From a virus (taxonomy: Duplodnaviria; Caudoviricetes): a DNA stretch of 59,379 bases. Below, in pieces: positions 1-59,379 of this stretch (position 1 is the stretch's first letter; the number at the start of each line of letters is the position of its first letter). Below the pieces are notes generated by a model. That model was not told where the DNA came from. It worked only from the letters and a program-made list of their open reading frames with translations, and ran no database searches. Where the stretch lies: the IMG/VR virus record IMGVR_UViG_3300020420_000015, positions 1-59,379 of that record. One strand, written 5' to 3'. Both the position numbers and the translations under genes were made by a program.

Positions 1-77
1 TGCAACACATGACCCGGAATTTCCACCCCGTTGTTTGTTGTCTTCTCATTTATTGTATCTACGAATAATGTTGACAT
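1..77. repeat. Exact 77-bp copy of 58620-58696 (5' end of the gene at 58151..58696)
   Basis: Direct comparison: TGCAACACATGACCCGG...AATGTTGACAT identical; sequences diverge immediately after. Confidence 0.97.
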
Positions 78-80
78 GAT

Positions 81-617
81 TTAACCCACTAAAAACCCAC
101 TAAATGTCGGGTTGTATGCTGCCGATTGTGTATGTGCATAAACGTATTGATTTTCTACATATATCCGCACATAGTCACCAGAATTTAATGTAACACTAAC
201 TGAACAAGACAGATTTGGATAATGATTACCACCTGCTGCATACCCATAACCAGATGCGATTGTAGACCAATTACTACCACTATCTGTAGATTTTTCTATT
301 TTAACCCAACCTTGGTTATCTGCGGGTATCACAGAAGCCGCTGAATTACATCCAAATCCAGTAAATGAAAAATTATAAAACCCAGTTACAGGAACTTCAA
401 ACCTATTATTTGAAGTACTATAATGTGAGCCAACATTAGCAATAACAGTGTTAAAATTATAATGACCAGTTTGGGCAGCAGAAGTAGTTGATTCATATTG
501 TACAACAGAAAACGCTGGCCTAGTAGGAGTTGTAACCCTATCGCCACTGTCAATTACTAACGCATCTGTACTGCCAGCCGCTCTTCTAATCTTATCTACA
601 TTTAGTATCGAAGCCAT
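81..617 (-). CDS. C1q/TNF-like domain tail/receptor-binding protein (allele A)
   Basis: RPAF...FNTVIANVGSHY...RFEVPVTGFYNFSF...LNSGDYVRIY...FSGFLVG is a C1q-type pattern. Confidence 0.8.
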   Translation of the reverse strand: MASILNVDKIRRAAGSTDALVIDSGDRVTTPTRPAFSVVQYESTTSAAQTGHYNFNTVIANVGSHYSTSNNRFEVPVTGFYNFSFTGFGCNSAASVIPADNQGWVKIEKSTDSGSNWSTIASGYGYAAGGNHYPNLSCSVSVTLNSGDYVRIYVENQYVYAHTQSAAYNPTFSGFLVG

Positions 618-624
618 CTGTGCC

Positions 625-1353
625 TCACAGTATTGTCAAATTACCGTTGACGGTAATTGTAGTTGATGAACCTATAGTCAATGGACCAATCGCTAATGCA
701 TTTTTAGTTGATGCTATTGTAGTGTTCTCACTCACACTTTGTCCATTGGTGCGAAACACAGCGGTATCAACTGTGGTATTAGTGGTCTGAAACTGCGTAG
801 CTGTAATCTCAGCCGCAAATGTACCACCACTAGACTTGCTGACTGTATCTGTCACAGTAAAAGCACGGAAGGCACGGATGACTAACTCATCGTTTACCGT
901 TGCACCAGAACTTAGTGTGATTGTGTCACCATTGCTGGCGGTAAAGTCTGAACTATCAAGATGCACACCGTTTAGATATACGTCTACATCGTTACCAGAG
1001 AAGGCCAGTATCGCACCGTTAGCATCCGCACCTGTAAACGCGGTTTGGCTTGCTGTTGCTGTATACTTAAACAACTGCATTGCAAAGCTGGTAGGCTGGT
1101 CTACGGCACGACCAAAGAAGCGTACAGTAATTACATCGCCATTAGCTGGAGCGGCAGAAAAGGTTAGTGTTGTTCCTTGCGCGGTATATGCCTTACCTAT
1201 ACCCGGCTCTTGCACTACGTTACCGATTGTTACAATTAGTGCCTCACCGCTAACAACGCTTTGTGCCAGCGTAAACGCTGTTGCGCTTCCAGTGCCTGTA
1301 AAGGTCTGGAAGCTGATGTCACCTACATTTGGGTCAATGCCTATATATGCCAT
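625..1353 (-). CDS. Tail fibre/virion structural protein (MAYIG-type N-terminus)
   Basis: Thr/Ala/Gly-rich beta repeats (TAFTL...TLTFSAAP..GD); N-terminus paralogous to 1848..2693. Confidence 0.7.
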   Translation of the reverse strand: MAYIGIDPNVGDISFQTFTGTGSATAFTLAQSVVSGEALIVTIGNVVQEPGIGKAYTAQGTTLTFSAAPANGDVITVRFFGRAVDQPTSFAMQLFKYTATASQTAFTGADANGAILAFSGNDVDVYLNGVHLDSSDFTASNGDTITLSSGATVNDELVIRAFRAFTVTDTVSKSSGGTFAAEITATQFQTTNTTVDTAVFRTNGQSVSENTTIASTKNALAIGPLTIGSSTTITVNGNLTIL

Positions 1354-1838
1354 TATCCTACTATTTCCATTAAAGTAATAAAGCTAGTCCAACGGTCACC
1401 TCTTTGACACTGTAGTGGATAACTGGTGCTATAGGACTTCGCCTGTGTTTTATAAGTAACTGCACTTGTAGTACTAGGACTATCTAATTGGCTGTGTGTG
1501 GCATACCCCCTGAAAGATATATCTCCACCTGTGTTCATGTAATTTTGATAGGTATCTGTTACCGCTGAAATATTTGTGCTTCCTCTTAAAATAACTATTG
1601 TCCCGCCGTATCTTTGAAAATAGATATGTTGATTTATCATCACAAAGATTTTGTTTGATGCCGAAGAAGGTGTAATTGATGCAGAAAGATTAGTGTCACT
1701 GAGGGTCGAAGTCGAGCCGTGAGACGAAGCCGTTGTTGTGCTACCTTGTACGACCTGTATAACAGTGCCAGTAGGCATAATCGCAGAGGTAATCGCACCA
1801 GTTGCCAAAGAGTTTGTTTTAATTTTGCTTAATGGCAT
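1353..1838 (-). CDS. Tail-fibre-associated beta protein (G.V[LI]Q...ITP...DSPSTTS.V.Y family)
   Basis: Paralogous to 2693..3295 and 58151..58696. Confidence 0.65.
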   Translation of the reverse strand: MPLSKIKTNSLATGAITSAIMPTGTVIQVVQGSTTTASSHGSTSTLSDTNLSASITPSSASNKIFVMINQHIYFQRYGGTIVILRGSTNISAVTDTYQNYMNTGGDISFRGYATHSQLDSPSTTSAVTYKTQAKSYSTSYPLQCQRGDRWTSFITLMEIVG

Positions 1839-1847
1839 TTCAAACTC

Positions 1848-2693
1848 CTATCCTACTAAAAATCCACTAAAACGAATGTCATAAGTCCCGCTATTATCTC
1901 CATAAAGATAACCGTTGGCGACATTTACGCGAATATAATCTCCAGACGTCAACTCTATAGTTCCTGAACAAGCCATATTAGGATAGCTGGTAGTACTATT
2001 AAAATAAGCATAACTATGAGTAAAAACTGTATAACTAGAGCCAGTATTTGTTGAGCGTTCAAGTTGAACTTTAACCGCCGATTGGGCGGCTACTTGACCG
2101 CCACCTGAATTACACCCTAAGGCAGAAAAATTAAAGTTATAAATGCCAGCGATAGGCACAACAAACCTATCGTTAGATATGTCAAAATGTGAACCAACAT
2201 TTGTGTGCACTGTATTAAAATTAATAACACCAGTAAAAGCTGATGTGCTAGATGAATCTTGAGCTACAAAAAAAGCTGGCCTTGCTGGCGTAAGTATGCG
2301 GCCAGTGCTATCAATCGTCATGGCTGTATTAGTGCCGCTACTGTCCTTTATCGTTGGAACATTCAAACTAGTAAACGTACCTGTGGTAGCGGACAATGCC
2401 TGATTAGGGTCATGCTCCAGCCGTGTTGTTACTTCTGCCTGACCGCGATAGATAACGTACACGTTACCTGTGCCAGAGGGCGGTGCTTCATCAAACGTCA
2501 GGGTAGTTCCTGTGGCTGTGTATGACTTACCAGAACCGGGTTCCTGTTGCACGTTGTCAACGAATACCTCAAGCTCTTCACCAGTGTTCACAGCGCGGTT
2601 AAGTGTGAACGCGGTCGCCGAACCTGTGCCGTTGAAGGACTGGCTCGTTGTCTTTGTCAGAGATTTGTTTGGTTGTGCGCCGATGTATGCCAT
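1848..2693 (-). CDS. Tail fibre protein: MAYIG N-terminal module plus C-terminal C1q-like domain
   Basis: N-terminus like 625..1353; C-terminus RPAF...FNTVHTNVGSHF...GIYNFNF...FSGFLVG like 81..617. Confidence 0.75.
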   Translation of the reverse strand: MAYIGAQPNKSLTKTTSQSFNGTGSATAFTLNRAVNTGEELEVFVDNVQQEPGSGKSYTATGTTLTFDEAPPSGTGNVYVIYRGQAEVTTRLEHDPNQALSATTGTFTSLNVPTIKDSSGTNTAMTIDSTGRILTPARPAFFVAQDSSSTSAFTGVINFNTVHTNVGSHFDISNDRFVVPIAGIYNFNFSALGCNSGGGQVAAQSAVKVQLERSTNTGSSYTVFTHSYAYFNSTTSYPNMACSGTIELTSGDYIRVNVANGYLYGDNSGTYDIRFSGFLVG

Positions 2694-3295
2694 TATACTG
2701 CTATCTCTGTTACGCTGATAAATGATGTGCCTCTTTCATATTGATAACCATCCGAATCTGATACAGTTCTATTAGTGTACCATGCATAATTTGTACCGCT
2801 TCCTTGATAAACCCCTACTTTATACGTCACTTGAGAAGTCGTTGAGGGTGTATCAAAGTAGCTGTAAATTACGTGTTCTGGCGTAGACCCTGCATTGGCA
2901 GCTTCATAAGTTAAAGATGTACCCATAAGAACACCTACTGCTCTGCCGCTAGCCGCTGGCGCACTTAACTTTGTTGAATCTCTATAAAAAAACCAAACTG
3001 AATTATATTTAGGAGAGTCCGCCGCCCACTCACCGTTTACCATTGCATCGATTCTTATAATGCTACTGGTTGATGTGGGAGTGATATTTACCGTTAAATG
3101 ACTAAATGCTACATCTGTTTGAGTTGCACAAGTAGTAGAGGTTGTGTCCGTGTACTGTGTGCGTTGTATTTGCAACACAGTGCCAGCAGGCATGGAAGCA
3201 GAGGTGATTGCACCGCTTGCTAACTGACTCGAACCTACAGAATTAGCGGGTAAAGAGGCTATTTGATTTGCGCCTATTGTACTTAATGCCATCAA
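2693..3295 (-). CDS. Tail-fibre-associated beta protein (VLQ family)
   Basis: GTVLQ...ITPTSTSS...DTPSTTSQVTYK...ISVTEI; paralogue of 1353..1838. Confidence 0.65.
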   Translation of the reverse strand: MMALSTIGANQIASLPANSVGSSQLASGAITSASMPAGTVLQIQRTQYTDTTSTTCATQTDVAFSHLTVNITPTSTSSIIRIDAMVNGEWAADSPKYNSVWFFYRDSTKLSAPAASGRAVGVLMGTSLTYEAANAGSTPEHVIYSYFDTPSTTSQVTYKVGVYQGSGTNYAWYTNRTVSDSDGYQYERGTSFISVTEIAV

Positions 3296-3621
3296 GTAAT
3301 CTCCAGTACAGACAGGGTAACATCAGCCGCTGATGCTTGACTTGCTGTTATTCTCAAGATGTCAGAAGCATTCATCACAATCTTTTGGTCGCCGCCAACT
3401 GCTACCAATGATGAACCAACAGGAACAATAGCTGATTTTACAATGTGAACATTGTCGCCATCGTTATTGATTAACTGTACATTTACCGTAATTGACACTG
3501 TTAATATATTGGCAATGTTCAAGCCGATGATTGTTGTTTCTGTCGCGCTGGGGCAGGTGTAAACATCTGCGTTGGATGTCCCTACTGCGGTGTCTGTAAA
3601 TGTTTTAAATGCGTTAGCCAT
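3292..3621 (-). CDS. Small virion structural protein
   Basis: Translationally coupled in structural operon; beta-rich. Confidence 0.6.
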   Translation of the reverse strand: MANAFKTFTDTAVGTSNADVYTCPSATETTIIGLNIANILTVSITVNVQLINNDGDNVHIVKSAIVPVGSSLVAVGGDQKIVMNASDILRITASQASAADVTLSVLEIT

Positions 3622-3625
3622 TTTT

Positions 3626-4006
3626 CTATCCCAATGCTATTGCGAATGCCAATGCATTCGGGTCTTGTTCTGTAAAACCTTGCACCGCATTACTTGCATC
3701 CAAGAACACAGCCTTTTCTGCTGGCAACGTGCAGAAAATAGTGCGAGTTCCTGATGTCCAATTAACAGCGCTATCAGAGTTACTGGACTGCAATATTGTG
3801 GTACGGGCCAAGAGTGTGCCAGATGCAGTGTAGGTTCCAATGCCAATCTCAAAGTCAGTTCCGTCCGTGCAGGCATAATAGGTAGTGTTACTATTACCTA
3901 TTTGACTAAACGCCTCAAAACCAGTTACCGCACCAGCAAGCGTATAAGTGCCTGTTCCGGTGGTGGTAGTAGTTTCTTTTATTCTGTCTTTAAGAACAAG
4001 CGCCAT
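3626..4006 (-). CDS. Virion structural/fibre anchor protein
   Basis: MALVLKDRIKETTTTTGTG...EIGIGTY motif; ends AFAIALG; operon context. Confidence 0.6.
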   Translation of the reverse strand: MALVLKDRIKETTTTTGTGTYTLAGAVTGFEAFSQIGNSNTTYYACTDGTDFEIGIGTYTASGTLLARTTILQSSNSDSAVNWTSGTRTIFCTLPAEKAVFLDASNAVQGFTEQDPNALAFAIALG

Positions 4007-4479
4007 TACTTTAACTCAATTTCAAGATTCCCAGCGTTGATACGGAAGATATCGCCCGTAGCGATAGTCTTTGACGCATCTAATGCACCGATAAACAGGA
4101 CATTGCCGCCACTGCCTTCTGTCACCAAACTGGCGCTTGCATGAGTCGCTATAAATGCGTGTGTGACCGTATTGCTTGTTCCGCCTGATGCTGCAAACTC
4201 TATATTGTTAGTGTTTGTAGCTTTTTGTGCTTCAGTGGTATCTGACGTTACGGTCCAGTTTGCCGCTGTAACTTGCAATCGGGCATAGTTTGTGAAGGTG
4301 GCCTCTGTAATTACAGGAGCGTCTGTTTCACCAGAGGTATTATTAAAGTTAGATACCGCTGTTGCCAGCCCAACATATATGCTGTCACCGGGGGTTGAAA
4401 AGGAACCAGCGTTATTCTTGAACAAAAAGTTAAGTAACTTATTCTCAAGAAACGTGGTTGCCGCGTTACTCGTTGCCAT
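4006..4479 (-). CDS. Virion structural protein
   Basis: LENKLLN...IYVGL...YAR...GNVLF...KTIATGD pattern of phage tail proteins. Confidence 0.6.
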   Translation of the reverse strand: MATSNAATTFLENKLLNFLFKNNAGSFSTPGDSIYVGLATAVSNFNNTSGETDAPVITEATFTNYARLQVTAANWTVTSDTTEAQKATNTNNIEFAASGGTSNTVTHAFIATHASASLVTEGSGGNVLFIGALDASKTIATGDIFRINAGNLEIELK

Positions 4480-4489
4480 TTCTTACTCC

Positions 4490-5164
4490 TTATGTGCGAG
4501 GACGCTTTGGCAATCCCTGCCTATATGCGTCATCATTTTCTCTTGCCTCAGCAAGGTCTTTTAATCTTGTCATTGCCTCTTGGAAACGACCCTCATACAT
4601 GGATATAACATCCTGCTCACCCTTCATGTAAATATACGCCTCTATCAAAGAACCGTAAAGAAGGGCATTGGAAGCGTTTTTGCTTAACCATGTATACTCA
4701 CTGTTTGCGCCAGCAGTCAGGCTTGCTGGTCGATAGTAATAATGCAACTCCACAGTATATGCTTGGTCCGGCGTTGGACCCAGTATGAAGTTTGCCTGAA
4801 CCTGACCTGAAGATGTCGCGGTGGCATCAAAGAAAGCGTAATATTTAGGAACGCCTGTTGTTGCCCTGTTGGGATACGCCTCTCTAATAAAATTAACGTC
4901 TTTTTCTATTAAGAAGTTTTCACTGCTTGCAGTGGTTATGAATAAAGAAAACGGAGCGAGAAAGTCTGCTGGGGTAGAAAGATACTCGTTATTTTGAGTA
5001 AGTGCAGATGTGGCGTTCTTTCTAAAGTTTTCTAAATCTACGTTTGAAAAAATGCGGTCTTCAGCAGAGCGAATAAAAACAGGCAGGTTTGTTACAAAAC
5101 CTGTTTCGTCATTCTCAGTAAAATCTTGTATAGCCTGCTTTAGCTCTGAATACGAATAAGACAT
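4490..5164 (-). CDS. Putative head-tail adaptor protein
   Basis: YSELKQAIQDF...FIRSAEDRI...G.PKYY...PTPDQAY...LLYGSL pattern. Confidence 0.6.
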   Translation of the reverse strand: MSYSYSELKQAIQDFTENDETGFVTNLPVFIRSAEDRIFSNVDLENFRKNATSALTQNNEYLSTPADFLAPFSLFITTASSENFLIEKDVNFIREAYPNRATTGVPKYYAFFDATATSSGQVQANFILGPTPDQAYTVELHYYYRPASLTAGANSEYTWLSKNASNALLYGSLIEAYIYMKGEQDVISMYEGRFQEAMTRLKDLAEARENDDAYRQGLPKRPRT

Positions 5165-5583
5165 TAATCAATCCTGACTACCGCTGTTCCTGACGCCGCT
5201 GCGGGTATTGTTATTGCAAAAGTACCAGATGATACTGTTTGGTCGCCGCCAAAAGCAAAAGCTGCCACTGCTTTGTTTGATTTGCTAGAGTTATAAATAA
5301 GTGCGCCATTTGCAGTAAATGAAGCGCTTGTCCAAGAGGGGTCATTAAAATCCACAAAAGCAGATGTTCCGTCTGTGGTTGGCGCAACTACGGTCAACGC
5401 AACCCCGCCAGCGCTATACCCTGAACCGGAAATCTCGTTAGATGTGGAGTAAGCGGTGGTAGAAGCTCCTAGACTCGCGCTGCTAGTAAACAGAGCAATC
5501 TTAAATGTATCTGATGTAAAATCATGTGTCGCTTCAAAAAGCTCTTTTTTAAAACTTGTACACATCGCTGTAGTTATAGCCAT
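5164..5583 (-). CDS. Virion structural protein
   Basis: MAITTAMCTSFKKEL...FKIALF...GYSAGG...ALIYN; operon context. Confidence 0.6.
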   Translation of the reverse strand: MAITTAMCTSFKKELFEATHDFTSDTFKIALFTSSASLGASTTAYSTSNEISGSGYSAGGVALTVVAPTTDGTSAFVDFNDPSWTSASFTANGALIYNSSKSNKAVAAFAFGGDQTVSSGTFAITIPAAASGTAVVRID

Positions 5584-5595
5584 TTTAAAATCTCA

Positions 5596-6249
5596 TCATA
5601 CTATTGTTATATTTCCAACCATGGCGCTATGGTTAGTACACTGATACACCAAAGATGTATCACTTGGTTCGTGCGGGACAATAAACTGTGTCAGTCCAGT
5701 GGTGGAGTTATAATTTTCTGTCACCCCTGTTGTAAAGGCAGAACCGCCATTAGATGTTCTAATTTGCAAGGGATGGCTTGATACATTAGCTGTATTATCA
5801 ATTAAGTAGGTATGACCCTTGTAGAAAGTAAAGTTCGGGTTGTTGCCTGATGTCGCGCCGGGGCCAGTAAACGTATACGCCGAACTTCCGCTAGTGCCAG
5901 CGGTGTACTTTGTAACAGGCCCAGTAGTCTCATCATTCAATCGTATCCAATTACCGCCATGAGCAAAGTACAAACCCCCTGTAGCGTGAACATGAGCTAC
6001 AGCCCCATGATAAGTTGATGCGCTTGGTAAGTCACTTAAAGCAGCATAATAGAAAACAATCTTATTTGCGCCAGAGCTAACATCAAAGAGGCCATTAGCA
6101 TCTATGATATCAGTTAGCACACTGGAACTGTTTCCCAATGCCGCATAAATCTCATTGAAGTTATCGTTTATTTTATCCGCTCCAACACGAAGTGTATCGC
6201 CACTTCCATCATTTGCGCTTGAGCCAATTCCTACTGTTTGCTTTGCCAT
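5596..6249 (-). CDS. Structural protein with T4 gp9/gp10-like N-terminal motif
   Basis: MAKQTVGIGSSANDGSGDTLR...KINDNFNEIY; C-terminal YQCTNHSAMVG domain. Confidence 0.65.
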   Translation of the reverse strand: MAKQTVGIGSSANDGSGDTLRVGADKINDNFNEIYAALGNSSSVLTDIIDANGLFDVSSGANKIVFYYAALSDLPSASTYHGAVAHVHATGGLYFAHGGNWIRLNDETTGPVTKYTAGTSGSSAYTFTGPGATSGNNPNFTFYKGHTYLIDNTANVSSHPLQIRTSNGGSAFTTGVTENYNSTTGLTQFIVPHEPSDTSLVYQCTNHSAMVGNITIV

Positions 6250-6720
6250 TTACCCCTCGTCAAAGGTTTTGTTTGTAGAGTCAAGTGTAACACTTGTAGA
6301 GTCATAGGTCGATGCTGCGCCTATTGACATATTACCAGCACTACCCACACCAAATACCGCACTAAGCTGCAAGGAAACATTCTGTGCAGGAACGGGCGCT
6401 CCACTTGTTGTTACTTCGCCAACCCTTCCAATGCCAAATCCAACATTAACTTGCGTTAAAGTAGATACATCAAATGTCGGAAACGTAATTGTAACCGAAT
6501 CTGAGAATCTATCTGGCCTTGCATTGGACAATGATTGAGGGTCGTTAATTCTAATCCGCCCAAGAAAGTTTTGGGGGTGGTCTGGGTCAGCAACATCATT
6601 GCCGACCCTTAGACCAGTTTTAACGCCATTACGAAACTCAAAAACAAGGTCTGATAATTTATACCTAAACCCTGTTTTATCGCAAAAGCCAAACGCGTAT
6701 TTTCCTCTAGCTAACGGCAT
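6250..6720 (-). CDS. Conserved structural-region protein with acidic C-terminal tail
   Basis: GKYAFGFCDKTGFRY...DPDHPQ; ends TYDSTSVTLDSTNKTFDEG. Confidence 0.6.
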   Translation of the reverse strand: MPLARGKYAFGFCDKTGFRYKLSDLVFEFRNGVKTGLRVGNDVADPDHPQNFLGRIRINDPQSLSNARPDRFSDSVTITFPTFDVSTLTQVNVGFGIGRVGEVTTSGAPVPAQNVSLQLSAVFGVGSAGNMSIGAASTYDSTSVTLDSTNKTFDEG

Positions 6721-6723
6721 TTA

Positions 6724-7494
6724 TTATCCTGCGCGAGTAAATCGCTTGCCCTTTGTGGCCGCACCAGCGCCACGAACCATACCACCAGATTTGTACCCTA
6801 GTCCTTTTTTCATCATGCCGCCTGCTCCTTTTCTGCCGACCCGCCGAGAAACCTTAGTTGGCTTCTTCTTATTAGCTGCCTTCATTTGAGCAATTAACGC
6901 GTCCTTTTTTACCTTTGGCACAGCGGAACGAGCGTCTTTTACCGTCGCCGCCTTCTTAGGCGTTGGAGTGGTTTGAGCGCCAGTATTCTTGGCCTCATTA
7001 CGCATAGCGCTAGTTACTGCGCGTTGCTGTCCTTTGTCCTTAGACCTCATCATGTTCATTTGGGTTTTAGACATACGGGCGTATGGATTTTTAGTTTTAG
7101 TATTGCCCGGAACGCTTCCTGCTTTAGGCATTTTAATCTTTTGACCTATGCGAATTTGATTAGCATTTTTAATGCCGGGGTTAGCTGTAAGAAGGGCCTG
7201 TATCGAAGTGTTATTATCTTTTGCAATTTGAGATAAGGTCATGCCCTTCTTTACTTCTACAGGACCACCCTTATTCATCTTGCCAATACCATCTGCGGCA
7301 AAGAACGGAACCTTCTTGCCGTCTTTTTCCACCATCTTTAGTTTACCGCCACCCTTTTTACGAGTCATATTTCGGCCTGTGGTGCGCTCTGTATTCATTG
7401 GGTGCTTTGGATTTGCGTGACGAGGACGTGAAGGAGGAGCCTTTGGCAACTTCTTCTTTTTCTTTTCGCCCTTTGGATTGTATTTCATTGGCAT
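6724..7494 (-). CDS. Highly basic protein containing a LysM domain
   Basis: VKKGMTLSQIAKDNNTSIQALLTANPGIKNANQIRIGQKIKMP matches LysM; Lys/Arg-rich flanks. Confidence 0.8.
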   Translation of the reverse strand: MPMKYNPKGEKKKKKLPKAPPSRPRHANPKHPMNTERTTGRNMTRKKGGGKLKMVEKDGKKVPFFAADGIGKMNKGGPVEVKKGMTLSQIAKDNNTSIQALLTANPGIKNANQIRIGQKIKMPKAGSVPGNTKTKNPYARMSKTQMNMMRSKDKGQQRAVTSAMRNEAKNTGAQTTPTPKKAATVKDARSAVPKVKKDALIAQMKAANKKKPTKVSRRVGRKGAGGMMKKGLGYKSGGMVRGAGAATKGKRFTRAG

Positions 7495-7495
7495 A

Positions 7496-8173
7496 TTAGC
7501 CTCCTAAGTAAAACGTGTCGTATGGCACGAACTTGATTGACGATGAGTCTGAGTCTTCCCCTGCGGCAAGCTCAAATTGAAACTCATACTCTTGTTTAAG
7601 CGGAGCCACACGCGCCGCCACTTCTGGCCTTTTCATAGCAATGTAATAGGCCAAACCTGACACCAGACACGGAATAAACCGTGGCGGTACATCTGCACTT
7701 GTTCCTATCCCAGACGAGACGCCAGAGATTCCACGAAGGCGGTAATACGAGAGAGTATATGTGCTATCGTCCGGAACAGGCCAGAGAGTAACATTGACAG
7801 CCGTTGCTTGACGGTCAACAAATATTTGAGAGGGACGTCCCTGAGTGTTCTTTGAAGATTGTTGAGCATACGTTGAAACGCTGATACGGTCCAAATTCGT
7901 ATCCACCTGACTCGTACCCGTGCCTGTTCTAATTTGATGTTCAATGAGGTCAATAGTGTCTGTAGGCATAGCATAAGTTGCTGTGCCTGACGTAAGAGAT
8001 AAAGTACCCCCGTCAATAGTCCAGAGATTAAGCCCACGGTTCTGCCACTCCAATGTTAATAGGTTAAGGCTACGCCTAACTGTTTTAAGGTCGTAGCCAG
8101 TTGTCATTTGAAGACCTGCACGTTCAAACGCTTCATCAAATAGTTCTGGTAGGTCTGGTGTTACTACAGACAT
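7496..8173 (-). CDS. Putative head-tail connector/adaptor
   Basis: EAFERAG...RRSLNLL..EW.NRGLNLW...GRPSQ...LWPVPD...GLAYYIA. Confidence 0.6.
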   Translation of the reverse strand: MSVVTPDLPELFDEAFERAGLQMTTGYDLKTVRRSLNLLTLEWQNRGLNLWTIDGGTLSLTSGTATYAMPTDTIDLIEHQIRTGTGTSQVDTNLDRISVSTYAQQSSKNTQGRPSQIFVDRQATAVNVTLWPVPDDSTYTLSYYRLRGISGVSSGIGTSADVPPRFIPCLVSGLAYYIAMKRPEVAARVAPLKQEYEFQFELAAGEDSDSSSIKFVPYDTFYLGG

Positions 8174-8433
8174 TATTTGACCTTTCTGTGCGGCTTCACT
8201 TTAGCTCGTATTTTTTTAGGCTGTTTTGAGAATTGCTTACCAGCCTTAGTTGCTTTTCGTTTAGCACGGGTTGTTGCCGCGTACTCTTGGGGCGATAGGG
8301 ACTTGATGGCACTTGAAGGTAGATATCTCTCCCCGGTTGCTTTTGGACCCTGTGTCGATGGCTTCCCACTTTTAGTTCTCCATTTTTGTTTCGTCCAAGC
8401 CTTTAGACTTCTTTGCGATTTCTTTAACGCCAT
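8173..8433 (-). CDS. Small basic protein
   Basis: SLKAWTKQKWRTKSGKPS...ERYLP; very Lys-rich; coupled to neighbour. Confidence 0.65.
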   Translation of the reverse strand: MALKKSQRSLKAWTKQKWRTKSGKPSTQGPKATGERYLPSSAIKSLSPQEYAATTRAKRKATKAGKQFSKQPKKIRAKVKPHRKVK

Positions 8434-8435
8434 AT

Positions 8436-8909
8436 TTATCCCCTTGTAGCAAAGTATATCACAGATAACAGAGCTATCACCATAAAGCCTAGCGCAAGAA
8501 AAGCTGTTACAGATGTCTCCACCATTTGTTCAAACTCCAATTTCTTTTTCATCTTTTCTTTTTTTGCCTGTTCTTCAGCCTCTTTTGCCTCTCTAATTCT
8601 TCTTGCTCTTTCATTTATTATACCAGCCCAAGTGCCATGGCCAAACCTCATGTCAATAAGGCTACGCATTTCATCTAAGTGTTCTTCTGCCAATTTTGCA
8701 TTAATGGTTTCCTCAGCTATAGACTTAACACTAAACGGGTCATTTGATGCATCACGCTTCGCTTTATTCGCCTCGTCCCGACCCTGTAACAATTTATCTA
8801 CATAGCCAGCTATCTGACCTATGTCGTTTGTTGTTGAGATGGCGGACTTAATACCATCAACAGCGCTTTTAACTAATGCGATTCCTGCGAGAGCTTCTGC
8901 GACAACCAT
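8436..8909 (-). CDS. Coiled-coil protein with C-terminal transmembrane helix
   Basis: Hydrophobic C-terminal segment; charged helical middle. Confidence 0.65.
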   Translation of the reverse strand: MVVAEALAGIALVKSAVDGIKSAISTTNDIGQIAGYVDKLLQGRDEANKAKRDASNDPFSVKSIAEETINAKLAEEHLDEMRSLIDMRFGHGTWAGIINERARRIREAKEAEEQAKKEKMKKKLEFEQMVETSVTAFLALGFMVIALLSVIYFATRG

Positions 8910-8924
8910 TTTTATGCAACCTCA

Positions 8925-9239
8925 TTATCTGGTTCGTTTAACTCTCCCTGTTCCCTTTTTATTAGACCGTCTAATCGCCTCTTTGCCCTGTTTAAATATT
9001 CTAGCGACTTCTGATTTCCCCATAACTTTGGCTCTTTGCTCGCCAACCGTTAGTATCTGTATCTTTCTAGCGTAGGGCTTATTAATCTTTTTAACCTTGG
9101 CCACAGTTGCCCTAGCATCAGCAGGTGTAGCAAACTTTATACCGACAGTATCTTTTGGATTCTCATCTGTATAAAGCCTGCGACCACTCCCCTTTGGCTT
9201 TTTACCTGTTCCTACTTTTGGGTCTGGTTTCTTTGCCAT
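8925..9239 (-). CDS. Small basic protein
   Basis: KKPKGSGRRLYTDENPKDTV; Lys-rich. Confidence 0.65.
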   Translation of the reverse strand: MAKKPDPKVGTGKKPKGSGRRLYTDENPKDTVGIKFATPADARATVAKVKKINKPYARKIQILTVGEQRAKVMGKSEVARIFKQGKEAIRRSNKKGTGRVKRTR

Positions 9240-9502
9240 TAGTTTTTATAACCGCCCCCTGCTTTTTTATAAGCAGAGGCTAGCATTTGCGCTTTTCTTG
9301 CTGACCACTGTCCCGGAGCGCCGCCTTTTCCGCCTGCTTTAATCCTATTAAATATACGCTTTCTCATGCCCGGCTTTGTGTAGTTTCCAGCCTCGTTTAC
9401 TTTTGACTTTGTTTTACCTCCAGCTTTCATGGCTACTGGCTTCTTGCGCCCTTGAGCGCACCTCATTTTTGCCGCTCTCATGCTCTTTCTCCTTGGCAAC
9501 AA
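9239..9502 (-). CDS. Small basic protein (DUF5872-like); true start may be internal
   Basis: NYTKPGMRKRIF..IKAGGKGGAPGQWSARKAQMLA..YKKAGGGY. Confidence 0.65.
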   Translation of the reverse strand: MLPRRKSMRAAKMRCAQGRKKPVAMKAGGKTKSKVNEAGNYTKPGMRKRIFNRIKAGGKGGAPGQWSARKAQMLASAYKKAGGGYKN

Positions 9503-9672
9503 TCATGGATTACAGAACCACACTTAGAACACTGTTCATGCCCATGCACAAAAACAGTTACAAGCTTCTCATTGCAACGTGGACAGTTACCGCAATGAAC
9601 TCTTGTTCTGGCTGTACTGTCACTGGTTTTATAAACAGGAACAGCGTATCCATTTGAGCTACCAACATACAT
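9478..9672 (-). CDS. Small Zn-ribbon protein
   Basis: CPRC...HGHEQCSKC...CC. Confidence 0.6.
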   Translation of the reverse strand: MYVGSSNGYAVPVYKTSDSTARTRVHCGNCPRCNEKLVTVFVHGHEQCSKCGSVIHDCCQGERA

Positions 9673-9929
9673 TATGATTTCCTATTTACTTTCTTTGCTG
9701 TTCTAGTCCTTGGAAAAGACCTATTAAGATTTCTAGCAACGACCCTTAGATTGCTTTTTCTATTATCTTTGGGGTTACCATTTTTATGAGCCACATCCTT
9801 CTTGTCACCCTTTTTGGCCTTACCTGCCGCAACCATTCTTCTTCGGGCTGTATTTCTGCTTACGCGACGTTTCTTTTGTTCTGTAGATGAGTGATATTTT
9901 TTGTACTCACCTTTGTAATTGCGTTTCAT
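9672..9929 (-). CDS. Small basic HNH-like protein
   Basis: RNYKGEY...DVAHKNGNPKDN..SNLRV..RNLNR. Confidence 0.6.
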   Translation of the reverse strand: MKRNYKGEYKKYHSSTEQKKRRVSRNTARRRMVAAGKAKKGDKKDVAHKNGNPKDNRKSNLRVVARNLNRSFPRTRTAKKVNRKS

Positions 9930-10078
9930 TTATGCACCTTTTGCACGGGGAAAACTGCTTTTACGCTAGCGCCTTTATGAGCCTTAAATCCACCCTTGGG
10001 ATTTTTCATTAACTTATACCCAGAGCCGTGCTTCATCCAATGAAATCCTTTTGGTGCTGTAACGCTTTTTCTTTCCAT
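9926..10078 (-). CDS. 50-aa basic protein (missing from ORF track)
   Basis: Own translation MERKSVTAPKGFHWMK...VQKVHK; fills the gap with start/stop overlaps on both sides. Confidence 0.7.
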   Translation of the reverse strand: MERKSVTAPKGFHWMKHGSGYKLMKNPKGGFKAHKGASVKAVFPVQKVHK

Positions 10079-10413
10079 TACCTAATAGTGCCTTTTGTTT
10101 TACCCTTAGATGCAATTCCGTCACGCCGCTTTTTCATGGCTCCGCCACCGTACATTCTTTGCATTTGCTGCATAGGGTCAGCCATCATTGGGTTTTTCTT
10201 TTGCTTTTGATTTTTAGCCAACATACCCGCTATGCCGCCTAAACCCATTCCACCCATTTTACTAAGAACATCTGATATTGGGCCTTTGCCTTTCATAATG
10301 CTGTACGCTGGAGAAACTGTTTCTAACAGCTTTCCCATGTTTGCTTTCATTGCAGGTTTTTTCTTTTTTCCATGTTTCACTTGCTTCTCCATAGAGGCTC
10401 TTGAGATTGGCAT
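10078..10413 (-). CDS. Small basic Met/Gly-rich protein
   Basis: MPISRASMEKQV...MYGGGAM...DGIASKGKTKG. Confidence 0.65.
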   Translation of the reverse strand: MPISRASMEKQVKHGKKKKPAMKANMGKLLETVSPAYSIMKGKGPISDVLSKMGGMGLGGIAGMLAKNQKQKKNPMMADPMQQMQRMYGGGAMKKRRDGIASKGKTKGTIR

Positions 10414-10704
10414 TTAACACTTCCACCGTCTTCTAGCTTGACGCAAGCGGCTGTTTGGATTCTTTGCCGCTTTAGGAAACTTCTTCATTTGACCAGCAGA
10501 ACGAGCGCAGAAAGACTTACGTCTCTTTGCGTCCTTACTGCCCTTTTTAACTTTGCCAGTTACAGCAGTCTTTAGCTTACTTCCGGGATTTGCTTTTCTG
10601 TAAGCGGCAACACCTTTTTTGGTCATCCCCGCCCCGCTTTTAGTGGGACGGAAATTACCAGACTTGACAGATGTTTTTATAGGGGTTTCTTTTCTTCTAG
10701 GCAC
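10414..10704 (-). CDS. Small basic protein (DUF6321-like)
   Basis: GAGMTKKGVAAYR..NPGSKLKTAV...RRKSFCARS.GQ...RWKC. Confidence 0.7.
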   Translation of the reverse strand: MPRRKETPIKTSVKSGNFRPTKSGAGMTKKGVAAYRKANPGSKLKTAVTGKVKKGSKDAKRRKSFCARSAGQMKKFPKAAKNPNSRLRQARRRWKC

Positions 10705-10714
10705 AGCCCATCCC

Positions 10715-10993
10715 CTATGACATAAACACCGTTACACTAGAACACGCAGTTAAATCCAGATAAACATCTGTTTCAAACAAAATGCCGTTGTCTGGAATGT
10801 TTACAGAGAATGTGCTAGATGTACCAAAAGCTACATCTAGTAGAGTGGTCCCACTGGAACCACCATCCTTTAAAACAACCTGCGGACTACCAGAGCCAGC
10901 CGTCACCACCTGTATTTGACGCACTCTTGCGCGTCCAGCATACACGGTGGCATCTGCTGTCTTGGTGACTGCAAATACATCGGACCTACTCAT
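10715..10993 (-). CDS. Small capsid-associated beta protein
   Basis: Operon context; IPDNGILF motif. Confidence 0.6.
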   Translation of the reverse strand: MSRSDVFAVTKTADATVYAGRARVRQIQVVTAGSGSPQVVLKDGGSSGTTLLDVAFGTSSTFSVNIPDNGILFETDVYLDLTACSSVTVFMS

Positions 10994-11002
10994 ATTAGCC
11001 TC

Positions 11003-11485
11003 CTACGAAGCGTCTGATGAGCTAGAAATACCCATAAACTTCATAACCACAGTTGTGTCTGCTCCGGGGTCACCGGACAGAACAATCTCAACCTCATCTG
11101 CTGTTTCTGTAGCGGCTGTTGTTGTGCCGCCAGACATACCCAACACACCATTACATGGGAAAAAGCCTTTGAAACCAGTTGAGTTTACTGCGGCGGCAAT
11201 GCCGTCAACAAATCCATCTGTGTCTGCGTCTGTGCCGATATCAACTAGGTTTACGTTGTTAGACGCTGCGCCTGTAACGGCGACCATAACAGCCAGAGGG
11301 ATAAAGTTTGATGGAATGCCAATAGCGGATTCTTTTCCTGTAGTAGCACCACTGGCAACTGTTACAGTAGCAGTGTAAACAGAAAGTGTCATCTCACTGG
11401 TAAGGTCACCAGTTGTCGCGCTTTTAATAACATTTTTGAAACCGTTTTCTGAGCGGACGGGACCGCTAAAAGTTGTATTAGCCAT
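11003..11485 (-). CDS. Putative capsid decoration protein
   Basis: MANTTFSGPVRS N-terminus; directly downstream of capsid gene; AAGGAG SD. Confidence 0.55.
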   Translation of the reverse strand: MANTTFSGPVRSENGFKNVIKSATTGDLTSEMTLSVYTATVTVASGATTGKESAIGIPSNFIPLAVMVAVTGAASNNVNLVDIGTDADTDGFVDGIAAAVNSTGFKGFFPCNGVLGMSGGTTTAATETADEVEIVLSGDPGADTTVVMKFMGISSSSDAS

Positions 11486-11537
11486 ATTAACTCCTTGTCG
11501 TGGCTAGTGTCAGCATAAGCTGTCAAGGTTATAAATC

Positions 11538-11546
11538 ATTATAACA
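11538..11546 (-). promoter_or_regulatory. Extended -10 promoter element (TGnTATAAT)
   Basis: Minus strand TGTTATAAT just after the capsid terminator, ~50 nt upstream of the ATG at 11485. Confidence 0.5.
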
Positions 11547-11574
11547 AAAGAAAGGGCGACCCGAAAGCCGCCCC
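11546..11574 (-). terminator. Intrinsic terminator after major capsid gene
   Basis: Minus strand GGGCGGC-TTTCGG-GTCGCCC followed by TTTCTTTT. Confidence 0.8.
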
Positions 11575-11600
11575 ATCTAAAAGTTTATACCATAGTACAA

Positions 11601-12506
11601 TTAAGCTCCGGGTGAGCCGTAAATGCCTAATGGGTCGGACACACCGAAGCTGTAACGCTCACGAGCTTTGTAGCGAACATTGCCTGTGTCAAAGTCACCA
11701 TCCATAGATGTTGACATTGGTGTACGGACAAAGTGCTTCATGCCGTTCGGCACATCGGTTGTCAGGAAGAACGCATCGTTGTCAGTCAGGTAGTGATTGA
11801 CACGGAAGCCTTCTGGAATCGAACCGTTTGACCGAATAGCGTTGATGTCGTTATCGGCTGTGCCGACACGCAAATCTGTCTGTAATAGACGAGTTGCAAC
11901 AAACATCAATGCTGGTGGAATAACCAACTTGCGTGGACGAGCGGCAATCAACAGGCCGCGCTCATCAACGAATGCGGCAATATTAATAACTGCTTCTTCC
12001 AAAGAAGTCTCGTTCAAGTCAGCATTTGTGCTTGGACGATTTGAGTTAGTTCCACCCTGTACAGTCGGGTGAGAAGCATTAAACAATGTTACCCCATCAC
12101 CTGATTGAAAGGTGGTGAAACCATTGTTTAGCAGCGCGGCGGCTTTTACCTGCTTGGTATATGCCATCGCACGGGCAAGAGACTTTGTATAACGTGCTGA
12201 AAGCGCATCGTACAAATTATCTTCCATTGCTTCTTCAGTTACAGAAAAGCCCATTGCCACAGTTTCGTGGTTGTAACGGGCTGTGAAGGATTCCTGTGCG
12301 CTGTCAAACGAAATCGCTGACCCCTCCGGTTTTACGGGAGCGGCTCCGAAACCAGACAGCTTTACTTCTTCCTCGAAGCTACGCTCTGATGTTTCAGTTT
12401 CATAGATTTCTGCGTGTTCATTTTCATACTTTTCGTATTCCAAACCGAACAGTGCGTTAAGACCCGGTAACAGTTCCTTCAGGAGTTGTGCGCGTGTAAT
12501 AGCCAT
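11601..12506 (-). CDS. Major capsid protein
   Basis: MAITRAQLLKELLPGLNALFG...SERSFEEEV...GDGVTLF...P.KLVIP...YKARERYSFG; 301 aa after scaffold, followed by terminator. Confidence 0.88.
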   Translation of the reverse strand: MAITRAQLLKELLPGLNALFGLEYEKYENEHAEIYETETSERSFEEEVKLSGFGAAPVKPEGSAISFDSAQESFTARYNHETVAMGFSVTEEAMEDNLYDALSARYTKSLARAMAYTKQVKAAALLNNGFTTFQSGDGVTLFNASHPTVQGGTNSNRPSTNADLNETSLEEAVINIAAFVDERGLLIAARPRKLVIPPALMFVATRLLQTDLRVGTADNDINAIRSNGSIPEGFRVNHYLTDNDAFFLTTDVPNGMKHFVRTPMSTSMDGDFDTGNVRYKARERYSFGVSDPLGIYGSPGA

Positions 12507-12516
12507 TTTCTACTCC

Positions 12517-13119
12517 TTACGCCGAACCAGTTGCAAGTGCATGCTGGTGGTAATTGAACTTACATACCAGAATGGGGAAAGACGTACCTTTCTCGTCACC
12601 TTGGTCACCACCAAGATAATCAATAACCCGAATTGGGTTTTGAGCATCTGTGCTGAGTTCGGAAATGTCCAACGCTACACGGCTAATTTTCAGTGAAGTG
12701 TTTGGAGCAGTTTGAACGAGAAGAGTGTTCTTGCCATAGATATCACCTGTGTTTGTCGGCGCACCATCCGCTTGGATAGTGAACAGAACATTCGGGTCAT
12801 CTACGACATACGCCATAATATCAGAAGCAGCAGTGCTTGCTGGATATAGCTGGCTGAACGTCTTTTGATTGGTGTTCGGGTCTGTGTACGAACACCCCAT
12901 GAAGATACCAACGATATCGATTTCAGTCGAATCATCGCCAGTAGCGGACTGCTTTTCGATTGTAGTGGCTGTGCCACCGTCAACTAGGTGAACAATATCG
13001 CCTGTGGCAATCGCAGTACCATAGCCAGAGGCTATTGGATACTGGCGGAAAACCTCAAGAGAACCACTGTCAAGACGACCAATCGGGCGCAGACCGAAGG
13101 GAGCGGCAGTTGAAGACAT
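12517..13119 (-). CDS. Capsid-associated (cement/minor head) protein
   Basis: APFGLRP...GD.V...GIFMGCSYTDP...DDPNVLF; immediately upstream of capsid gene. Confidence 0.6.
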   Translation of the reverse strand: MSSTAAPFGLRPIGRLDSGSLEVFRQYPIASGYGTAIATGDIVHLVDGGTATTIEKQSATGDDSTEIDIVGIFMGCSYTDPNTNQKTFSQLYPASTAASDIMAYVVDDPNVLFTIQADGAPTNTGDIYGKNTLLVQTAPNTSLKISRVALDISELSTDAQNPIRVIDYLGGDQGDEKGTSFPILVCKFNYHQHALATGSA

Positions 13120-13176
13120 TTGCTTATTCCTCTCTTCTATCTAGCCATTAACATAACGGTAAGCGCCTAATTAAAG

Positions 13177-13620
13177 TTACTTACCAAACGAAGTTTTCGT
13201 AGACCGTTCTGGTTGTAGAACAGGCATACGAGGGTCAGATTGACGTAGATAATTATTATCTACAGATTCTATCTGTTGTGCGTTCATCTCATCGTGTGCA
13301 TCACGACGAGATTCTGCAAATTCGGTCGAGTTCTCGCAAAGTAGCAAGCCTCCAACCTCAACATTACCTTCAAATCGAGAGTCGATATCAGGCAACACTT
13401 GTAATTCAGGATGGTCCTCTGCCTTAACTGGCGTCCAACCCTCACGAAATTTAGATGACACATTGGTGTTGTCAGCCTGCCCTAAAGTAGATGTGCGTAC
13501 CCAGCGGTATTCAACACCGTCGCGGGGTTCGGGGGTAGGTAACATGGTCGGTCTTTGCCAAGTTTTTTTACGAGCTTCGTTGTCACGAGACTTGTTTGAG
13601 CGTGGGGTTCTGTCAGACAT
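13177..13620 (-). CDS. Conserved head-module protein
   Basis: YRWVR...N...KFREGW.PV...VGGLLLC; between scaffold and capsid genes. Confidence 0.65.
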   Translation of the reverse strand: MSDRTPRSNKSRDNEARKKTWQRPTMLPTPEPRDGVEYRWVRTSTLGQADNTNVSSKFREGWTPVKAEDHPELQVLPDIDSRFEGNVEVGGLLLCENSTEFAESRRDAHDEMNAQQIESVDNNYLRQSDPRMPVLQPERSTKTSFGK

Positions 13621-14548
13621 TAGATGCCTCCTTCAAGAGTTGCGCCGCATATTGTTCTGCCGTAAGGCCAAGGCGCTTGGCGAGAGCGACTTGTGTTGAG
13701 GTTAATTGCACTCTGCGTGGTTTTTTTCCACTCCGCTGTGCGGGGGCAACCACGGAACCAGTTTGACGAACAGGTGCTTCTTCCTCAATTATCTGTTCAC
13801 CAAACTTGTCTGGGAATCGTTGACGCATTGAAGCGTCAATACGATTATAATATTCATCTGCTTGCGTCTTTGGATTTAAGCCTTCTTTTACCAGCTTTTC
13901 ATGTAATCCAAATGCATAACCTGTCATTTCAGAGTCTTCACCAAACCAAGAGTTTTCAGATGCCCATGCTTTTGTTTTGGTATCTAGCTCAGGAATCTTT
14001 TGTTTTGTTGGCGGAGCCTCTTCCGGAACAGTCTCCTCTTTTGGTGGTGTATAAGAGTCAACCCTAAACTTTTCGTTTTGAAGACTGTTAAGCTTTGTAT
14101 TTGCATCTAACAGTTTATCTGGGTCACCACTCTCATAAGCCTCCTTATATTCTTTTTTGGCCTGCTCTATTTGGGCATCAACTCTACCCTTGGCCTGCTC
14201 TACTAAAACACCCTCGCCTTCTTGTATTGTTTTGCGAAGTTTTTTATTATCTTCATATAATTTTTTGGCATAACCGACTGCTTCTTCTTGCAGTCTTGCG
14301 GCCTCTTCTTTTGCCCGTCGCTCCTCGTGAAACTCATATTTTAATTGCTTAATGCGCTTTTGCACATTTTCGCTATAGTTTGAGATTTCATCATCTTCTG
14401 GAATTTGCGGTTCCGCATCTTCCGCACGGCGAGGCTTTCCTTTGTCTTGCTCAGGTGTGTCATCTATAATGTCCACCTCAAGCTCAACATTGTTTTCCAA
14501 TTCTACCTCAGTACCCTCTTCTAGCTTTTCTGCTGTATTCGTATTCAT
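13613..14548 (-). CDS. Putative capsid scaffolding protein
   Basis: Acidic coiled coil; C-terminal LTSTQVALAKRLGLT.EQYA; position between portal and capsid. Confidence 0.7.
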   Translation of the reverse strand: MNTNTAEKLEEGTEVELENNVELEVDIIDDTPEQDKGKPRRAEDAEPQIPEDDEISNYSENVQKRIKQLKYEFHEERRAKEEAARLQEEAVGYAKKLYEDNKKLRKTIQEGEGVLVEQAKGRVDAQIEQAKKEYKEAYESGDPDKLLDANTKLNSLQNEKFRVDSYTPPKEETVPEEAPPTKQKIPELDTKTKAWASENSWFGEDSEMTGYAFGLHEKLVKEGLNPKTQADEYYNRIDASMRQRFPDKFGEQIIEEEAPVRQTGSVVAPAQRSGKKPRRVQLTSTQVALAKRLGLTAEQYAAQLLKEASNV

Positions 14549-14913
14549 GCTCTTGTGTATCCCCTTGGGTCTTCGACAACTGCTTCCACAGTGTCATCGT
14601 TAATAAGACGAAACTCCTGTTTTTCAATCTTAAATCTTGTGCCTGAATAAGACCGAAAAATAACGAAGTCACCTTCTTTGCAATACGGACCATTCGGAAA
14701 CTTATCTTTGTCCCCGTATGCGTCTGGCCCAGCTTTAACAACAAAGCCAATAACTGACGCGGTTTGTTCCGCTTGCTTTAAAGCATCAGGCATATAAATG
14801 CCTGCATCTGTCTTTTCTTTAACCTCAAGTGGTTGTATCAAGAGTTTATACCCAGTGGGTTCGGGTATTTTGGTTGCGACTTTTTGGTCGACTTCTTTTT
14901 TTGCAGAATACAT
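14545..14913 (-). CDS. groES: Co-chaperonin GroES (cpn10)
   Basis: P.GYKLLI...KTDAGIYMP...G.VVKAGP...GDFVIF..YSGT...LINDD.V.AVV. Confidence 0.9.
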   Translation of the reverse strand: MYSAKKEVDQKVATKIPEPTGYKLLIQPLEVKEKTDAGIYMPDALKQAEQTASVIGFVVKAGPDAYGDKDKFPNGPYCKEGDFVIFRSYSGTRFKIEKQEFRLINDDTVEAVVEDPRGYTRA

Positions 14914-15012
14914 CTGTTTTCCTTGCAGTGATTTAGGTTCACAGTACCTTGCAGGCTTTGCCTGAAAGTCTCCACTAACGAATATATAGCATATAAATGC
15001 TTTACGGAACCC

Positions 15013-15189
15013 CTACTCTTCTTCTAATCTTTTTTCCAAATCTAATATATCACGTTCAACTAGGGCTAAAGCCTCAACTTTACCGACAAGTCGAATATAT
15101 TCTTCATGGTCCTGACATCCACCACCAGCCATGTGGTCGGCTATGTCATTCATATAAATTCTAATTTTATCCCTTATCACTTCCAGCAT
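15013..15189 (-). CDS. 58-aa helical protein (missing from ORF track)
   Basis: Own translation MLEVIRDKIRIYMNDIADHMAGGG...EKRLEEE; overlaps end of portal gene. Confidence 0.7.
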   Translation of the reverse strand: MLEVIRDKIRIYMNDIADHMAGGGCQDHEEYIRLVGKVEALALVERDILDLEKRLEEE

Positions 15190-17614
15190 CATCTATCTCC
15201 TCTGTGATTGTTTTGCCAAGCTCAATTCCATATCTCAGGTCTTCGCGCTGTCCCTCATAACGTGTTTTTGCCAAGTCCATTCCAAGTCTTGCACCCTCAC
15301 GCCGCTCTTCAGACTCAATGCGCTCTTCTTGAACCGCGATATTGGCCGCAGATTTATTCATATCTGATTGCAACTTAGCCAAATCAAGTTGCTGTTTGTG
15401 TTGGAACTCAGCTTCTTTAAGGGCAATTTCACGTTGTTGTATTTGTGTAAGCGGGTCTTGCTCCTGCTTTCTTGCCTCTTCTTCAGCCATTTCAGCTTGA
15501 TTTTGATTTAAAAGCTTTCCTGCCGCTTGTGCCGCAAGCCTAGAAATTTCTATCTCTATATCTTCTGGCAAAGGCTTGTCCTCACTAGGCATTCCCACAC
15601 CAAGATTTTTTTCTATTTCTTTTCTATACTGGAAAGCCACATGCTCAGTTATGTGTGCTGACAAAGCTGCCTGTATCGCTCCAGCAAAAGGTGACTGCCC
15701 TACAATCTCTTGTAGCTTGGGGTCCTGAGCGGCAGCAATGTGAACCTGTATGTGCGCCTCATGGTCCTGATATTTAAATGCCTTTACAGGCTCCTGTTTC
15801 AGAATAGCCATGTTTTCAGTAACAGGGTCTGAAGCCTTTACATCATCTGGTAGCTTTACGATTTGGTCTGCGTCTTTGATTCCAAGCACTTCGAGCATTT
15901 GACGATGCAGCTTACCCATGTCATAGAGATTCGGAGCCTGTTGAGCAAGTTGCATAGCCGCCTGATATTGCACGACTCTTTGTGACATGGTTGCGGCGTT
16001 GGGGTCGGAAACCGGGATAATATCAACCCTATCATCGAAATCCTCCTGACGATTAAAGTTTTCTTCTAACTGATAAGAATAGCTTGGCCCCATATAATCT
16101 TTTATTATTTTGCCCAGTATTCTAAGTTCTTTTTTGAGAGCCGCATGAAGGCGAGCCTGAACACCAGACATTACCTTCATGGAACGCTCCATTAACGCGA
16201 GCGTAGTTCCGACCGGAGCTTGCGGGTTGAGGTTTCCAACTTGTACATCAGCAACGGAGCCAATCCTTCTCCCCTCTTCCACGATATTTCCGAGAAGCTG
16301 GTATAATACTGATGATGGCTCCTTGTAAGGAAGGAATGCAATCGAGTCCCTAATTGCACCCCCCGGCACGTCCACGTCGCGGAATTCACCCGGCATGAGA
16401 GGCGAATCGTCACCTTTAATACGTAGTCCGCGAGCCTTAAGACCAGCGGGGAGATTAGAGAGTGTACCCGCATCAATAAGTTGGCGCAGAATACTTGTGG
16501 CACTTTTAGCAAGACCACCAATAAGATGAATAAGACCCGTTCCATAGAACCCAAGTCCCGGCAGGTATCTGTAGTGAACAAAGTGTTGTCTCTTACGCTT
16601 TTTAGAATCTTCCTCATACCAATTTCTCCTTATTGATAAAATGGTTAGGCTGGACTTGTCCACCGTCACCACATAAGGTCTTGCAATGCCATCAGCATCC
16701 TCAAATGGCTCTGGTAAATTTAAGTCAGCGTGAATCTCCAAAATCGTGTGTCTGTCATCATCCTCAAGAACGGCGGTTTCTCCATCAATCTCATCATACT
16801 TCTCTTGGATATCTGATTGGTCTGGCTCTGGGTCAGGTAACTCCACATCAGTATAAAAGCCATTAACCTGTAGCTCTATAATTTCATTTGCAGTCTTCTT
16901 CATCACATGTGTATATCGTGGCGCAGTCATAAGGTCTGACGCACCGTAAGAAACAACAAAATCTTCTGCTGGAACAAACATGGCGCAAGGACGCTCCATG
17001 ATTGGGTCATAGTAAACTTTTTTAAACGCAGAGCCTGCCAAAGGTAATCGAAACAGCATTTGTTCTGTTTCTTCTCGATATTCTGTCATCTCCTCTGTAA
17101 GAAGATAATTCATTTCTGTTTCTACACGGGTGGCCTGCTCCATTTTCTCTGGGTCACGCTTTCCCATAACTTTTGTACGCACTGGGCCAGCGGCAGGAAA
17201 CAATTCTCCCATAGCCTGTGCCTGAAAACGAACAACAGCCTCTGTCAACACTGGATGAAAAACACCAGCCGCGCCTGCCCAAGGCTGTGTGCGCTCTTCA
17301 ATCTTCATGCCAAGAAGGTCTAAGCCCTTGACGTAAGACCTAGCCCACTCTTTTCTAGACTCACGGTCAGCAACAAAATCATCAACTAATTCAGAAGCAA
17401 GAGAATCTAGCTCTCCTTCTTCCATATACTCAGCCAAGTTAGCATCATGCCCCGGCCCCATAATGGACTCAGCAACTTCACCCGTAAAATCAATAACCAT
17501 AGACTCATCTTCGGATTGAACGCTAACCATGTCTGGGTTTACTATTTCAACCTCAACTTCTGGAGCGTCTTCTATATCCAGATTTGCTGGACTCATTTGC
17601 TTTTCTACAGCCAT
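15167..17614 (-). CDS. Portal protein
   Basis: 815 aa downstream of terL; HP.L.EAVVRFQA, GSAFKKVYYD, PGLGFYG.GL, APVGTT motifs; coiled-coil C-terminus. Confidence 0.88.
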   Translation of the reverse strand: MAVEKQMSPANLDIEDAPEVEVEIVNPDMVSVQSEDESMVIDFTGEVAESIMGPGHDANLAEYMEEGELDSLASELVDDFVADRESRKEWARSYVKGLDLLGMKIEERTQPWAGAAGVFHPVLTEAVVRFQAQAMGELFPAAGPVRTKVMGKRDPEKMEQATRVETEMNYLLTEEMTEYREETEQMLFRLPLAGSAFKKVYYDPIMERPCAMFVPAEDFVVSYGASDLMTAPRYTHVMKKTANEIIELQVNGFYTDVELPDPEPDQSDIQEKYDEIDGETAVLEDDDRHTILEIHADLNLPEPFEDADGIARPYVVTVDKSSLTILSIRRNWYEEDSKKRKRQHFVHYRYLPGLGFYGTGLIHLIGGLAKSATSILRQLIDAGTLSNLPAGLKARGLRIKGDDSPLMPGEFRDVDVPGGAIRDSIAFLPYKEPSSVLYQLLGNIVEEGRRIGSVADVQVGNLNPQAPVGTTLALMERSMKVMSGVQARLHAALKKELRILGKIIKDYMGPSYSYQLEENFNRQEDFDDRVDIIPVSDPNAATMSQRVVQYQAAMQLAQQAPNLYDMGKLHRQMLEVLGIKDADQIVKLPDDVKASDPVTENMAILKQEPVKAFKYQDHEAHIQVHIAAAQDPKLQEIVGQSPFAGAIQAALSAHITEHVAFQYRKEIEKNLGVGMPSEDKPLPEDIEIEISRLAAQAAGKLLNQNQAEMAEEEARKQEQDPLTQIQQREIALKEAEFQHKQQLDLAKLQSDMNKSAANIAVQEERIESEERREGARLGMDLAKTRYEGQREDLRYGIELGKTITEEIDDAGSDKG

Positions 17615-17619
17615 GATAC

Positions 17620-17811
17620 TTATTCCTGTGAGTTTTCTAATTTTTGCATAATAACAGAATATCTACCGTGATGACAGTCTGAGAGGTCGCTTACAACAAA
17701 CCAACCTTTTTCTTCGTAAATTTTTATTTCGTGATGCCCAACATATCTGACAATAATTTTTTTAGTAATACTCCACGGGTCTTTTGTATTTTGGCTCGTC
17801 ATCCCACTCAT
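17620..17811 (-). CDS. Hypothetical protein
   Basis: Fills terL-portal gap; start uncertain. Confidence 0.45.
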   Translation of the reverse strand: MSGMTSQNTKDPWSITKKIIVRYVGHHEIKIYEEKGWFVVSDLSDCHHGRYSVIMQKLENSQE

Positions 17812-19270
17812 CCATAACGCTTCTTATCCATCCACCTTGACGGAATCTCAACAAAGCCTGAGTTGTGGAGTCAACCAAGTCATCATTTTCTCCCGTAGGG
17901 AATGCCGCACACTCTTCTATTACTTCTTCCGCCCATCTTGTATGTGGCGTCCACACAACGCCAGAGGCGAACAGGTCTGTTACGGCATTCACCCTAGCTA
18001 TTTTATCCTGCCCACGGGACGGTGTAAACTCAGTCACAGGTATTCCCATGGCCCTTAATTCAAAAATCAACGGGGAGCCTGCGGCCTTTGCTTCAACAAT
18101 CATCTGGTCAGGTTCAAACTCCCAGTATTTATCATAGGCGGCTCTTTTTAATTCTGGAAACTCTAGCTTTTCTTTATACGCATCCAGCAGAATTAAATTA
18201 GGAACGGTTTCCCCTTGGTCATTAGGGTGGTTAAATATACCCCATGTTGTACAAGCACTGTAGTCTGCCCGTTGTGTTTTTAAGAAGGCCGTATCCCAAC
18301 TTTGTATTATGGCCTCACACGGTGGCGGATTCTCATATTCCCACTCTTGCCACCATTCTCTTTTTATTAATGCACCCTCTTCAGCAGTTGGGTCTTGTTG
18401 ATATTGGGCTGACCATTTGGAAATCGGGAGTTCGGCCTTTAATGCCTCTAGCTGGTCTACAGGCCAAAACTCAGGCCAAAGCGGTTCACCGGACGGCATT
18501 ATTGCCGGAAGCTCAATTACTTCCCACTCATCCGCACCCTCTCTTTGCGTGGCTGACTTTACGATTTGACCAGTTAAATCTTTTACAGACCAACGGGTCA
18601 TAACAATAATTATTGCCCCTCCCGGCTGGAGTCTTTGTCTTGGTCCTGATGTATACCATTCGTATACCTTGTCGTAGACTTCCGTGTTGTAAGCCCCCAA
18701 TGCCGCCTCTTGTTCCGAATGGGGGTCATCAATAATGAGAACATCAGCACCTTTACCAGTGACCGCACCGCCAACACCAATCGCAAAGTAATCTCCTTTT
18801 TTGTTTGTGTTCCAACGACCAGCAGCCTTTGAATCTGCTGATAGAGATATTCCGGGAAACACCTCTTGAAAATCTTCTTGGTTGATTAGGTTTCTAACCT
18901 TACGACCAAAACCCACAGCAAGCTCTGCGGTGTGCGCTGTCTGAATAATTTTTTTCTCTGGGTATCTTCCTAAAAACCAAGCGGGAAATAAATATGATGC
19001 AAACTCTGACTTGGTATGTCGTGGGGGCATGTTAATAATCAGGCGCTTTAGCTCTCCATTTGCTACACGCTCAAATGCATTTGCCATGATTTGATGATGT
19101 CTTCCGTTTATAAATGCAGGCCATACCCTGTTTACAAACTGTAGGAAGTCACTTCTAGCGCCCTCACGAGACTTTGCTTCCTCAAGCTCGCTTAATAGCT
19201 CTAGTATCTCATTCTTCTTTTGCGGGGGAAGTTGAGCTATCTTTTGCTTTACTGCTGATAATGTACTCAT
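17762..19270 (-). CDS. terL: Terminase large subunit
   Basis: INMPPRHTKS (Walker A), LIIDDP (Walker B), MTRW, SWDTA and DDLVDS nuclease motifs. Confidence 0.95.
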   Translation of the reverse strand: MSTLSAVKQKIAQLPPQKKNEILELLSELEEAKSREGARSDFLQFVNRVWPAFINGRHHQIMANAFERVANGELKRLIINMPPRHTKSEFASYLFPAWFLGRYPEKKIIQTAHTAELAVGFGRKVRNLINQEDFQEVFPGISLSADSKAAGRWNTNKKGDYFAIGVGGAVTGKGADVLIIDDPHSEQEAALGAYNTEVYDKVYEWYTSGPRQRLQPGGAIIIVMTRWSVKDLTGQIVKSATQREGADEWEVIELPAIMPSGEPLWPEFWPVDQLEALKAELPISKWSAQYQQDPTAEEGALIKREWWQEWEYENPPPCEAIIQSWDTAFLKTQRADYSACTTWGIFNHPNDQGETVPNLILLDAYKEKLEFPELKRAAYDKYWEFEPDQMIVEAKAAGSPLIFELRAMGIPVTEFTPSRGQDKIARVNAVTDLFASGVVWTPHTRWAEEVIEECAAFPTGENDDLVDSTTQALLRFRQGGWIRSVMDEWDDEPKYKRPVEYY

Positions 19271-19512
19271 GTATCGCTAACACAACGATTTATCAAAACT
19301 GATTTTGCAAGCTCTAACAAAAACACCATATCCGGACCCTTGCCATGTGATGTGGCCATAAACAAGTTGCCTTCATCAGTCCACCCAACAACAAGTGCCT
19401 CTGTCATGGAAACCTCTTCACGAAGCACACCCAGCATTTCTTTTGGGTCTAAATCAGGGTCTTCATGTATAGAAGGGTTACCCGGAAATTGTATTATATT
19501 TGTCATCTTCAA
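19267..19512 (-). CDS. Hypothetical protein
   Basis: Coupled to terL start; NIIQFP N-terminus. Confidence 0.65.
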   Translation of the reverse strand: MKMTNIIQFPGNPSIHEDPDLDPKEMLGVLREEVSMTEALVVGWTDEGNLFMATSHGKGPDMVFLLELAKSVLINRCVSDT

Positions 19513-19702
19513 TTTCTTCCAGAATCTCTATTCTGTCTCGGTGTATTGATATTTTATCAAGTTCACCCTGAATAGCTTCAAGAATATCGGAATGCTCTCC
19601 TATTCCTGCTGGATTAGATAGATAAACATTTATGTTTGTTTTGTGCAACTGAATGTTGCCGTGTGCCTGAGCAATCAAAGCACGGATTATTTCTTCTTTC
19701 AT
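19478..19702 (-). CDS. Hypothetical protein
   Basis: YLSNPAGIGEHSDI.EAI motif; GGAG SD upstream. Confidence 0.65.
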   Translation of the reverse strand: MKEEIIRALIAQAHGNIQLHKTNINVYLSNPAGIGEHSDILEAIQGELDKISIHRDRIEILEEIEDDKYNTISG

Positions 19703-19833
19703 ACTTAACTCCCTCTCCCTAGAAAATGACGGCGGGGGAGCAAACTAGTATTTGCTCAACCCCACCGGGGGTGTCGGGAGACGTTACACCCCAAGTAACT
19801 ATACAACACAGTTACCTGTTACACTAGACTCAG

Positions 19834-19882
19834 GTATATATCTATATTAATATATATATATATATAATATATATATCATATA
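19834..19882. repeat. (TA)n-rich tract between divergent genes
   Basis: TATATATCTATATTAATATATATATATATATAATATATATATCATATA. Confidence 0.85.
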
Positions 19883-19897
19883 AGGGAGAGACTGGTA

Positions 19898-20110
19898 ATG
19901 AAAGAATTTGCTATTGCATTGAGCATTTGGACCCACACAGGCACAGAATGGGTTTTGGAAAGTCAAGACGTGTTAAAGGAAACATCCTATCAAGAACATT
20001 GCGAATTTTCATCTTATGAAGAGATGAAACATGAGGGTAGTGAAAATAGATATTTTAAAGTGATTGTTCAATGTTATCCTGTTTCTTGCTCTGAAAAGGA
20101 ACTATGCTAA
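19898..20110 (+). CDS. Hypothetical protein
   Basis: GGGAGAG SD upstream; first of three coupled + strand ORFs. Confidence 0.6.
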   Translation: MKEFAIALSIWTHTGTEWVLESQDVLKETSYQEHCEFSSYEEMKHEGSENRYFKVIVQCYPVSCSEKELC

Positions 20111-20359
20111 ATGTTTAAGGCCTTTATAGTAGCTTGTCACATAGCTAATCCTGCTGACTGCATACTCATAAGTGATGACCGTGGCCCTTATGACACTGAG
20201 GAAGAATGCAAAACTCGTATTGTAGAAATGATTGAAGACTCGATAGATGTATTCAGAATGATACAAGTTCCCATGATATTTAAGCTGACAAGCTGTGTAC
20301 ACCCAGACGATATGGAATTTACAAATGTCAACATTACTGACCAATATTCCAAACGCTAA
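20111..20359 (+). CDS. Hypothetical Cys-containing protein
   Basis: MFKAFIVAC...C...D.RGPY.TEEEC..R. Confidence 0.65.
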   Translation: MFKAFIVACHIANPADCILISDDRGPYDTEEECKTRIVEMIEDSIDVFRMIQVPMIFKLTSCVHPDDMEFTNVNITDQYSKR

Positions 20360-20960
20360 AGTTTATGTTCGCAAAGAGTATCTTATGGACCACCAAGAGG
20401 GGCATGGTGAGTTCATAGAGGGCCATTGGGTAACAGCAAAGTCCATTCCCGGCAGAGCTTTCTACTTTGAGACATACCTGCCGCAATATGGCGCTTTATA
20501 TGATAAATTACCGATTAGTGCCTTTTTATCAGAGCCAAAAACCCCAGAACCAGACCTGTCCCTGCCAAATCTGCAATTCTGGAACTGCATGGACTATGGC
20601 GTTACGTCTATTTACAAGCAGTTTATCGGGTCTATGGACTTTGAAGTCCGAACCAGAGACTCTGGTAATTTTTACGGCACATATATCTGCACATTAGACA
20701 ACTACCATGCACAGGCAGATGAAATAGACTACTCAACGTCCGAAATTCCCGAAGAACACAAGTCATTTAACCTGATAGAGCTAGAAAACGGGCAATATGC
20801 ACTGTACCCAAACAACAGAATGCGGGTATATGACAACTCTCTAACCCCAGAAAACCCGTTAATGCCCGATTTTAAGGTATCCACCGACTATTATCAGGTA
20901 GAATCAGGCAACAAATACCGCCTAGGGGACACAGAAGAGTATTTTTACGAAAAAAATTAG
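20325..20960 (+). CDS. Conserved phage hypothetical protein
   Basis: YVRKEYL...KSIPGRAFYFE.YL..YGALYDKLPISAF...PNNR; ATG 20325 preferred over GTG 20295. Confidence 0.75.
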   Translation: MSTLLTNIPNAKVYVRKEYLMDHQEGHGEFIEGHWVTAKSIPGRAFYFETYLPQYGALYDKLPISAFLSEPKTPEPDLSLPNLQFWNCMDYGVTSIYKQFIGSMDFEVRTRDSGNFYGTYICTLDNYHAQADEIDYSTSEIPEEHKSFNLIELENGQYALYPNNRMRVYDNSLTPENPLMPDFKVSTDYYQVESGNKYRLGDTEEYFYEKN

Positions 20961-21053
20961 TACGAGGGTTAGGATTCCTACCCCTATTTTCCCGAAAAAC
21001 ACCCGGGGGGAAAATAAACTATTTGTATCATGGTACAAATTAGGGGGTGGGGG

Positions 21054-21302
21054 TCATTGTATAGTGGGTTTAGTGGTATATTCCCAGTAATCCCATATCT
21101 CACGCCTTCTCTTCTCCACGATAAATAGAAGTATATTCCTCTCTATTTCGCTCAGAGACGCCCAAGCATCTCTTTCGGCGGGTGTCATACTACATATCAG
21201 ACAAATGCTCTCAGTGGGGCTTAAAACGCCAACAAACCTACAATCATGCTGGCATGGAAGGTCTATGTTTTTTCTTTTGTCATCGGATGTGTAAATCATC
21301 AT
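21054..21302 (-). CDS. DUF1289-like small Cys protein
   Basis: PC...C...ICLIC.MT..E...W pattern; start moved to ATG at 21302. Confidence 0.5.
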   Translation of the reverse strand: MMIYTSDDKRKNIDLPCQHDCRFVGVLSPTESICLICSMTPAERDAWASLSEIERNILLFIVEKRRREIWDYWEYTTKPTIQ

Positions 21303-21389
21303 GTAGTCCGCGTGGGCGGGGCCAGCCCGACAAACGGGTGTGGGGGTAGGGTGGGGTCCGTACATACGCCAAAGTTTGCGTGGGTAGGG

Positions 21390-21860
21390 TCACTCGCCCA
21401 TCAGCAACGCCAAACGCCTCTGCAAATCGGCCTCAATCTCAGACGCTGACCTGTTTGAATTTTCATCTGTCACCACATTATCTGAAAACATACCTATGGA
21501 CCTTCCCAACTGGGTGAGGGCTGAGACCCGTGACGTATCACTGCCAGACACTGCCTCTTCCTTGAGCCTATCAGTCACCCATATTCTCAGGCGGTCCTCG
21601 TCTGTCCGCTTTCGTGCGGTGATTTCCTCAGTTATGGACTTTATCCTCTGTGCAACCTTGGTGTTCTCTGTTGCCAGCTTCGAGGCATTAGCCCATACAG
21701 TGCTTGGTTTTGTGCCTTCCTTAACATCGTAAGCCTGACGGTAGGCTTCTGTCAGTGTTTCACCTTGTGCAACCATCTGGCAAAAGTGTTCCTGCTTGGC
21801 TGTAAGTTTATCACCTGCATCTGTCACTATTGATAGGTGAGGGTGTTTATCTTTTGGCAT
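21390..21860 (-). CDS. terS: Terminase small subunit
   Basis: LTAKQEHFC..VA.G.T..EAYRQAY...ASKL...V..RI...AL..LGR.IGMF. Confidence 0.8.
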   Translation of the reverse strand: MPKDKHPHLSIVTDAGDKLTAKQEHFCQMVAQGETLTEAYRQAYDVKEGTKPSTVWANASKLATENTKVAQRIKSITEEITARKRTDEDRLRIWVTDRLKEEAVSGSDTSRVSALTQLGRSIGMFSDNVVTDENSNRSASEIEADLQRRLALLMGE

Positions 21861-22396
21861 GTTCTATTCCCTTTGTTCTGCCACCATGCGCTATCGCTTG
21901 GTCGGGCTTTCACATTCGTACTATGGAACAAATTATACCAGACCCCATGCAGTTGACGCTACCCATATGCCTTTTAAAGGCGATTTAAAGCCCCGTGAGT
22001 GCCTATCTCTATTTTTGCTCATAATCATACACGGGTATGTCGAGAAACGCCTGTACGGGCAAATAAGGTATTTTGAGCATAAAAATTCGCAGTTTCCCGT
22101 ACAATAATTTGGGGCCATTAAACGTCTATAAATTAAATAAAGAAAATAACTCAAAAGACTTGAATAATACTCAGAATAGTGTATTTAGAGGGTATATTCT
22201 TTTTTTTCAAATTTTGGAGGCCATCGCTACACTTACCGGACACGCCCACGGGGGCAGGGGCTAGCAACCCCGACCATACTGGACCACCACCTATTTACCG
22301 CTTCGATAGCGTCCGGCTTATGCGCAAAATGGGGGTGTAGACTGAGGCAGACATGTTTTGCTGTAACGTATCGGTTTAGAGTACGCCTTGCTTATA

Positions 22397-22449
22397 TCCT
22401 GTCGCTGGCATTGGTAGCCAGTTATGAAGAGACACCAAACGAAACAGGA
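22397..22449 (+). ncRNA. Candidate type III hammerhead ribozyme with variant core
   Basis: Stem III TCCTGT/ACAGGA, GTC site (C22403), stem I GCTGGC/GCCAGT, core TATGAAGA (canonical CTGANGA), 1-bp stem II, GAAA; loop I TTGGT complementary to loop II ACCAA. Confidence 0.6.
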
Positions 22450-22457
22450 GACGTTTT

Positions 22458-22631
22458 ATGTATAAAGTAATAGCTGAAGCACACAATATGAGTGCAGATA
22501 GTACATGTAGAACACTGCAAGATGCTAAGAATGCTTGCGGTGTTATGCTTGAGAAGTTGGGTTATCAGAAAAAAGATATCCACATCATCACGCCTGAAGG
22601 CAAAAAATTATACCTCGTTCCTCAAAAATAG
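22458..22631 (+). CDS. 57-aa early protein (missing from ORF track)
   Basis: AGGAG SD 7 nt upstream; MYKVIAEAHNMSAD...LYLVPQK. Confidence 0.7.
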   Translation: MYKVIAEAHNMSADSTCRTLQDAKNACGVMLEKLGYQKKDIHIITPEGKKLYLVPQK

Positions 22632-22640
22632 GAGAATACA

Positions 22641-22820
22641 TTGGTTGAATATTTCCACATTTATGTAAATGGCGGCCTCACATATGTGGGGCTGGTTTTA
22701 TCTCAGGCCGTACAGGTCATGGATAAATTAAAGGCTGATGGCAACAAGCCAGTTATGAAGTCTTATATGCTGGACCCTGTCGTGCTTGCGGCAATGTCAC
22801 AATCGTATGATGACAACTAA
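22641..22820 (+). CDS. 59-aa early protein, TTG start (missing from ORF track)
   Basis: AGGAG SD; MVEYFHIYVNGG...SQSYDDN; stop abuts the hammerhead at 22821. Confidence 0.65.
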   Translation: MVEYFHIYVNGGLTYVGLVLSQAVQVMDKLKADGNKPVMKSYMLDPVVLAAMSQSYDDN

Positions 22821-22885
22821 GCTACCTGATGATGGGCGCGTAGGACACGCCCGAAACACCGCGCCTTGCGGTGTCGTAGCGTCCT
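22821..22885 (+). ncRNA. Type I hammerhead ribozyme with pseudoknot; predicted cut 22875/22876
   Basis: GCTAC-CTGATGA-T-GGGCG[CGTAGGACA]CGCCC-GAA-ACACCGC[GCCTT]GCGGTGT-C-GTAGC; loop II AGGAC pairs with 3' GTCCT. Confidence 0.92.
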
Positions 22886-22915
22886 GCTACATTCCCTACA
22901 ATTTTGGAGACAAAA

Positions 22916-23587
22916 ATGCAAAACGTAACAAAAATTTTAGACATGGACACACTTAACACAATCAATGCCAATGAGAAAAAAATTGGCAAGCTTAACGGTA
23001 AGGCTTCCGCGATTACAGAAGAACGCCAGAAGCTAAAAATGACTAGCTACTGTCTGCTAGTGTCCGGCATGGCAGGGGCTAAGTTGGATAAAGGTAATTT
23101 TAAGTCTGCCGACAGGACCAACCTGAAGGGTGATTTAATGGACGCTGGCGGCCTGACAGATAGCATGGCCGAAAAGTACATCAAAAATGTCGCTGGTGCT
23201 AAAAATAAGCTTAAGGACCACGGCATTAACTCAGATAACATCACACCAGCTGGTGTTGCTGAAATCTTCGAGGACCAAGGTATTACCTCAGAAGCCAAGC
23301 TTATAAAGTTAATCTCTGGTGACAGTGCAAAGTCTAAGGTAGAGCAATTAGTTGACAAGGTTGCTGGCAAGCGTTCGCGCAAGAAAGATAAAGACGGCAA
23401 CAGTGTAGACGGTGATGCTTGGTTGGGTGGTTTGACAGATGAAGATTTATCTGAATTCCACAACAAACTGGCAGATGCTTTAAGGCTTCGCGGTGAAATA
23501 AAGAAAGCCTCTCAGGCGGCTGGTGATAAGGCTCAGGCTGAGATTGAACAAGTCAATGCAATGTGTGAGCAATTAGGCGCGGCATAG
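22916..23587 (+). CDS. Hypothetical helical early protein bracketed by two hammerheads
   Basis: GGAG SD before ATG 22916 (in frame with track ORF 22904); no recognisable domain. Confidence 0.8.
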   Translation: MQNVTKILDMDTLNTINANEKKIGKLNGKASAITEERQKLKMTSYCLLVSGMAGAKLDKGNFKSADRTNLKGDLMDAGGLTDSMAEKYIKNVAGAKNKLKDHGINSDNITPAGVAEIFEDQGITSEAKLIKLISGDSAKSKVEQLVDKVAGKRSRKKDKDGNSVDGDAWLGGLTDEDLSEFHNKLADALRLRGEIKKASQAAGDKAQAEIEQVNAMCEQLGAA

Positions 23588-23649
23588 CTACCTGACGAGC
23601 CAGCTTAGGACACTGGCGAAACTACCCCACGGGGTAGTCGTAGCGTCCT
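23587..23649 (+). ncRNA. Type I hammerhead ribozyme with pseudoknot; predicted cut 23639/23640
   Basis: GCTAC-CTGACGA-GCCAG[CTTAGGACA]CTGGC-GAA-ACTACCC[CACG]GGGTAGT-C-GTAGC; canonical core; loop II AGGAC pairs with 3' GTCCT. Confidence 0.95.
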
Positions 23650-23678
23650 GCTACATTCAACAACTTATGGAGAAAGTC

Positions 23679-23888
23679 ATGAAAACTTTTGTTCATTTTG
23701 TCGGTATGAGGACTGATGCTGAATACTTAGCCGCAGTCAGAGTTTACGGCAAACCTGATTTCATCCATCTGTATCATGACCGCAGAATGTATGGGGATAT
23801 TGATGCAGATAGGGATATTGTGGTGCTTGGTTCAAAAGGCAGGGATTTACCCTGTGAATATTCAGACCAAGACCATGAGAGACATTAA
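23679..23888 (+). CDS. Small early protein
   Basis: GGAG SD; VHFVG.R...Y..AVRVYG.PDFIH..HD.R. Confidence 0.75.
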   Translation: MKTFVHFVGMRTDAEYLAAVRVYGKPDFIHLYHDRRMYGDIDADRDIVVLGSKGRDLPCEYSDQDHERH

Positions 23889-23910
23889 CAAAAGCATGGG
23901 AGATTTTTAC

Positions 23911-24156
23911 ATGCAGAAACATAGAAGAGACCTACTGTCAGGGTTTTATGGCAGATTTTTCACTGGCTTTTTTACAAAGCTAGACGGTACTGAACGGCCT
24001 GTCTGGGGTGTCATTAAGAATGACCCCAACGTGCCGGACCACTTGTGTGTCGTTTATGACATGCGGTTGAAGCAGTACAGGCGTTTCAATATTGAACTGC
24101 CTTTTAATATTCGTTCAGGTAAAGACTTTATCTGTGCGGCTCATACCAACGCATAA
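23911..24156 (+). CDS. Small SH3/Sm-like (WYL_2/DUF2693-like) protein
   Basis: FF...FTK.DGTER...G...VVYD....YRRF; GGGAG SD before ATG 23911. Confidence 0.55.
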   Translation: MQKHRRDLLSGFYGRFFTGFFTKLDGTERPVWGVIKNDPNVPDHLCVVYDMRLKQYRRFNIELPFNIRSGKDFICAAHTNA

Positions 24157-24168
24157 CGGGAGAAAAAA

Positions 24169-25215
24169 ATGCGTATATCTCAAACTGTTCCTATAATTCA
24201 GAAGGCTATAGAAAGCCAGCTTAATTTTCGTATTTCAAACGGTGGGCGTGATGCTCAACGGCTTATCCCATACTTGCAGGGCAAGGCAGGGCTAGGCAAA
24301 ACCACCTCAATAATCAGCGTATGTGAGGCCAATGATAACTGGTCTTATTTCATTTTATCGCTGGCCCAGTTTGATGCTGGTGAACTTATGGGCGTTATTG
24401 CGATGGACGGTGATAATGCTAAACGTCTGAAGCCACATTGGCTGGTGCATGTTGAACAGCTAGCATCCGATAGTGATGTGGTGGTTCTGTTCTGCGATGA
24501 ATTGGCCCAAGCCCCCGTGGCGAATATGAACGTGGCCCGTCAGTTAATTAACGAGTTACGATGTGGTGATTTTATGTTGCCGGATAATGTCGTTATCGTT
24601 GCGGCTGGCAATCGTGTATCGGACAGGGCTGGGGCAAACAATATCCCAACACATATGAAAGACTGCCTGATGTTTTTGGACGTTGAGGCAGATTTAGATG
24701 ACGCTGTTGGGTATTTGTCAAGCAAAGGTATAAGCCCCGTCATTACTGGGTTTATGCGGTTCCGGCCTGAGTTGCTTAACAAGGTGGACCGTGACGCAGA
24801 CGCTAATCCATCACCCCGTTCTTATGAGAGACTTGATACAGTGCTTTCATGGGGCTTGCCAGAACCTGTTGAAAAAGAGGCAGTTGCTGGCATTTTGGGC
24901 AGGGGTGTATGTGCTGAGTTTTACGGTTACAAGCCTATATTCGACAGTGCCATCACTGTTGATGAGGTGCTTGCTAATCCTACATCAGCACCCGTGCCGG
25001 AAGAACCAGCAGTCTGCTACGCTGTAACATCTGCACTGGCCCACGCCATGACAGATAAAAATGTCGGGGCCATTACCCAGTATCTTGCCCGTTTTGTGCA
25101 TAAAGAATTTTATGTGCTGGCAATGAAAGATGCTTTCAAGCGTACACCTTCACTGAAACAAACACCCGAATTTAGGGCGTTTCTATTAGAGCATGGCGCA
25201 GAACTCATGCTCTAA
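24169..25215 (+). CDS. MoxR-like AAA+ ATPase
   Basis: GKAGLGKT (Walker A), VLFCDE (Walker B), AAGNR, SPRS. Confidence 0.88.
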   Translation: MRISQTVPIIQKAIESQLNFRISNGGRDAQRLIPYLQGKAGLGKTTSIISVCEANDNWSYFILSLAQFDAGELMGVIAMDGDNAKRLKPHWLVHVEQLASDSDVVVLFCDELAQAPVANMNVARQLINELRCGDFMLPDNVVIVAAGNRVSDRAGANNIPTHMKDCLMFLDVEADLDDAVGYLSSKGISPVITGFMRFRPELLNKVDRDADANPSPRSYERLDTVLSWGLPEPVEKEAVAGILGRGVCAEFYGYKPIFDSAITVDEVLANPTSAPVPEEPAVCYAVTSALAHAMTDKNVGAITQYLARFVHKEFYVLAMKDAFKRTPSLKQTPEFRAFLLEHGAELML

Positions 25216-25277
25216 GACATGGGGGCAGGCATGGTCCTGCCCCAATTCATACCATAGTACAAATCGGAGACACAGAT

Positions 25278-26432
25278 ATGGATGCAAATACCAAAATTTC
25301 ACGGGCCAAGACACGGCTCTTATTGGACCAGCCTTTCTGGGGTACGTTCACAATGGGTACGCCATTCTATGCTGATGACAAGGTGGACACTGCTTGCACC
25401 AACGGTCAACACATTAAATGGAACCCGTCTTTTGTTGATACCTTAGAGCCAACCAATACTATTTTCTTGGTTGCTCACGAAATAGGCCACATAGTCTTTC
25501 AGCATTGTAACCCCATTAAAGAAATCGATGGCAAGCCTGTGGACCCTGAGGTTCACAATATGGCACTGGATTATGTGCTTAATGCTATTCTCATAGATGG
25601 CAATGTAGGTGAAATGCCGGAAGGTGGTTTATACGAGCCTAGATATCACGGCTGGCCTTGGATTAAAGTTTACCGTGAATTAATTGCAATGGATAAAGAT
25701 GAACGCCCAAAGTCTCAGCCTTGGGGTGGCAATGTCGGCAATCCTGAGGACGATAACGGTAAGCCCTTGCAGGGCAGTCAGCTTGAACAGCACAACATGG
25801 ATATCGAAAGGCGTGTGTTCATGGCGGCAGAGGCCGCTAAGTCTGCTGGTAAATTACCAGCTGGTATTGATGACCTCGTCACAAAAATGAGACGTTCACG
25901 GGTAGATTGGCGTGATGTCTTTAATCGGTTTATCGGTGGTGAACAGCCGGACGATTACACTTGGCGCAGACCACAGAAAAGAATGTGGTTCCAGCATGGC
26001 GTGTACATGCCTTCAGTAGATAAGGTTGGTGTCGGGGATATTGTCGTTGCTGTAGATAGTTCAGGCTCAACTGGCGGACATCATCGGGAATATTTCTTTG
26101 GTGTTCTTAATCAGGTCATAGAAGACCACAATCCAACTTCTGTTACAATCATTACTTGTGATGCTGAGGTGCAAACAGTCAGGCGTTACGAGCAGGGTGA
26201 CATTGTAGAAGACATGGACGTTAAGGGTGATGGTGGCACGAGAGTAGAACCAGTGTTCAGATATGTCAGTGAAGAAAACATTAAGTGCAATGCTCTTGTT
26301 TATCTCACAGACATGGGCATCTGGGATTTTCCAGACAATAAGCCTGATTACCCCGTTCTGTGGGTATCAACTGACCCCGACTGTGCGGACGCACCTTTTG
26401 GGGAAACAACACGCATACAGGTGGCGGCATAA
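25278..26432 (+). CDS. Metallopeptidase-like plus vWA domain protein (DUF2201 family)
   Basis: TACTNG, AHEIGH zincin motif, VDSSGS MIDAS, GGT, YLTD. Confidence 0.85.
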   Translation: MDANTKISRAKTRLLLDQPFWGTFTMGTPFYADDKVDTACTNGQHIKWNPSFVDTLEPTNTIFLVAHEIGHIVFQHCNPIKEIDGKPVDPEVHNMALDYVLNAILIDGNVGEMPEGGLYEPRYHGWPWIKVYRELIAMDKDERPKSQPWGGNVGNPEDDNGKPLQGSQLEQHNMDIERRVFMAAEAAKSAGKLPAGIDDLVTKMRRSRVDWRDVFNRFIGGEQPDDYTWRRPQKRMWFQHGVYMPSVDKVGVGDIVVAVDSSGSTGGHHREYFFGVLNQVIEDHNPTSVTIITCDAEVQTVRRYEQGDIVEDMDVKGDGGTRVEPVFRYVSEENIKCNALVYLTDMGIWDFPDNKPDYPVLWVSTDPDCADAPFGETTRIQVAA

Positions 26433-26466
26433 TGCCGCTACCTACCTTCAATAACAGGAGACAAAA

Positions 26467-27300
26467 ATGAAAGATGAAATTAGAGATAAGAGTGTCGCAC
26501 AATATAAATACTTGAAATTTTGTTTGCGGCAAATCCGGCTCACAATGGATAATCACAGGGAAATGTGTGACATTAAATTGTTAGCTGATGTAATAAAAGG
26601 CGGTAAATATGATTGGCAAAATGGCGGTGTACTGACCCGTGATGAGCGCAAAGAATTGCAATCTGAGTTTGATAGAAAGGCAGGGCAATATTGCGCTTTT
26701 GAAAAGACGGTTGCTATATACATCAGTCAACTAGCCGACAGTGTAAGTTCAATTAGAAGAAGCTTCAAGGCTCATCAGACATACAATCCTATCAAGCAAG
26801 TCAAAAAAACCTCATTAGATAGGGCCAGAGAAGTGCTTGACAATGGATTTAAAAGAACCAGCACCGCTGTAGTCTGTAATGGGCCGGAAGCTGAACAGTT
26901 GGAAATAGAAGGCGATACTGATTACAGCAGGGTCAACTATGTAAACATACCTGTCCACTGGGTCAGTTCAGTATATAACAAGGGCTTGGGGCTAGTGCAT
27001 TCACCCAAGGGATTGAGGTTTATTGCGAGAGCAATTCCGGCAGATATCCCGTGGGTAAATGATGAAAACATGAATTGCTACAAGGCCGTCAGCATAGGCA
27101 GTCACGATAAAAAATGTTTTGTAGAAGAGGGCTGGATAGTGACGCATCAGGCATCTGTAATTAATGATGTTCAGCCCCTAGTCCATCCGGCAGACAGGAA
27201 GACTGTAACGCCCCATGCCTTCAATGAAAATCTACAGAAGGCTGTTAAGCTTATGAAGTCACGCACCTATAAACACCTTACAAAAATGCTGGACAAATAA
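26467..27300 (+). CDS. Hypothetical protein
   Basis: 277-aa ORF with AGGAG SD. Confidence 0.75.
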   Translation: MKDEIRDKSVAQYKYLKFCLRQIRLTMDNHREMCDIKLLADVIKGGKYDWQNGGVLTRDERKELQSEFDRKAGQYCAFEKTVAIYISQLADSVSSIRRSFKAHQTYNPIKQVKKTSLDRAREVLDNGFKRTSTAVVCNGPEAEQLEIEGDTDYSRVNYVNIPVHWVSSVYNKGLGLVHSPKGLRFIARAIPADIPWVNDENMNCYKAVSIGSHDKKCFVEEGWIVTHQASVINDVQPLVHPADRKTVTPHAFNENLQKAVKLMKSRTYKHLTKMLDK

Positions 27301-27301
27301 A

Positions 27302-27688
27302 ATGATTAAGCACGGCACTGTAAGGGCTGATGGAAAAATGTTTTGGGGATACCACAAGCATGCCAAAAATGGCGAGGAGTGGTGTACCCCATCTGCATTT
27401 ATCAGGCGTAAATCAAAATCTAGAGCGAGGCAATGGATGAACCGCAGACGCAGAACCCATTGGCTTAATAAATATAAACAGCACCACGGGTGTTGTTATT
27501 GTGGTTATGATGATAACGGTATAGCCTTGCAGTTTCATCATACAGGTGACAAAGCATTTAATGTTTCTGACGCACGTTCATACTCACTAAGAAAACTTTT
27601 TAGTGAAATTAGAAAGTGTTTAGTTATCTGCTCTAATTGTCACGCAATCGAAACAACCAGACTACAACAGGCAAGAGGTAAATTATGA
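27302..27688 (+). CDS. HNH endonuclease-like protein
   Basis: C..CGY...ALQFHH...EIRKC..ICSNCH. Confidence 0.75.
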   Translation: MIKHGTVRADGKMFWGYHKHAKNGEEWCTPSAFIRRKSKSRARQWMNRRRRTHWLNKYKQHHGCCYCGYDDNGIALQFHHTGDKAFNVSDARSYSLRKLFSEIRKCLVICSNCHAIETTRLQQARGKL

Positions 27689-27993
27689 CTAAGGATAATA
27701 AAATTTGTACTACCGTACAAAATAAAGTTAATTGCATCGGCCAAACACAACAGGAAATCAATGATGCAAATCATGTGGTAACGATTATCTGGGGTGTGGA
27801 GGGCATTAAAAAAGAGACATTTGGTTTTAGTGACATTGTGTCTTATCATGCCTTTTTATTGGGGGTCGATGCCGCATGCGGATGGATGAAATATGAGGTA
27901 GAGGCAGAGCCTTATTATCATGCCGAACCTTTTGATGCTGACCATCCCAAAACACTAAACTTGACTATGGAGGATGAGCCTAATGATGATTAG
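27685..27993 (+). CDS. Hypothetical protein
   Basis: Coupled ORF; TIIWG...F.LGVDAACGW. Confidence 0.65.
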   Translation: MTKDNKICTTVQNKVNCIGQTQQEINDANHVVTIIWGVEGIKKETFGFSDIVSYHAFLLGVDAACGWMKYEVEAEPYYHAEPFDADHPKTLNLTMEDEPNDD

Positions 27994-28231
27994 CTGGCAC
28001 ACGGCCCCAAGGCATAAATATAAGGGGTATGTTTACAAACCTGACGTAGATGAATACGATGATGGAAACAGAAAGGCTTCTCATAACGTATACGCTGAGG
28101 GTAAAGAAAACTTTATGCATACATTGCCAGAGTTTTATATTCACGCATCACCGTATAGTTTTTTAAGCTTCGAGCAGTTTAAAAATCACGTTGATAAACA
28201 TCTAACAGATAATCGGGAGTTTAGACCATGA
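27974..28231 (+). CDS. Hypothetical protein
   Basis: Coupled ORF in early operon; start may be 27983. Confidence 0.65.
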   Translation: MSLMMISWHTAPRHKYKGYVYKPDVDEYDDGNRKASHNVYAEGKENFMHTLPEFYIHASPYSFLSFEQFKNHVDKHLTDNREFRP

Positions 28232-28395
28232 GAGATTATTTTCTATTTTGGCTAGGCGTTCTGTGCTGTACGTCTGGCATGTCATACATTGAACAGCCAG
28301 AAAATAGTGTACTGGTAGGCATAGCTATTATATACTCAGGCATGGCGGCCTTTGTCTGGGCTGGTGTTAATATGGTAAAAAGGGGTGACGAATGA
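28228..28395 (+). CDS. 55-aa membrane protein (missing from ORF track)
   Basis: MRDYFLFWLGVLCC...VLVGIAIIYSGMAAFVWAGV; ATGA overlaps at both ends. Confidence 0.65.
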   Translation: MRDYFLFWLGVLCCTSGMSYIEQPENSVLVGIAIIYSGMAAFVWAGVNMVKRGDE

Positions 28396-28595
28396 ATATA
28401 GAAAAAGCTAAACAAGCTTATCTTGATGAATGCCATAAAATAGGCAAAGTTCCTCAGCATGTCACCTACATGACCTATGACCAGTACAGTGAAAAATACA
28501 CACTGGGCAATGAAAGTGATGGTGATTTTGTGGATATGTACCCGAACGGGTCAGTCACAGCTATGCACTGGAATTTAAAAAATAACAACAGTTAG
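28392..28595 (+). CDS. Hypothetical protein
   Basis: Last coupled ORF of early operon. Confidence 0.6.
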   Translation: MNIEKAKQAYLDECHKIGKVPQHVTYMTYDQYSEKYTLGNESDGDFVDMYPNGSVTAMHWNLKNNNS

Positions 28596-28691
28596 GCTAG
28601 CGGGGGTTTGTTGACAGTGTTGAGGAACGCTGGAAAAAATATTCTGTTGGCCCTGCTAGTCTGACATCTCCACGACAGAATATATCCTCAT

Positions 28692-28733
28692 AGGCGGTGA
28701 GCGTTCTAGACACGCGCTCACCGCCTTTTTTTT
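28692..28733 (+). terminator. Intrinsic terminator of early operon
   Basis: AGGCGGTGAGCG / CGCTCACCGCCT 12-bp stem then T8. Confidence 0.88.
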
Positions 28734-28867
28734 GCTTTTTTGTACTAGGGTATGAGTTTTATGCGAGCCGTGCCCGGGGCAGGCCAGAATATTTTTTTTT
28801 CGTGCTATAGTACAAATCAACTACTATCACGCATTTCGTGGGGAGTTCTTTCTTCGTGGGGAGTTCT

Positions 28868-28908
28868 AAAAAATAGGGGGCTGACGGCATGCAGTCCATC
28901 AACCCCCT
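28868..28908 (-). terminator. Intrinsic terminator of leftward replication operon
   Basis: Minus strand AGGGGGTTGA...TCAGCCCCCT followed by ATTTTTT. Confidence 0.65.
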
Positions 28909-28955
28909 TAGTCGGGAGGACTTGTAGTGTTTGGAGATTATCTCACATAAAATAA

Positions 28956-29258
28956 TTAGTCAACATCAAAGCACTCTACAGATGCCGCCATATACCCACA
29001 CTTGTCTAAATAACTATCCCAATGATGAGGTGTTTCCATTAGCCTTGCAGTTTTAACTAAATCCATCATCAGTGCGTGGTCTATCGGGGTTATTTTTTCA
29101 TCATCCTTTAGTTTGTCTTTGAGGTAAACGGTCCAGAAATTAGCTATCCTAGCCCAGTTTTCTTCTGGTGAGCCATAATGCGCTCCCCTTGCATCTATTA
29201 CATCTCCTGCCTCAGACAGTAATAATTTTCCTTTTCTTGTTGCAGCAGGTTTATCCAT
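28956..29258 (-). CDS. DUF6378-like protein
   Basis: RGAHYG.PEENW.RIA.FW...M.LVK.AR...H.DSYLD..GY; start moved to MDKPA. Confidence 0.75.
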   Translation of the reverse strand: MDKPAATRKGKLLLSEAGDVIDARGAHYGSPEENWARIANFWTVYLKDKLKDDEKITPIDHALMMDLVKTARLMETPHHWDSYLDKCGYMAASVECFDVD

Positions 29259-29292
29259 ATTTTTGTATCCTAGTATAAATTTCGTGGGGAGT

Positions 29293-31056
29293 TCAAAACG
29301 GAACGTCATCAAAGTTACGCACTGCCGGAACTATCGGAAAGTTATCTTCCTGTTCCTCTGAATAAGTAGACGTTACCTGATTAAAAAATAAATCGGCAAC
29401 ACCCTGCTTGCCTACCCAACTAAATCTGCATTTCCATATGTGAACTTCGCTAAGTGATGAGCCTACTGGGTCGGGCCTATGCACTGATAATCCGATATCT
29501 GCTTTAGCAAACCATGCGGCACTGCCTGATATGTCATAACCTTTTGGTGCTGGAACTTTGCCGTCCTGCCCACGGAGCATTTTTGTTGGGTGGGCAACAA
29601 ACCAGAGATGTATTCCATGAGACTGAGCGAACACCCTCAAGGTGGTTAGCATCTCACTAATCCAATCTGTTTCAGATATATCGCCATTCTTTTGTATATA
29701 ATTGTATGGGTCAATGATTGCGCCCCTGATACCGTGACGCATAACTGCTATCTTCAATCTATCTACAATATCGTGAATGGTCGCCATAGAACCATCATTC
29801 TGATACAGAAAGCTAAAATGACTTTGCACGAAATCCTTCCCTCTATCTAACTCATGTTTGGTTAGACGAGGTGTAACACCGTCAAAGAATGGTTTTCTAA
29901 AATGCTTGCTAATTAATTTAGCTATGTGTAGGCGTGGCTCATTTTCAAAAGAGCAAACAGCAAACTTCCAACCTCGCTCTTCTGCTAGGTTCACCATTAT
30001 CTGGTCAATAAACTCTGATTTGCCTGATGAAGGATGGCCTGTAACAACGGTCAACTGACCCTCTACAATGGTATAAAGTTCATCCACATTTGGATAGCCT
30101 GTCGATTCCCCTCTACCCATTCCCTTGTCGTAAATCTCGTCCACTTGCTCGTAGAAATGTTTTGCATCATATAGTCCTGCTACAGGATATGGCCTTGATT
30201 TGTAGATAACTCTATCTACTTCTTTCTTGCCTTTTTTAACCAAGACATCGTTTGCGTCTTTACATCCATCAGGCCACTCTACAATCCAACATTTATCTTT
30301 CCCTATTCTCCTTGCAATCTCCTCGCCCATAGCCTGACCAGCACCATCGTCATCTGTGCAGATGATTATTTTTTTTGCGGCATCTATTATGTTCTTTGCA
30401 TCCCACAAGAACTTAAACTTGTTATCCTCTTTTGGGTCTATCTTGCCATCTATAACCTTCATGACGGCCCCATTAGGAACGGATACTGCGTTCTCATATC
30501 CGCATTGCACCAGAGAAATAGCGTCCATTTCCCCTTCACAAATATACAAGTCCTCTCCGATAACTACATTTTCAATATTAAAAAATGATGCTGGTGAGCC
30601 GTTACAAGAAAATCCCTTATCCTCTACTGACCGTATCTTTGCGGCATACATCCTGCCTTGATTTGTATAGGGAAAGACTACACAGTCTGACTGCTTTTGC
30701 AGTGCTGATATGAAATGTTTCCCTGATTTTAAACCTGTCTCACGAGCCGTTTCTTCTGATATCCCACGCTTCTCTAGCCAAGATAAAGTTGCTTCATTCA
30801 AGTCATCCCAATCATGTTTTACGGCAAGTGTCACTTTATTCCTCCTAACATTTGGCATCTGCCGCTCTTGCAAAGAAACGCCACCAGATGCTTCGCAGTG
30901 CCAGCAATTATACACAATGCTGTCACCTTCGACTTTTATAGACAGGGTTTTCTGACCCTTTTTTTTGCGCTGATGAGAGCAAAATGGGCATACAATTTTA
31001 TGTTGCCCACTACCTCTCCGGAGGGCTTCCCCTCGGATTACTACTTCAGTTTCCAT
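29293..31056 (-). CDS. Twinkle/T7 gp4-like primase-helicase
   Basis: CPFC...CWHC Zn-binding domain, ICEGEMD and DDDGAG TOPRIM, KDAND, TGHPSSGKS Walker A, IIDP, VAHP, ISGSA. Confidence 0.93.
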   Translation of the reverse strand: METEVVIRGEALRRGSGQHKIVCPFCSHQRKKKGQKTLSIKVEGDSIVYNCWHCEASGGVSLQERQMPNVRRNKVTLAVKHDWDDLNEATLSWLEKRGISEETARETGLKSGKHFISALQKQSDCVVFPYTNQGRMYAAKIRSVEDKGFSCNGSPASFFNIENVVIGEDLYICEGEMDAISLVQCGYENAVSVPNGAVMKVIDGKIDPKEDNKFKFLWDAKNIIDAAKKIIICTDDDGAGQAMGEEIARRIGKDKCWIVEWPDGCKDANDVLVKKGKKEVDRVIYKSRPYPVAGLYDAKHFYEQVDEIYDKGMGRGESTGYPNVDELYTIVEGQLTVVTGHPSSGKSEFIDQIMVNLAEERGWKFAVCSFENEPRLHIAKLISKHFRKPFFDGVTPRLTKHELDRGKDFVQSHFSFLYQNDGSMATIHDIVDRLKIAVMRHGIRGAIIDPYNYIQKNGDISETDWISEMLTTLRVFAQSHGIHLWFVAHPTKMLRGQDGKVPAPKGYDISGSAAWFAKADIGLSVHRPDPVGSSLSEVHIWKCRFSWVGKQGVADLFFNQVTSTYSEEQEDNFPIVPAVRNFDDVPF

Positions 31057-31080
31057 TTAGTTTTCTCCACGACTAGCATC

Positions 31081-31109
31081 ACGATATTGCCATGCCAATG
31101 AAGTGTCAA
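31081..31109 (-). promoter_or_regulatory. Sigma70-like promoter for primase-helicase
   Basis: Minus strand TTGACA-N17-TATCGT. Confidence 0.55.
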
Positions 31110-31138
31110 TAGATAATTTGAGTCAGTGGTGGGTAGGG

Positions 31139-31200
31139 TTATAATATTTATAGTTATATATATTTATATATTTATATATAATTTGTATTAGAGTATTAAT
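31139..31200. other. AT-rich (TA-repeat) tract, candidate unwinding element
   Basis: ~60 nt almost entirely A/T upstream of primase-helicase. Confidence 0.5.
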
Positions 31201-31504
31201 ATTTATCTATAAGGTCTTTAAGCTTTCTTCCTTCGTAACGGGCAATCGCTGATTTAGAATTTAGGATGTGTAAAAAATTACCCCTCATCTTTGACGAACA
31301 TATATCGGCTAAATCACACACCGTTTGGAAGTCTTCTGTTTCTAGCCACTGCTCAACTGCAAACCTGTCTTTTTCGTCATTCAGGTAGGCATCTGAGATA
31401 GCTTGGGATATCACCGCTCTCCAAAGCCGACACTCTGATAATTGTTCTTGGGTTTTCCCTATCAAGCCCCCAGTAAATATTCTTCTGCTTAACTTGCCTG
31501 TCAT
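31196..31504 (-). CDS. Hypothetical protein
   Basis: LWRAVISQAISDA...DF.TVCDLA. Confidence 0.7.
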   Translation of the reverse strand: MTGKLSRRIFTGGLIGKTQEQLSECRLWRAVISQAISDAYLNDEKDRFAVEQWLETEDFQTVCDLADICSSKMRGNFLHILNSKSAIARYEGRKLKDLIDKY

Positions 31505-31772
31505 TTTTGTAAATAGTTCCTTGCATTAAATCTAAAATCAGGCTCTCGTCTAAGTCTGGTCTGCGTGAGGAGTAATAAATTAGCATCTCAACCTTTACAT
31601 CGTTATCAAAAAGCTCGTCAAGGGTTTGACACTGGGCAAGAAATTTAACTGCATAGTTTCTGGCCTTATCCGATTTAATGGACGCAGGACGCCCTCTTAT
31701 CATAACTATTTTTCTGCTATTGGCCTTAGAGGCTGGCTCACCCAGTATTTGGAATAAATGTTGTTTCACCAT
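31377..31772 (-). CDS. rusA: RusA-like Holliday junction resolvase
   Basis: GEPASKANS...RRPDLD...ILD...IYKNDRQV...D.ENPR; start moved to MVKQH. Confidence 0.82.
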   Translation of the reverse strand: MVKQHLFQILGEPASKANSRKIVMIRGRPASIKSDKARNYAVKFLAQCQTLDELFDNDVKVEMLIYYSSRRPDLDESLILDLMQGTIYKNDRQVKQKNIYWGLDRENPRTIIRVSALESGDIPSYLRCLPE

Positions 31773-31785
31773 GTTATTTTTCCTA

Positions 31786-31815
31786 TTGACCTTTTTTTGA
31801 GCCTTTGATAATAAT
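31786..31815 (+). promoter_or_regulatory. Sigma70-like promoter for recombination operon
   Basis: TTGACC-N17/18-TAATAA/AATAAT in the divergent gap. Confidence 0.45.
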
Positions 31816-31836
31816 GATTTTCGGAAGGACATTATC

Positions 31837-32712
31837 ATGCAGATTACTAATAATTATAATTTACCTCAGTCTTTTGTTGATTTTGCCAGAAATGACAAAT
31901 ATAGCAAGGGAAATGCCGATATTTCGGTTACCACACTGATAGACAGCCCTAGAGTGCGTCTTATGCGTGACCATCACCACGAGGACCGCGTAGTGGATGT
32001 CGTGGATAACGTCTGGGCATTGTTTGGCACTGCCGTACACCATGTTTTAGAAAGTTCTACCCCTACAGAGGATGTTGTTTTAGAAGAGCGTCTGTTCTGT
32101 GATGTTGATGGGTGGGTTCTTTCGGGTGCTATCGACCATCAATCTATTTACGGGAATACAGTTGAAATAACAGATTATAAAGTTACCAGTGTCTGGTCTG
32201 TAATTCATGGCAAGATAGATTGGGAGCGTCAACTAAATGTATATGCTTACCTTGTTCAAAAGAATAAAGGAAAGAGAGTAACTAAGCTTTCTATTTGTGC
32301 CGTGCTAAGGGATTGGAATAAGCGTGACGCACAGACTAAGCCAGATTATCCACAAGCACCCGTGGTAATAGTCGACATTCCTAAATGGACTGAAATGGAA
32401 AGAATTAATTATATTCATGGGCGCATCAGCGCACATCAAGAAGCACAGATTATTTATGATATGGAAGCTTCTTTCCCGACTTGTTCAGATGAGGACAGAT
32501 GGAAACGTGATGACGCTTGGGCTGTAAAGAAAAAAGGATTAAAGAGGGCTATGCGTGTGTTCTCAACACATGATGAAGCCAATAGTTTTGCGACAGAACA
32601 AAGCGTTCCTGTCGAAATAGAACATCGTATTGGAGAGCCGATACGCTGTAAAGGCAACTATTGTGGAGTTGCTGATTTTTGCTCACAGTTTAAAAAGGAG
32701 ATTAGTGAATGA
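31837..32712 (+). CDS. PD-(D/E)XK (Cas4/RecB-like) exonuclease
   Basis: GTAVH, LEERL, GAID, DYKVT, QLNVY, terminal Cys cluster. Confidence 0.85.
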   Translation: MQITNNYNLPQSFVDFARNDKYSKGNADISVTTLIDSPRVRLMRDHHHEDRVVDVVDNVWALFGTAVHHVLESSTPTEDVVLEERLFCDVDGWVLSGAIDHQSIYGNTVEITDYKVTSVWSVIHGKIDWERQLNVYAYLVQKNKGKRVTKLSICAVLRDWNKRDAQTKPDYPQAPVVIVDIPKWTEMERINYIHGRISAHQEAQIIYDMEASFPTCSDEDRWKRDDAWAVKKKGLKRAMRVFSTHDEANSFATEQSVPVEIEHRIGEPIRCKGNYCGVADFCSQFKKEISE

Positions 32713-33350
32713 GCAAAGTATGGGAGACTTTATCTGGCATTGATGTGTCAGAACATACCGAAAAGAAAGGTAAATTAGTTTACCTGTCTTGGGCTTGGGC
32801 TTGGGCGATAGTGAAAAAACATTATCCCGATGCAATATTTAAAAAACATTTGTACGATGGTCCAAATGGCCCCCGTCCTTATATGTTTGATGAATCTGGG
32901 TACGCCTTTACTTGTGTAACTGTCACTATTGGTGACCAATCACAAACAGAGGTTTTGCCTGTTTTAAATCACTCAAACAATGCTGTTCAAAATCCAAACA
33001 GCTTTCAAGTAAACACATCTCTTCAAAGGTGTCTTGCCAAATGCTGTGCAATGCACGGCTTAGGTCATTACATTTATGCTGGTGAGGACTTGCCGGAAGG
33101 AACAGAGCCTACGTTTAGCATTGAAAGCACTGACGGTAAGTTAGAAGAAGTTGAAGGCCTCAAGAGAGTGGCCGCTGTTTTTTCAACATTCATACCTGAG
33201 TGCCAGAACATAGAAGACTTGCGTTCATTTTGGTCGATTAATAAACAGGCAAGAGAGGCCTTAGAAAAGGGTGACAAGAAGCTGTACCAATCAGTTCTTG
33301 ATGAGTTTATGCAACACAGTAAGACGTTAGAAGAAGGGAAAGCGGCATGA
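32709..33350 (+). CDS. Sak/DUF1071-like single-strand annealing protein
   Basis: DVSEH.EKKG...YLSWAWAW...LPVL...NTSLQRCLAK..AMHGLG.YIYAGEDLP. Confidence 0.85.
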   Translation: MSKVWETLSGIDVSEHTEKKGKLVYLSWAWAWAIVKKHYPDAIFKKHLYDGPNGPRPYMFDESGYAFTCVTVTIGDQSQTEVLPVLNHSNNAVQNPNSFQVNTSLQRCLAKCCAMHGLGHYIYAGEDLPEGTEPTFSIESTDGKLEEVEGLKRVAAVFSTFIPECQNIEDLRSFWSINKQAREALEKGDKKLYQSVLDEFMQHSKTLEEGKAA

Positions 33351-33643
33351 CTGAATATCCACCATCAGGTGCGTTGTTTACAAATCAACGCAAACAAAAG
33401 GAATCGCAACCAGACTATACAGGCACACTTGAGTTGTCTGATGAAGTTGTGAATGACCTTGTTGAACAAATTAGCAGGGGTGTAACAAAGCCAAAACTCA
33501 GTTTGGCTGGTTGGAAAAAAGTCGCTCAAAAAAGCGGCGCTACATTCTTATCTTTGCGTGGCAACAAGTTTGAGGAAAAGCTAAATAACGCCAGTAATCA
33601 GGCTCCTGTTAGCACTCAATCTAATGAACCAATTCCGTTCTAA
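33347..33643 (+). CDS. Putative ssDNA-binding protein (DUF736-like)
   Basis: SGALF.N..K...QPDYTG...LAGW...FLSL; C-terminal IPF. Confidence 0.65.
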   Translation: MTEYPPSGALFTNQRKQKESQPDYTGTLELSDEVVNDLVEQISRGVTKPKLSLAGWKKVAQKSGATFLSLRGNKFEEKLNNASNQAPVSTQSNEPIPF

Positions 33644-33905
33644 AAGAGAGCGGTCACAGAAATACCTAAAGACTTTGCGTGGCAAGCCATGTTTAGTTTG
33701 TGGGTATGGCGGAGAGGCACATCATATCATGTTTGCGGAACCAAATGCCATGAGCATGAAGGTGGGAGACAACTGGTGTGTTCCTCTCTGCCACTCTTGT
33801 CACATGAAACTACATGCTTTTGGTGATGAGAGAACTTGGTGGGATTTACAAGGTATTGACCCACTAAAATGGGCTAAATGTAATTGGGAGAAGTTCAATG
33901 GATGA
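33624..33905 (+). CDS. DUF968/HNH-like Zn protein
   Basis: PCLVCG...AHH...K..D...VPLCHSCH. Confidence 0.7.
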   Translation: MNQFRSKRERSQKYLKTLRGKPCLVCGYGGEAHHIMFAEPNAMSMKVGDNWCVPLCHSCHMKLHAFGDERTWWDLQGIDPLKWAKCNWEKFNG

Positions 33906-34068
33906 AAGCCTTTGCATAGCTTATGAGTTGAAGCATCAGATTGAAAATTTACCTGATGAGGTTAAACGAAGCAAAATTGTAGATGGAGCGGAGACTGCTC
34001 ACGATATGCTGTCAAAGGTGGCAATCGTTGTTCATGCCCTTGAAGCACATGAGAAGGATATAAAATGA
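33898..34068 (+). CDS. 56-aa protein (missing from ORF track)
   Basis: GGAG SD; MDESLCIAYELK...HEKDIK; overlaps both neighbours. Confidence 0.65.
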   Translation: MDESLCIAYELKHQIENLPDEVKRSKIVDGAETAHDMLSKVAIVVHALEAHEKDIK

Positions 34069-34301
34069 GTGAGAAAAAAATTCCTTTGGGAATGACGGTT
34101 GAGGAGTTTGAAGAGCATCTAAAGATGATGAATGATAGGGTCATAAACTTTAAAGAGTATGGCGGCTCCATAGTGGGTACAAAGCTGGACCGAAGATACA
34201 GCAATCAAAAGAGTAATAGAGGTAACGTGGGTAATTTCTTGCGAACTGTAAAAGTTAGAAAAGATAGGCAGGGAAGGGTTCATAAAGGTAAGTACGGGTG
34301 A
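34065..34301 (+). CDS. Hypothetical protein
   Basis: Coupled ORF. Confidence 0.6.
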   Translation: MSEKKIPLGMTVEEFEEHLKMMNDRVINFKEYGGSIVGTKLDRRYSNQKSNRGNVGNFLRTVKVRKDRQGRVHKGKYG

Positions 34302-34507
34302 TGGGAAGCAAGTTAAAAAATTCTTATAACATCTTAACGGTCTTGGAATATTCCAAAACATACAAGGTGGTGAGGGGAAACTCTAAAGAACATGCAGTGA
34401 AGCGTTTAGAAAAAAAGCTTTACAAGCAAAGTGGTTTTGAAAAACGAGGCATGTACTTGGGTGACATACATATTTTATCTGTAAAAGAAAACAAGGAGAA
34501 GGGCTAA
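34298..34507 (+). CDS. Hypothetical protein
   Basis: Coupled ORF. Confidence 0.55.
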   Translation: MMGSKLKNSYNILTVLEYSKTYKVVRGNSKEHAVKRLEKKLYKQSGFEKRGMYLGDIHILSVKENKEKG

Positions 34508-34508
34508 G

Positions 34509-34739
34509 ATGAATGAAGAAGAGGACTTGTGTTACTTTCCAACACAGGGATTATGCTCCCTAAAGGAAAAGTTAGATGAAAGTTACTTTCCTAAAAATCA
34601 AAAAAATATTTTTAGGCAAGAACTTGTTACATATGAAATGACTGATATCGGGGTAAAGAGGACAACCCATGTCAGAAATTTCTCTGGTGTAACTCATTAC
34701 GACAGCAGAACATCAGAATTTTTAAAAGGGAGTGCGTAG
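34509..34739 (+). CDS. Hypothetical protein
   Basis: AGGAG upstream; coupled ORF. Confidence 0.6.
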   Translation: MNEEEDLCYFPTQGLCSLKEKLDESYFPKNQKNIFRQELVTYEMTDIGVKRTTHVRNFSGVTHYDSRTSEFLKGSA

Positions 34740-34741
34740 TT

Positions 34742-35224
34742 ATGTCAAATGATATTGAGCCAAAAGAAGCTGCCTTTCATTTTGAGGCAGTTAAAACATC
34801 AATGTCCCAAAGTAAAGCTGGTACGATACTTAGGCTAGCCATACACCCCAACGAAGTGCCAGCCAATCTACACACAGATTGGGTAGGCTCTCGATACATG
34901 GTTGCCATGGTAAAGCTAAACGAACAAGACGAGCCAGAGATATCTGTTGAGCAACGTGAGGTTGATAAGTTAATTGCCAGTGCTGGCATGTTGTGTAGAA
35001 ACCCCAGCTTTGTTGAGTTTCTTCACGAAAAGAACATAACAACGTATGACCCAACAGGGAAATTTCCAACACTTACCCCAGATGAAAATGGTGTTGCGGA
35101 AGCGTTACGAAACTATCTGGGGATAACCAGCAGAAGTGACTTTAGAAATAATTCACAGGCTCGTGAACAATTTAAAAATCTTTCACAGGAGTTTTCAAGA
35201 TGGAAGCAAGGGAAAGCACAATGA
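34742..35224 (+). CDS. Conserved phage hypothetical protein
   Basis: FEAVK...L.LAIHP...VGSRYMVAMV...AGMLCRN...GITSR. Confidence 0.75.
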   Translation: MSNDIEPKEAAFHFEAVKTSMSQSKAGTILRLAIHPNEVPANLHTDWVGSRYMVAMVKLNEQDEPEISVEQREVDKLIASAGMLCRNPSFVEFLHEKNITTYDPTGKFPTLTPDENGVAEALRNYLGITSRSDFRNNSQAREQFKNLSQEFSRWKQGKAQ

Positions 35225-35403
35225 CAAATGATTTTATCGACCCAAAAGAAGCGGCTGAAATGCTGACGATAAACACCAAACAACTCCATTATATAATGGA
35301 GACAGACGAAACATTTCCAAAGCCAATATTTCTTTCCAAGAGAATAAAGAGATGGAAGAAGGACGATATTTCTGGTTGGCTAGACTCTAAAACGCCAAAA
35401 TAA
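35221..35403 (+). CDS. AlpA/excisionase-like helix-turn-helix protein
   Basis: KEAAEML.I....L......FPKPI.L.....RW....I..W. Confidence 0.8.
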   Translation: MTNDFIDPKEAAEMLTINTKQLHYIMETDETFPKPIFLSKRIKRWKKDDISGWLDSKTPK

Positions 35404-35419
35404 TTGTACTGTAGTACAA
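35404..35419. promoter_or_regulatory. Palindromic site TTGTAC-N4-GTACAA (representative of ~13 copies)
   Basis: Perfect copies at 27705, 35404, 51351, 53812; this copy is the entire intergenic gap. Confidence 0.75.
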
Positions 35420-35770
35420 ATGAAATTTAATAGCGATTTCAAATATGATTTAGAGGTTGGGCAAGTAGAAGAAAAGCGGCTTGCCCAACTTTTGTCTGGG
35501 GCTACAATAGAAGTTAAAAGAGACTTCTTGGCTCACAAAACTGGCAATGTTTTTGTTGAGTATGAGAGCAGAGGAAGGCCTTCTGGTATATCAACAACTC
35601 AGGCACAATACTGGGCTTTTATGCTGGAAGGTGACACAATCGTCATAATCAAGACAGAAAGGCTAAAAGATAAATGTCGTGCGGAGTTCCAATCTGGCAG
35701 AACAACATCAGGTGGCGATAGCGACACAAGTAAAGGCGTATTGTTGCCAGTATCTCAACTTACTTTATAA
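35420..35770 (+). CDS. Small PD-(D/E)XK nuclease-fold protein
   Basis: DL..GQ..E...IEVK.D...TGNVFVEY...G.PSGI.TT. Confidence 0.7.
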   Translation: MKFNSDFKYDLEVGQVEEKRLAQLLSGATIEVKRDFLAHKTGNVFVEYESRGRPSGISTTQAQYWAFMLEGDTIVIIKTERLKDKCRAEFQSGRTTSGGDSDTSKGVLLPVSQLTL

Positions 35771-38700
35771 GACCAGCATCTCTCATTATCTTGTTGGCAT
35801 CTTTTACAACAGCACTTATGCGCTCGTTGATGTTTTTAATTAAGACTCTTTTCTGATTTTCTGGCACTACAGGAGAACGATTTATCTTGTTCTTCTGTCG
35901 AAGTAACTTGTTTCTAAAGTTGTTTAAGGCTCTTATTTGTCCAGCTACAGAAAGTTCTTCTCTGTATTTTGACATAACTTCTCTAACACGAGCCTCGTCA
36001 CCGCCCTGTCTTGCAAACTTTAATTCTTCTACTGCTCTATACACATCATCTCTTAGTTGCATAAATGCGCTGGTGTCTTCTTGTGTTGATGGAGATATAT
36101 AAAGCCTTCTGATGAACGGTATCTCCTTAACAACATCACCCTCAAAATCACCTCTCAAAGCATCTACGATGTTTTTAGGAAGTTCTGCGGTTCTCAAGGC
36201 AAAAGCACCAGCACCACCTGTAAAATAATTACCCCAGTATTCCAATATGTTTGGAGACACATCAATAAGGCCCGGAGTTATCTCTGTGCCGCCTATTGAA
36301 TTTAAAGCATTACTGATTGTTTTTGCTGTAGTGCTGGTGTTTGCCCAATACTTTTGAGAGTCAGGTCTTTGCACACCGAAAGGAGAGCCTTCTTTGTATA
36401 TTGGTACTCCTTTAAAGTTTCTGTTTGCCAACAATTCAACAAACGGGTCTCCCACTTCTGGTGACACAAGTGTTGCATAATCCACAGGCTCACTAAAATC
36501 ATTTATGCCGCCAAATGGACTAATTGCATCTAGGAATGTACCCATCGCTGAGTTGAACGCTTGTCCGCTGGAATACTCACCTCTTGAATATCTACTTAAA
36601 ACACGACCAAAATTAGTCGCCATGTTTAATCCATACGCCAGTGGTATTTTTATAAACTTTTCATCACCCGCTACGCCAAATGTAGGAATTATTATGTTAT
36701 GCTCTAAGTGATAGTCTATGAGTTCATCGTAGTCTTTTTGACCGTCATCATCCTCATCACCAGATATTGCGGCATTGAACTGGTCCATCAGTATGCCAGA
36801 CAGCAACAGGCCAGCCCATATCTTTCTTACATTTTTAGACCTGACTGCGGCATTCATTAGGGCAAAGGAGCCTTGCAGGGATGCGTTGTAGAAAAGGTAC
36901 AGCGCATTCATTAACTTTTTCTCTTCGCCAGCTTTGGCAAAGTTTACTGTTACATTTCTTGCGGCTTGAGCTGCCCTTGCTTCAGGGATTCCTCTGTCTA
37001 TTAAGGCTTGGAACGTGGCAACACGGACACCGTTTTCAATGGCTGTGTTATAGTCATCAAGAAACTTTAGCAACTTGTTAAAGCCAATCTTATTTAGGCC
37101 CAGTTTATTTTTTATACCTGTCCCAGTTATATCGTCTAGAAGACCTTTTAGATTACGCATCTGGTCTTCAACGCTATCTACTTGGTTGGTAGAGTTTTTA
37201 CCCCCTGCCTTAACAAATCTTTCAAATGCATCTGTCCAATCTGTTCGCCCATACTTTTCAAAATCATCTGCTCTTAGCTTGCCAAGTATACCTCTTACAG
37301 CAGGCAGTGCATTTTTCATTACTTCTTTGGTCATCGGAGGCTGGTTTTCATACTGAGCCACGTTCACACCAGCAGTCTCCAAGTCACGGAAGAAGTTTGG
37401 AATGGTAAATGATGGGTTGTATGTTGTGTTGATGCTAGACAAGAACCTGTTAAATTTACCTAGCTTGTCAACGACCCAACCACCTCTGCTTATACCATCA
37501 CCGTAAGCACCCTTCATGGCACGGGCAATTCTATCGTCAAATATTAGAACATTAACACGCTCTTTCTGACCGCCTATCTTTACTCTTAATATATTATTTT
37601 CTAACTCTGGGTCATACTCAGTTAGAACCTCTGCAATGCCTGTTGTGTTGATGTCCTTGTCCTGTACAAGATTTAGAAACGACTGACCAACTAGATTTCT
37701 CTCTGCATCAACTATCGTTCTTTGATTTTGGTTCATCACATTAGCAATGATATTTTCTGCATATTGTGTGCCTCTACCCTGTCTTATTCTAGGGTCTTGT
37801 GCAATTCGACCACCGTACAAATTTTGATAGCGTCTGGATGTAATTCTTGGAAGATTGCTAGCATCCTGCTCTATCTCTTCATCAACATCTAAAAGGCCAC
37901 GCAAAGGAACGTAGAAATCAAACTCGTACTCGCTAACCATTAAGCCGCCTCTGCGGCGCTCTTCGTTAGTGCTTTCTATGACCTTTGAAACAATGCCTGC
38001 TATTCTGTTGAAGGTTGCTCTGGATTCTAAATCTAACGTGTCCACCCAATCAATGATTGCTTTGGCTTCTTCGTTTGACATACCAGAACCCATGCCACGA
38101 TTAAATTTATCTTGCACATATCTGTTACGTTCTATGGCATGTTTGGCGTATAGAAATGCCTCCACAGCGGCAAGCTGGTCTGTGTATGTTTCTTTTGCCC
38201 TTGCGTCTCTAAAGAAGCCAGAGATGACATCTAAAGTTTTATACTGAGCATCTGACAAAGATACATCTCGTATGTTTTCACCAATAGGCTCAAACAAATT
38301 CTCTCTGTTTTCGTCTAGCTTTGCACCTATCAGACCTTGAGAAAGCTCCTCACGCATGTACACATCCAGAGCATCACTAACCTTGTAGCCATCTGCCCTT
38401 AATTCATCCATTAACTTTCCTACCGGAAGCATGGCATCTTGAAATTTGGTTAGAAATCTCTCTGACCTAGCGCGAATTACTTCAGACTTCTCATCACCAA
38501 CAAATTTACCAAGAAATTTACTCAACACGTTTGCAGTGTTGTTGTAAGTTACACGGTCTATAAACTCTTCAACCTCTGCGGTTGCCTGAGCAATAGGCGG
38601 CTGTGCTGTTTTAGGAACATCTACGACTTGTGCTTGAGAAAATCTTCTTACGCTTTCTCTTCTAACGAGCGTTTCAAGTCTTTCTGAGAATTCATCGAGT

Positions 38701-41700
38701 TCTCTCCTGAAAGCACTTGGAGCAATCGAGAGGTCTTCTGCGCCATAGATTGGCCTCTGTTCAACTGTACGTTCATCGCTCTCTGCGCGGCTTCTAACAA
38801 TTTCGACTTGTCTTTCATATCCACCTTCCTCTAATATTTTTTTGTAAGCACCATTTGAAAACAAAGTTGCAAAGTCAGGAACATCTGCAATATCAACATC
38901 TGTTATAAGACCTTGTTTTAATAAATCTGTCGCTGAAAGACCTGAGCCACCTTCACTTCTTCTTCTCTCAACTATGGCCTTTGACACACTCCAAACAGTT
39001 TCCTGTATTTCTGATGGACTCCATTGGTCGCCAGTTATTTGACTAGCGGCCTCTGCGGCCTGCCTAACTTTTGCCGAAAACCCAATATATCCACTACTTT
39101 TTATGCCTAATTCACCAATCTCATCTCTGATTGCCTTTCTTTTAGACTCTGAAAATCTATCTTTGTCTATCAGTGCATAATTAGCCATCCATGTGTCATT
39201 GGTGACTTCATCTACAGCGCCAAGAAGATTTAACATAAATGAATTTACTTTAGGTCCGGATATTCTAAGGCTCATCTCAGTGCCTTCTGGGGCAGAAAGC
39301 GCTCTAATTGAATTATTTATCCAAGCTGGCAACACTGATTCAGTGCCTTTGTCGCCTTGCACTGACTCTCCCATTATTCTCATAATGCTTTGTTGGTCTT
39401 TTGGTCGGCCTGATTTATTCCAATTAACCCATATGTTAAGCGTGTTAATTGCGTTTGACTCAACTGATGTTTGTGGAGATGTTGCGGCTAGTAACGCTGT
39501 AAATCTTCTTGCGTCATACAGGCCAAAGAAATCTTGTATTGCTTGTGCGGAGTTTCTGTACCAACCCTTCTTTGCTCTGCCAGCAACAGCAACAGAACCC
39601 ATCTCCTCTGCGCTTGGAATTTCTGTAAATATGTTTACGATTGCTTGAATGCGGTCATTGACATGATGTTTCATGCCAGTTTCTGTTAGCTCTATCTCAT
39701 CTTCGAGCATGTACGGCAGAATATCTGCATATCCCCCGGGCAGGTTTCTTCTGGATTCTTTAACCTCGGACGATTTTTTGCCTACTGGACTTACAGATAA
39801 CCTGTTAAATACTGCCGCCGCCATACCATAATCAGCTTTAGCAAAATATCCCACATACCCAGCGTCCTTTATCATCTTCTCCGTTTGTGTAACAACAAAC
39901 TGATTTATGTAAAGTTCTGGGTTGTTAATATTTTCTATTGATATCTCTCTGACCTTATCTGTAACCATAGCCTCGGCCTTTGCCTTGAAGCCATCTGGGT
40001 CTTCTATAAAGTCATACAGTCCATCTACAGGTATAAAAGTTTCATAGGCATTTTCGCCAGCAAGCCATTCTTTTCTATAGCCCTCTGGGTAACCTACATT
40101 TAATCCGTAGTAACTTCTTGCTTGGAAATCATTGGGGAAGCTGACACGACGAGTATACTCTTCCCCCTTTGCATTGTAGTTAGTGCCTTGTCTCTCTGGC
40201 TCGACTACATCTATAGCACCTTCTTTAGAATAATGTACAAGTCTTGTTAGGCCTTTTTCATCAGTTCTGGGTTTTGTGACTTCAAAATCACTTTCTTCGC
40301 TCTCTGAAACCTCGCCTCCAACGCCCGCTTGTCCATCTCTAATTCTTGTGCCTGCTCTGGTGTTTGGCCCGACAGTTCCTGACGGATAATTTCGTCTGCT
40401 TTCTCTTGAATTTTTGACATCGCTATTTGACTCCATGTCTGGAGCAACGCCTTCTTCAACAACAAAATCTGGCAAAAGAGTTATCTTTTGTTCAGCATAA
40501 ACTGTGTCAGATGGATTTGCTCTGTTCTGTTCTCCCATCGGCCCGAAGTTGACCCAAGAGTTTTGACCTCTTGTTTCTGTAGTCATGGCACGAGCCGCAA
40601 GAGGAGTATACATTCTTACATGCGCTTGCCAAGCATTTTCTTCACCACGGGCAGTGAAGGTGCTTCCCTCAAGCCCGTGACCAAAATAATCATGAACAAT
40701 ACGGAAGACATCATTAACACGCATATCAACGCCATCAACGACTTCATTGGCTCTTTTTAGTAATGGATTTGCGGCTTCGTCTGCTTCTGTTATTGCTTCT
40801 TGACCAAACCCATCATCCGTTGGAAATACCCATAGATGATTGTTGTCCCTTATGTCTATCAGGACATCTCTGCTTCCATTTGGATAAGGGTTCTCTTGGT
40901 CCAATCTTATAAATTCAATTTGTACCCCAGTATCTTTTACAAATTGCCATTGAGCCAAAGTCTCTTCTGCCATTGCGTTGTAAGCGGCACGAGTTTCTGG
41001 GTCAGTTGAGTTGTCCTTTGCCTCTTCAAAAGCTGTGGCAATGCGACCAGCTAAGTCTTTATCTACTTCAACGTAAACTGACTGCCTGCGGTTAGGCATG
41101 TCTACAGACTGTAAATATCTTGTTTTTGCATCTACGACCTGTGGTATTGGCCCGATAAGATTAGACGGTAAATTATCAAGGCGGCGTATAGAATATCTAA
41201 ATCCAGACTTTGCAGAAAATTTAGGATTTCTTGCCAATACAAGAGGGCCAACTTGAACAACAAAATCTGCCGCAATCACAGGCTGTGTTGTCATTCTGTC
41301 ATAAAAGTAGGAGTGACGCTCAGGGTCCATCCCAACTTGAACAACATCTGGGTCATTCATCATTTGTTGTGCAAAGGCAAATGCCTCGTCTGGAGACATT
41401 TTTACATATTTACCTTGCATTGTAGCGATGGTGCTTTTTTCTTTTCCGGTTGCAATTTTTTCTGCCGCCCGTTCTGACATCCCAAAAAGCGCATCTGTTA
41501 TAACCGCTGTGGAATCATAGCCCAAAGCTTCGCCAGCCATAAGATTTTCAGGTATAGCAACAGTGGCGTCCACAAACTTACCATCAACTTGCACTCTGCC
41601 AGAGCCTTCGCGGAACTCAAGATTCTCTAGTTTTTTAATGTTAGGCTTGTGATATGAAACAATCCATGTGCCGTTATCCCTATAAGATGGTATGTCAAGC

Positions 41701-44700
41701 CTTATTCTTACGATATCCCCATCACTCAATATTTGTGACGGCACTCCAACTAAAGTTGACTTTTGGACTTTCTTTTCTCCGGTTCTTGGGTCTGTTGCAG
41801 TGCCAGATATGGAATCCACCATGTTCTCGTATGATTCAGGGGCAGGAACCGTTTCATATGGTATAATTGGCTTAAACTCGTTTACCAGCTTATCGTATCG
41901 CTCGTAATTAATTTCACCTTCAGATAATTTGTTTGCCGCATCTTTGAGTTCAGGTATGCGCTTGGTTACATCCTTAAACGATTGCTCTATCCGCTCTATA
42001 TTGCCACGCTCAGGAATTAAAAATCCTGCACGGACACCAGCAGTAGAGTAACGAGTTTCATTTAATGCCTGTCTTGCCAGATTAATGTTTCTATTTCTGC
42101 GTCCAATCTTTCCAGATTTTATGCCTTCAAATATTTCTGCGGCCTGATTAAATCCAGCTTCTTTATGGGCTGTAAATATAGATTTAAAGAAGTTTACTAT
42201 TCTGCCAAATAAAGTTTTTGGCTTGCCGCCAAGGCGTAGTTTGCCTTCAGCGTATGCACGGAACATTTCTGCAACAGCTTCTTCTTGCTGAAGCTCTGGG
42301 TCCGCATCAGGGTACATGTATTCCGCACGGTCAAGAAAAGTATATTCACGCTCTCTCTTAGCGCCCTTTATGTCCTTTACATACTTTCTTTTCTCTGCGG
42401 CTTTTACAAGTATCTGATATTCCTGCTCCGTAAGAAGGCCTAAATTTTTTATTGCGTGAATGACCTCATGGTTCATAACTGCGGCTAGTCTTTGTTCTAG
42501 CTCTGCGTCACTCATGTTGGGGTCGTATAGGTCCATAGCAAGAGTGATAATTCTCTTGCCGTCCTCTGTTTGCTCAAATGTTCCCTCTGCAAGAGATAAG
42601 TTGTCAGCAGGGATTACATTAGTGGTTACTAACTCTACATCTGTTAGCCCCATCTTAAATAATAGTTTACGAAGGGCGTTGGCTACACGTTGTTTTTTTC
42701 TGCTGTACTCAGGTGTGGGCTGTGTGGCTTCTTCGGCGGCTTTTCTAGCATCGTTTGCCCTTAATTGAAGCGCAGAGTTTTGCTCTGACGGGGGTGGCGA
42801 TATATCTTTTCTGGCATCTATAGCCCTTGAATACCCGTCCACTTTTTCTTGTGCGGTTTCTAATTCACGCTGTTGCTCTGGCGTTTGCACACCTTGCTTT
42901 TTTATTTTATCTAATTTTTTTTCCGCATCCAGCTTTTGCTTTTGTAGCTCAAGAAGATTGTCTTCTCTTTGCTTTGCAGCAACTTCCTCTGGGCTTGGAG
43001 GTGTTGGTTCTTTAGCTGGGTTTACAACTTTAAATTCAGTTGGGCTTATAGGTGTTATGACACCTCTTTTTGTAAGGTCTTCTATAATGCCTGTGGCTAT
43101 ATTGTCCCTTACTTTTAAAGCTTCTTTTAATTTCTTTTTGCTTACCGCACCGTCTTTTCTTACGGCAACACCGCTTTCAACTGCAAGTATTGCCGCCTCT
43201 CTTGACTTGGATACTTCCTGTTCAAATTCTTTTTGCTCTTTTAATTCTTCTTTTTCCTCTGCCGTTAGCTTTTTGTCTGCTGTAGCAGGGTTGAGTTTGG
43301 CATTAGCCCTGTTATATGCCTCAATACCAAGAACAGATTCTATTTCTGATAACGGTGCTGGTTTATCTATGTCAGGTTGACCATTTCTTTGGCGGTTCAT
43401 GCGAATAACCTGAGCCTCAGCATCCGGCAACTCATCTAGCTCTACTTCAAACCTACCAGCCAAGGCTTCTTTAGCGGCCTGAATGCCCACTTGCCGCTCT
43501 TTATCTGGATTTAACCCAAGGCCCAGAATATTTTCTTTTACCTGTTTTCTTTTTTCAAGGGTTTCGCTTGGTGTGTCTGGTTGGTCTGCTAACTCTGGAG
43601 ACGGGAGAGCAAGTCTTGGTGCTTCTATAGCTAATTGACCTTCTGGAATCTCATTTCCATCTGCGTCAAACCTTCTGCCATCCATAGAAGCTCTACCACG
43701 AGCCGCCATTTCTGCGGCCTCTACACCTTCTTCTTGCTGGTCCGCAACCAGTTGTGCCTGTCCTTTAAGAAACTTTTTAACTCTTCTCCCGGCTATTGTT
43801 TCCAACAGGAAGTTGAATGTAGCACCAGCACCACCACCATAAATTGCATCATCTTTGTATGCACTTGCCGCAATTTCAAGGTCAGGATTGTAAAATCCTT
43901 TTTCCGTAAGGTCTTGAAGAACAGCGGCCGTAACTTCTTGGCCACCTTCCGCAAGGCCAGCAACGCCAGCAGACTTGAGCCTACCTCTGATTGTTTTTAC
44001 TGCTTCTTGTTTTGCGTCTTTTGGAACTTTCTTTAAGATATTTGCTAATGCACCAAATACCCTGCCAACAGGCAACGCTTCAGTAGCGCCAATAGCCCCA
44101 CCTGTGAGAATTGCAAGTTGTTTTGAGTCAACATCTTTGCCCTCTTCTAGTGCGCGACCAATACGCTCGTATTGATTTTGTGCGCCAAGAGAAACACCCA
44201 TCGCACCAGCGGCGGCAGTTCCAGCTAATCTAGTTGCAGTTACGCCAGCACCAGCGGCTGATGCTAGCTTCATGCCCCCAGCGGCAGGCACAAGAAACGA
44301 TGCAAGAGAACCAATGGCTTGACCAGACTTGCTCATAATATTGTCATCCGGTGTGCCAACAACGTACTCAACACCAGATTGAAGTGCATCTGTTATGCTT
44401 TGTCCTGCCCGTTCTAAACCTGATTGGTCGCCGGGAAGAATCGCCTCTGTCAATGAGGCTAGACCGCCCGGAATCTGGGCAAAACTATTACCAAAGCCAT
44501 ACGCTGTTCCCTGTATAAGGTCGCCTATGCCACCAACAGTATCTTCTTCTATAAGTTCTGGTTTTTCTGTTTGAAGAAAGCCCTCTCTTCTAGCCATTTC
44601 GGCTAGAATTTTGGTCTTTTCCTCTGGTGTGGGGTCTGACCCAGCAATGCTAACAGGATAGACCTTGCCTGTGTTCGGGCTTGTTGCATAAATAGTACCC

Positions 44701-44702
44701 AT
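35760..44702 (-). CDS. Giant (2980 aa) internal virion/polyvalent protein
   Basis: Last gene of ejection cluster; Gly/Ala-rich hydrophobic N-region, HEVIH zincin motif, several inserted domains, LPD38-like C-terminus. Confidence 0.8.
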   Translation of the reverse strand: MGTIYATSPNTGKVYPVSIAGSDPTPEEKTKILAEMARREGFLQTEKPELIEEDTVGGIGDLIQGTAYGFGNSFAQIPGGLASLTEAILPGDQSGLERAGQSITDALQSGVEYVVGTPDDNIMSKSGQAIGSLASFLVPAAGGMKLASAAGAGVTATRLAGTAAAGAMGVSLGAQNQYERIGRALEEGKDVDSKQLAILTGGAIGATEALPVGRVFGALANILKKVPKDAKQEAVKTIRGRLKSAGVAGLAEGGQEVTAAVLQDLTEKGFYNPDLEIAASAYKDDAIYGGGAGATFNFLLETIAGRRVKKFLKGQAQLVADQQEEGVEAAEMAARGRASMDGRRFDADGNEIPEGQLAIEAPRLALPSPELADQPDTPSETLEKRKQVKENILGLGLNPDKERQVGIQAAKEALAGRFEVELDELPDAEAQVIRMNRQRNGQPDIDKPAPLSEIESVLGIEAYNRANAKLNPATADKKLTAEEKEELKEQKEFEQEVSKSREAAILAVESGVAVRKDGAVSKKKLKEALKVRDNIATGIIEDLTKRGVITPISPTEFKVVNPAKEPTPPSPEEVAAKQREDNLLELQKQKLDAEKKLDKIKKQGVQTPEQQRELETAQEKVDGYSRAIDARKDISPPPSEQNSALQLRANDARKAAEEATQPTPEYSRKKQRVANALRKLLFKMGLTDVELVTTNVIPADNLSLAEGTFEQTEDGKRIITLAMDLYDPNMSDAELEQRLAAVMNHEVIHAIKNLGLLTEQEYQILVKAAEKRKYVKDIKGAKREREYTFLDRAEYMYPDADPELQQEEAVAEMFRAYAEGKLRLGGKPKTLFGRIVNFFKSIFTAHKEAGFNQAAEIFEGIKSGKIGRRNRNINLARQALNETRYSTAGVRAGFLIPERGNIERIEQSFKDVTKRIPELKDAANKLSEGEINYERYDKLVNEFKPIIPYETVPAPESYENMVDSISGTATDPRTGEKKVQKSTLVGVPSQILSDGDIVRIRLDIPSYRDNGTWIVSYHKPNIKKLENLEFREGSGRVQVDGKFVDATVAIPENLMAGEALGYDSTAVITDALFGMSERAAEKIATGKEKSTIATMQGKYVKMSPDEAFAFAQQMMNDPDVVQVGMDPERHSYFYDRMTTQPVIAADFVVQVGPLVLARNPKFSAKSGFRYSIRRLDNLPSNLIGPIPQVVDAKTRYLQSVDMPNRRQSVYVEVDKDLAGRIATAFEEAKDNSTDPETRAAYNAMAEETLAQWQFVKDTGVQIEFIRLDQENPYPNGSRDVLIDIRDNNHLWVFPTDDGFGQEAITEADEAANPLLKRANEVVDGVDMRVNDVFRIVHDYFGHGLEGSTFTARGEENAWQAHVRMYTPLAARAMTTETRGQNSWVNFGPMGEQNRANPSDTVYAEQKITLLPDFVVEEGVAPDMESNSDVKNSRESRRNYPSGTVGPNTRAGTRIRDGQAGVGGEVSESEESDFEVTKPRTDEKGLTRLVHYSKEGAIDVVEPERQGTNYNAKGEEYTRRVSFPNDFQARSYYGLNVGYPEGYRKEWLAGENAYETFIPVDGLYDFIEDPDGFKAKAEAMVTDKVREISIENINNPELYINQFVVTQTEKMIKDAGYVGYFAKADYGMAAAVFNRLSVSPVGKKSSEVKESRRNLPGGYADILPYMLEDEIELTETGMKHHVNDRIQAIVNIFTEIPSAEEMGSVAVAGRAKKGWYRNSAQAIQDFFGLYDARRFTALLAATSPQTSVESNAINTLNIWVNWNKSGRPKDQQSIMRIMGESVQGDKGTESVLPAWINNSIRALSAPEGTEMSLRISGPKVNSFMLNLLGAVDEVTNDTWMANYALIDKDRFSESKRKAIRDEIGELGIKSSGYIGFSAKVRQAAEAASQITGDQWSPSEIQETVWSVSKAIVERRRSEGGSGLSATDLLKQGLITDVDIADVPDFATLFSNGAYKKILEEGGYERQVEIVRSRAESDERTVEQRPIYGAEDLSIAPSAFRRELDEFSERLETLVRRESVRRFSQAQVVDVPKTAQPPIAQATAEVEEFIDRVTYNNTANVLSKFLGKFVGDEKSEVIRARSERFLTKFQDAMLPVGKLMDELRADGYKVSDALDVYMREELSQGLIGAKLDENRENLFEPIGENIRDVSLSDAQYKTLDVISGFFRDARAKETYTDQLAAVEAFLYAKHAIERNRYVQDKFNRGMGSGMSNEEAKAIIDWVDTLDLESRATFNRIAGIVSKVIESTNEERRRGGLMVSEYEFDFYVPLRGLLDVDEEIEQDASNLPRITSRRYQNLYGGRIAQDPRIRQGRGTQYAENIIANVMNQNQRTIVDAERNLVGQSFLNLVQDKDINTTGIAEVLTEYDPELENNILRVKIGGQKERVNVLIFDDRIARAMKGAYGDGISRGGWVVDKLGKFNRFLSSINTTYNPSFTIPNFFRDLETAGVNVAQYENQPPMTKEVMKNALPAVRGILGKLRADDFEKYGRTDWTDAFERFVKAGGKNSTNQVDSVEDQMRNLKGLLDDITGTGIKNKLGLNKIGFNKLLKFLDDYNTAIENGVRVATFQALIDRGIPEARAAQAARNVTVNFAKAGEEKKLMNALYLFYNASLQGSFALMNAAVRSKNVRKIWAGLLLSGILMDQFNAAISGDEDDDGQKDYDELIDYHLEHNIIIPTFGVAGDEKFIKIPLAYGLNMATNFGRVLSRYSRGEYSSGQAFNSAMGTFLDAISPFGGINDFSEPVDYATLVSPEVGDPFVELLANRNFKGVPIYKEGSPFGVQRPDSQKYWANTSTTAKTISNALNSIGGTEITPGLIDVSPNILEYWGNYFTGGAGAFALRTAELPKNIVDALRGDFEGDVVKEIPFIRRLYISPSTQEDTSAFMQLRDDVYRAVEELKFARQGGDEARVREVMSKYREELSVAGQIRALNNFRNKLLRQKNKINRSPVVPENQKRVLIKNINERISAVVKDANKIMRDAGLIK

Positions 44703-44711
44703 AACTCAACC

Positions 44712-46826
44712 TTATACGGCTATCTTGTCTAGGCCTACCATTCGCCTGAGAGTAAGTTCTTCCATTTGATACTGCTTTAATTTCTCAGGGTCTAGTGGCA
44801 TTCCATTTTGGTCCACCCCAGAAGCAATCATTTTAGATACTGTGTTAAGCCTTGATATGACATTAGAGGCTGTTAAATCTTTATCACTGGCCTTTGCTAA
44901 TTTTGCTCTAGCGTTTATTAAATCAATAACGCCCTCGTTGTAGCGGTCTTGAGCTTCTCTGTAAGCTTTTAGACCAGCCGCACCGCCCTCACCTATTGCA
45001 CCAAGCAATGTGGGGTTGTCGGATGACATTATAGCTAAACCAGCCTGAGCAATAGCAAGCCACTTATCAGATTCTCTGTCTGCTTTTTGTGACTTCATTA
45101 GGTCAATGATTTCTTGCTCTAAAGTATTTACAGATTCTGTATCTTTAGTGTAATTGAACTCTTGTTCTTTTTGTTTGTTTTCTGCGTCTGTGCCAGTTTG
45201 TTGATTACCAGTGGCCTCATTTGCAGCTTCTGCTGCTCTGTCTTCTGCCAATTTTCTTGCGGCTTTTGCATCTTCTATGCGAGAGTCTTCTGTCCTAGCT
45301 ATATTGCGCCCCTTTGTAGTATCGCCCGGTTCTAGAACCACTGGTGGCCTGTTCGGGTCTGGAGCTTCGCGTTTAGGGTCATTTCTTCCGCCCGAACCTT
45401 TGGGGTCTGTTTCTACACGGTTTGGAGCCTGTCTTCGTCTTCTGCCCTCTGCATCAAATGGCCCATCTGACAACTGACTCTCTAGATAATCTTGTTGCGG
45501 TGTAGGACTTGAGCCGCTTGTCGCTGCCATTGCAGCCATAAGACCTGCTTTTTGGTCCTCTTGGGTTAAGTCTGATGCAGTTACACCCCTGTCTATTAAC
45601 TCTTGCGGCAAAAGAGCATCTGCAATTTTGTCTTCATCGTCAAACTGCGCCGCATTTATTGCAGTGTTTATCATCTCTTGAGAAAATGGTTGTTTGCCTT
45701 GCTCAAAACCAATGATGGCAGGTATAATTTCTGCGCCACGTTCAGCGAGATTTATAGGCTCATCTGGGTCTATGCCTGTTTTCTGAGAAAGAAACTCTAT
45801 ATAATTTTCTGTCGGATTATTATCTGAAGGTGGGGCGTATCTATTTGCCAAGCCCCTTAATGTGTTTATGCCGTATTGATTGCCATATGTCATCAAAAGC
45901 CTTTGTATAGCTCTAAGACCAGCCGCATCAGATACAAATTTAGCATATCCTTTATCTTGACCTGATTCACCAAAAAATCCAGCACCCGGCCTAATATTTC
46001 CGGGGTTGTTTAGCCTCATGCCAAGAGTGTCACGAGGAAGCCCGTTTTGAGCGCGTATTAAACCACCGTCGTATTTTTCATCCAACACTTTGTCGGCTGT
46101 CCCCACAAATATATTAGTGCCTTTCTTGTAGACCATACGTCTACCATCTTTACCTTTTCTAACCTCAAACTGATTAGATGACAGCTTCTTGCCGTGGTCT
46201 GTTTTGGAGAACAGTGCATCAACCAAACCACCTTCTTCATAGGGTATAACAGCAGGCATAGGCACAGGGCCACCCTTAACAGGCATTCTTCGGCTTGGGC
46301 TTTCAAAGGGAAGGTCAGCCCCCATGTTTGAAAATATTGGAAAAGGACGCCCAATGGCTGGCCTTATACGCTGGTCTATATTTAGGCCAAATCTAGGTGA
46401 CTCATCAAAATCTACCCCAAAACGTGATTCAGCCATGTCCTCGACTTCATCAAGAAAAGGGTCTACCTCTTGTGAGCTAATGCTTTTTTGAATGTCATTT
46501 CCAAACTGCATCAAGCCACCAGACCTCATGGCCTCTGGCATTGCAGAGCCTACAGCATTTTGTACCATGGTACTTTTCGGGGCCATGGCCTCTGACATAC
46601 CAGCAATACCAGACTGCGGCACACCAGCGGCGGCGATTGCCTCCTCAGCTACCGTAGGCTGTTGCGCGGCCTGACGTTTTGCAAAGTCATCTCTCATGCG
46701 CTTACGGCGCTGTATCTCACTAAGAACAAGAAACTGCGGAGCATTGCCAGAAGGCATTTGCATTTCATTAATAAGCTGGTCTTCAGAAAAGTTTTTAAGC
46801 TGGTCCTGAATATCAATAATGTTCAT
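44712..46826 (-). CDS. Internal virion/ejection protein with lysozyme-like domain
   Basis: RLNNPGNIR...G.RA...L..Y...RYAPPSDNN.T..Y motif. Confidence 0.7.
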   Translation of the reverse strand: MNIIDIQDQLKNFSEDQLINEMQMPSGNAPQFLVLSEIQRRKRMRDDFAKRQAAQQPTVAEEAIAAAGVPQSGIAGMSEAMAPKSTMVQNAVGSAMPEAMRSGGLMQFGNDIQKSISSQEVDPFLDEVEDMAESRFGVDFDESPRFGLNIDQRIRPAIGRPFPIFSNMGADLPFESPSRRMPVKGGPVPMPAVIPYEEGGLVDALFSKTDHGKKLSSNQFEVRKGKDGRRMVYKKGTNIFVGTADKVLDEKYDGGLIRAQNGLPRDTLGMRLNNPGNIRPGAGFFGESGQDKGYAKFVSDAAGLRAIQRLLMTYGNQYGINTLRGLANRYAPPSDNNPTENYIEFLSQKTGIDPDEPINLAERGAEIIPAIIGFEQGKQPFSQEMINTAINAAQFDDEDKIADALLPQELIDRGVTASDLTQEDQKAGLMAAMAATSGSSPTPQQDYLESQLSDGPFDAEGRRRRQAPNRVETDPKGSGGRNDPKREAPDPNRPPVVLEPGDTTKGRNIARTEDSRIEDAKAARKLAEDRAAEAANEATGNQQTGTDAENKQKEQEFNYTKDTESVNTLEQEIIDLMKSQKADRESDKWLAIAQAGLAIMSSDNPTLLGAIGEGGAAGLKAYREAQDRYNEGVIDLINARAKLAKASDKDLTASNVISRLNTVSKMIASGVDQNGMPLDPEKLKQYQMEELTLRRMVGLDKIAV

Positions 46827-47746
46827 AGCCCTGTTATTCCTTTATACAACCCTAAAGCCGAAACCCCCGTTCCAAGAAGTTGCTGTACAGGATTATAAGT
46901 GCCAAATTTAGTCGTTTCCGTAGATGGCTGTACTGGGACACCTCTAAGTATAGATGAAAGGAATTGTAACTGCTCTCTTGGGTAATCCCTTTGGCGTACA
47001 AAATCTTCATAACTTATATCAAGCCCAGCTTGCTCCTGCCTTTGTATGTCCTTGCCTATTTGCTCTAAAAGCTGTGCGGCCTGAACATCACCATCTCTAG
47101 CCGCCTGCCCTAATCTGGCTAATTGTGCGCCCTGCGCTCCAGCCATCTCTCCAGCGCCAAGTCCTATTCTTTCTGCATCTGCCATCGCTTGTCTATCAGC
47201 GGTAAGTTGTGCTGATGCCTGTTCAAATGCTTTCTGTTGCCCTTGAGCCTGTATCTCTGCAAGCTGGCGCGAAAGTTCGTTTTGAGCCATGCCTTGCGCG
47301 ATTGCTTGACGGGAGCCTCCGAATGCCCCAGCTTGAACTGCCTGAGCCGCCCTAGCGGCGTTTTGGTCTTGAAAATCTTGAATGGCCTTTGCTTTTTGAA
47401 CATCTACTACCTGTTGCATATATGGAGTCGTTCTTGCACGAATGGCATCTGGGCCAAACGCCTCTGCCTCATAGCCCATGCCTTGCTGTGCGCGGCCTAT
47501 AGCATCTCTGGTCGCGGCTTGTGCGTCACCTATGCCTGCAATCGGTCCTAGATTTCTAATTTGTCTTTGCGCTTCTAAAACATCTGGGGTAACGCCAGCT
47601 AGTCTTTGACCTTTGTATGGGTCATAATCTAGCTTTGACTCTGCCTCTGTGCGTTGCAACAGACGCTCGAAGTACGGCCTTACATATTTTGGAAGATTAG
47701 ACTGAACAACCGTTTGTTCTTGTGGTTGCTTAGAACCTTTACCCAT
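46823..47746 (-). CDS. Internal virion/DNA pilot protein
   Basis: MGKG N-terminus, PY.GQR.A, AGAFGGSR, Gln/Ala-rich, amphipathic C-terminus. Confidence 0.7.
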   Translation of the reverse strand: MGKGSKQPQEQTVVQSNLPKYVRPYFERLLQRTEAESKLDYDPYKGQRLAGVTPDVLEAQRQIRNLGPIAGIGDAQAATRDAIGRAQQGMGYEAEAFGPDAIRARTTPYMQQVVDVQKAKAIQDFQDQNAARAAQAVQAGAFGGSRQAIAQGMAQNELSRQLAEIQAQGQQKAFEQASAQLTADRQAMADAERIGLGAGEMAGAQGAQLARLGQAARDGDVQAAQLLEQIGKDIQRQEQAGLDISYEDFVRQRDYPREQLQFLSSILRGVPVQPSTETTKFGTYNPVQQLLGTGVSALGLYKGITGL

Positions 47747-48170
47747 TTCCTAACTCCATTCTATAAGCAATGTACTCTGGCTCCCAGCCATACTTTCCTA
47801 ACCAACGCTTCCAAGCTTTTCTTCCGTAGCTTTCTAAATGACTACATCCGCACTCTTTAGCGTATCCTTCAAGGGTTTTCTGCGCCATCGGCAACCATTC
47901 ACCCATTCTGCTTCCCCCAAGCCAATCCATAGCCAATGCTTTCCTACTTGGATATTGGATTATTCTTGTTGTTATAGCGGCAATAACATTCATACCTTCT
48001 TTTTCATCATCAATTATTAACCACAATCCATACATGCCGCTCTCAACGTCTTTATAAACATCGTCAATATGAAACTTGCCTTTTGATGTTTCTACTGACT
48101 TAATTAAAACTTTTGCTACGTCTCCCCAGACGATACCCAGAGCCTCTCTGGGAACTGCTGTAATCATCAT
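47739..48170 (-). CDS. GNAT-fold-like virion assembly protein
   Basis: LW......A.TT....YP....L....LGG..M..W...GC...E..GR..W. Confidence 0.55.
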   Translation of the reverse strand: MMITAVPREALGIVWGDVAKVLIKSVETSKGKFHIDDVYKDVESGMYGLWLIIDDEKEGMNVIAAITTRIIQYPSRKALAMDWLGGSRMGEWLPMAQKTLEGYAKECGCSHLESYGRKAWKRWLGKYGWEPEYIAYRMELGNG

Positions 48171-49180
48171 GCTGGTAGCATCATTCCTTTCGGCACTTGG
48201 TCAGGCTGTTCTGTCATACCAGTTCGCATCGTGCGAACTCTGTCCATCATTTCATATAAAGCTTTCGAGCCTGCGTCAGTCGAGCCGTTGCCCAACCCGC
48301 TAACCACATCCGCAGGTACAATAAACTCTCCATCGGATAGCACCACATCTTGCTCTCCTTCTAAGCTTGCGGGAATCATGTCGTCCATACCGTCTCCAAT
48401 GCCACTTACCTTACCTTCTGTGACATCTGAATCCATATCAAATTGACCGGATTGCACCCTTTTTACCAAGTCACGGAGAGCATCTTCTCCGTATCTTGCC
48501 ATAAATCTTCCCAACACAAGTTCTGGGTTAGATGACCTACCCTGTATTGCCTCTACAGCATCTGATATAAGCTCTTTATCATTAGGCTGTTCGGACATAT
48601 CCATGTCTCCACCCTCTTGATATTTAAGAGCCGCTAGACCACCCTCATTAAAGAACCTAAACTCAGGGTCTATGCCGCCCCTAAATCCGGGTGGCAAATC
48701 TCTTTGGATTCTTATTGGAGCATCCGCTTCTGGAATATCTCCGCCTTCATCAAACTCTGAATCAAATGCCCCTGCTTGGGGCTGGCCAAGTGCCATTAAG
48801 CCCGGAGCAGCTATACCAGCAGTCTGACCTAGATTTCCAGTAAGTGCGCCCATTGCCCCTTGTGCGCCACCTATTCCACTTCCAGCACCGCTTGACATAA
48901 AGTCAGTAAAGTTTGCGGCATTTTGCGCTGTTCCAGCAGGCAGTCCAGTTGCAACGCTTGAGGCCGCATCTCCAGCGCCACCTAAACCACCAAGAGCCTT
49001 ACCGCCCATGTAGGACATCAGGCCAGTACCGATAGCTGTTCCTAAATCATCGCCTTGCACCAGAGAGCCTAAGCCTGAGCCAAGAGCGCCAGCAAGAAGA
49101 GTTTTTCCAGCTAAAGCGCCTCCAAGCATGCCAGCGCCAGCTAATGCAGAGCCTCCTAGTCCAAACAAAAGTGGTAACAT
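48167..49180 (-). CDS. Internal virion protein, Gly-rich hydrophobic N-terminus
   Basis: C-terminal G.GDG.DD.IPA...LSDGEF.VPADVVS.LGNGS..AG..L. Confidence 0.7.
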   Translation of the reverse strand: MLPLLFGLGGSALAGAGMLGGALAGKTLLAGALGSGLGSLVQGDDLGTAIGTGLMSYMGGKALGGLGGAGDAASSVATGLPAGTAQNAANFTDFMSSGAGSGIGGAQGAMGALTGNLGQTAGIAAPGLMALGQPQAGAFDSEFDEGGDIPEADAPIRIQRDLPPGFRGGIDPEFRFFNEGGLAALKYQEGGDMDMSEQPNDKELISDAVEAIQGRSSNPELVLGRFMARYGEDALRDLVKRVQSGQFDMDSDVTEGKVSGIGDGMDDMIPASLEGEQDVVLSDGEFIVPADVVSGLGNGSTDAGSKALYEMMDRVRTMRTGMTEQPDQVPKGMMLPA

Positions 49181-49190
49181 AGTTTACTCC

Positions 49191-49601
49191 TTATAGCCCT
49201 GCGTATTCTGTCTTTGCATCGTATGATGGGCAAGCTTTTTCTGCGAAGTCTCTATGCCCATAAACTTCTGCCTCTGAATGTCTGTCAAGTATATCTTTGA
49301 TGAGTGTGACAAGGGAATCCTTCTGCTCCTCGGTTCGTGTGTCTTTAGGATTTCCCTCAGCGTCAGCCCCACCAACATAGCAGATGCCGATACTGTCGCT
49401 ATTATGGCCCCTACAGTGAGCGCCATTAATAGATTCATCACGGCCCGCATGAACAGAACCGTCAAGTTCCACAACCCAGTGATATCCAATATCGCTCCAG
49501 CCCCTCTCTTCAGTGTGCCAGCGCTTTATTTCTGATGTCTTTACATCGCGCCCCTCTGGGGTATCAGCGCAATGTACTATTATTTTTTTAATCTCCCGCA
49601 T
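49191..49601 (-). CDS. N-acetylmuramoyl-L-alanine amidase (T7 lysozyme-like endolysin)
   Basis: IIVHCAD...WH...GWSDIGYH...GAH..GHN..SIGICYVGG...GHRD...KACP. Confidence 0.92.
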   Translation of the reverse strand: MREIKKIIVHCADTPEGRDVKTSEIKRWHTEERGWSDIGYHWVVELDGSVHAGRDESINGAHCRGHNSDSIGICYVGGADAEGNPKDTRTEEQKDSLVTLIKDILDRHSEAEVYGHRDFAEKACPSYDAKTEYAGL

Positions 49602-50607
49602 ATCCGTCACCATAGCGTTCAATAAGGTTGTTAATAGGTATCCAAGTTCTTTCGTCTATTTTACCATCTTTTATTCTGATGTCGTAGACCCCGTATGACC
49701 ATCCAGTCAATGTATGTTTAGCATACTCTTCTAAATGCCCCTCCGGTAGGCTTGTACCTAAGTTTATCACATTTATTAGCTGGTTGCCCATCTTAGGATA
49801 CGTTTTATCTACTCTTTTGTGGGTATGGCCAAAAACAACGTCATGTAGACAATCTCTTGATATTTGATTTTCAGAATACATACCGCCGTATGCCTTACCC
49901 ATTGCATTTAGAGGGGTGTGTGTAAATCCAACATCTCCTATAAAATAAAATTCTCCATAAGGAGAGTAAGTCCAATCGTAATCCTCTAGTGTGGCAAACA
50001 ATATCTGGTCTAGCAGCTCAACAATCTCTGGATTTTTGTTGGTGTAAGACCATATTCTGTCCTCATGATTGCCCAGAGTAACATGCTTTTCAACCTTGTA
50101 GCCGCCCAAGCCTCTATGAAAAGACCTGATGGCCTGCTGAAAACTACGCATATCCTCCTTGAAAGATGGTTTTTGGCGACCCTTTACCGTGTCATTAGAA
50201 TCAAATCTATTTAATGACTCTACGCTAGCAAAATCACCTATCTGAATTATTTTGTCTACTTTGTTTTCTTTTGCGTACCTGCCCATAGCAAAGAATCTTT
50301 TTTTATCGGGCAGTCTTGGGCTATCGTGACAGTCACCTATAGCCAAAACATGTTTTGTTTCGTCTGGTCTAGATTTTCTCTGTTGTATTCTATAGACAGG
50401 CTTCAAAACTACTGTTGATTCTACCACGTTTGGCTTGGACAAAAGACCTCTACGTTTTGCTATGCGAAGCCTAGACATAAAGGTTGTATATGTTAAACCT
50501 AAATCTTTAGCGGCCTTGGTTGCATTACAAAAATGCTTATGGAAAGCAATTACTATTTCGTTTGCTTTTTCTTCACTTAAATGTGGTCTTGACATAATAC
50601 GCCTCAA
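49588..50607 (-). CDS. Calcineurin-like metallophosphoesterase with N-terminal HTH
   Basis: GDCH, GDFAS, GNHE, FTH, GHTH motifs; N-terminal ATKAAKDLGL. Confidence 0.85.
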   Translation of the reverse strand: MRRIMSRPHLSEEKANEIVIAFHKHFCNATKAAKDLGLTYTTFMSRLRIAKRRGLLSKPNVVESTVVLKPVYRIQQRKSRPDETKHVLAIGDCHDSPRLPDKKRFFAMGRYAKENKVDKIIQIGDFASVESLNRFDSNDTVKGRQKPSFKEDMRSFQQAIRSFHRGLGGYKVEKHVTLGNHEDRIWSYTNKNPEIVELLDQILFATLEDYDWTYSPYGEFYFIGDVGFTHTPLNAMGKAYGGMYSENQISRDCLHDVVFGHTHKRVDKTYPKMGNQLINVINLGTSLPEGHLEEYAKHTLTGWSYGVYDIRIKDGKIDERTWIPINNLIERYGDGYAGD

Positions 50608-50641
50608 TTAAAGCATTATGCGAATTATATCATTTACCAGC

Positions 50642-51037
50642 CTATTTTGTAACCTTTTTAACCTTTTCAAAGGTTCTGAGTCCGCCTAAGCCAAGCATTC
50701 CCAGCAAAACAGTCATTAGAGAATCCATATCAAATGTAGGTAGCTCTGATATTTCTACTCCAAGATAGGAACACACAAACATGGTCACAGGCGCTAAAAC
50801 AAAGTGCCAAGCCATAGCAAACGACAGACACCAGCCAAGAAAGGGTCGCCAGCCAGCCACAAAGATGGACTTATGTTGTGCTTCTGCTTTATTTATTTCT
50901 AACTGACCCATGATTTGCTCTTGCATATGCCGCTCTGACATAGTGGCAATTTCGTGAGCCAACTTTGCTTTTTGGTCTTTGTCTTCAATAAATTTGTCTA
51001 GTAGTCCTGTTACCGGACCTATAAGCGCCTGTATCAC
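50642..51037 (-). CDS. Holin (3TM/GTA-holin-like)
   Basis: GLLDKFIED...EINKAEA....FVAGWRPF.GW...GMLGLGGLRTFEK. Confidence 0.8.
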   Translation of the reverse strand: MIQALIGPVTGLLDKFIEDKDQKAKLAHEIATMSERHMQEQIMGQLEINKAEAQHKSIFVAGWRPFLGWCLSFAMAWHFVLAPVTMFVCSYLGVEISELPTFDMDSLMTVLLGMLGLGGLRTFEKVKKVTK

Positions 51038-51046
51038 TCTTATCTC

Positions 51047-51142
51047 CTACATACACAAATCGTCATATTTAATTGTGTGAAGCCTATGACCGGACAAATC
51101 CCCATGTCTTACTCTCCACAATTTTAACAGCCATTTAATCAT
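51047..51142 (-). CDS. 31-aa peptide (missing from ORF track)
   Basis: MIKWLLKLWRVRHGDLSGHRLHTIKYDDLCM fills the gap in the lysis region. Confidence 0.45.
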   Translation of the reverse strand: MIKWLLKLWRVRHGDLSGHRLHTIKYDDLCM

Positions 51143-51350
51143 TTCTTCTTCCTTTAGACTCTTGACCCATCCATATGCCAAATATACCTGTCATAACACC
51201 CATTATAACAGATACAAACGCGCTTTGTTGCATGGTTGGGTCTTCTAAATTCATAAACCATTCTGCACAACGCCAAGACATAGCTATACTGCAAATCATT
51301 GTTAGGCGAGCAACTGCGTTATATTCGATTATTTTTTTTATATAGTCCAT
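51135..51350 (-). CDS. Small two-TM membrane protein (lysis-associated)
   Basis: Two hydrophobic helices; WFM.L.DP...QSAFVS. Confidence 0.65.
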   Translation of the reverse strand: MDYIKKIIEYNAVARLTMICSIAMSWRCAEWFMNLEDPTMQQSAFVSVIMGVMTGIFGIWMGQESKGRRND

Positions 51351-51355
51351 TTGTA

Positions 51356-51586
51356 CTACGGTACAATTTTTACCGTCCCTGAATCATTGTACAGCGCACC
51401 GGACTCAAGCCCTGTTGCGGATGTAGGCAATGCAGTTAAAGTAATTGTTGTCGCCCGTATGTCTCCAGCAGTTCTTTCCTGCTCGATAAATATCTCTAAT
51501 GCTCTAAGCAAATCTTGCATATAGGTCAGAGAATATTCTGATGTTGGCTCAGGTAATCTAGGTGCTGGTAAATTGGTTAATGCCAT
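51356..51586 (-). CDS. Small tail-associated protein
   Basis: Coupled to tail tube gene; LPTSATGL.SG.LYND.GT. Confidence 0.6.
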   Translation of the reverse strand: MALTNLPAPRLPEPTSEYSLTYMQDLLRALEIFIEQERTAGDIRATTITLTALPTSATGLESGALYNDSGTVKIVP

Positions 51587-53496
51587 TATCTTCTTCCATC
51601 AGGCCTAATATTTACCCTTGGTGAACCTAGCTTCCATTTTGTACCCAAGGCGGCTGACTCAACTCGAACAGAGAATGAGCGCCCTCTTGTCCTTAGATTT
51701 AATTGTTCTGTAAATGTTTCTACAGGAGATGACGCAGTTCTAACAGCAGTGCCAGACGAAGTATTAGAATATGCAGCCCCCGGCTCTGTCCTAGATTTTA
51801 ATGTAAATGTCGCTTGTGGGCTTGCTAAAGAAGTTGAGCCTACAAATGTTAAGTCAGGTATTACCTTTGTCACCAAGCTAAAATTATCACCATCCTGTAT
51901 GTCCATTGGCGCTGACTCAATATAAGAATTCATAGCAGAGCCGTCATCATCATACTCGTATTCATGATTGTATAAATACGCACCCTGTGCCGCTATCGGG
52001 TATGCTCTGGTCCCTCTATCCAGCCAAGCAGAGCGGCTAAGAGTTCCGTAATACCATATGGTGTCTTTGTAATTATATATAACGTATCTGTCGTTTTCTC
52101 CGTCACCGCCATTGGCTACTGAATTTGTATCAGAGCAATATAGCCATATGACTTCAGAGAACTCTGAATTTACACCACCGTACACTTTGTCTGTTTGGCT
52201 CAAATTAAAATCTGCAAACACATGGTCTTTTACAGTGCATTCTAGTTGCTGTGTTTGCCCTGAGTAAACATAGAAATTATCTATACCCATCCAGTACACA
52301 ACGTCTTCAGTGGCAACGGCGGCGTTTGGACCCATGATGGTAATGTTTGATGCCAACTGCTGTAAGCCAAATGTAAACGGCGGTCCGATAAACCTCATTG
52401 AGTGAAGTGATGTATCTGTCCAGACCAAAATCTCACGCTTTGTCTCAACAGCCTGAACAAACTCCGAGCCAGAACCTAAAATTAAATCGCCAGCAGTATT
52501 AGATGTTGATGGAAACCAATCCACTGCGTTTTCTTGAGATGAAAATCTAATTAATAAAGGGTCTTGCGTTCCATTGCCCTGAGCCGCAGATGAACTTGAG
52601 TTAATAGCATCACAACCAAAAGCTATAACGTGTCTATCTTGGTCAGACACAAGCACCTGTTTAGCCACCGTGGGAACAGATTTGGCCCCAGCCTTTGTTG
52701 AAACCTCTACCGCTCTGGCGCTAAGACCGCCGGATTTATCCCAATAGTACAAATTAGAATCTCTGGCGTTTATAATAAGGTCTTCGCCAAAATTATCGTG
52801 CGACCATAGCCTTATCTCTGTAGATGTCGTAAGGGCAGAAGCCAAGCCCCAGCCTCCTGACCCCCATGTTCCAGCACCCCAACCCGTGCCACCAACCTGC
52901 GAGTTTAATCCCGCATTTATCTGATACGCACCAACAACAGAACTGCCTCCGTTACCAGAATCTGATGAGTTTGCAGTTACTGCATTTCCAGTAGTTGGGT
53001 CTTTGGCTGTTATTACATAAACACCAGAGCTTGTTACTGAATCAACCTGATACTCTTGATTCAGCACATCGGCGGTAATAAGACCGCCAAGAGTTGCAGC
53101 CCCGCTAAATGTAACAAAATCATTTATGTTAGCGCCATGATTTGTGTCTGACACTGTTATTGAAGACGACCCATTGCTTGCGCTAAAGGTAACATCACCA
53201 GCGGCTGTTGTGTCCCTAAGTGGCGTAATATCATTGAACGCCCCGCCCTCCTCAATATAATATTTTAAATGTGTGCCTAGACCAAGAAAGTTAGAGCCGT
53301 CCAGCGCTATCCAGTTATGTAAAGCACGACAAACGCCCTGAAAAGTATTTGCAGAATACTTTAACCAGCCACCAATTTTTTCTGGGTAGCCAAGGCGAAA
53401 TCTAATTTTATCACCATCAACCCAACCTCCCTCGTTTGAGTAAGGGGTAACATCTTTGTTAATGCCAGCTTTAAATTGTAGTTTTTGTAACGGCAT
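51586..53496 (-). CDS. Tail tube/nozzle (P22 gp10/T7 gp12-like) protein
   Basis: 636-aa Trp/Gly-rich beta-propeller-like protein ending PDGRR; upstream of ejection genes. Confidence 0.7.
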   Translation of the reverse strand: MPLQKLQFKAGINKDVTPYSNEGGWVDGDKIRFRLGYPEKIGGWLKYSANTFQGVCRALHNWIALDGSNFLGLGTHLKYYIEEGGAFNDITPLRDTTAAGDVTFSASNGSSSITVSDTNHGANINDFVTFSGAATLGGLITADVLNQEYQVDSVTSSGVYVITAKDPTTGNAVTANSSDSGNGGSSVVGAYQINAGLNSQVGGTGWGAGTWGSGGWGLASALTTSTEIRLWSHDNFGEDLIINARDSNLYYWDKSGGLSARAVEVSTKAGAKSVPTVAKQVLVSDQDRHVIAFGCDAINSSSSAAQGNGTQDPLLIRFSSQENAVDWFPSTSNTAGDLILGSGSEFVQAVETKREILVWTDTSLHSMRFIGPPFTFGLQQLASNITIMGPNAAVATEDVVYWMGIDNFYVYSGQTQQLECTVKDHVFADFNLSQTDKVYGGVNSEFSEVIWLYCSDTNSVANGGDGENDRYVIYNYKDTIWYYGTLSRSAWLDRGTRAYPIAAQGAYLYNHEYEYDDDGSAMNSYIESAPMDIQDGDNFSLVTKVIPDLTFVGSTSLASPQATFTLKSRTEPGAAYSNTSSGTAVRTASSPVETFTEQLNLRTRGRSFSVRVESAALGTKWKLGSPRVNIRPDGRR

Positions 53497-53503
53497 GACA
53501 CAC

Positions 53504-54244
53504 CTACGATGGTTGTGTTATGGATGCTGAGCTACTTGCGGTAAAAGTTCCGCCCAAAACGAGAGCGCCCTTACTCCAACTGGGTGGATTAGTGGCTTTA
53601 AATCCAAACCACTTATAGCCAGCGCTGTTTGCGGCACTTACATTATCTGTGGCCCATGTAATAATAGCATAATTGTAAGTGTTAGATGTATTGGTAATGG
53701 AATTTATAGTTCCATCAGCGTTCCAAGAAATACTGTATCCTCTTGCCCCACCAGTACTTCCGTTATACCCAGCATTCCATGCAGCCACAACATTAGTTAC
53801 AGTGCTGCTAGTTGTACCACCGTACAAAACCACATTGTTATTGTATGCTGTTACGTCTTCGTTTTGTGAAATTGTGATGCTTGCGCTAGTAATAAAGCCG
53901 CTTCCTGCATGAAACACAGGTTGCCAAGCCACAGCATTTGCACCATTAGAAATGGTAGAGGGGGCGGCTGTGCTGCTTTGTGAGGTAACTCCAAATCCAG
54001 AAGTGTAGCCCCCCGCCGCAAATTGATAAGCCATCCAAACTCTTAAGTCCCTCGATGAGGTTCCTGCTGAAGAGTAGAAGTCTTTAAGGCTAAGCTCCCC
54101 GGACTGTGGGACGGTACTGTTGACAGCATTGTCAGACACACTACCCCCGCCTCGATAGTATTCTTTAAGGCCATGAGGTGCAGAGCCACCAAAATTTGTA
54201 GCCAGTTGGCTTAATTTAATTTCACCGGAATCAGGTAGTGCCAT
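53504..54244 (-). CDS. Tail fibre tip/adhesin-like protein
   Basis: MALP.SG.I......FGG..PH.L.EYYRGG...VP.SG..SL.DFY N-terminus. Confidence 0.6.
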   Translation of the reverse strand: MALPDSGEIKLSQLATNFGGSAPHGLKEYYRGGGSVSDNAVNSTVPQSGELSLKDFYSSAGTSSRDLRVWMAYQFAAGGYTSGFGVTSQSSTAAPSTISNGANAVAWQPVFHAGSGFITSASITISQNEDVTAYNNNVVLYGGTTSSTVTNVVAAWNAGYNGSTGGARGYSISWNADGTINSITNTSNTYNYAIITWATDNVSAANSAGYKWFGFKATNPPSWSKGALVLGGTFTASSSASITQPS

Positions 54245-54246
54245 AA

Positions 54247-55221
54247 TTAAATAGTTCCCTCAGCGGTAATGTCATCCGCAGAAACAATTTCACCTGTAGT
54301 TTTTATTTTAGCCACTCCTGTGCCATTGTAACTAAAAACTAACTCATTACTAACCACACTTAAAGTCCAGCTACCAAGCGTAAATGTACTGCCACTAATC
54401 GGTACAGTAGAAAAACTTAAATTGCCGGAGCCGTCTGTTTGTAAGTACTGACCATTTGTGCCGTCTGCTTGCGGATAAGATAAGCCGTCAAGAACAACCG
54501 AGCCTGTGCCATTAGGAGTGACACTGATATTTCCATTTGTACCATCGGCTATGGCAATAGTCCCAGAGTTGGTCCCACTGTTTGTGCTTAGTGTTAGGTC
54601 GCCTGTGCCGTTTGTTGTTATTGTAGCATCTGCATTGTTATCCCCAACCCTAACTGTGTCAGCGTCAAGTTGAACATCACCTGTTCCGTTTGGAGATATT
54701 ACCACATTGCCATTGCTGGTTGATGTAATGCTGTTGCCATTTACATCTAAGTTTGCTGATAGCTGTGGACTTGCATCATTAACCAAGTCTGTTGGCGGTG
54801 TTAGTGATTTAAATTTACCGCTAGAAGCGCCCCCACCATCTCCAGTTACAGCTTGAGTTGCCCCAGACGCAATCTCCACGCCATTAGATGTAGAGTATGT
54901 GTTACCTTTATAAATTATTCTACAGGCCGCATCGGTTTCGTTTCTAATTGTGTAAAACTTTTTCTGGTCTGTTGGAGTTACCCTAAGTTCAAATGTAGAC
55001 CCCGGTGTTCCAGAAAGAACCAAAACAGTCTTTTGACCATCTGAAACAGAGCCATCGTTTGTTGTTAGGTCTTGGCTACCAGTTATGGTTATGGCCGCCT
55101 GCCCATGCAGAGCCGCGTCAATGATGTCAAAGTTGGTATTGGTTGTTGTACCCCAAGTACCCGCTTGGTCACCAGTACCCGGTTTCTCAATCCCTGTATT
55201 AGTTGTATAGGTACTTGCCAT
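54247..55221 (-). CDS. Tail fibre protein
   Basis: MASTY....G...GTWG.TTN.N; repeated PNGTG; GQYLQTDGSGNLSF. Confidence 0.7.
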   Translation of the reverse strand: MASTYTTNTGIEKPGTGDQAGTWGTTTNTNFDIIDAALHGQAAITITGSQDLTTNDGSVSDGQKTVLVLSGTPGSTFELRVTPTDQKKFYTIRNETDAACRIIYKGNTYSTSNGVEIASGATQAVTGDGGGASSGKFKSLTPPTDLVNDASPQLSANLDVNGNSITSTSNGNVVISPNGTGDVQLDADTVRVGDNNADATITTNGTGDLTLSTNSGTNSGTIAIADGTNGNISVTPNGTGSVVLDGLSYPQADGTNGQYLQTDGSGNLSFSTVPISGSTFTLGSWTLSVVSNELVFSYNGTGVAKIKTTGEIVSADDITAEGTI

Positions 55222-55944
55222 TTATACCACCTTATTAGTCCATGTTTCTACTGATGTATTCGCGTCTATCTCTGTCCAGCTTCCGCTACCAGTGCTTGTT
55301 ATCTCTGTCCAGCTTTCTGGGCTTCCATTAGAATCCACCTGTACCCACAGTATATCACCATTTGCTGTTTTTAAGAACACACTGTTCATTTCTTGTGAGG
55401 CAAACTTTAAAAGACCACCCAGAGATTTAGTAATATCAAACTGCGAGTCCATACTAGACTCGCCAAATGTCAACAGTCCGCCTAAAGAAGTTTGTTCAAA
55501 ATTTATATCTTTTTCTGAAACCAAATAAAGCACAGTCAAGGCGTTTACTGTCTGTATAAAATTAGAGCTTATCTCGGCCACGCCTGACGCAACTAAAGAT
55601 GCCGCACTGGTTTGTGTAAAGTTAGCGTCAAGAGTTGCTTCTAGAGAAGCTATTATATTTGACGTTCCTGTTTGGTTAAATTGAGAACTAATTTGCGCTG
55701 GAGTTTGGTGAACCAGAGTTTGAGTTGATGTCTGCGTAAAATTAGCAGACATATCAGCTTCTGTTATTAGCAATCCTGCGGCAGCAGCCGCCTGTTTAAA
55801 TATAGATGTAATTTCAGCAGATGCTGGGGATATGAAGTTTTGTGAAGTCTCTTGTGTAAAATTAGCGTCAAGGTCTACACTGCCAAGAAATACTATTCCT
55901 TGACTTGAAAAACTATCTACAGAAAATCCCTGAACGCCAAACAT
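55222..55944 (-). CDS. Virion structural protein with ~25-aa internal repeats
   Basis: Repeated ANFTQT/SNFIQT; C-terminal WTEI repeats. Confidence 0.6.
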   Translation of the reverse strand: MFGVQGFSVDSFSSQGIVFLGSVDLDANFTQETSQNFISPASAEITSIFKQAAAAAGLLITEADMSANFTQTSTQTLVHQTPAQISSQFNQTGTSNIIASLEATLDANFTQTSAASLVASGVAEISSNFIQTVNALTVLYLVSEKDINFEQTSLGGLLTFGESSMDSQFDITKSLGGLLKFASQEMNSVFLKTANGDILWVQVDSNGSPESWTEITSTGSGSWTEIDANTSVETWTNKVV

Positions 55945-56123
55945 CAGTCTGCGTCCTGTATCGTGTTACCTTCAGCTACCCACTCAAGAATGGCTGCGTA
56001 GTCTGTGTTTTCAGGATTAATAGGCACAGATAAGACCCTATTACTGTCAACAATAGTTACTTGATAACTGCACAATTCATTTGTTCTTGGGTCTACATTC
56101 TTCTTTACTGTACTAATAATCAT
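55944..56123 (-). CDS. 59-aa fibre-associated protein (missing from ORF track)
   Basis: MIISTVKKNVD...VPINPENTDYAAILEWVAEGNTIQDAD; TGATG overlap with next gene. Confidence 0.75.
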   Translation of the reverse strand: MIISTVKKNVDPRTNELCSYQVTIVDSNRVLSVPINPENTDYAAILEWVAEGNTIQDAD

Positions 56124-56132
56124 AATTCATTC

Positions 56133-57239
56133 CTATAACTCTGCTGTTAAAGCAATTTTAGCACTTACATTACCAGTTCTGAAAAAACCTGAATGACCTG
56201 CTGTACCGCTTATCTCAGTTTGATTATAAAATTCTATAGCTGCCCTTTGAGAAATGCTTAATGTTACTGAATTAAATCCGTCAGAGGTATTATTTCTATA
56301 AAACAAATAATAATTTGTGCCAGTTGTTGCATCAAGAGTTGGTCCAGTTCTCATTTCTGTTGGTAACTTTAATGAACCATAAACATTTATACTATTATAC
56401 ATTGAACCCATACCAAACGTAGATGGAGCTGCTTCAGAGCCATCTGCAATTACAGTATAGTACCTCTGACACCTAGCCAATTCATCCCCAAATGACCTAT
56501 GTTCAAATGGTGTGGCCTGTTCGCCTACTTCAAGCTGTACGCCCGTGAGATAGAAGTTGTTGCTTGTGCTATCAAAAAAGTTCTGTTGCCCCACATATCT
56601 ATTAGCATTTCCTGAATCTTGCCAAGCAGTAGCTAATGTGCCGCTAGTATAATCAGTTCCAGCAAACAAACCCCACTGAACCGCTATTGTGTAATTGTTA
56701 TCATTGTCTAACGCAGTGGTAGTATCACCTGAAAATGTGACAGAGTGTTTTTCCCATGTGTTTGCGGCACTTACTGTATAACTTTGACTTTGAGTTCTTA
56801 CTGGTGATGTAAAATGCCACAATTCGCAAATATGCACTCCTGTTTTTGGAGACTTTACCCAAAATGAAAGTGTAACAGACTCTGCGCTTGATGTTCCATA
56901 TTTAAGCTGTTGAAGGTTTTGCCCTTCTAATATTTGACGCAATACAATAATTTCACTTGCACTGATTGAAGTGTCTGCCGTGGTAACATCAACCAACAGG
57001 CTATTTGCAAACCCTTGTCCAGTTGGTGTATCCGTAGATTGTTGTAGGTTAGCCACCGCACTAGCCGCACTCGTATAAACATTGAAACGGTCAACAAAAT
57101 ATATGGAATAACCATTGGATGTTGTTTGGTTTCCGCGTTGATGTATTTTCATCGCACCATTGATAATCAGATTTTTGCCCGTGATACCGCCAGCATCAGC
57201 CGAACCAGCTAGGTCTGCAAATTCCCTTGCTCTACTCAT
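56133..57239 (-). CDS. Tail fibre protein with carbohydrate-binding-like domain
   Basis: KNLIINGAM.I.QRG...TLSFWVKS...TGVQLEVG..ATPFEHR....EL..CQRYY. Confidence 0.75.
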   Translation of the reverse strand: MSRAREFADLAGSADAGGITGKNLIINGAMKIHQRGNQTTSNGYSIYFVDRFNVYTSAASAVANLQQSTDTPTGQGFANSLLVDVTTADTSISASEIIVLRQILEGQNLQQLKYGTSSAESVTLSFWVKSPKTGVHICELWHFTSPVRTQSQSYTVSAANTWEKHSVTFSGDTTTALDNDNNYTIAVQWGLFAGTDYTSGTLATAWQDSGNANRYVGQQNFFDSTSNNFYLTGVQLEVGEQATPFEHRSFGDELARCQRYYTVIADGSEAAPSTFGMGSMYNSINVYGSLKLPTEMRTGPTLDATTGTNYYLFYRNNTSDGFNSVTLSISQRAAIEFYNQTEISGTAGHSGFFRTGNVSAKIALTAEL

Positions 57240-57242
57240 GTG

Positions 57243-57641
57243 CTACTCCGGTTTATCAGGCCACACCACATCGTCAAGTGATGTGTAGGTTTTAGTTATG
57301 TCCCTTAATTGCTGTCTATAAACCGCCCTCTCTAAAGGCATATCTAAATCTGATGATGCCCACCAATCTGTTTCAGCAATAAGTCTATTTCGTTCTTCAC
57401 GCAGTAATTTTATAGGCTCTTTGTCATTAAGGTCGGCTAGTTTTATTTTAACCGTACCCCATGTTATTCCCGCCTTTTCCCAATCATCTGGGTCATCGGA
57501 TAGAATGGCTAAATCATTAGCATCTACGCCTGTTACAAGACGAAAGCCTGCGTTAAAGCTAATCGCGTCTGTAGGCTCACCGTGTAATACGAACCGACAG
57601 TTTGGGTCTAGTGCTAAGATTGCTTCTGATACTGATGCCAT
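57243..57641 (-). CDS. Tail fibre assembly chaperone
   Basis: LREERNRLIAETDW...YRQQLRDIT...WP.KP. Confidence 0.75.
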   Translation of the reverse strand: MASVSEAILALDPNCRFVLHGEPTDAISFNAGFRLVTGVDANDLAILSDDPDDWEKAGITWGTVKIKLADLNDKEPIKLLREERNRLIAETDWWASSDLDMPLERAVYRQQLRDITKTYTSLDDVVWPDKPE

Positions 57642-57644
57642 GAC

Positions 57645-58154
57645 TTATCCTACCAGTTGTCCGCGAAAATATGCGTATCTGTAAGCAGCATTAGCGTAAG
57701 CATCAGTCCCGTTATCCGACTTTGCGTAAATAGAAATATAGTCATTAACGGCTAGTGTGGCGTAGACACAATACTCTCCGTTTGTGCCGTATGCGCCACC
57801 TGACGGCTCTACTCTCAATTCAAACTCATTGAGACTGCTTCCATTTTTGTAAAATCTAAACCGATAAACGGTGGAACTAGTATTAGCAATTGATGCTACT
57901 GCAAAACTATAAGTCCCAGCGACAGGTACAGTAAATCTACCTGTCGATGTGTTGTAGTGACCTCCTACATTTACAAGAGCGGTGCTAAAAGACGTAAGTT
58001 CAACATAGCTAGTTGTTAAAGAAATAGTGCTATCGGCAACAGCCATAAAAATTGGTTTTACGGGCTGAAGCACTCTACCGCCGCTATCAACCGTTAGCGC
58101 ACTGTTCGAGTTCGTTGGGTCTTGGATTTCGGTGACTTTTAATATGCTAGTCAT
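57645..58154 (-). CDS. C1q-like domain protein
   Basis: KPIF...NVGGHYNTSTGRFTVPVAGTYSF...LAVNDYI...FRGQLVG. Confidence 0.8.
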   Translation of the reverse strand: MTSILKVTEIQDPTNSNSALTVDSGGRVLQPVKPIFMAVADSTISLTTSYVELTSFSTALVNVGGHYNTSTGRFTVPVAGTYSFAVASIANTSSTVYRFRFYKNGSSLNEFELRVEPSGGAYGTNGEYCVYATLAVNDYISIYAKSDNGTDAYANAAYRYAYFRGQLVG

Positions 58155-58696
58155 GCACCAATCTCCATTAAAGTCATTGTTGAAATGGGGGTTCCAAAGT
58201 AAGTGGTTGCATCAGTGTCGTTATGAGTTCTATTAACATAAACAGTATACGATGTGCTATAACCGCCAATGTCTATACTGTATTGAACAGCACTGGTTGT
58301 AGAAGGAGAGTCTAAATATTCAACTGCCCCTGCTATCATATCATATTGTGCGTCACCAGCGGAGTACTGAGAATATGAATAGGTAACTCGTTTTCTGTTA
58401 GAACCGCGTTGATTGCTTAACGCATCGTCAATAGGGGTTCCGTCTCTTAAAATTCTTCCTCTAAATGAAAAGTATTGTGATGCCAAACATAAAGAAGCCT
58501 TTACTAAAATTTTACTGTTAGTTGATTTGGGTGTGATATTACACCTCAGTCCTGTAACTTCAGCAAAATTAGGGCCGATAGCAGTTGAGAAACTGTCCTT
58601 AAAAACTGTCTGTTGTATCTGCAACACATGACCCGGAATTTCCACCCCGTTGTTTGTTGTCTTCTCATTTATTGTATCTACGAATAATGTTGACAT
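58151..58696 (-). CDS. Tail-fibre-associated beta protein (VLQ family)
   Basis: GHVLQ...ITPKSTNSKILV...LDSPSTTSAVQY...TLMEI. Confidence 0.7.
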   Translation of the reverse strand: MSTLFVDTINEKTTNNGVEIPGHVLQIQQTVFKDSFSTAIGPNFAEVTGLRCNITPKSTNSKILVKASLCLASQYFSFRGRILRDGTPIDDALSNQRGSNRKRVTYSYSQYSAGDAQYDMIAGAVEYLDSPSTTSAVQYSIDIGGYSTSYTVYVNRTHNDTDATTYFGTPISTMTLMEIGA

Positions 58697-58704
58697 TGTT
58701 TTCT

Positions 58705-59229
58705 CTAAGTTGCGTGAACAAGATGTCCCCAGAAAATTGACTGCCTATTTGAGGAGTCATGAATAGTGCAATTTTCTTCAGATTGAAAATATGCCTCTAC
58801 ATAATCAGATGAACCGTTCATCTGTAGCAAGCCTGTGGGCATGGGATATTCACCATTTGTAAAAGTATCTGATGCAGTTTGAAACTGGTTCATCAAGGCC
58901 GTTTCATCTCCCGCACCGTTTTTTCTTATATTAAAGGCAACAAGAGTTACAGTGCTATTTGATATTCTGACTGTGCCGCCGAATAAATACCAACCCGCAA
59001 CCTGTGGCGTGTATCTATGATTAGATGAATCCCAATAACTACCAGTATCAAGCACCACATTTTCCCATGTTATCTTCGCAAAGGCTGATGCTGTATAACT
59101 TTGGTCTGTATCAGTAGCATTTACTTGAAAGGCTACAGCTTTAGGTATAACAAGACCACTGCTATTAATTGTTATAGCACTTGTACCTGCCGCAGTTCTT
59201 ATCTGGTCTACATTTAATATAGAAGCCAT
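58705..59229 (-). CDS. C1q-like domain protein (allele B of 81..617 locus)
   Basis: Same MASILNVD start and same flanking genes as 81..617; AF...RYTPQVAGWYLF...DYVEAY...FWGHLV. Confidence 0.75.
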   Translation of the reverse strand: MASILNVDQIRTAAGTSAITINSSGLVIPKAVAFQVNATDTDQSYTASAFAKITWENVVLDTGSYWDSSNHRYTPQVAGWYLFGGTVRISNSTVTLVAFNIRKNGAGDETALMNQFQTASDTFTNGEYPMPTGLLQMNGSSDYVEAYFQSEENCTIHDSSNRQSIFWGHLVHAT

Positions 59230-59236
59230 CTGTGCC

Positions 59237-59379
59237 TCACAGTATTGTCAGATTACCGTTGACGGTAATTGTAGTTGATGAACCTATAGTCAATGGACCA
59301 ATTGCCAATGCATTTTTAGTTGAGGCTATTGTAGTATTTTCACTTACACTTTGTCCATTAGTGCGGAACACAGCCGTGT
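59237..59379 (-). CDS. Partial 3' end of a variant copy of gene 625..1353
   Basis: Aligns to 625-767 with about 11 substitutions, apparently all synonymous. Confidence 0.85.
   Translation of the reverse strand, partial: TAVFRTNGQSVSENTTIASTKNALAIGPLTIGSSTTITVNGNLTIL

Follow-up and report, generated by a model that had tools for sequence, protein, structure and literature searches.

Background

In phage T7 the early mRNA is cut between cistrons by RNase III, and the products carry terminal hairpins. This processing relies on a host protein enzyme and leaves 5'-phosphate and 3'-OH ends. The role of hammerhead ribozymes in bacteria and phages has been described as largely elusive (PMC6765202). 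In prophages, clusters of hammerheads flank genes, and processing of a long phage transcript has been proposed for them, the expected fragments being obtained in vitro (Perreault et al. 2011, PMC3088659). The clusters described in the available text of that paper include the Agrobacterium tumefaciens ardA triple and those of Azorhizobium caulinodans and Clostridium scindens. Clustered prophage hammerheads cleave in vitro and in vivo, pseudoknots and 1-bp stems II are known in active hammerheads, and natural variants with a U3-A8 pair are reported to be active (PMC3088659). For HHphage, the hammerhead of haloviruses HF1/HF2, a 5' end has been mapped near the cleavage site (Perreault et al. 2011, PMC3088659). 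RiboJ, an insulator engineered from a satellite-virus ribozyme, consists of a hammerhead and a 23-nt hairpin; it strips upstream context and standardises the 5' UTR, uncleaved mRNA decays faster, and cleaved mRNA has been modelled as longer lived (PMC7536230). The glmS ribozyme is a self-cleaving RNA in a 5' UTR that has a different fold, needs a metabolite and leads to decay upon cleavage; a 5'-OH can, as with glmS, signal decay in hosts with RNase J (PMC6765202).

Here we analysed a ribozyme module of uncultured marine phages. It shares with the clusters of Perreault et al. (2011) hammerheads of mixed types within ~2 kb of a phage operon and in its sense orientation, the flanking of single genes, and pseudoknots joining stems I and II; both the clustered arrangement and the idea of polycistron processing were published there (PMC3088659). 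In comparison with the available text of that paper, the module differs by its conserved order of types (III, I, I), by a product hairpin that follows both type I copies and covaries, and by a Shine-Dalgarno sequence within stem III of the type III copy. HHphage differs from it in core variation, host domain and salt dependence and, as far as it is described in the available text, in that the present type III element has the Shine-Dalgarno sequence inside stem III and a conserved structured leader before the ribozyme. As in RiboJ, a hammerhead is directly followed by a hairpin and then by a ribosome binding site; the RiboJ hairpin does not reuse a stem I strand (PMC7536230), whereas hairpin and stem I of the phage element exclude each other. 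The likeness to glmS (PMC6765202) is that self-cleavage within a 5' UTR would decide what becomes of the downstream mRNA, but no ligand is indicated for the phage elements. Unlike T7 early mRNA, the phage RNA here would cut itself, leaving a 5'-OH and a cyclic phosphate. Neither a hairpin that takes over a ribozyme strand nor a hammerhead core with an inserted base was found described in the literature searched, supplements excluded; Dataset S1 of Perreault et al. may list marine relatives.

Methods

The window is the whole stretch of DNA analysed, 59,379 nucleotides of IMG/VR record IMGVR_UViG_3300020420_000015. Relatives were retrieved with patterns drawn from the window's own copies, so that the core, along with part of stem I and of the tail, is invariant partly by construction. 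The type I covariation set comprised 30 distinct copies from IMG/VR phage contigs. Their alignment (A3) was fitted to the stem model, with the pseudoknot and the tail hairpin outside that model. The type III set comprised 33 instances, namely the window and 32 IMG/VR loci, from which 26 distinct copies were parsed. Searches also used two models of our own, R1 for type I and R2 for type III.

Results and discussion

Organization of the locus

The record represents a complete virus genome, in which terminase, portal and tail genes are present, and the large terminase of these marine phages is 52-58% identical to those of Pelagibacter phages. A span of 1.25 kb on the + strand holds three hammerhead-like elements, set among the following ORFs of the same strand:

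22458-22631 (57 aa) and 22641-22820 (59 aa), + strand: two small ORFs, on the predicted 472-nt fragment
22916-23587, + strand: 223-aa ORF, flanked exactly by both type I hammerheads
23679-23888, + strand: the ORF next to hammerhead B on its downstream side, 69 aa when read from ATG 23679, with GGAG ahead of it at 23670

This arrangement falls within the clustered phage hammerheads flanking genes of Perreault et al. (2011), i.e. at least two within a few kb on the sense strand, located between phage genes. An earlier note on this DNA had placed three sense-strand hammerheads at three gene junctions of an early operon. All three elements do have the sense orientation within a row of co-oriented genes, and the two type I copies do occupy gene junctions, but 22397-22449 is bordered by an untranslated leader on one side and the first ORF on the other. 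The label "early" could not be upheld: the operon, whose start is opposite the gene for the small terminase, contains a MoxR-like ATPase, a DUF2201 protein and unassigned ORFs.

The two small ORFs (22458-22820) had no PHROG or Pfam match; the segment 22642-22813 is 90-93% identical in three relatives (L006, L008 and L018). The 223-aa protein, which a predicted 764-nt monocistronic RNA (22876-23639) would carry, had no Pfam match and only a weak PHROG match, and its nearest Atlas clusters are viral hypothetical proteins. No PHROG or Pfam family was matched by ORF 23679-23888, which is 73 aa long if it starts at ATG 23667. Scanning the + strand of 21937-22397 for promoters gave none reaching 9 of 12. 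By eye, a weak TTGAAT-16-TATTTA was seen at 22160-22187, on which we do not rely.

Two type I hammerheads between cistrons

22821-22880, + strand: hammerhead A, type I, canonical core, predicted cut after C22875
22881-22890, + strand: tail of hammerhead A, pseudoknot word GUCCU(GC), then GCUAC
23587-23644, + strand: hammerhead B, type I, canonical core, predicted cut after C23639
23645-23654, + strand: tail of hammerhead B, same words as the tail of copy A

In hammerhead A, stems I, II and III are formed by 22821-22825/22876-22880, 22834-22838/22848-22852 and 22856-22862/22868-22874, and the core by CUGAUGA (22826-22832), GAA (22853-22855) and C17 (22875). The corresponding stems of hammerhead B are 23587-23591/23640-23644, 23599-23603/23613-23617 and 23621-23627/23632-23638, with CUGACGA at 23592-23598 and C17 at 23639. 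Both copies have the core C3 U4 G5 A6 N7 G8 A9 (Perreault et al. 2011), and G12 A13 A14, the A15.1-U16.1 pair and H17 are present in all three elements, H17 being C22403, C22875 and C23639. In copy A an additional U (22833) separates A9 from 10.1, a feature shared by 34 of the 41 parsed relatives.

A pattern combining core and stem I matched the window twice, at hammerheads A and B only, where shuffles would give 0.13 matches and 1 of 100 reached two. A stricter descriptor, with 0.09 matches per shuffled window, did not recover copy A, owing to its additional U behind A9. Folded alone, each copy has the hammerhead shape as its minimum-energy structure. R1 scored hammerhead A at 101.9 bits, the window's copy being part of the model, and hammerhead B at 88.7 bits. 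Between the two copies, stems II and III differ by fully compensated changes, and the 22 nt at 23637-23658 are identical to 22873-22894 (repeat family D10). Judged by sequence and by the covariation described below, 22821-22880 and 23587-23644 are bona fide type I hammerheads, whose predicted cuts fall between cistrons and touch no ORF.

Their placement agrees with the earlier description, in which the type I copies begin at the upstream stop codon and end ~30 nt before the next start: A begins directly after TAA 22818-22820, B shares one base with TAG 23585-23587, and the end of stem I is followed 35 nt later by the likely start codon, ATG 22916 or ATG 23679 (22 nt for B if ATG 23667 is used). 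The cleavage sites and fragment sizes (472 and 764 nt) proposed there are arithmetically correct.

Distribution of the family

A search with the Rfam models, which had been suggested as a check, returned no match in the window at the gathering score. The sole match at E<=10 was a wrong-register Hammerhead_3 of 17.6 bits, against a threshold of 48.5. Five relatives, including some with canonical cores, likewise matched no Rfam hammerhead model at E<=5; since canonical-core relatives were also missed, the failure reflects the reach of the models and not the RNA. The ribozyme family is present in at least 50 IMG/VR contigs, and in related phage contigs, where the earlier note had advised looking for ribozymes at the same junctions, 11 sources (8 distinct ones) show the types arranged as III, I, I along a single strand.

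When copy A was compared by blastn with 50,697 phage records, two chance matches were all that emerged, and R1 and R2 found nothing in ~40 kb of each of the nearest cultured phages, Pelagibacter phage HTVC027P and 023Pt_psg01. None of the 80 listed stretches, from at least 120 genome-contig stretches, was accepted by R1, a result that is silent on hosts or prophages. Elsewhere in the window, a weak R2 match at 15780-15832 (- strand) and a partial R1 match at 57933-57972 (+ strand) are without a core and were set aside as chance or relics.

Covariation of the type I pseudoknot and tail hairpin

The folds, their conservation and covariation, and their positions relative to the genes are direct observations. 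In the set of 30 distinct type I copies, pairing holds in 99.1% of 641 cells, and both partners have changed in 14 of the 22 pairs, values reached by none of 500 shuffles, while slid registers are 26-55% paired. Each of the three helices takes part: stems I, II and III are 99.3-100% paired, with 4 pairs each changed on both sides.

The tail immediately downstream contains two further pairing words. In hammerhead A, GUCCU(GC) pairs with loop II at 22842-22846, extendable to 22840-22846, and forms a pseudoknot; GCUAC (22886-22890) can instead pair with GUAGC (22876-22880), giving a hairpin flush with the predicted new 5' end. Among the type I relatives the pseudoknot is paired in 97.2% of cells with 2 of 5 pairs changed on both sides, the words AGGAC/GUCCU being replaced by GAGAC/GUCUC and in one copy by AGGCA/UGCCU, and 40 of 41 parsed copies can form at least 4 bp. 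The tail hairpin is paired in 99.3% of cells, with 4 of 5 pairs changed on both sides. It forms 5 of 5 pairs in 40 of the 41 parsed copies, over 7 different stem I words, where swapping tails between copies gave a mean of 21.7 and a maximum of 29 of 41. Hairpin and stem I are mutually exclusive, and the hairpin covaries with stem I. The same three-part design is seen in two very divergent copies of one contig (L168).

Computed without the pseudoknot, the hammerhead and the tail-hairpin folds are equal in energy (-27.4/-27.3 and -23.1/-23.1 kcal/mol). The pseudoknot contributes about -6.4 kcal/mol and the product hairpin -4.8 kcal/mol. GGAG and ATG follow the tail in all 25 listed type I copies.

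A type III element with a variant core

22397-22449, + strand: type III hammerhead relative, variant core, predicted cut after C22403
22446-22450, + strand: Shine-Dalgarno sequence AGGAG, first four bases within the 3' strand of stem III
22458-22460, + strand: ATG in the sequence, start of the first ORF

In this element stem III is formed by 22397-22402/22444-22449, stem I is a hairpin (22404-22409/22417-22422), stem II is a single G-C pair (G22431/C22440), GAA (G12-A14) lies at 22441-22443, and a loop I/loop II pseudoknot joins 22411-22415 with 22434-22438. In place of the CUGANGA box it has UAUGAAGA (22423-22430, U-A-U-G-A-A-G-A). It thus departs from C3 U4 G5 A6 N7 G8 A9, with no C3 and one base too many: the linker U22423 A22424 U22425 replaces C3-U4, and G5-A9 correspond to 22426-22430. 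Its fold energy is no better than that of shuffles (z -0.42). R2 gave it 77.5 bits, the window's copy being part of the model.

Among the 26 distinct homologues, canonical C3-U4 is found in 9 and a longer linker in 17. Since the canonical box stands at the same place in those 9, we regard 22397-22449 as a hammerhead-derived core variant and not as a canonical member; its cleavage is putative. All 26 copies can form 3 bp or more of the pseudoknot, for which 11 word pairs are used, and stem I comes in 12 types; the invariance of stem III is due to the search pattern, which fixed it. U4, G5, A6, A9, G12-A14, A15.1-U16.1 and C17 are conserved across the two core classes. With the first linker base taken as position 3, a 3-8 pair can form in every one of the 23 copies whose linker has 2 or 3 nt (C-G in 10, U-A in 3, all with A8, and U.G in 10). 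For this catalytic pair the core variants provide a natural series that comprises C-G, U.G together with an inserted base, and U-A. In 25 of the 26 distinct homologues, ATG or GTG lies 8-17 nt past the CAGG of stem III.

These features bear on whether 22397-22449 still cuts. It may have ceased to cleave, or do so too slowly, and act as a folded translational operator or 5' stabiliser in which stem III pairs the Shine-Dalgarno sequence and the hammerhead shape is retained for structure only. The absent C3 and overlong linker, the unremarkable fold energy and the overlap of the Shine-Dalgarno sequence with stem III would suit such a role, as would the variation of the inserted base among close relatives (UUU in L024, UAU in L029). 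A purely structural role would, however, leave the catalytic bases free to vary, whereas the unpaired U4, G5, A6, A9, G12-A14 and C17 are invariant in 26 of 26 distinct copies, and A in place of G8 is confined to copies whose linker starts with U (3 copies), as a catalytic 3-8 pair predicts. We consider loss of cutting possible, though less likely than not.

The upstream leader

22205-22396, + strand: conserved GC-rich leader upstream of the type III element

Two invariant hairpins of this leader (22244-22271) recur in 16 of 36 sources, where they precede the type III element by 126-170 nt, and a further hairpin (22367-22385) covaries. Indels of 1-2 nt among relatives argue against coding, and neither an Rfam match (E<=10) nor a tRNA was found in 22205-22396. 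The leader is probably a structured untranslated RNA and would be the 5' product if the type III element cuts. A tie between the leader motif and the variant core was considered and dropped: variant cores are found 11 times with and 11 times without the motif, canonical cores 3 times with and 7 times without.

One could imagine that the type III element is a natural conditional hammerhead, in which the leader, or a factor or ligand on it, decides folding and cutting, but we think this very unlikely. It would make the element an operon switch: the U3.G8 wobble and inserted base would weaken the core, so that unaided cutting is slow, and a cut would free the leader and unmask the Shine-Dalgarno sequence, a scheme to which we give equally little credit. 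We know of no natural ligand- or factor-gated hammerhead.

Proposed processing of the transcript

The locus comprises a type III relative in the 5' UTR and two type I hammerheads bracketing the third gene, and we consider the full cutting and stabilising scheme set out below reasonably probable. The type I copies would fold during transcription, the 5-bp stem I and the 5-7-bp loop II pseudoknot holding the active shape, and would cut themselves after C22875 or C23639. The hairpins of stems II and III, with a 2',3'-cyclic phosphate, would then form the 3' end of the upstream RNA. In the downstream product, the second GCUAC would capture the released GUAGC, leaving the 5'-OH flush on a hairpin, and this hairpin may free the product, prevent re-ligation and hide the end from 5'-end-dependent nucleases. 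The 223-aa gene would thereby obtain a separate mRNA of its own, and each following gene a standard leader of 35 nt. The 3' product predicted for the type III element would likewise begin with its 5'-OH directly against a hairpin. Cutting of the type III element would remove the structured leader, and loss of the 5' strand of stem III would free the Shine-Dalgarno sequence of the first gene; since its core has U3 with G8 and an inserted A, slow or conditional cutting is possible. Cleavage, product release, stabilisation and the effect on translation are the steps that we infer. As stem I and the pseudoknot would still join the cut products by 10-12 bp, release is an assumption of the model. 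The predicted end structures of both products are consistent with a stabilising role. Ribozyme processing of a polycistronic phage mRNA is, on these sequence grounds, plausible at this locus. Of the earlier proposal that an early polycistron is cut into stabilised mRNAs, the folds, the intercistronic sites and the end structures fit, while the third core is non-canonical and "early" is unsupported.

The same module might serve other ends. If the hammerheads lowered expression, by uncoupling genes from promoter-proximal RNA and exposing a 5'-OH to RNase J-type decay, downstream genes would get a fixed low ratio. There is a precedent in glmS, ribozyme processing could yield transcripts differing in stability (PMC6765202), and the host may have RNase J; but the covarying hairpin flush with every predicted new 5' end suits protection, and a standard Shine-Dalgarno sequence and ATG after each tail suit translation, not destruction, so that we hold this effect to be unlikely. 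The junction repeats could instead mainly serve genome evolution, their identical 22-32-nt words at gene borders acting as recombination linkers by which related phages would exchange gene cassettes, with cleavage secondary or selfish. The 22 nt identical at both junctions point that way, as do the occurrence of the same ribozyme words around different genes, with spacings of 283-1466 nt across contigs, and the variable flanked genes reported by Perreault et al. (2011, PMC3088659). Yet a catalytic core, compensated stems II and III, a covarying pseudoknot and a fixed strand would all be superfluous for linkers, which leaves this reading more doubtful still.

Because both copies share stem I, pseudoknot and tail words, the ends of the excised 764-nt RNA could rebuild one hammerhead in this window, and the RNA might be circularised, or its flanks spliced, by the reverse hammerhead reaction or an RtcB-type ligase. 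In 10 of the 13 contigs with at least two copies, however, the pseudoknot and/or stem I words differ (L003, L007, L008, L021, L023, L037, L163, L168, L170 and L171, some of them near-duplicates), which prevents cross-assembly; spliced or circular products were sought by Perreault et al. and none found, according to the available text (PMC3088659). We regard ligation as extremely improbable and retain the cutting and stabilising scheme.

Conclusions

The family combines a fixed order of ribozyme types with three readable design rules: a pseudoknot that would hold the active shape, a covarying hairpin that would take the stem I strand after the cut, and a ribosome binding site placed within stem III or at a fixed distance past the tail. 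With these rules, the vague notion of "mRNA processing" can be broken down into defined mutants suited to reporter assays. With its hammerhead-plus-hairpin design, the family resembles a natural version of the ribozyme insulators of synthetic biology.

Hammerhead elements at the start of the + strand operon

The earlier note had described three hammerheads at gene junctions. Two of them, copies A and B, are type I hammerheads by every available sequence test; the third has a variant core and may or may not be active, and it was found to lie not at a gene junction but ahead of the first ORF (ATG 22458). The features of the region are as follows:

21390-21860 (-), small terminase gene, diverging from the + strand ORF row
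22205-22396 (+), leader upstream of the third element, conserved, GC-rich, untranslated and probably structured
22397-22449 (+), third element, a type III hammerhead relative
22458 to about 28231 (+), ORF row with the ribozyme elements at its start
22821-22880 (+), copy A, directly after the TAA of ORF 22641-22820, predicted cut after C22875
22916-23587 (+), ORF for a 223-aa protein, the gene bracketed by copies A and B
23587-23644 (+), copy B, overlapping the TAG of ORF 22916-23587 by one base, predicted cut after C23639

Read from the sequence, copies A and B share the order stem I, core box (CUGAUGA or CUGACGA), stem II, GAAA, stem III, U-C and the 3' strand of stem I. Stem I is open and has 5 bp (GCUAC/GUAGC), stem II has 5 bp with a 9-nt loop, stem III has 7 bp, and copy A carries one extra U after A9. 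This anatomy places both predicted cuts where the earlier note had put them, and the copies do start at the upstream stop codons. The core plus stem I pattern matches only at these two copies in the window (0.13 matches expected), and the minimum-energy structure of each element folded alone is the hammerhead shape. Around the cut, 22 bases are identical between the copies, and their differences in stems II and III are fully compensated. The hammerhead search with Rfam, proposed earlier as a check, gave no match in the window at the gathering score and, at E ≤ 10, a sole wrong-register hit of 17.6 bits.

The window is a whole virus record of 59,379 bases, rated as complete by IMG/VR, which encodes the small and large terminases, a portal, a tail fibre, a primase/helicase, an exonuclease and a Sak-like annealing protein. 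Because the large terminase shares 52-58% identity with its counterparts in phage 023Pt_psg01, phage DSL-LC04 and the Pelagibacter phages HTVC027P and HTVC023P, the record was assigned to an uncultured marine tailed phage. Its ends repeat imperfectly (1-82 with 58620-58701, 98% identity; 574-765 with 59186-59377, 91%), which points to population variants overlapping in the assembly or to a terminal repeat that has diverged; the unit genome would then measure about 58.6 kb. A promoter scan (21937 to 22397, + strand) found no transcription start for the operon, and its description as "early" is not supported. The sole part of 20001-28000 matched among cultured phages was the gene at 20295-20960 (+), with DNA 67-73% identical to Synechococcus and Prochlorococcus myovirus genes; it matches phrog_3704, and record annotations vary (ferredoxin, PurM or regulator). 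In the operon downstream of the ribozymes, a MoxR-like AAA ATPase gene (phrog_1297) adjoins that of a DUF2201 metallopeptidase/VWA-like protein (24169-26432, +), a pairing to which the libraries searched assign no role in phages.

Covariation in type I relatives

IMG/VR pattern searches seeded by copies A and B returned 19 and later 41 stretches, and a type I covariance model, R1, was built from the first set. R1 identified 38 full copies in the window plus 35 loci; another 18 loci contributed 22, giving 47 distinct sequences. In the alignment of type I copies (30 distinct rows), 99.1% of 641 cells are paired for the hammerhead fold plus a pseudoknot, with both-sided changes at 14 of 22 pairs; none of 500 shuffles reached these values, and slid registers were 26-55% paired. 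The invariance of the core and of part of stem I and the tail is partly by construction, because the search patterns fixed them; the compensated changes are not by construction. R1 also gave a partial match (20.8 bits, E 0.01) at 57933-57972 (+), antisense to the local genes, with stem I and tail-hairpin-like words without stems II and III, which is either chance or a relic.

The pseudoknot joins loop II (UAGGACA) with the five to seven bases directly 3' of stem I. Its words change among relatives from AGGAC/GUCCU to GAGAC/GUCUC and once to AGGCA/UGCCU, and of the 41 parsed copies all but one have a pseudoknot of 4 bp or more (6 of 47 were unparsed). It is of the same kind as those in the hammerheads of Perreault et al. 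(2011, PMC3088659), where such pseudoknots were shown to be needed for fast cleavage and are reported in all three hammerhead types.

A proposed take-over hairpin behind the type I copies

Beyond the folds and predicted cuts of the earlier note, the type I copies have a potential tail hairpin. The 5' word of stem I recurs 3' of the pseudoknot bases (GUAGC-GUCCU-GCUAC), and this second copy can form a 5-bp hairpin with the GUAGC of stem I; since both use the same GUAGC, this hairpin and stem I are mutually exclusive. The hairpin is 99.3% paired, with four of five pairs changed on both sides. All five pairs are present in 40 of 41 parsed copies, over seven different stem I words, against a mean of 21.7 and a maximum of 29 when tails were swapped among copies. 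Two very divergent copies on the IMG/VR contig L168 have the same three-part design in entirely different words.

Without the pseudoknot, the hammerhead fold has the same energy as the tail-hairpin fold; the pseudoknot gives the active fold about -6.4 kcal/mol, and the product hairpin has -4.8 kcal/mol. We infer that the element and its tail may work as a one-way switch. The active hammerhead fold would form first and cut, and the new end of the downstream RNA would then fold into a hairpin starting exactly at the 5'-OH, a step that would set the product free, make re-ligation harder and mask the end.

The third element and its leader

The third element consists of stem III (UCCUGU/ACAGGA), C22403, stem I as a hairpin of 6 bp, GAA and a stem II of a single G-C pair; its loops I and II are joined by a pseudoknot of 5 bp (UUGGU/ACCAA). 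It does not match the canonical core, having U-A-U where C3-U4 is expected, and it folds no more stably than shuffled sequences. An IMG/VR pattern for its outer parts returned 32 stretches, to which R2, the type III covariance model, added one. The canonical C-U linker occurs in 9 of 26 distinct type III copies and longer linkers in 17 (UAU in 8, UUU in 5, CAU in 1, UAUU in 3), two of the three UAUU copies having an inserted hairpin. The remaining core bases are invariant, except for G8 to A in exactly three copies, all with linker UUU. All 26 copies have a loop I/loop II pseudoknot of 3 bp or more, formed by 11 word pairs, and 12 types of stem I occur among them. Type III copies on two IMG/VR contigs, L007 (8607-8675, +) and L036 (7294-7361, -), have an additional hairpin of 5 bp separating stem I from the core linker, which would give a four-helix junction, unusual for a hammerhead.

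When position 3 is assigned to the first linker base and the following base is treated as an insertion, 10 copies have C-G as the catalytic 3-8 pair, 3 have U-A and 10 have U·G; when position 3 is instead the base next to U4, A stands opposite G8 in nine copies, that of the window included. The former reading agrees with the natural covariation of U3 and A8 described by Perreault et al. (2011, PMC3088659). The third element is therefore a member of a hammerhead lineage, its catalytic bases under continued constraint, although its own core is non-canonical. As to whether the copy in the window cleaves at a useful rate, we lean slightly towards cleavage.

An AGGAG lies seven bases before ATG 22458, with four of its bases in the 3' strand of stem III, and the start codon is 8-17 nt 3' of stem III in 25 of 26 distinct homologues. 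After a cut, stem III would be a 6-bp intermolecular helix (-7.9 kcal/mol). Cleavage followed by loss of stem III would free the ribosome binding site, and the 3' product would carry its 5'-OH flush on a hairpin, here stem I.

Two hairpins of the leader, GCCC-N4-GGGC and GGGG-CUAGCAA-CCCC (22244-22271), are invariant, and a third, at 22367-22385, covaries; the leader also contains a conserved AGACUGAGG. It was considered non-coding because relatives differ by 1-2-nt indels, and 22205-22396 matched neither Rfam families nor the tRNA model. Of 36 sources, 16 have the two-hairpin motif, in every case at a distance of 126-170 nt upstream of the ribozyme; other relatives have different GC-rich hairpins 2-4 nt before it. 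A tie between the motif and one core class was rejected, as the motif goes with neither class.

Conserved arrangement and possible function

The comparison with related phages that the earlier note had proposed showed a conserved arrangement: the order III-I-I on one strand occurs in 11 sources (8 distinct), with spacings of 283-1466 nt (III-I) and 567-1322 nt (I-I). Three type I copies occur on one contig, and another, L168, has four in tandem within 2.8 kb (1132-3890, -); the two weakest of these (31 and 22 bits) have wholly different stem I, pseudoknot and tail words and keep the design of stem I, pseudoknot and take-over hairpin. GGAG and an ATG follow all 25 of the 25 listed type I tails.

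The earlier note had proposed that the elements cut a polycistron into discrete stabilised mRNAs, and, judged by the anatomy of the locus, mRNA processing and stabilising is the best-supported reading. Halves from different copies might instead pair, leading to circularisation or splicing. In the window itself, copies A and B share pseudoknot and stem I words; of the 13 contigs that carry at least two type I copies, 10 use words for the pseudoknot and/or stem I that differ from copy to copy, so that there appears to be no conserved need for halves to pair, which argues against circularisation or splicing. Spliced or circular products were not detected by Perreault et al. (2011, PMC3088659).

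Processing into mRNAs is an existing hypothesis at a new locus, because that study had already proposed that long phage transcripts are processed into gene-length mRNAs. It reported that multiple hammerheads in prophages frequently lie on either side of one gene or a short block of genes, and the expected fragments were obtained in vitro for three prophage clusters and in vivo for one (PMC3088659). A 2019 review still calls the biological role of hammerheads open (PMC6765202). The closest functional analogue is the engineered insulator RiboJ (PMC7536230), with a hammerhead, then a hairpin, then a ribosome binding site. To the existing hypothesis, the locus and its family add a conserved ribozyme order, a covarying take-over hairpin, a ribosome binding site in stem III and a natural series of core variants, details that may already have been published.

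Follow-up and report, generated by a model that had tools for sequence, protein, structure and literature searches.

Between the gene for the small terminase subunit (TerS) and a rightward operon, the 59,379-nt viral record analysed here (IMG/VR IMGVR_UViG_3300020420_000015, Caudoviricetes; hereafter the window) contains a sequence that reads as a hammerhead ribozyme lacking the core cytosine C3. C3 is regarded as invariant in hammerheads; it forms a pair with G8, and few positions of the core tolerate change so poorly. The locus raises two questions: whether the element is a hammerhead and, if it is, whether such a core still cuts. The explanation we favour, at a probability of roughly 0.55, is that a motif of hammerhead lineage (22397-22449) at the 3' end of a leader RNA most likely cuts itself, and that this cleavage removes the leader together with the strand that pairs with the Shine-Dalgarno (SD) sequence of the first gene.

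The helices follow the type III order: 5' strand of stem III, H17, stem I hairpin, core, stem II hairpin, GAA and 3' strand of stem III (Table 1). An N-U-H cleavage triplet and the A15.1-U16.1 pair are present in the window and in all 31 rows of an alignment of unique homologues, in columns that the search patterns fixed. The G10.1-C11.1 pair is followed by G12-A13-A14 (the GAAA columns were likewise fixed by the patterns), and loops I and II form a five-pair pseudoknot that includes a covarying pair. The departure lies in the core. Where the consensus has C3-U4-G5-A6-N7-G8-A9, the window has TATGAAGA, that is U-A-U-G-A-A-G-A, in which a U and an A stand between U2.1 and U4 in place of C3 and the core is otherwise intact from U4 to A9. 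A preliminary description of the locus, as a variant type III hammerhead whose stem III hides the SD of the first early gene, agrees with the sequence in every base-level statement. Its 'first' holds, as the 57-codon ORF opens the rightward operon; its 'early' is inferred from gene order only.

Table 1. Features of the hammerhead locus and its surroundings in the window (SD, Shine-Dalgarno sequence; HH, hammerhead).
Feature	Position	Strand	Remarks
Small terminase subunit gene	21390..21860	-	Divergent neighbour; synteny anchor
Conserved structured leader RNA	22193..22396	+	Directly 5' of the HH; 5' end inferred only, from a -10-like motif
Stem III 5' strand (16.6-16.1), anti-SD UCCUGU	22397..22402	+	TCCTGT in DNA; pairs with ACAGGA, 22444-22449
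C17, predicted scissile bond C22403/G22404	22403	+	Position inferred from HH consensus; last base of GUC, 22401-22403
Stem I hairpin GCUGGC/GCCAGU	22404..22422	+	Six pairs, 22404-22409 (GCTGGC) with 22417-22422 (GCCAGT), G1.1-U2.1 wobble first; loop I AUUGGUA
Loop I pseudoknot strand UUGGU	22411..22415	+	TTGGT, complementary to ACCAA, 22434-22438
Variant core strand UAUGAAGA	22423..22430	+	UA for C3, then U4 G5 A6 A7 G8 A9
Stem II, single pair G22431-C22440	22431..22440	+	Loop II ACACCAAA with pseudoknot strand 22434-22438
G12 A13 A14, then stem III 3' strand ACAGGA	22441..22449	+	GAAA, 22441-22444; A15.1 is A22444, paired with U22402
SD of first ORF, AGGAG	22446..22450	+	Initial four bases inside stem III
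First ORF of rightward operon, 57 aa	22458..22631	+	ATG 8 nt past stem III; no family match; other small ORFs replace it in relatives
Second HH, type I	22820..22890	+	CUGAUGA, extra U before stem II; predicted cut C22875/G22876
Third HH, type I	23587..23654	+	Full consensus CUGACGA; predicted cut C23639/G23640

Folding of the window alone says little. The minimum-free-energy structure of 22390-22465 consists of exactly stems III and I as tabulated (-13.5 kcal/mol), and the segment is no more stable than its shuffled versions (z = -0.14; 87 of 200 shuffles equally stable), so that thermodynamics provides no signal; in longer constructs the predicted fold of the region varies. Nor does Rfam detect the element: there were no hammerhead matches in the whole window at gathering thresholds and none at E<=10 over 21800-22800, and the element falls below the gathering score. 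A relaxed type III descriptor with 6/6-bp stems matched once in the window, whereas first-order Markov random sequences of window length gave a mean of 0.017 matches (1 of 60 sequences matched). Scans found no tRNA, and promoters and terminators no more than expected by chance.

The comparative evidence is stronger. Positions 22397-22452 form a conserved island among related phage contigs, 100% identical over 55 nt between diverged flanks in one (L003) and about 80% identical in others (L008-L012). A covariance model of the element (R1) scores 72 bits here, against 10.1 bits for the next-best match in the window, and finds one strong match in each of four related near-complete genomes. Wherever a TerS match was found, at 42-97% identity, the element separates TerS from the ATPase/VWA operon. 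(The ATG of orf227 is at 22916 and the synteny query started at 22917; the matches are therefore DNA homology in the wrong frame, which still shows synteny.) At the same syntenic site, four orthologues (L022, L024, L041 and L042) have the full consensus CUGACGA and four others (L023, L030, L035 and L038) have CUGAAUGA, a core of the CUGA-A-UGA kind. One consensus-core orthologue, L006, aligns end to end with Rfam Hammerhead_3 at only 27.9 bits, where gathering requires 48.5.

Among the 31 unique homologues, 93.0% of the 531 alignment cells are paired, compared with 86.8% after shuffling (0 of 500 shuffles reach 93.0%), and pairing drops to 30-43% in a control with the partners slid. One pseudoknot pair (alignment columns 22-64) is GC in 18 rows, CG in 8, UA in 3 and UG in 2, and never unpaired. 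At 1.1-2.1, 25 rows have GU, 5 have GC and 1 has AU. The G-U pairs of the structure are strand-specific, which argues for an RNA encoded on the plus strand. Stem III is CCUGU/ACAGG in 29 rows and swapped at three pairs in the remaining two (L045 and L052), and its sequence hardly varies, being more tightly conserved than base pairing alone would demand. The stem II G-C pair is present in every row. Because the search patterns imposed many of the alignment columns, including GUC and GAAA, invariance in those columns is not evidence. On these comparative sequence grounds the window element is a real type III RNA of hammerhead lineage with a non-canonical core, the class to which it had first been assigned.

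The variant core proved to be the rule in this clade. In a scan that left the core free, UA-type variants occupied 21 of 29 loci, the full consensus 4, and a core with an extra A after A6 another 4. The search for this core in related phages that the preliminary description had called for was thus positive. Three identical loci that a pattern scan had added (L043, L044 and L046) have neither GUC nor the stems and were dropped as chance matches. Across the 15 unique variant rows of the scan with the core left free, U4, G5, A6, G8, A9 and G10.1 are each present 15 times, whereas N7 varies (A in 12, U in 3). The junction between stem I and the core contains fillers of 2 nt, 3 nt and even 18 nt among relatives, and in L033 a 16-nt hairpin is inserted there, which a tight canonical core could hardly accommodate. 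In the TerS tree, variant cores occur on either side of the deepest split, and the tree requires at least three switches between variant and non-variant cores. A C3-less core is the majority allele of a seawater phage clade and coexists with consensus alleles at an identical site. The clade holds a natural allelic series in one scaffold (consensus, A6a insertion, UA, UAU, UU and hairpin insertion), which allows a direct test of the purpose that the C3-G8 pair serves.

We infer cleavage, its rate and its consequences for translation and stability as follows. In this phage and most of its clade, UA stands in place of C3, an insertion/substitution in the core that resembles in kind the one in the hammerhead of haloviruses HF1/HF2. 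The motif, with its one-pair stem II and loop I-loop II pseudoknot at the 3' end of an operon leader of about 210 nt, most likely retains self-cleavage at C22403/G22404; the consensus alleles found in sister phages probably cut faster. The first ORF's SD begins within the 3' strand of stem III. Cleavage would strip the structured leader along with the anti-SD strand UCCUGU; the remaining mRNA would begin with a 5'-OH and a cap formed by stem I and the pseudoknot, and its SD would be free.

The overlap with the SD recurs in the homologues. An SD-like run is contiguous with stem III in 27 of the 31, the four exceptions being L045 and L052, in which it lies outside the stem, and L029 and L049, which have no nearby start; in several lineages stem III is lengthened to 7-12 pairs across the SD. 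The SD is predicted to be unpaired with a probability of 0.94 in the 3' product, compared with 0.25-0.81 across three constructs left uncleaved, with pseudoknots outside the model; being strongly construct-dependent, these modelled values are weak evidence. In engineered bacterial aptazymes, cleavage does release a masked SD, as the preliminary description had noted; in the devices that PMC5367253 describes (aptazymes and thermozymes), cleavage removes the SD-pairing strand as proposed here. Those devices are synthetic and gated by ligand or temperature, whereas the window element is known from sequence and shows no ligand-sensing domain. It would be a natural counterpart of such SD-unmasking switches. 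The preliminary interpretation, a cleavage-activated switch or delay timer, is partly supported overall.

Possible, though the less probable account, is that the element is a dead descendant of a hammerhead, kept as a 5'-UTR module in which a three-way junction and pseudoknot partly mask the SD (as a constitutive damper or a temperature- or factor-sensitive gate) or protect the mRNA, with the leader remaining attached. Loss of C3 leaves G8 without a Watson-Crick partner, and the mutational data in PMC3088659 and PMC9901934 class C3-less cores as inactive; in the pairwise scan reported in the latter, no combination of up to two changes rescued the CUGA turn, a G:C swap excepted. HHmeta, a saltern hammerhead with an insertion near C3, is described in PMC3088659 as almost inactive at 15 mM Mg2+ and as cleaving at about 0.13 per min at 300 mM; such Mg2+ levels are not expected here, because the nearest relatives found are seawater phages. 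The tolerance of the junction for 2-, 3- and 18-nt fillers and the long SD-covering stems of several lineages also fit a module of this kind. A purely structural role, however, leaves unexplained why U4, G5, A6, G8, A9, G12-A14, C17 and A15.1-U16.1 are fixed while N7 and the loops drift, with the caveat that positions beyond U4-G10.1 were fixed by the search patterns. Random decay would not yield the same UA allele across the deepest TerS split, and the halovirus variant, also without C3, appears to cleave in vivo by 5'-end mapping (PMC3088659). The same distribution, with the other catalytic positions invariant and N7 free, counts against the 'decayed ribozyme' that had been offered as an option from the outset.

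The opposite possibility can be put tentatively: that the C3-less core (UA, UAU or UU before U4) is a competent alternative active site, aided by the pseudoknot, at ordinary intracellular Mg2+. In abundant marine phages it would then have been selected for cutting slowly or conditionally and thereby timing the translatability of the first gene, with the upstream leader perhaps influencing the cut. If true, a C3-less site whose cutting is influenced by a leader would be a natural regulated hammerhead.

A further explanation accepts cleavage and differs from self-cutting as an SD switch in purpose, not in chemistry. Here the ribozyme mainly makes the 3' end of the leader, releasing a non-coding RNA with a 2',3'-cyclic phosphate, and the SD overlap reflects compaction at the junction. 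The element does lie at the boundary between leader and mRNA, and in 23 of the 54 loci compared, some with TerS proteins only 43-59% identical, a leader (about 150-190 nt with compensatory changes) precedes it by 50-250 nt on the same strand; 9 of the leader's 20 predicted pairs show compensatory changes, and Rfam has no match to it (E<=10, 21800-22800). Downstream lie two type I hammerheads that do not contain the SD, so that masking of the SD is no general feature of these phages. We consider it unlikely that leader maturation is the main purpose, since blastn finds no leader in several hammerhead carriers (L019, L020, L022, L029, L041 and the L016/L026 group), and since the element keeps SD and stem III continuous in most rows, with a stem III conserved beyond the needs of pairing. 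A scan for the leader hairpin returned 19 loci, 10 of them new, without an R1 match and apparently unrelated, apart from a hairpin that L198, L206 and L207 have in common.

That the element is a chance likeness in intergenic DNA, or that it acts as DNA beside the terminase genes (in packaging, or as an origin or promoter), is very improbable: the unremarkable local fold, the missing Rfam match and the adjoining terS would fit it, but it is already contradicted by the conserved island, the orthologues with consensus cores and the covariation of pseudoknot and stem III, which are decisive, and further by the strand-specific G-U pairs, the descriptor expectation and the single strong covariance-model match per genome.

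The two downstream hammerheads sit upstream of the next genes, and their stems II and III covary. In the second, the tail consists of GUCCU, which pairs with AGGAC of loop II, followed by a GCUAC repeat; the third has the same tail. Over 22300-36000 and 22800-23700, the sole hammerhead-like Rfam match at E<=10 is Hammerhead_3 at 23571-23627 (17.6 bits, sub-threshold). The window's motifs all lie below the gathering score, and a scan at gathering thresholds would miss them. The preliminary description mentions neither the conserved upstream leader nor the two downstream hammerheads, and these suggest that the general role is the processing of transcripts; as judged from sequence, three hammerheads and an unclassified leader RNA would make relatives of pelagiphages a case of transcript processing by ribozymes. 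By TerL, the nearest isolates are four phages, three with a seawater record and one, DSL-LC04, from lake water. R1 finds nothing significant in these four GenBank phages (no match in HTVC027P, 023Pt_psg01 or HTVC023P; 12.7 bits, E 0.148, in DSL-LC04), blastn of 21800-23000 finds no match among GenBank phages, and the 57-aa ORF has no relatives in the viral contigs. A loose-pattern scan of genome contigs gave one chance-like match after filtering, among the at least 120 matches listed, and is uninformative on bacterial genomes or hosts.

Top-ranked literature matches include neither a UA-for-C3 core nor hammerheads in pelagiphage-like phages, and the word 'ribozyme' is absent from PMC9599517; Dataset S1 and Figures S6/S7, 5 and 6 of Perreault 2011 may contain similar variants. 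The only natural C3 exceptions of this kind that we found in print are three sequences from salterns, which were interpreted as adapted to extreme Mg2+. PMC3088659 describes saltern hammerheads with insertions near C3 and reports such variants from salterns only, a reported range, rather than a structural trait, that the window's nearest isolates do not share.

The closest precedent is the hammerhead of haloviruses HF1/HF2, which precedes the first early ORF by 13 nt and for which the mapped transcript 5' end is no more than 3 nt from the cleavage site (PMC3088659). In the HF2 record (AF222060.2, 10292-10359), the C3 column of the Rfam alignment is empty and u, g and u are inserted. Like the window element, it has extra bases beside stem I, lacks a C in the C3 column, forms a UGGU/ACCA-type pseudoknot involving loop I, and lies just upstream of the opening ORF of a polycistronic unit in a virus (ribozyme end 10359, CDS 10371). 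The bases differ, with UGU before UGACGA in HF2 and UA, UAU or UU before UGA-N-GA in the window clade. HF2 is a type II hammerhead with an open stem II of 4 bp, whereas the window element belongs to type III and has a stem II of one pair; HF2 passes Rfam gathering (41.1 against 37) and the window element does not; and HF2 comes from hypersaline archaeal viruses, the window's nearest isolates being mostly seawater phages. Unlike HF1/HF2 and HHmeta, the window variant predominates in a clade in which consensus alleles also occur, and it has the SD in stem III. The likeness to HHmeta rests on the text description in PMC3088659.

Other relatives resemble the window in part. A hammerhead with a one-bp stem II and a pseudoknot is reported in PMC3088659 to cleave faster than 1.2 per min. 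Pseudoknotted bacterial and phage hammerheads cluster around prophage genes (Perreault 2011; RF02276, RF00008), with several placed around one gene or a short block of genes, as here; they share the loop I-stem II pseudoknot and a stem II of down to one pair, with high activity. Their cores, as described there, are consensus almost without exception, from which the window's first element departs, and the window's three hammerheads are below Rfam gathering or unfound, unlike members of those families. The RNA mycovirus hammerheads described in PMC13725137 are likewise ribozymes of viral 5' UTRs whose cleavage enables translation; unlike the window element, they are eukaryotic, cap-independent and type I, and act without SD masking.

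The variant type III hammerhead occupies 22397–22449 on the plus strand, with a predicted scissile bond at C22403/G22404. All coordinates and pairings assigned to it in a preliminary description were correct when rechecked against the window sequence. Taken alone, the motif in the window carries little evidential weight. Shuffled sequences fold just as stably (z = −0.14), Rfam returned no match to the element even at E ≤ 10, and a random window is expected to hold 0.017 matches to a relaxed descriptor with 6/6-bp stems.

We put the probability that the element is a genuine hammerhead-lineage RNA at about 95%. For comparison, we retrieved twelve loci that encode a small-terminase (TerS) relative, and against these 22397–22452 forms an island of conservation: one locus (L003) is 100% identical over 55 nt with diverged flanks, and L008–L012 are ~80% identical to the window. 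At the same site, relatives L004, L010 and L012 read GUC, stem I, CUGACGA, G, loop, C, GAAA and stem III, which is the full hammerhead consensus and bears out the view of the window's motif as a type III hammerhead with a non-canonical core. Rfam Hammerhead_3 covers the copy in locus L006 end to end (27.9 bits versus a gathering score of 48.5).

An IMG/VR pattern scan with stems and GAAA fixed and the core left free yielded 29 loci, with the core CUGACGA in 4, CUGAAUGA in 4 and variant in 21 (UAUGAAGA in 9, UAUGAUGA in 4, UAUUGAAGA in 6 and UUUGAAGA in 2). The search for the core in related phages that had been proposed finds variant cores in these 21 of 29 loci. Two more scans, with the variant core fixed and stem III free, added L045 (viral collection) and 21 metagenome loci; stem III is wholly rewritten in L045 and L052 (GGGGGU/ACCCCC and GUGGGU/ACCCAC). 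In total, 31 unique element sequences were obtained. A covariance model built for the element (R1) found a single copy in the window (72 bits; runner-up 10.1 bits) and, in four related genomes that are nearly complete, one strong copy apiece. R1 found no copy in HTVC027P, and none of the remaining three closest GenBank phages gave a significant match.

Columns fixed by the search patterns (GUC, four stem I pairs, GAAA and, in the core-free scan, stem III) are uninformative in their invariance. The pseudoknot was free in all scans, the core in the core-free scan and stem III in the two variant-core scans. Across the 31 rows, 93.0% of the 531 cells are paired, compared with 86.8% in shuffles (0 of 500 as high) and 30–43% when partners were slid. 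One loop I–loop II pseudoknot pair is GC in 18 rows, CG in 8, UA in 3 and UG in 2, and is unpaired in none; three pairs of stem III show a swap of both partners in 2 of 31 rows, and the sole pair of stem II is G-C in 31/31. Among the 15 unique variant rows of the core-free scan, U4, G5, A6, G8, A9 and G10.1 are each invariant (15/15), N7 is A in 12 and U in 3, and loop and flank columns vary. Judged from sequence, the core is conserved as in a working hammerhead, C3 excepted. The gap between U2.1 and U4 spans 2 bases (UA, rarely UU), 3 (UAU) or, in L033, 18 including a hairpin. The 1.1–2.1 pair is G-U in 25/25 variant rows; the remaining rows have G-C (5) or A-U (1). The L033 element (7297–7358, minus strand), otherwise an intact variant hammerhead, has a 16-nt insert with a 5-bp hairpin precisely where stem I meets the core.

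At 59,379 bp, the window comprises an entire IMG/VR virus record, which is estimated to be complete. Its closest isolates by large terminase (52–58% amino acid identity) are 023Pt_psg01, DSL-LC04 and the Pelagibacter phages HTVC027P and HTVC023P. The element lies in a 600-bp divergent intergenic region between leftward packaging and structural genes and a rightward operon that starts at 22458 and runs from small ORFs to an ATPase (phrog_1297) and a DUF2201/VWA protein. In every compared locus with a TerS match (identities 42%–97%), the element is divergent from and upstream of TerS and heads the operon toward the ATPase and VWA genes. It also adjoins a large terminase of only 32–33% identity. 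In a TerS tree (27 rows with hits of ≥120 amino acids, near-identical duplicates merged), the deepest split has the variant core on either side, and at least 3 switches are required; consensus and A6a (extra A after A6) alleles are nested, and the window's group is sister to consensus-core phages.

Features of the window around the element
Feature	Position	Strand or direction	Remark
Large terminase	17762–19270	leftward	
Small terminase	21390–21860	leftward	
SU10-type portal		leftward	packaging/structural block
Conserved GC-rich structured leader RNA	22193–22396	+	directly upstream of hammerhead
Type I hammerhead	22820–22890	+	upstream of 223-aa ORF, true ATG 22916
Type I hammerhead	23587–23654	+	upstream of ORF starting at 23679

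The ORF directly after the element differs among close relatives; conservation is therefore stronger in the RNA element than in the gene behind it. In L051 (927–987 versus window 22393–22660), a near-identical relative without the 57-aa ORF, the hammerhead–Shine-Dalgarno (SD) module abuts an ORF homologous to the second of the window (which starts at 22641). The module may therefore serve as a gene-replacement boundary.

The overlap with the SD, as previously proposed for stem III, extends beyond the window: CAGG of stem III continues directly into GGAG, GGGAG, GGGGA or GGGA in 27 of 31 unique rows. Of these 27, 21 have ATG or GTG 3–12 nt past the end of stem III, three (L023, L031 and L067, classed by the script as 'SD after stem III') have a start codon at 10–12 nt, L053 is cut off, and the script found no start codon in L028 and L051. 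The SD lies behind stem III, not within it, in L045 and L052, and the start codon only 36–39 nt downstream in L029 and L049. A sixth stem III pair is present in 20/31 rows, and stem III reaches 7–12 pairs in L016, L019, L020, L022 and others. The bimolecular stem III duplex has a predicted energy of −8.5 kcal/mol, and the predicted probability that the SD is unpaired, computed without the pseudoknot, is 0.94 in the 3′ product versus 0.25–0.81 in uncleaved constructs. The same SD-freeing logic is used by engineered aptazymes (PMC5367253), in line with the likeness to engineered ON-switches drawn in the preliminary description.

Perreault et al. (2011; PMC3088659) describe prophage genes flanked by hammerhead clusters, a pseudoknot between loop I and stem II that ~40% of examples contain, a type II ribozyme that is active with a single pair in stem II, and natural core variants (U3-A8, A6C, a low-activity insertion after A6 and others). 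There, the saltern variant HHmeta is near-inactive at 15 mM Mg2+ and needs 300 mM to reach ~0.13 per min; in haloviruses HF1 and HF2, HHphage lies 13 nt ahead of the first-ORF start codon in an early polycistronic transcript, the mapped 5′ end of which is ≤3 nt from the cleavage site. Rfam Hammerhead_II matches the HF2 record with 41.1 bits, the C3 column being empty and u, g, u inserted; the HF2 core strand and the UAU allele of these phages are therefore alike in kind. When a type III hammerhead was scanned by pairwise mutation, no set of up to two changes rescued the CUGA turn, the G:C swap excepted (PMC9901934). Our literature search, which covered article text, returned among its top-ranked matches no paper on pelagiphage-type hammerheads or a UA-for-C3 core, and the word 'ribozyme' is absent from PMC9599517. 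The present element extends the range of C3-region variants beyond archaeal viruses of hypersaline habitats into seawater phages, where, unlike in the former, it is type III and fused to an SD; one locus carries both consensus and variant alleles.

Upstream, a GC-rich block (22196–22350) on the same strand is conserved in 23 of 54 loci compared. The leader shows compensatory changes at 9 of 20 predicted pairs (RNAalifold), an invariant GGGGCUAGCA-N-CCCC hairpin and a GACUGAGG box, some relatives have an additional inserted domain, and Rfam gave no match to it; it may be a new RNA class. A −10-like motif ~40 nt upstream of its conserved GGAGG suggests a transcript start near 22193.

The sequence comparisons establish the element's architecture, covariation, synteny, spread of alleles and overlap with the SD; we infer cleavage by the C3-less core, together with its rate and its effects on translation and stability, within a putative pathway. 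Transcription from ~22193 would include the leader, and the hammerhead would fold with its pseudoknot and cut after C22403. The 5′ product would take off the leader and the anti-SD strand, and the ribozyme body would stay on the mRNA, giving a structured 5′ end, a 5′-OH and an open SD; the next cistrons would then be separated by the two type I ribozymes. In vivo, the window allele is somewhat more likely than not to cleave itself, and a measurable gain in translation from cleavage is a tentative prediction, at slightly less than even odds.

Both type I hammerheads lie 20–30 nt ahead of an SD and ATG, and neither attains the Rfam gathering score. Their family (11–12 unique copies) shows covariation in stems II and III. 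An extra U separates A9 from stem II in the upstream copy, and the same holds for 7 of 11 unique copies. Both terminate in GUAGC-GUCCU-GCUAC, and loop II AGGAC is complementary to GUCCU 3′ of stem I; the tail belonged to the search pattern, so its conservation is no independent evidence. GCUAC after GUCCU could form a 5′-terminal hairpin on the 3′ product.

Three IMG/VR contigs of 50–148 kb (L198, L206 and L207) share a 17-nt GGGGCUAGCACCCCCGA hairpin. It is embedded in a different non-coding stretch, long, GC-rich and apparently structured, whose sequence two large phage contigs have in common without a difference. Elsewhere in the window, a 2980-aa ORF (35760–44702, minus strand), the last ~900 residues of which match PHROG families of 2800–3900-aa uncharacterised proteins, may encode a giant virion or ejection protein.

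Follow-up and report, generated by a model that had tools for sequence, protein, structure and literature searches.

Pseudoknotted type I hammerhead ribozymes predicted to process a transcript of a marine tailed phage

Introduction

What purpose might a hammerhead ribozyme serve in the gap between two genes of a marine tailed phage, where a second copy stands at the far end of the next gene? Pseudoknots have been reported in hammerheads of all types, and clusters of hammerheads in prophages flank single genes (Perreault et al. 2011, PMC3088659). According to the available text of that study, transcripts of the prophage clusters were cleaved both in vitro and in E. coli, and it was proposed that long phage transcripts are converted in this way into gene-length mRNAs (PMC3088659). 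In the accessible portion of a 2019 review, the reason for associations between ribozymes and genes was given as undetermined (PMC6765202).

Two other known systems bear on this locus. The hammerhead of CChMVd (+) carries an extra A between A9 and G10.1 (PMC3705267, PMC1636495, citing De la Pena & Flores 2001); from what is available of the same two papers, a U as the insert increased the rate of trans-cleavage 3-4 fold, while C and G were detrimental. RiboJ, which consists of the sTRSV hammerhead and a 23-nt hairpin, raises expression, possibly through its terminal hairpin, as the accessible part of its description has it (PMC6206723).

Pseudoknotted hammerheads of all three types, their gene-flanking clusters in phages (2011), and the inserted residue are already known, and to meet a type I hammerhead with both a pseudoknot and an inserted U in the operon of a phage is in itself to be expected. 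The locus described here most likely joins the pseudoknotted phage hammerheads of Perreault et al. (2011); judged by its sequence it looks genuine but ordinary, and cleavage is predicted. It also presents a clean natural case, with one conserved gene family, abundant marine phages, and two hammerhead topologies in the same slot. Its noteworthy features are this tight link to one gene family across topologies and a covarying hairpin that would form by a flip of one strand of the ribozyme.

The viral record and its gene neighborhood

The window, by which we mean the whole stretch of DNA that was analyzed (59,379 bp), is the complete virus record IMGVR_UViG_3300020420_000015 (CheckV 100%), and its genes include those for a terminase, a portal, tail proteins, and a primase-helicase. 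Half or more of the sampled words of the window were present in 18 DNA runs from marine metagenomes, one of which may be the source sample. By terminase, the nearest named phages are 023Pt_psg01, DSL-LC04, and the Pelagibacter phages HTVC027P and HTVC023P, at 52-58% amino acid identity. The P1 gene and hammerhead described below were not found in these named relatives, where a 13.6-bit match to our covariance model R1 and a 14.9-bit match to the Rfam model RF00008 both proved on inspection to be without a core. Searches of 50,697 phage records by blastn, with a 2 kb query and with the 72-nt ribozyme, and by tblastn with P1 returned nothing relevant; two matches in Mycobacterium phages lay inside the tape-measure gene (E=0.2) and were discarded. 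With no ribozyme or P1 in these records of cultured phages, no ready laboratory system was found.

The first hammerhead of the window (hammerhead 1) occupies an intergenic gap on the plus strand. On one side is a small ORF of 59 aa (22641-22820, +) that belongs to no family and whose stop codon TAA (22818-22820) abuts the ribozyme; on the other are the SD sequence GGAG (22906-22909) and the start codon ATG (22916) of P1, an ORF of 223 aa (22916-23587, +) with no Pfam or PHROG family. Beyond P1 and the second hammerhead lies another small ORF without a family (23679-23888, +), the likely start of which is ATG 23679 behind GGAG 23669-23672. It is followed by an AAA/MoxR-like ATPase gene (phrog_1297; 24169-25215, +), which is syntenic with P1 in related contigs, and by the partner gene of this ATPase, which encodes a DUF2201 metallopeptidase-like and VWA-like protein (25278-26432, +). 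A scan of 19500-28500 for promoters and terminators gave counts at or below the shuffle expectation and was not used. A terminator-like hairpin with a T-rich tail is present at 22673-22694 (+), inside the small ORF and 130 nt upstream of hammerhead 1, in a scan that as a whole was not above shuffle expectation.

Structure of the two hammerheads

A base-by-base reading of the sequence places hammerhead 1, of type I, at 22821-22885 (+). Stem I has 5 bp, formed by GCTAC (22821-22825) and GTAGC (22876-22880), and is followed by the core residues C3-A9, CTGATGA (22826-22832; CUGAUGA in RNA). An inserted T (U in the RNA) stands after A9 at 22833. Stem II, also of 5 bp, pairs GGGCG (22834-22838) with CGCCC (22848-22852) under a 9-nt loop, and the core resumes with G12-A14 as GAA (22853-22855). 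Stem III has 7 bp (ACACCGC 22856-22862 and GCGGTGT 22868-22874) and runs into the GTC triplet at 22873-22875, in which C17 is 22875, with predicted cleavage between 22875 and 22876. A 5-bp pseudoknot pairs AGGAC of loop II (22842-22846) with GTCCT of the tail (22881-22885), directly after stem I. The topology is that of type I, stem I being open with the 5' and 3' ends and loops closing stems II and III. The A15.1-U16.1 pair is A22856-T22874, and residue 17 is C22875, a non-G. A first-pass annotation had described this element, and a reading of the sequence finds each of its parts on the plus strand where it had placed them. Its label '#1' hinted at a partner copy, which is indeed present; the bracketing of one gene and the competing 3' hairpin discussed below were missing from it.

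The partner, hammerhead 2, was located by our own type I descriptor at 23587-23649 (+) and lacks the inserted residue. The P1 stop codon TAG ends on the first G of stem I (23587-23591 with 23640-23644). The core (23592-23598) passes without an insert into stem II (23599-23603 with 23613-23617); GAA is at 23618-23620, and stem III pairs 23621-23627 with 23632-23638. C17 is 23639, with predicted cleavage between 23639 and 23640, and the pseudoknot joins 23607-23611 to 23645-23649. Compared with hammerhead 1, stem I and the complementarity of loop II and tail are identical, while stems II and III differ. The two hammerheads bracket a single ORF, P1 (22916-23587).

Such elements are not expected by chance at this stringency. 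A strict type I descriptor (core, with lengths of at least 5, 5, and 7 for stems I, II, and III) gave two sites in the window, the 22821 copy and 23587-23644, against none in 200 dinucleotide shuffles; a loose pattern of three motifs alone was not significant, with 1 match against 1.57 expected. Descriptors of types II and III found nothing else in the window. A scan of the window with model R1, filters off, revealed no third copy; the window copies themselves score 94.7 and 86.3 bits, which holds by construction, both being rows of the training alignment. The next best match (15.2 bits, E 0.055), at 57936-57970 (+), mimics both ends of the ribozyme, has no core, lies opposite a minus-strand ORF, and is probably due to chance.

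General models were of little help. At the gathering score, Rfam 15 detected no hammerhead in the window or in 17 related loci; a scan of a 301-nt slice at E<=10 gave no usable match, and RF00163, RF02275, and RF02277 gave nothing on the genome at E<=10. The best Rfam score in the window was that of RF00008, 17.6 bits at hammerhead 2 only, below the gathering cut-off of 48.5. We ascribe these misses to a limit of the models and do not take them to mean that hammerheads are lacking; there is an entire group of well-formed phage hammerheads that the current Rfam models fail to detect. Nested folding, for its part, disfavors stem I: minimum free energy (MFE) folding and RNAalifold choose the 3' hairpin or an extended helix of loop II and tail. 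The hammerhead junction was calculated at -25.4 versus -26.5 kcal/mol for the alternative, with the pseudoknot not counted, and the pseudoknot duplex is worth roughly -5.4 kcal/mol. Because the junction and the alternative fold lie so near in energy, these models allow that a sizeable part of the RNA population may be inactive.

Relatives and covariation

IMG/VR was scanned twice, once with an 18-mer from the 3' part and once with a pattern of core and loop II that specified neither stem I nor stem III. All 33 marine viral contigs retrieved carry a full hammerhead, and they hold 48 copies. In bacterial and archaeal contigs (one genome per species), the same pattern of core and loop II gave 16 matches, none of which was a hammerhead by model R1. 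The descriptor yielded 34 distinct sequences, of which 32 were aligned; those of L011 and L014, with a stem III longer by 23 nt, were left out, and copies found later by the model alone (two distinct sequences) are also outside the alignment.

Among the 32 distinct sequences, 99.6% of 698 cells pair (shuffled mean 84%), and compensatory changes on both sides occur in 14 of the 22 pairs (4/5 in stem I, 4/5 in stem II, 4/7 in stem III, and 2/5 in the pseudoknot), counts and cells that are not independent events, many of the loci and contigs being close relatives. In stems I, II, and III all cells are paired, and 12 of the 17 stem pairs show compensation; the pairing descriptor had preselected most of the aligned sequences, which inflates the percentage for these stems and not that for the pseudoknot or the 3' hairpin. 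When partners were slid by 1-3 columns, pairing fell to 24-51%. The pseudoknot helix (alignment columns 22-26/61-65) is paired in 98.1% of cells, with compensation from A-U to G-C in 5 sequences and from G-C to A-U in 6, and its 3 unpaired cells all come from a single sequence, L018c, in which a 4-bp pseudoknot is offset by one column. In keeping stems and pseudoknot through compensatory changes, these 32 relatives support the type I fold with a pseudoknot between loop II and the 3' tail that had been proposed from the sequence of hammerhead 1. The accompanying claim, that loop II contacts allow fast cleavage at low Mg2+, matches the available text of Perreault et al., by which pseudoknots were needed for fast cleavage at 0.5 mM Mg2+ (PMC3088659).

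Of the 13 core positions, C3, U4, G5, A6, G8, A9, G12, A13, and A14 among them, all are invariant in the 32 sequences except N7, which varies as expected (U, C, or A). The A15.1-U16.1 pair (columns 36-54) is AU, residue 17 (column 55) is C, and the G10.1-C11.1 pair is GC in 32/32. Between A9 and this last pair, one residue is inserted in 26 of the sequences, U in 24 and G in 2, and in the other 6 it is absent. This distribution fits the statement of the first-pass annotation that an extra residue is tolerated in some natural hammerheads, a deviation documented as compatible with activity in what is available of PMC3705267. Stem II and its loop can be identical with and without the insert, as in the two copies of L013; on this comparison, therefore, the insertion is facultative. 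The extra U at 22833 appears to be tolerated and possibly mildly helpful, and is no defining feature.

Further type I variants were recognized by the covariance model only (L005 11079-11151; L010 3533-3605; L015 6909-6981, -; L017 7994-8066, -; L011 4972-5043). In these, stem II contains a bulged C and positions 15.2-16.2 form a C.U mismatch, with pseudoknot and 3' hairpin intact; their place is just before the ATPase gene.

Association with the P1 gene family

Little can be said of the P1 protein itself. Its AF2 model is mostly helical (pLDDT 81). P1 had no match in Pfam or PHROG and no sequence match in the PDB better than E=0.028, and the model had no fold match in the PDB at E<=0.001. BFVD holds one uncharacterized relative, and the Atlas yields only clusters of 'hypothetical protein'. 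By profile search the family has at least 186 metagenomic proteins, and the best 120 of these 186 homologues lack both a Pfam domain and an informative name.

The hammerhead, on the other hand, keeps close company with this gene. It was found just upstream of a P1 homologue (26-99% identity) in 32/32 assessable records; 2 further records end too soon downstream of the ribozyme for P1 to be assessed. A MoxR-like ATPase gene follows P1 in the 30 records whose contig reaches that far, and the DUF2201/VWA gene comes next where the contig extends. Of the 32 records, 10 have a second hammerhead directly after P1 and 5 have one behind two small ORFs, immediately in front of the ATPase gene; one record, L018, has three type I copies, and 17 have a single hammerhead. 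All copies are intergenic and on the coding strand.

Because these first loci had been found through the ribozyme, the search was repeated starting from the P1 protein. The P1 profile gave 57 loci, many of them on contigs already found via the ribozyme. A type I hammerhead lies directly upstream of the P1 homologue in 34 of the 57, and in 2 more it is found only downstream. Of the 21 loci without type I, 20 were searched with RF00008, and in 11 of these it matched directly upstream of P1 at 28.7-42.8 bits, under its cut-off of 48.5. Our own type III descriptor, which gave 0.15 matches per shuffled set, detected copies in 19 of the 57 loci, every one of them on the coding strand, and added L067, L100, and L101, bringing the type III loci upstream of P1 to 14. 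A hammerhead is thus found right before P1 in at least 48 of 57 loci (34 type I and 14 type III). Since type I and type III both occur upstream of P1, two topologies serve the same gene boundary.

The type III copies fall into two families. The second hammerhead family has a 7-bp stem I, a stem II of 1-2 bp, and a 5-nt kissing complementarity between loops I and II (L007 6388-6443; L009 11850-11792, -; L012 4908-4957; L016 1183-1238; L018 9527-9475, -; L023 4781-4731, -; L034 11534-11583; L067 1440-1490). It lies about 350-900 nt upstream of the type I copy, or in L067 directly before P1, and is not present in the window. The third family has a 6-bp stem I and a stem II that is of 4 bp or a longer branched one (L078 1380-1433; L100/L101 1184-1237; L092/L094 1426-1475; L103, L104, L106, and L109-L113 at about 1360-1460). 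Its members stand directly upstream of distant P1 homologues (25-43% identity) and score 28.7-42.8 bits with RF00008, below the cut-off of 48.5; in L100 and L101 the type III copy is accompanied by a type I copy downstream of P1. In three loci, a GC-rich terminator-like hairpin is found before P1 with no ribozyme (L064 and L068 at about 1415-1445, L105 at about 1420-1480), which suggests the same transcript boundary set in another way.

A conserved hairpin behind the cleavage site

Directly after the pseudoknot partner, the 5' strand of stem I occurs once more, both in the window copies and in the relatives of the alignment. The 15 nt behind the cleavage site can in consequence form a 5-bp hairpin that is mutually exclusive with stem I. 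In hammerhead 1 this hairpin spans 22876-22890 (+), pairing 22876-22880 with 22886-22890 and leaving the pseudoknot partner (22881-22885) as its loop; that of hammerhead 2 spans 23640-23654 (+) and has the same design, with the repeat at 23650-23654. Across the 32-sequence alignment, 97.5% of the cells of this helix pair, and the 4 unpaired cells are those of L018c, where the same hairpin forms with a 7-nt loop. At its closing pair, G-C is replaced by A-U in 7 sequences and by G.U in 6, and 2 sequences have changes on both sides of a second pair. The G.U replacements in 6 sequences indicate that the constraint on the 3' repeat is RNA pairing and not identity of a DNA repeat.

Folding programs also favor this hairpin. 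RNAalifold, in which no pseudoknots are modeled, returns a consensus of stems II and III with the 3' hairpin and without stem I, and in the MFE folds of both predicted 3' products the hairpin stands at the very 5' end. A hairpin built in at this place suggests a purpose for the cut.

Proposed processing of the operon transcript

We consider it probable that the two cis-acting type I hammerheads of this rightward operon of a marine tailed phage process a polycistronic transcript, their cleavage being predicted, and the most likely role of this processing would be to provide defined 5' ends for P1 and the downstream genes. Stems II and III would fold while the transcript is being made, and the 5' pentamer would pair with the strand behind the cleavage site as stem I. 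The next five bases would pair with loop II in a pseudoknot that holds stems I and II side by side, and the core, going by the chemistry of the family, would cut after C22875 and C23639 at cellular Mg2+. The predicted cleavage would free a single-gene P1 mRNA of 764 nt (22876-23639) with a leader of 40 nt. Each downstream RNA would carry a 5'-OH, followed by the 5-bp hairpin made of the released stem I strand and the downstream repeat, and the upstream RNA would retain the compact ribozyme body and end in a 2',3'-cyclic phosphate. Such a ribozyme insulator would likely serve to make P1, and likewise the ATPase and VWA genes, independent of their neighbors in stability and translation. Type I copies, by the flip hairpin, and type III copies, by their own stem I, would both yield a P1 mRNA with a hairpin starting at its first base.

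Metatranscriptomic material touched the site once: a contig from an RNA library (X20, a relative) is unbroken over 22746-23007, across the site of hammerhead 1, although contigs cannot show ends, and it represents either uncleaved RNA or carried-over DNA. The two RNA runs, used in small shares and as contigs only, place the sequence of a relative in an RNA library, and the parts of the stretch left uncovered are uninformative.

A more specific form of this proposal can be put forward tentatively, as possible though somewhat doubtful. The locus may be a natural 'one-shot' insulator, in which the same 15 nt build the active site and then flip to a terminal hairpin, the architecture of the 5' end, and not cleavage as such, being the selected trait. 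The flip would make cleavage irreversible, the downstream mRNA would gain a protected 5'-OH hairpin end, and type I, by flipping, and type III, by its own stem I hairpin, would converge on a P1 mRNA with a hairpin at +1. If true, this would be a concrete and testable answer, in at least one case, to a question that has long stood open, the purpose of phage hammerheads.

The same hairpin lends itself to a different reading, in which 22876-22890 is the OFF state of a regulated switch, competing with stem I and sequestering the pseudoknot partner. Cleavage, and hence expression of P1, would then not be constitutive; the kinetics of folding, translation upstream, or a bound factor would govern it. 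Hairpin and stem I do exclude each other at similar energy, and the hairpin covaries and is the RNAalifold consensus. Stem I moreover begins 0-1 nt behind the end of the upstream ORF or overlaps with it, and its 5' strand would accordingly be covered by a ribosome terminating there. However, the hairpin is equally well explained as a trap for the product of cleavage or as a cap-like hairpin at the 5' end, and no ligand-like or protein-binding element is evident. In addition, transcription reaches the competing strand just 1 nt beyond the completed ribozyme, which would leave a switch little kinetic window. The present evidence does not distinguish ON/OFF control from constitutive cleavage, and a switch seems to us rather unlikely.

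Beyond simple processing by the two cuts, the excised 764-nt P1 RNA might be joined end to end, or the flanking RNAs spliced together, through a hybrid hammerhead (the core of hammerhead 2 with the 3' strand of hammerhead 1) or by a host ligase of the RtcB type. The possibility was raised by Perreault et al. (PMC3088659); ends with 5'-OH and 2',3'-cyclic phosphate would, by the chemistry of the family, suit such ligations, and the window copies share identical stem I and pseudoknot strands, with which a hybrid would pair perfectly. Of 10 bracketing pairs, however, just 3 cross-pair perfectly; in the other 7 the hybrid is mismatched while the helices of each ribozyme itself are perfect, so selection appears to act on the cis fold. 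A single hammerhead is present in 17 of 32 records, and the 3' hairpin would sequester the 5' end. According to the available text, Perreault et al. searched their clusters for circular or spliced products and detected none (PMC3088659), and no back-splice joint was seen in the RNA-library contigs, the only form in which those data were searched. On the sequence evidence circularization is unlikely as a conserved function, and we give it very little weight as an account of this locus. It is equally improbable that the elements are inactive, as decaying or selfish hammerhead-like repeats or as structured RNA or DNA (a protein-binding site or a transcription pause), for although Rfam models stay below threshold and the five-base direct repeats flanking each element (22821-22825 and 22886-22890 in hammerhead 1) could in principle be an insertion footprint, the catalytic core is invariant and the changes in the stems are compensatory, the 3' repeat loses its identity in 6 sequences with G.U pairing kept, all copies are intergenic on the coding strand, and independent hammerhead topologies occupy the same site.

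Relation to known systems

Processing by cis-acting hammerheads, the preferred reading, has its nearest precedent in the prophage elements of Perreault et al. (2011). As in those, the core is canonical and a 4-6 bp pseudoknot replaces the loop-loop contacts of stems I and II, and as in those clusters, several ribozymes flank single genes or short blocks. In contrast to them, the present copies occur in uncultured marine phages and with one conserved family, P1, upstream of the pair of MoxR-ATPase and VWA genes, whereas the flanked genes of the prophage clusters are called 'not constant' in the available text (PMC3088659). In that text no mention was found of a conserved 3' hairpin made with the 3' strand of stem I (PMC3088659). 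The present sequences may already be in the data set of the 2011 study, the supplementary alignments of which lay outside our comparison.

With CChMVd (+), the phage copies share a single inserted nucleotide at the same place in the core. The CChMVd (+) ribozyme, however, is of type III, carries A, and serves rolling-circle replication, whereas the phage copies are of type I and have U, G, or no insert. Like RiboJ, the locus has a hammerhead followed by a hairpin and then a ribosome-binding site, so that after cleavage the mRNA would start with a hairpin; in RiboJ, going by the accessible part of the source, expression is both buffered from upstream context and raised (PMC6206723). RiboJ was engineered with a separate add-on hairpin, whereas the phage hairpin is built from a stem I strand and the pseudoknot partner, and the comparison is one of working alike, not of family membership. 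The Rfam families Hammerhead_1 (RF00163) and Hammerhead_3 (RF00008) have the same catalytic core and three-way junction, and the window copies score below their curated thresholds. A full-text search of the literature gave, among the matches listed, no paper linking hammerheads to these phages; a narrower search gave a single, unrelated perspective article.

Other features of the window and its relatives

Two observations stand apart from the hammerheads. One of the related marine viral contigs carries a match to the Rfam Mu-gpT-DE RNA above threshold (L034 285-337, -; 56.5 bits, cut-off 49). In the window itself, an ORF of 2979 aa (35760-44702, -) has matches in its C-terminal 900 residues, all of them to PHROGs of unknown function, and adjoins a gene with a lysin or tape-measure-like domain; because of this neighbor, the ORF may encode a giant virion protein.

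Follow-up and report, generated by a model that had tools for sequence, protein, structure and literature searches.

A predicted tail hairpin, conserved among phage type I hammerhead ribozymes, reuses the 3' arm of stem I

Miller and Silver reportedly described, in 1991, an alternative fold that attenuates hammerhead self-cleavage in a satellite of barley yellow dwarf virus, and further alternative folds attenuate self-cleavage in viroid-like RNAs. The lariat-capping ribozyme of Didymium, which belongs to a different ribozyme class, forms a covalent 3-nt lariat. In bacteria, flush 5' stem-loops (the ompA-type rule) shield mRNAs from 5'-end-dependent decay. Hammerheads with a pseudoknot have been described in all three topologies, the type I examples being clustered between prophage genes, and it was proposed in the text of the same study that long transcripts are processed by them into gene-length mRNAs (Perreault et al. 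2011, PMC3088659). As worded in a 2017 review, the role of prokaryotic and phage hammerheads is an open question of the field (PMC6155905). RiboJ insulators are described as an engineered hammerhead with an added 23-nt hairpin (PMC6993053, citing Lou 2012 and Clifton 2018), and the hairpin of RiboJ-type elements is reported there to expose the ribosome binding site (RBS) and to stabilise the transcript. The same text mentions stabilising structures in 5' UTRs, together with the T7 R1.1 site, where hairpins are processed by RNase III.

The window analysed here is the complete 59,379-bp IMG/VR record of a marine phage, in which two intergenic type I hammerheads flank one gene. DNA near-identical to positions 22500-24000 is present in 18 rows of DNA sequencing runs, each containing at least half of the sampled words and all labelled marine. 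The first ribozyme, HH1, occupies 22821-22880 on the + strand, as do all features of both copies. The 5' arm of its stem I, GCUAC (22821-22825), leads into the core CTGATGA (22826-22832) and an extra T at 22833. Stem II, GGGCG-CGUAGGACA-CGCCC, pairs 22834-22838 with 22848-22852 around loop II, CGUAGGACA (22839-22847). The GAA at 22853-22855 precedes stem III, A-CACCGC-GCCUU-GCGGUG-U, in which 22856-22862 pair with 22868-22874. The cut is predicted 3' of C17 (22875), and the 3' arm of stem I, GUAGC, follows at 22876-22880.

The second ribozyme, HH2 (23587-23644), has the same layout: 5' arm GCTAC at 23587-23591, core CTGACGA at 23592-23598, stem II formed by 23599-23603 with 23613-23617 around loop II at 23604-23612, GAA at 23618-23620, stem III formed by 23621-23627 with 23632-23638, C17 at 23639 with the predicted cut 3' of it, and 3' arm GTAGC at 23640-23644. 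The hammerhead core, taken as CUGANGA, GAA, an A15.1-U16.1 pair and an NUH cleavage triplet, is present in both copies (CTGATGA...GAA-A...T-C at 22826-22875 and CTGACGA...GAA-A...T-C at 23592-23639). So is the three-helix topology of type I, with a loop capping each of stems II and III and stem I as the open helix. The core, the arms and the loop II motif are alike in the two copies; stems II and III are almost wholly different, yet paired. Among the homologues stems II and III covary (GGGCG/CGCCC, GCUGG/CCAGC, GCCAG/CUGGC and others). The extra U at 22833, between A9 of the core CUGAUGA and stem II, is found in HH1 and in many homologues, while HH2 is without it; an extra base between A9 and stem II has a precedent in a viroid hammerhead.

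A covariance model, R1, built from 33 related sequences without the tail columns, scores HH1 at 83.4 bits (E 3.4e-22) and HH2 at 74.6 bits. The third-ranked match in the window reaches only 12 bits, so there are just two copies of the ribozyme in the window. By their core, stems and pseudoknot, HH1 and HH2 are type I hammerheads, and self-cleavage is predicted for both, which would leave a 2',3'-cyclic phosphate and a 5'-OH. The Rfam 15 covariance models gave no match at gathering score across the whole window and no hammerhead match at E up to 0.5; with E up to 10, the only one was that of HH2 to Hammerhead_3 (type III) at 17.6 bits (gathering 48.5; E=3), in a register that differs from the type I fold. 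With every element of core and stems in place in HH1 and HH2, this miss is read as a gap in model sensitivity for the type I permutation and its pseudoknot variant. A blastn search of 22000-24500 against 50,697 phage records gave no match, and a scan of species-representative genome contigs for the window's own ribozyme type returned no stretches. Two metatranscriptome runs contain 0.10 and 0.07 of the words sampled from 22500-24000, in contigs spanning 23802-23979, 22626-22834 (a relative) and 23927-23999, all outside both cut sites. Contigs from public DNA runs tend to break at the ribozyme copies (pieces in X3 end at 22839 and start at 22818 and 23534), and the contig ends near 22818-22848 and around 23534 are probably assembly breaks at the repeated ribozyme sequence.

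Directly 3' of the stem I 3' arm, both copies carry GTCCT, which is complementary to AGGAC in loop II. The pairing, AGGAC:GUCCU, joins 22842-22846 to 22881-22885 in HH1 and 23607-23611 to 23645-23649 in HH2, exceeding the 4 bp between loop and tail taken as the minimum for a pseudoknot, and in HH1 it can be extended to 7 bp (GTAGGAC with GTCCTGC). The active fold engages all of the 10-12 nt after the cut, GUAGC in stem I and GUCCU(GC) in a pseudoknot of 5-7 bp. At least five contiguous pseudoknot pairs are present in 49 of 56 unique homologues (set 1, described below), and four of the seven misses are an artefact of loop extraction, which cut the loop at an internal GAAA. The pseudoknot covaries among the homologues, with compensatory variants such as GAGAC:GTCTC, AGGCA:TGCCT and TGGCT:AGCCA beside AGGAC:GTCCT.

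The original prediction, made from this DNA alone, pointed to the 15 nt after the cut as a refolding element present in both type I copies. An exact search of the window confirmed this: GTAGCGTCCTGCTAC (GTAGC-GTCCT-GCTAC) occurs exactly twice, at 22876-22890 and 23640-23654, both on the + strand. When up to three mismatches are allowed there are four matches against 0.86 expected in the window, the two inexact ones being unrelated. Each copy of the 15-mer starts 1 nt past the GTC of a complete type I hammerhead, and the next 4 nt, ATTC, are also common to both (to 22894 and 23658). As had been claimed, the second GCTAC repeats the 5' arm of stem I exactly (22821-22825 and 23587-23591), so that the tail can form a hairpin from the very bases that stem I needs, with the pseudoknot strand in its loop. 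In HH1 the hairpin would pair GTAGC (22876-22880) with GCTAC (22886-22890) across the loop GTCCT; in HH2 it would pair 23640-23644 with 23650-23654 across GTCCT at 23645-23649.

Relatives were collected in two sets. The loci of set 1 came from pattern scans of IMG/VR for the core with loop II, or for the 5' arm with the core; the tail was not used in collecting them. R1, applied to 192 loci from among the matches listed, gave 73 matches, making 75 with the two in the window. Three low-scoring matches without a proper cleavage triplet or arm pairing were dropped (L175:5568, L121:4175 and L070:1348), and the final set holds 56 unique ribozyme-plus-tail sequences. A strict descriptor, with stem II closing without the extra U, had yielded 14 unique ribozymes and was later relaxed. 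The 33 sequences used for R1 are regular cores; a MAFFT alignment of 44 cores (A2) misaligned the 3' ends of divergent members. Set 2 came from a scan for other loop II motifs, which added 91 loci from more GC-rich phages, with 74 R1 matches and 53 unique sequences. Since the scans picked particular loop II sequences, and one of them the arm GCTAY, pseudoknot-bearing relatives are over-represented, and unique sequences are not independent events, many being of common descent.

In set 1, a hairpin with all five pairs is found in 49 of the 56 unique ribozymes, its second arm following the 3' arm after a spacer of 4-7 nt; random 25-mers tried at the same loci pass this test in 385 of 11,200 cases (3.4%). 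Of the other seven, six form four of the five pairs, no more than the simple arm test yields by chance, and L104 forms no hairpin. The fully paired arms fall into the classes GUAGC/GCUAC, GUAGC/GCUAU, GUAGC/GUUAC, AUAGC/GCUAU, GCAGC/GCUGU, GUGGC/GCCAU, GUGAC/GUCAC and GCGGU/ACCGU, the second and third of which bear G.U pairs; the arm AUAGC combined with GCUAC was not seen in set 1. In an ungapped MAFFT alignment of 44 distinct 24-mers, in which rows with other spacer lengths are consequently scored as broken, pairing extends to 84.5% of cells; shuffles give 76.3%, and none of 500 attains the observed value. In the same alignment all five pairs show changes on both sides (double compensatory), which 10 of 500 shuffles match, and controls slid by 1-3 columns are 15-62% paired. 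An alignment of 30 unique sequences (A1) shows the tail columns G61-C64 and G66-A69 to be invariant, while the bases past the arm and those of stems II and III vary.

The tail follows the 3' arm. One ribozyme (L067) has the stem I arms GCUAC/GUGGC, with a G.U pair in stem I, and a tail reading GCCAU, while each of the four GCAGC sequences has U as the last base of the tail and C as that of the 5' arm. A tail that arose as a duplicate of the 5' arm, for example as a target-site duplication, was rejected, many tails differing from the 5' arm although both are complementary to the 3' arm. In set 1, 12 hairpins include G.U pairing; on the opposite strand such a pair would become an A-C mismatch, and the hairpin is therefore a structure of + strand RNA. 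It is highly improbable, on the same grounds, that the inverted repeat is instead a signal at the level of DNA or of transcription, such as an operator palindrome, a weak intrinsic terminator or a pause hairpin. The G.U pairs would make a DNA repeat imperfect and the stem is only 5 bp (-4.8 kcal/mol); TTTT does directly follow the hairpin in 8 of 49 homologues, but only 4 of 49 have five or more T within the 8 nt that come next. A terminator scan of 22300-24200 called four sites, none of them at the tails. An intrinsic terminator, for which a G+C-rich stem and a U-run would be expected, was rejected, with ATTC following both tails. A terminator-like hairpin at 22673-22694 (+) has nine pairs (six G-C) followed by GTTTTATC and lies inside a 59-codon ORF upstream of HH1; either this small ORF is not real, or HH1 is carried on read-through transcripts.

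The stem I arms of set 2 are unrelated to GCUAC (CCCGC/GCGGG, CCCAC/GUGGG, NCCGC/GCGGA, CCUAC/GUAGG and others), and the tails again change with the 3' arm, even where the 5' arm stays CCCGC or CCCAU. The arms CCCGC/GUGGG occur with a tail of CCAC, CCCAU/GUGGG with CCCAC and NCCGC/GCGGA with UCCGC, and the 3' arm GCGGG occurs with CCGC. When the first 30 nt of the predicted 3' product were folded, nucleotide 1 was paired in 50 of the 53 unique sequences, and at least four of nt 1-5 were paired in 49 of 53, against 36% of shuffled tails and 23% of random 30-mers. Set 1, scored likewise, reaches 54 of 56, and its two controls 32% and 22%; shuffled tails alone thus have 32-36% paired 5' ends. Two sequences (L244 and L214) have only two or three pairs. 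Among the 4-bp hairpins of set 2, 22 unique sequences pair nt 1-4 and a single one pairs nt 2-5: it is the extreme 5' end that stays paired. Both matches found in bacterial genome contigs have flush product hairpins as well. Several phages possess more than one ribozyme, each with its own matching tail; there are six R1 matches in each of L259 and L240 and five in one contig spanned by L132 and L152. In some phages (L259, L240, L205, L269, L253 and the contig of L132 and L152) four to six hammerheads lie within a few kb, and adjacent copies frequently differ in their stem I arms and pseudoknot sequences, a difference that may keep them from cross-pairing when they share a transcript.

It has to be asked whether the second arm could be conserved for some role in the active ribozyme, such as pseudoknot extension, a tertiary contact or protein binding, the hairpin being irrelevant. 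One or two bases at the start of the arm (G or GC) can indeed extend the pseudoknot to 6-7 bp, and such extended pseudoknots recur, GUAGGAC:GUCCUGC in 14 unique sequences and GUGAGAC:GUCUCGC in nine. Nevertheless the extension covers at most two of the five positions and is missing where loop II is CUUAGGACA, while arm positions 3-5 covary with the 3' arm of stem I. Furthermore, the arm of set 2 lies 6-11 nt past the 3' arm (18 nt in L287) and still matches it. A role confined to the active ribozyme is therefore very unlikely. The conservation of the second GCTAC, on which the original prediction had staked itself in advance, holds in both sets of phages, and in both the arm also covaries with the 3' arm; because of this, the comparative data strongly support a hairpin that is under selection as RNA and that cannot coexist with stem I.

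Energies were computed by nearest-neighbour rules, leaving out pseudoknot and tertiary terms. The hairpin alone, with its 5-bp stem, is predicted at -4.8 kcal/mol. The minimum free energy fold of the 3' product contains it at nt 1-15, the pair 1-15 having a probability of 0.996 in HH1 and 0.997 in HH2, and the flush terminal hairpin claimed for this product is predicted accordingly (P ~0.997). Leaving out the pseudoknot, the two folds of the precursor are nearly isoenergetic (HH1 -25.4 vs -26.5, HH2 -23.1 vs -24.2 kcal/mol), so the competition with the active fold that had been proposed to take place before cleavage is physically plausible.

This near-equality would suit a switch acting before cleavage, in which the hairpin is the OFF state of a bistable ribozyme and a terminating ribosome or another factor sets the fraction that is cut. 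In the GCGGA/UCCGC class of set 2, moreover, the hairpin has more pairs than stem I (5 bp against 4 bp), which limits to set 1 the statement that stem I is never the weaker partner. Set 1 itself argues the other way, the tail arm being stronger than the 5' arm in no case, equal in 38 and weaker in 11. The pseudoknot adds about -5.4 to -8.1 kcal/mol to the active fold and so favours it by some 5-8 kcal/mol. Moreover, since the tail is the last part to be made, it may find stem I and the pseudoknot already formed; the pseudoknot and this order of transcription should together favour the active fold before the cut. Finally, short hairpins pair nt 1-4 in preference to nt 2-5 (22 against 1), a bias which points to a free 5' end, and this exists only after cleavage.

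The gene context bears on the same question, since a terminating ribosome had been proposed to bias the outcome and couple cleavage to translation. Stem I does abut or overlap the upstream stop codons, as had been described. The TAA of the 59-codon ORF (22641-22820), at 22818-22820 (+), abuts the 5' arm of HH1, and the TAG at 23585-23587 (+), which ends the ORF between the ribozymes (ATG 22916 to 23587), overlaps stem I of HH2 by one base, its G being the first base of the stem. For 57 homologue contexts the stop codon of the longest ORF upstream was located: it precedes stem I by 5 to 2 nt in 37 of them and falls within the ribozyme in another 17, either at a core UGA (+6) or within loop II (+20) or the loop of stem III (+38), so that 54 of the 57 stops lie at or inside the ribozyme. 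With stops at these positions ribosomes must occupy the 5' arm, which would favour a switch that they control. Tight packing of genes in compact phage genomes predicts the same adjacency, however, with no extra constraint seen, and the positions vary from -31 to +38. The specific coupling to a terminating ribosome was therefore not supported, and a pre-cleavage switch is overall an unlikely account of the tail. Where an upstream ORF stops inside the ribozyme (examples are L016:9758, L025:3725 and L024:3948), part of the ribozyme would also be coding sequence.

A combined form would be a tail with two states read by the ribosome: a ribosome on the 5' arm would park GUAGC in the hairpin, a pause in or the end of upstream translation would lead to cutting, and the hairpin would then serve as the 5' cap. 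This is doubtful, and we give it little weight; were it true, translation-coupled cleavage would let the phage control the relative amounts and the lifetimes of neighbouring cistrons.

The reading we prefer is that the second arm GCUAC, as an alternative partner of GUAGC, is a selected element acting mainly after cleavage. Once the cut is made, the GUAGC-GUCCU strand (with up to two more bases in HH1) is the sole link between the products. Their association through stem I is calculated at -7.4 kcal/mol with the tail unfolded and -0.9 kcal/mol with the hairpin formed, so hairpin formation would weaken the complex by about 6.5 kcal/mol, and by the pseudoknot energy as well if a 5-nt loop that is fully paired cannot maintain the pseudoknot. 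In the proposed sequence of events, the tail arm would oust the 5' arm by intramolecular strand exchange. The upstream fragment, with the whole ribozyme, would then be released and re-ligation would become impossible. The downstream mRNA would open with a flush stem-loop of 5 bp bearing the 5'-OH, and after it would come an unpaired linker, the SD sequence and the AUG; the upstream mRNA would end in the stem III hairpin, so that both products would be hairpin-capped. The site would in this way process mRNA independently of the host. The sequence of these steps, the release of the products, the block to re-ligation and nuclease protection are inferred from the energies together with the pairing bias at the 5' end. 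A hairpin loop of 5 nt that still kissed loop II could, against this, hold the products together. Post-cleavage refolding that weakens re-association of the products and leaves a flush 5' stem-loop is nevertheless the likeliest role of the tail, and we consider it reasonably probable.

The arrangement of the downstream genes can be set beside this proposal. After HH1, GGAG at 22906-22909 and ATG at 22916-22918 (+) precede the gene between the ribozymes, and the predicted cleaved mRNA has a 40-nt leader made up of the hairpin, an unpaired linker and the SD. After HH2 the corresponding elements are GGAG at 23669-23672 and ATG at 23679-23681 (+), the start at 23679 being chosen from the SD spacing; the in-frame ATG at 23667 is the start in the list of ORFs. 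The GGAG lies 25 nt (HH1) and 24 nt (HH2) past the 3' arm of stem I, that is, 10 and 9 nt past the hairpin, and this leader geometry is conserved in the homologues, 54 of 59 contexts having the start codon 30-42 nt past the 3' arm.

The gene between the ribozymes (22916-23587, +) encodes 223 aa from ATG 22916 and belongs to no PHROG or Pfam family, its nearest protein atlas clusters being hypothetical viral proteins; in many homologues an ORF of about 229-252 codons precedes the HH2-like ribozyme. Two ORFs in different frames, 23667-23888 and 23776-24156, overlap on the + strand after HH2, and the second has a weak match to WYL_2 below cutoff (23.1 vs 26.7 bits). Further neighbouring genes on the + strand match phrog_3704 (20295-20960, annotated as ferredoxin in the auxiliary metabolic gene category), phrog_1297 (24169-25215, ATPase) and phrog_1314 (25278-26432, HNH endonuclease). 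Elsewhere in the window, 11483-11528 on the - strand gives a sub-threshold match to Rfam RF03012 (Mu-gpT-DE RNA; 42.2 vs 49 bits, E 2.2e-06, full model length), possibly the sign of a region with a Mu-like major capsid gene.

What phage hammerheads are for becomes a concrete, testable question in the light of a conserved and covarying element that can turn the new end of the transcript into a hairpin. If the proposed role is true, these ribozymes are self-contained mRNA processing sites, at which both products are hairpin-capped and the cut is irreversible without a host RNase, and they are a natural counterpart of engineered RiboJ-type insulators. The tail arm would also become a candidate feature for hammerhead search models, current Rfam models missing HH1 and HH2, and reuse of the stem I 3' arm would offer a compact design rule for synthetic operons.

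In its core, its three-stem topology, the pseudoknot that replaces loop-loop contacts and the placing of ribozymes on either side of single genes in a phage operon, this locus resembles the type I hammerheads presented by Perreault et al. 2011 (PMC3088659). Set against the text of that paper, what differs here is a second partner for the stem I 3' arm and, with it, a product hairpin. No account of the tail hairpin was found in the portions of the literature covered, and the figures or supplementary alignments of PMC3088659 may contain members of this family. While the ribozyme class and its pseudoknot are already known, a natural tail hairpin on a phage hammerhead thus appears to be new.

The satellite and viroid-like RNAs offer a likeness of another kind, a ribozyme strand having a competing partner so that active and inactive folds are mutually exclusive. 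There the setting is rolling-circle replication of circular RNAs, and the alternative folds limit cleavage or favour ligation, whereas here it is the mRNA of a DNA phage, and the competing helix lies at the extreme 5' end of the product. As with the lariat-capping ribozyme of Didymium (PMC5393178), a ribozyme reaction would protect the 5' end of a downstream mRNA; here the protection would come from a base-paired hairpin and not from a covalent lariat. The phage hairpins processed by RNase III, as outlined in PMC6993053, also lie between cistrons and place hairpins at transcript ends against end-dependent RNases. Such sites need host RNases, in contrast to the present one, where the RNA would cut itself and build the hairpin.

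The closest functional analogy, without homology, is with RiboJ as described in PMC6993053: a hammerhead lies upstream of the RBS, the cut mRNA would begin with a hairpin (predicted here with P ~0.997), and the RBS would be left free. The hairpin of RiboJ is, in that description, a separate downstream element, whereas the one found here is natural, conserved and flush with the new 5' end. It reuses the 3' arm of stem I, and its formation therefore requires the ribozyme to be unzipped.
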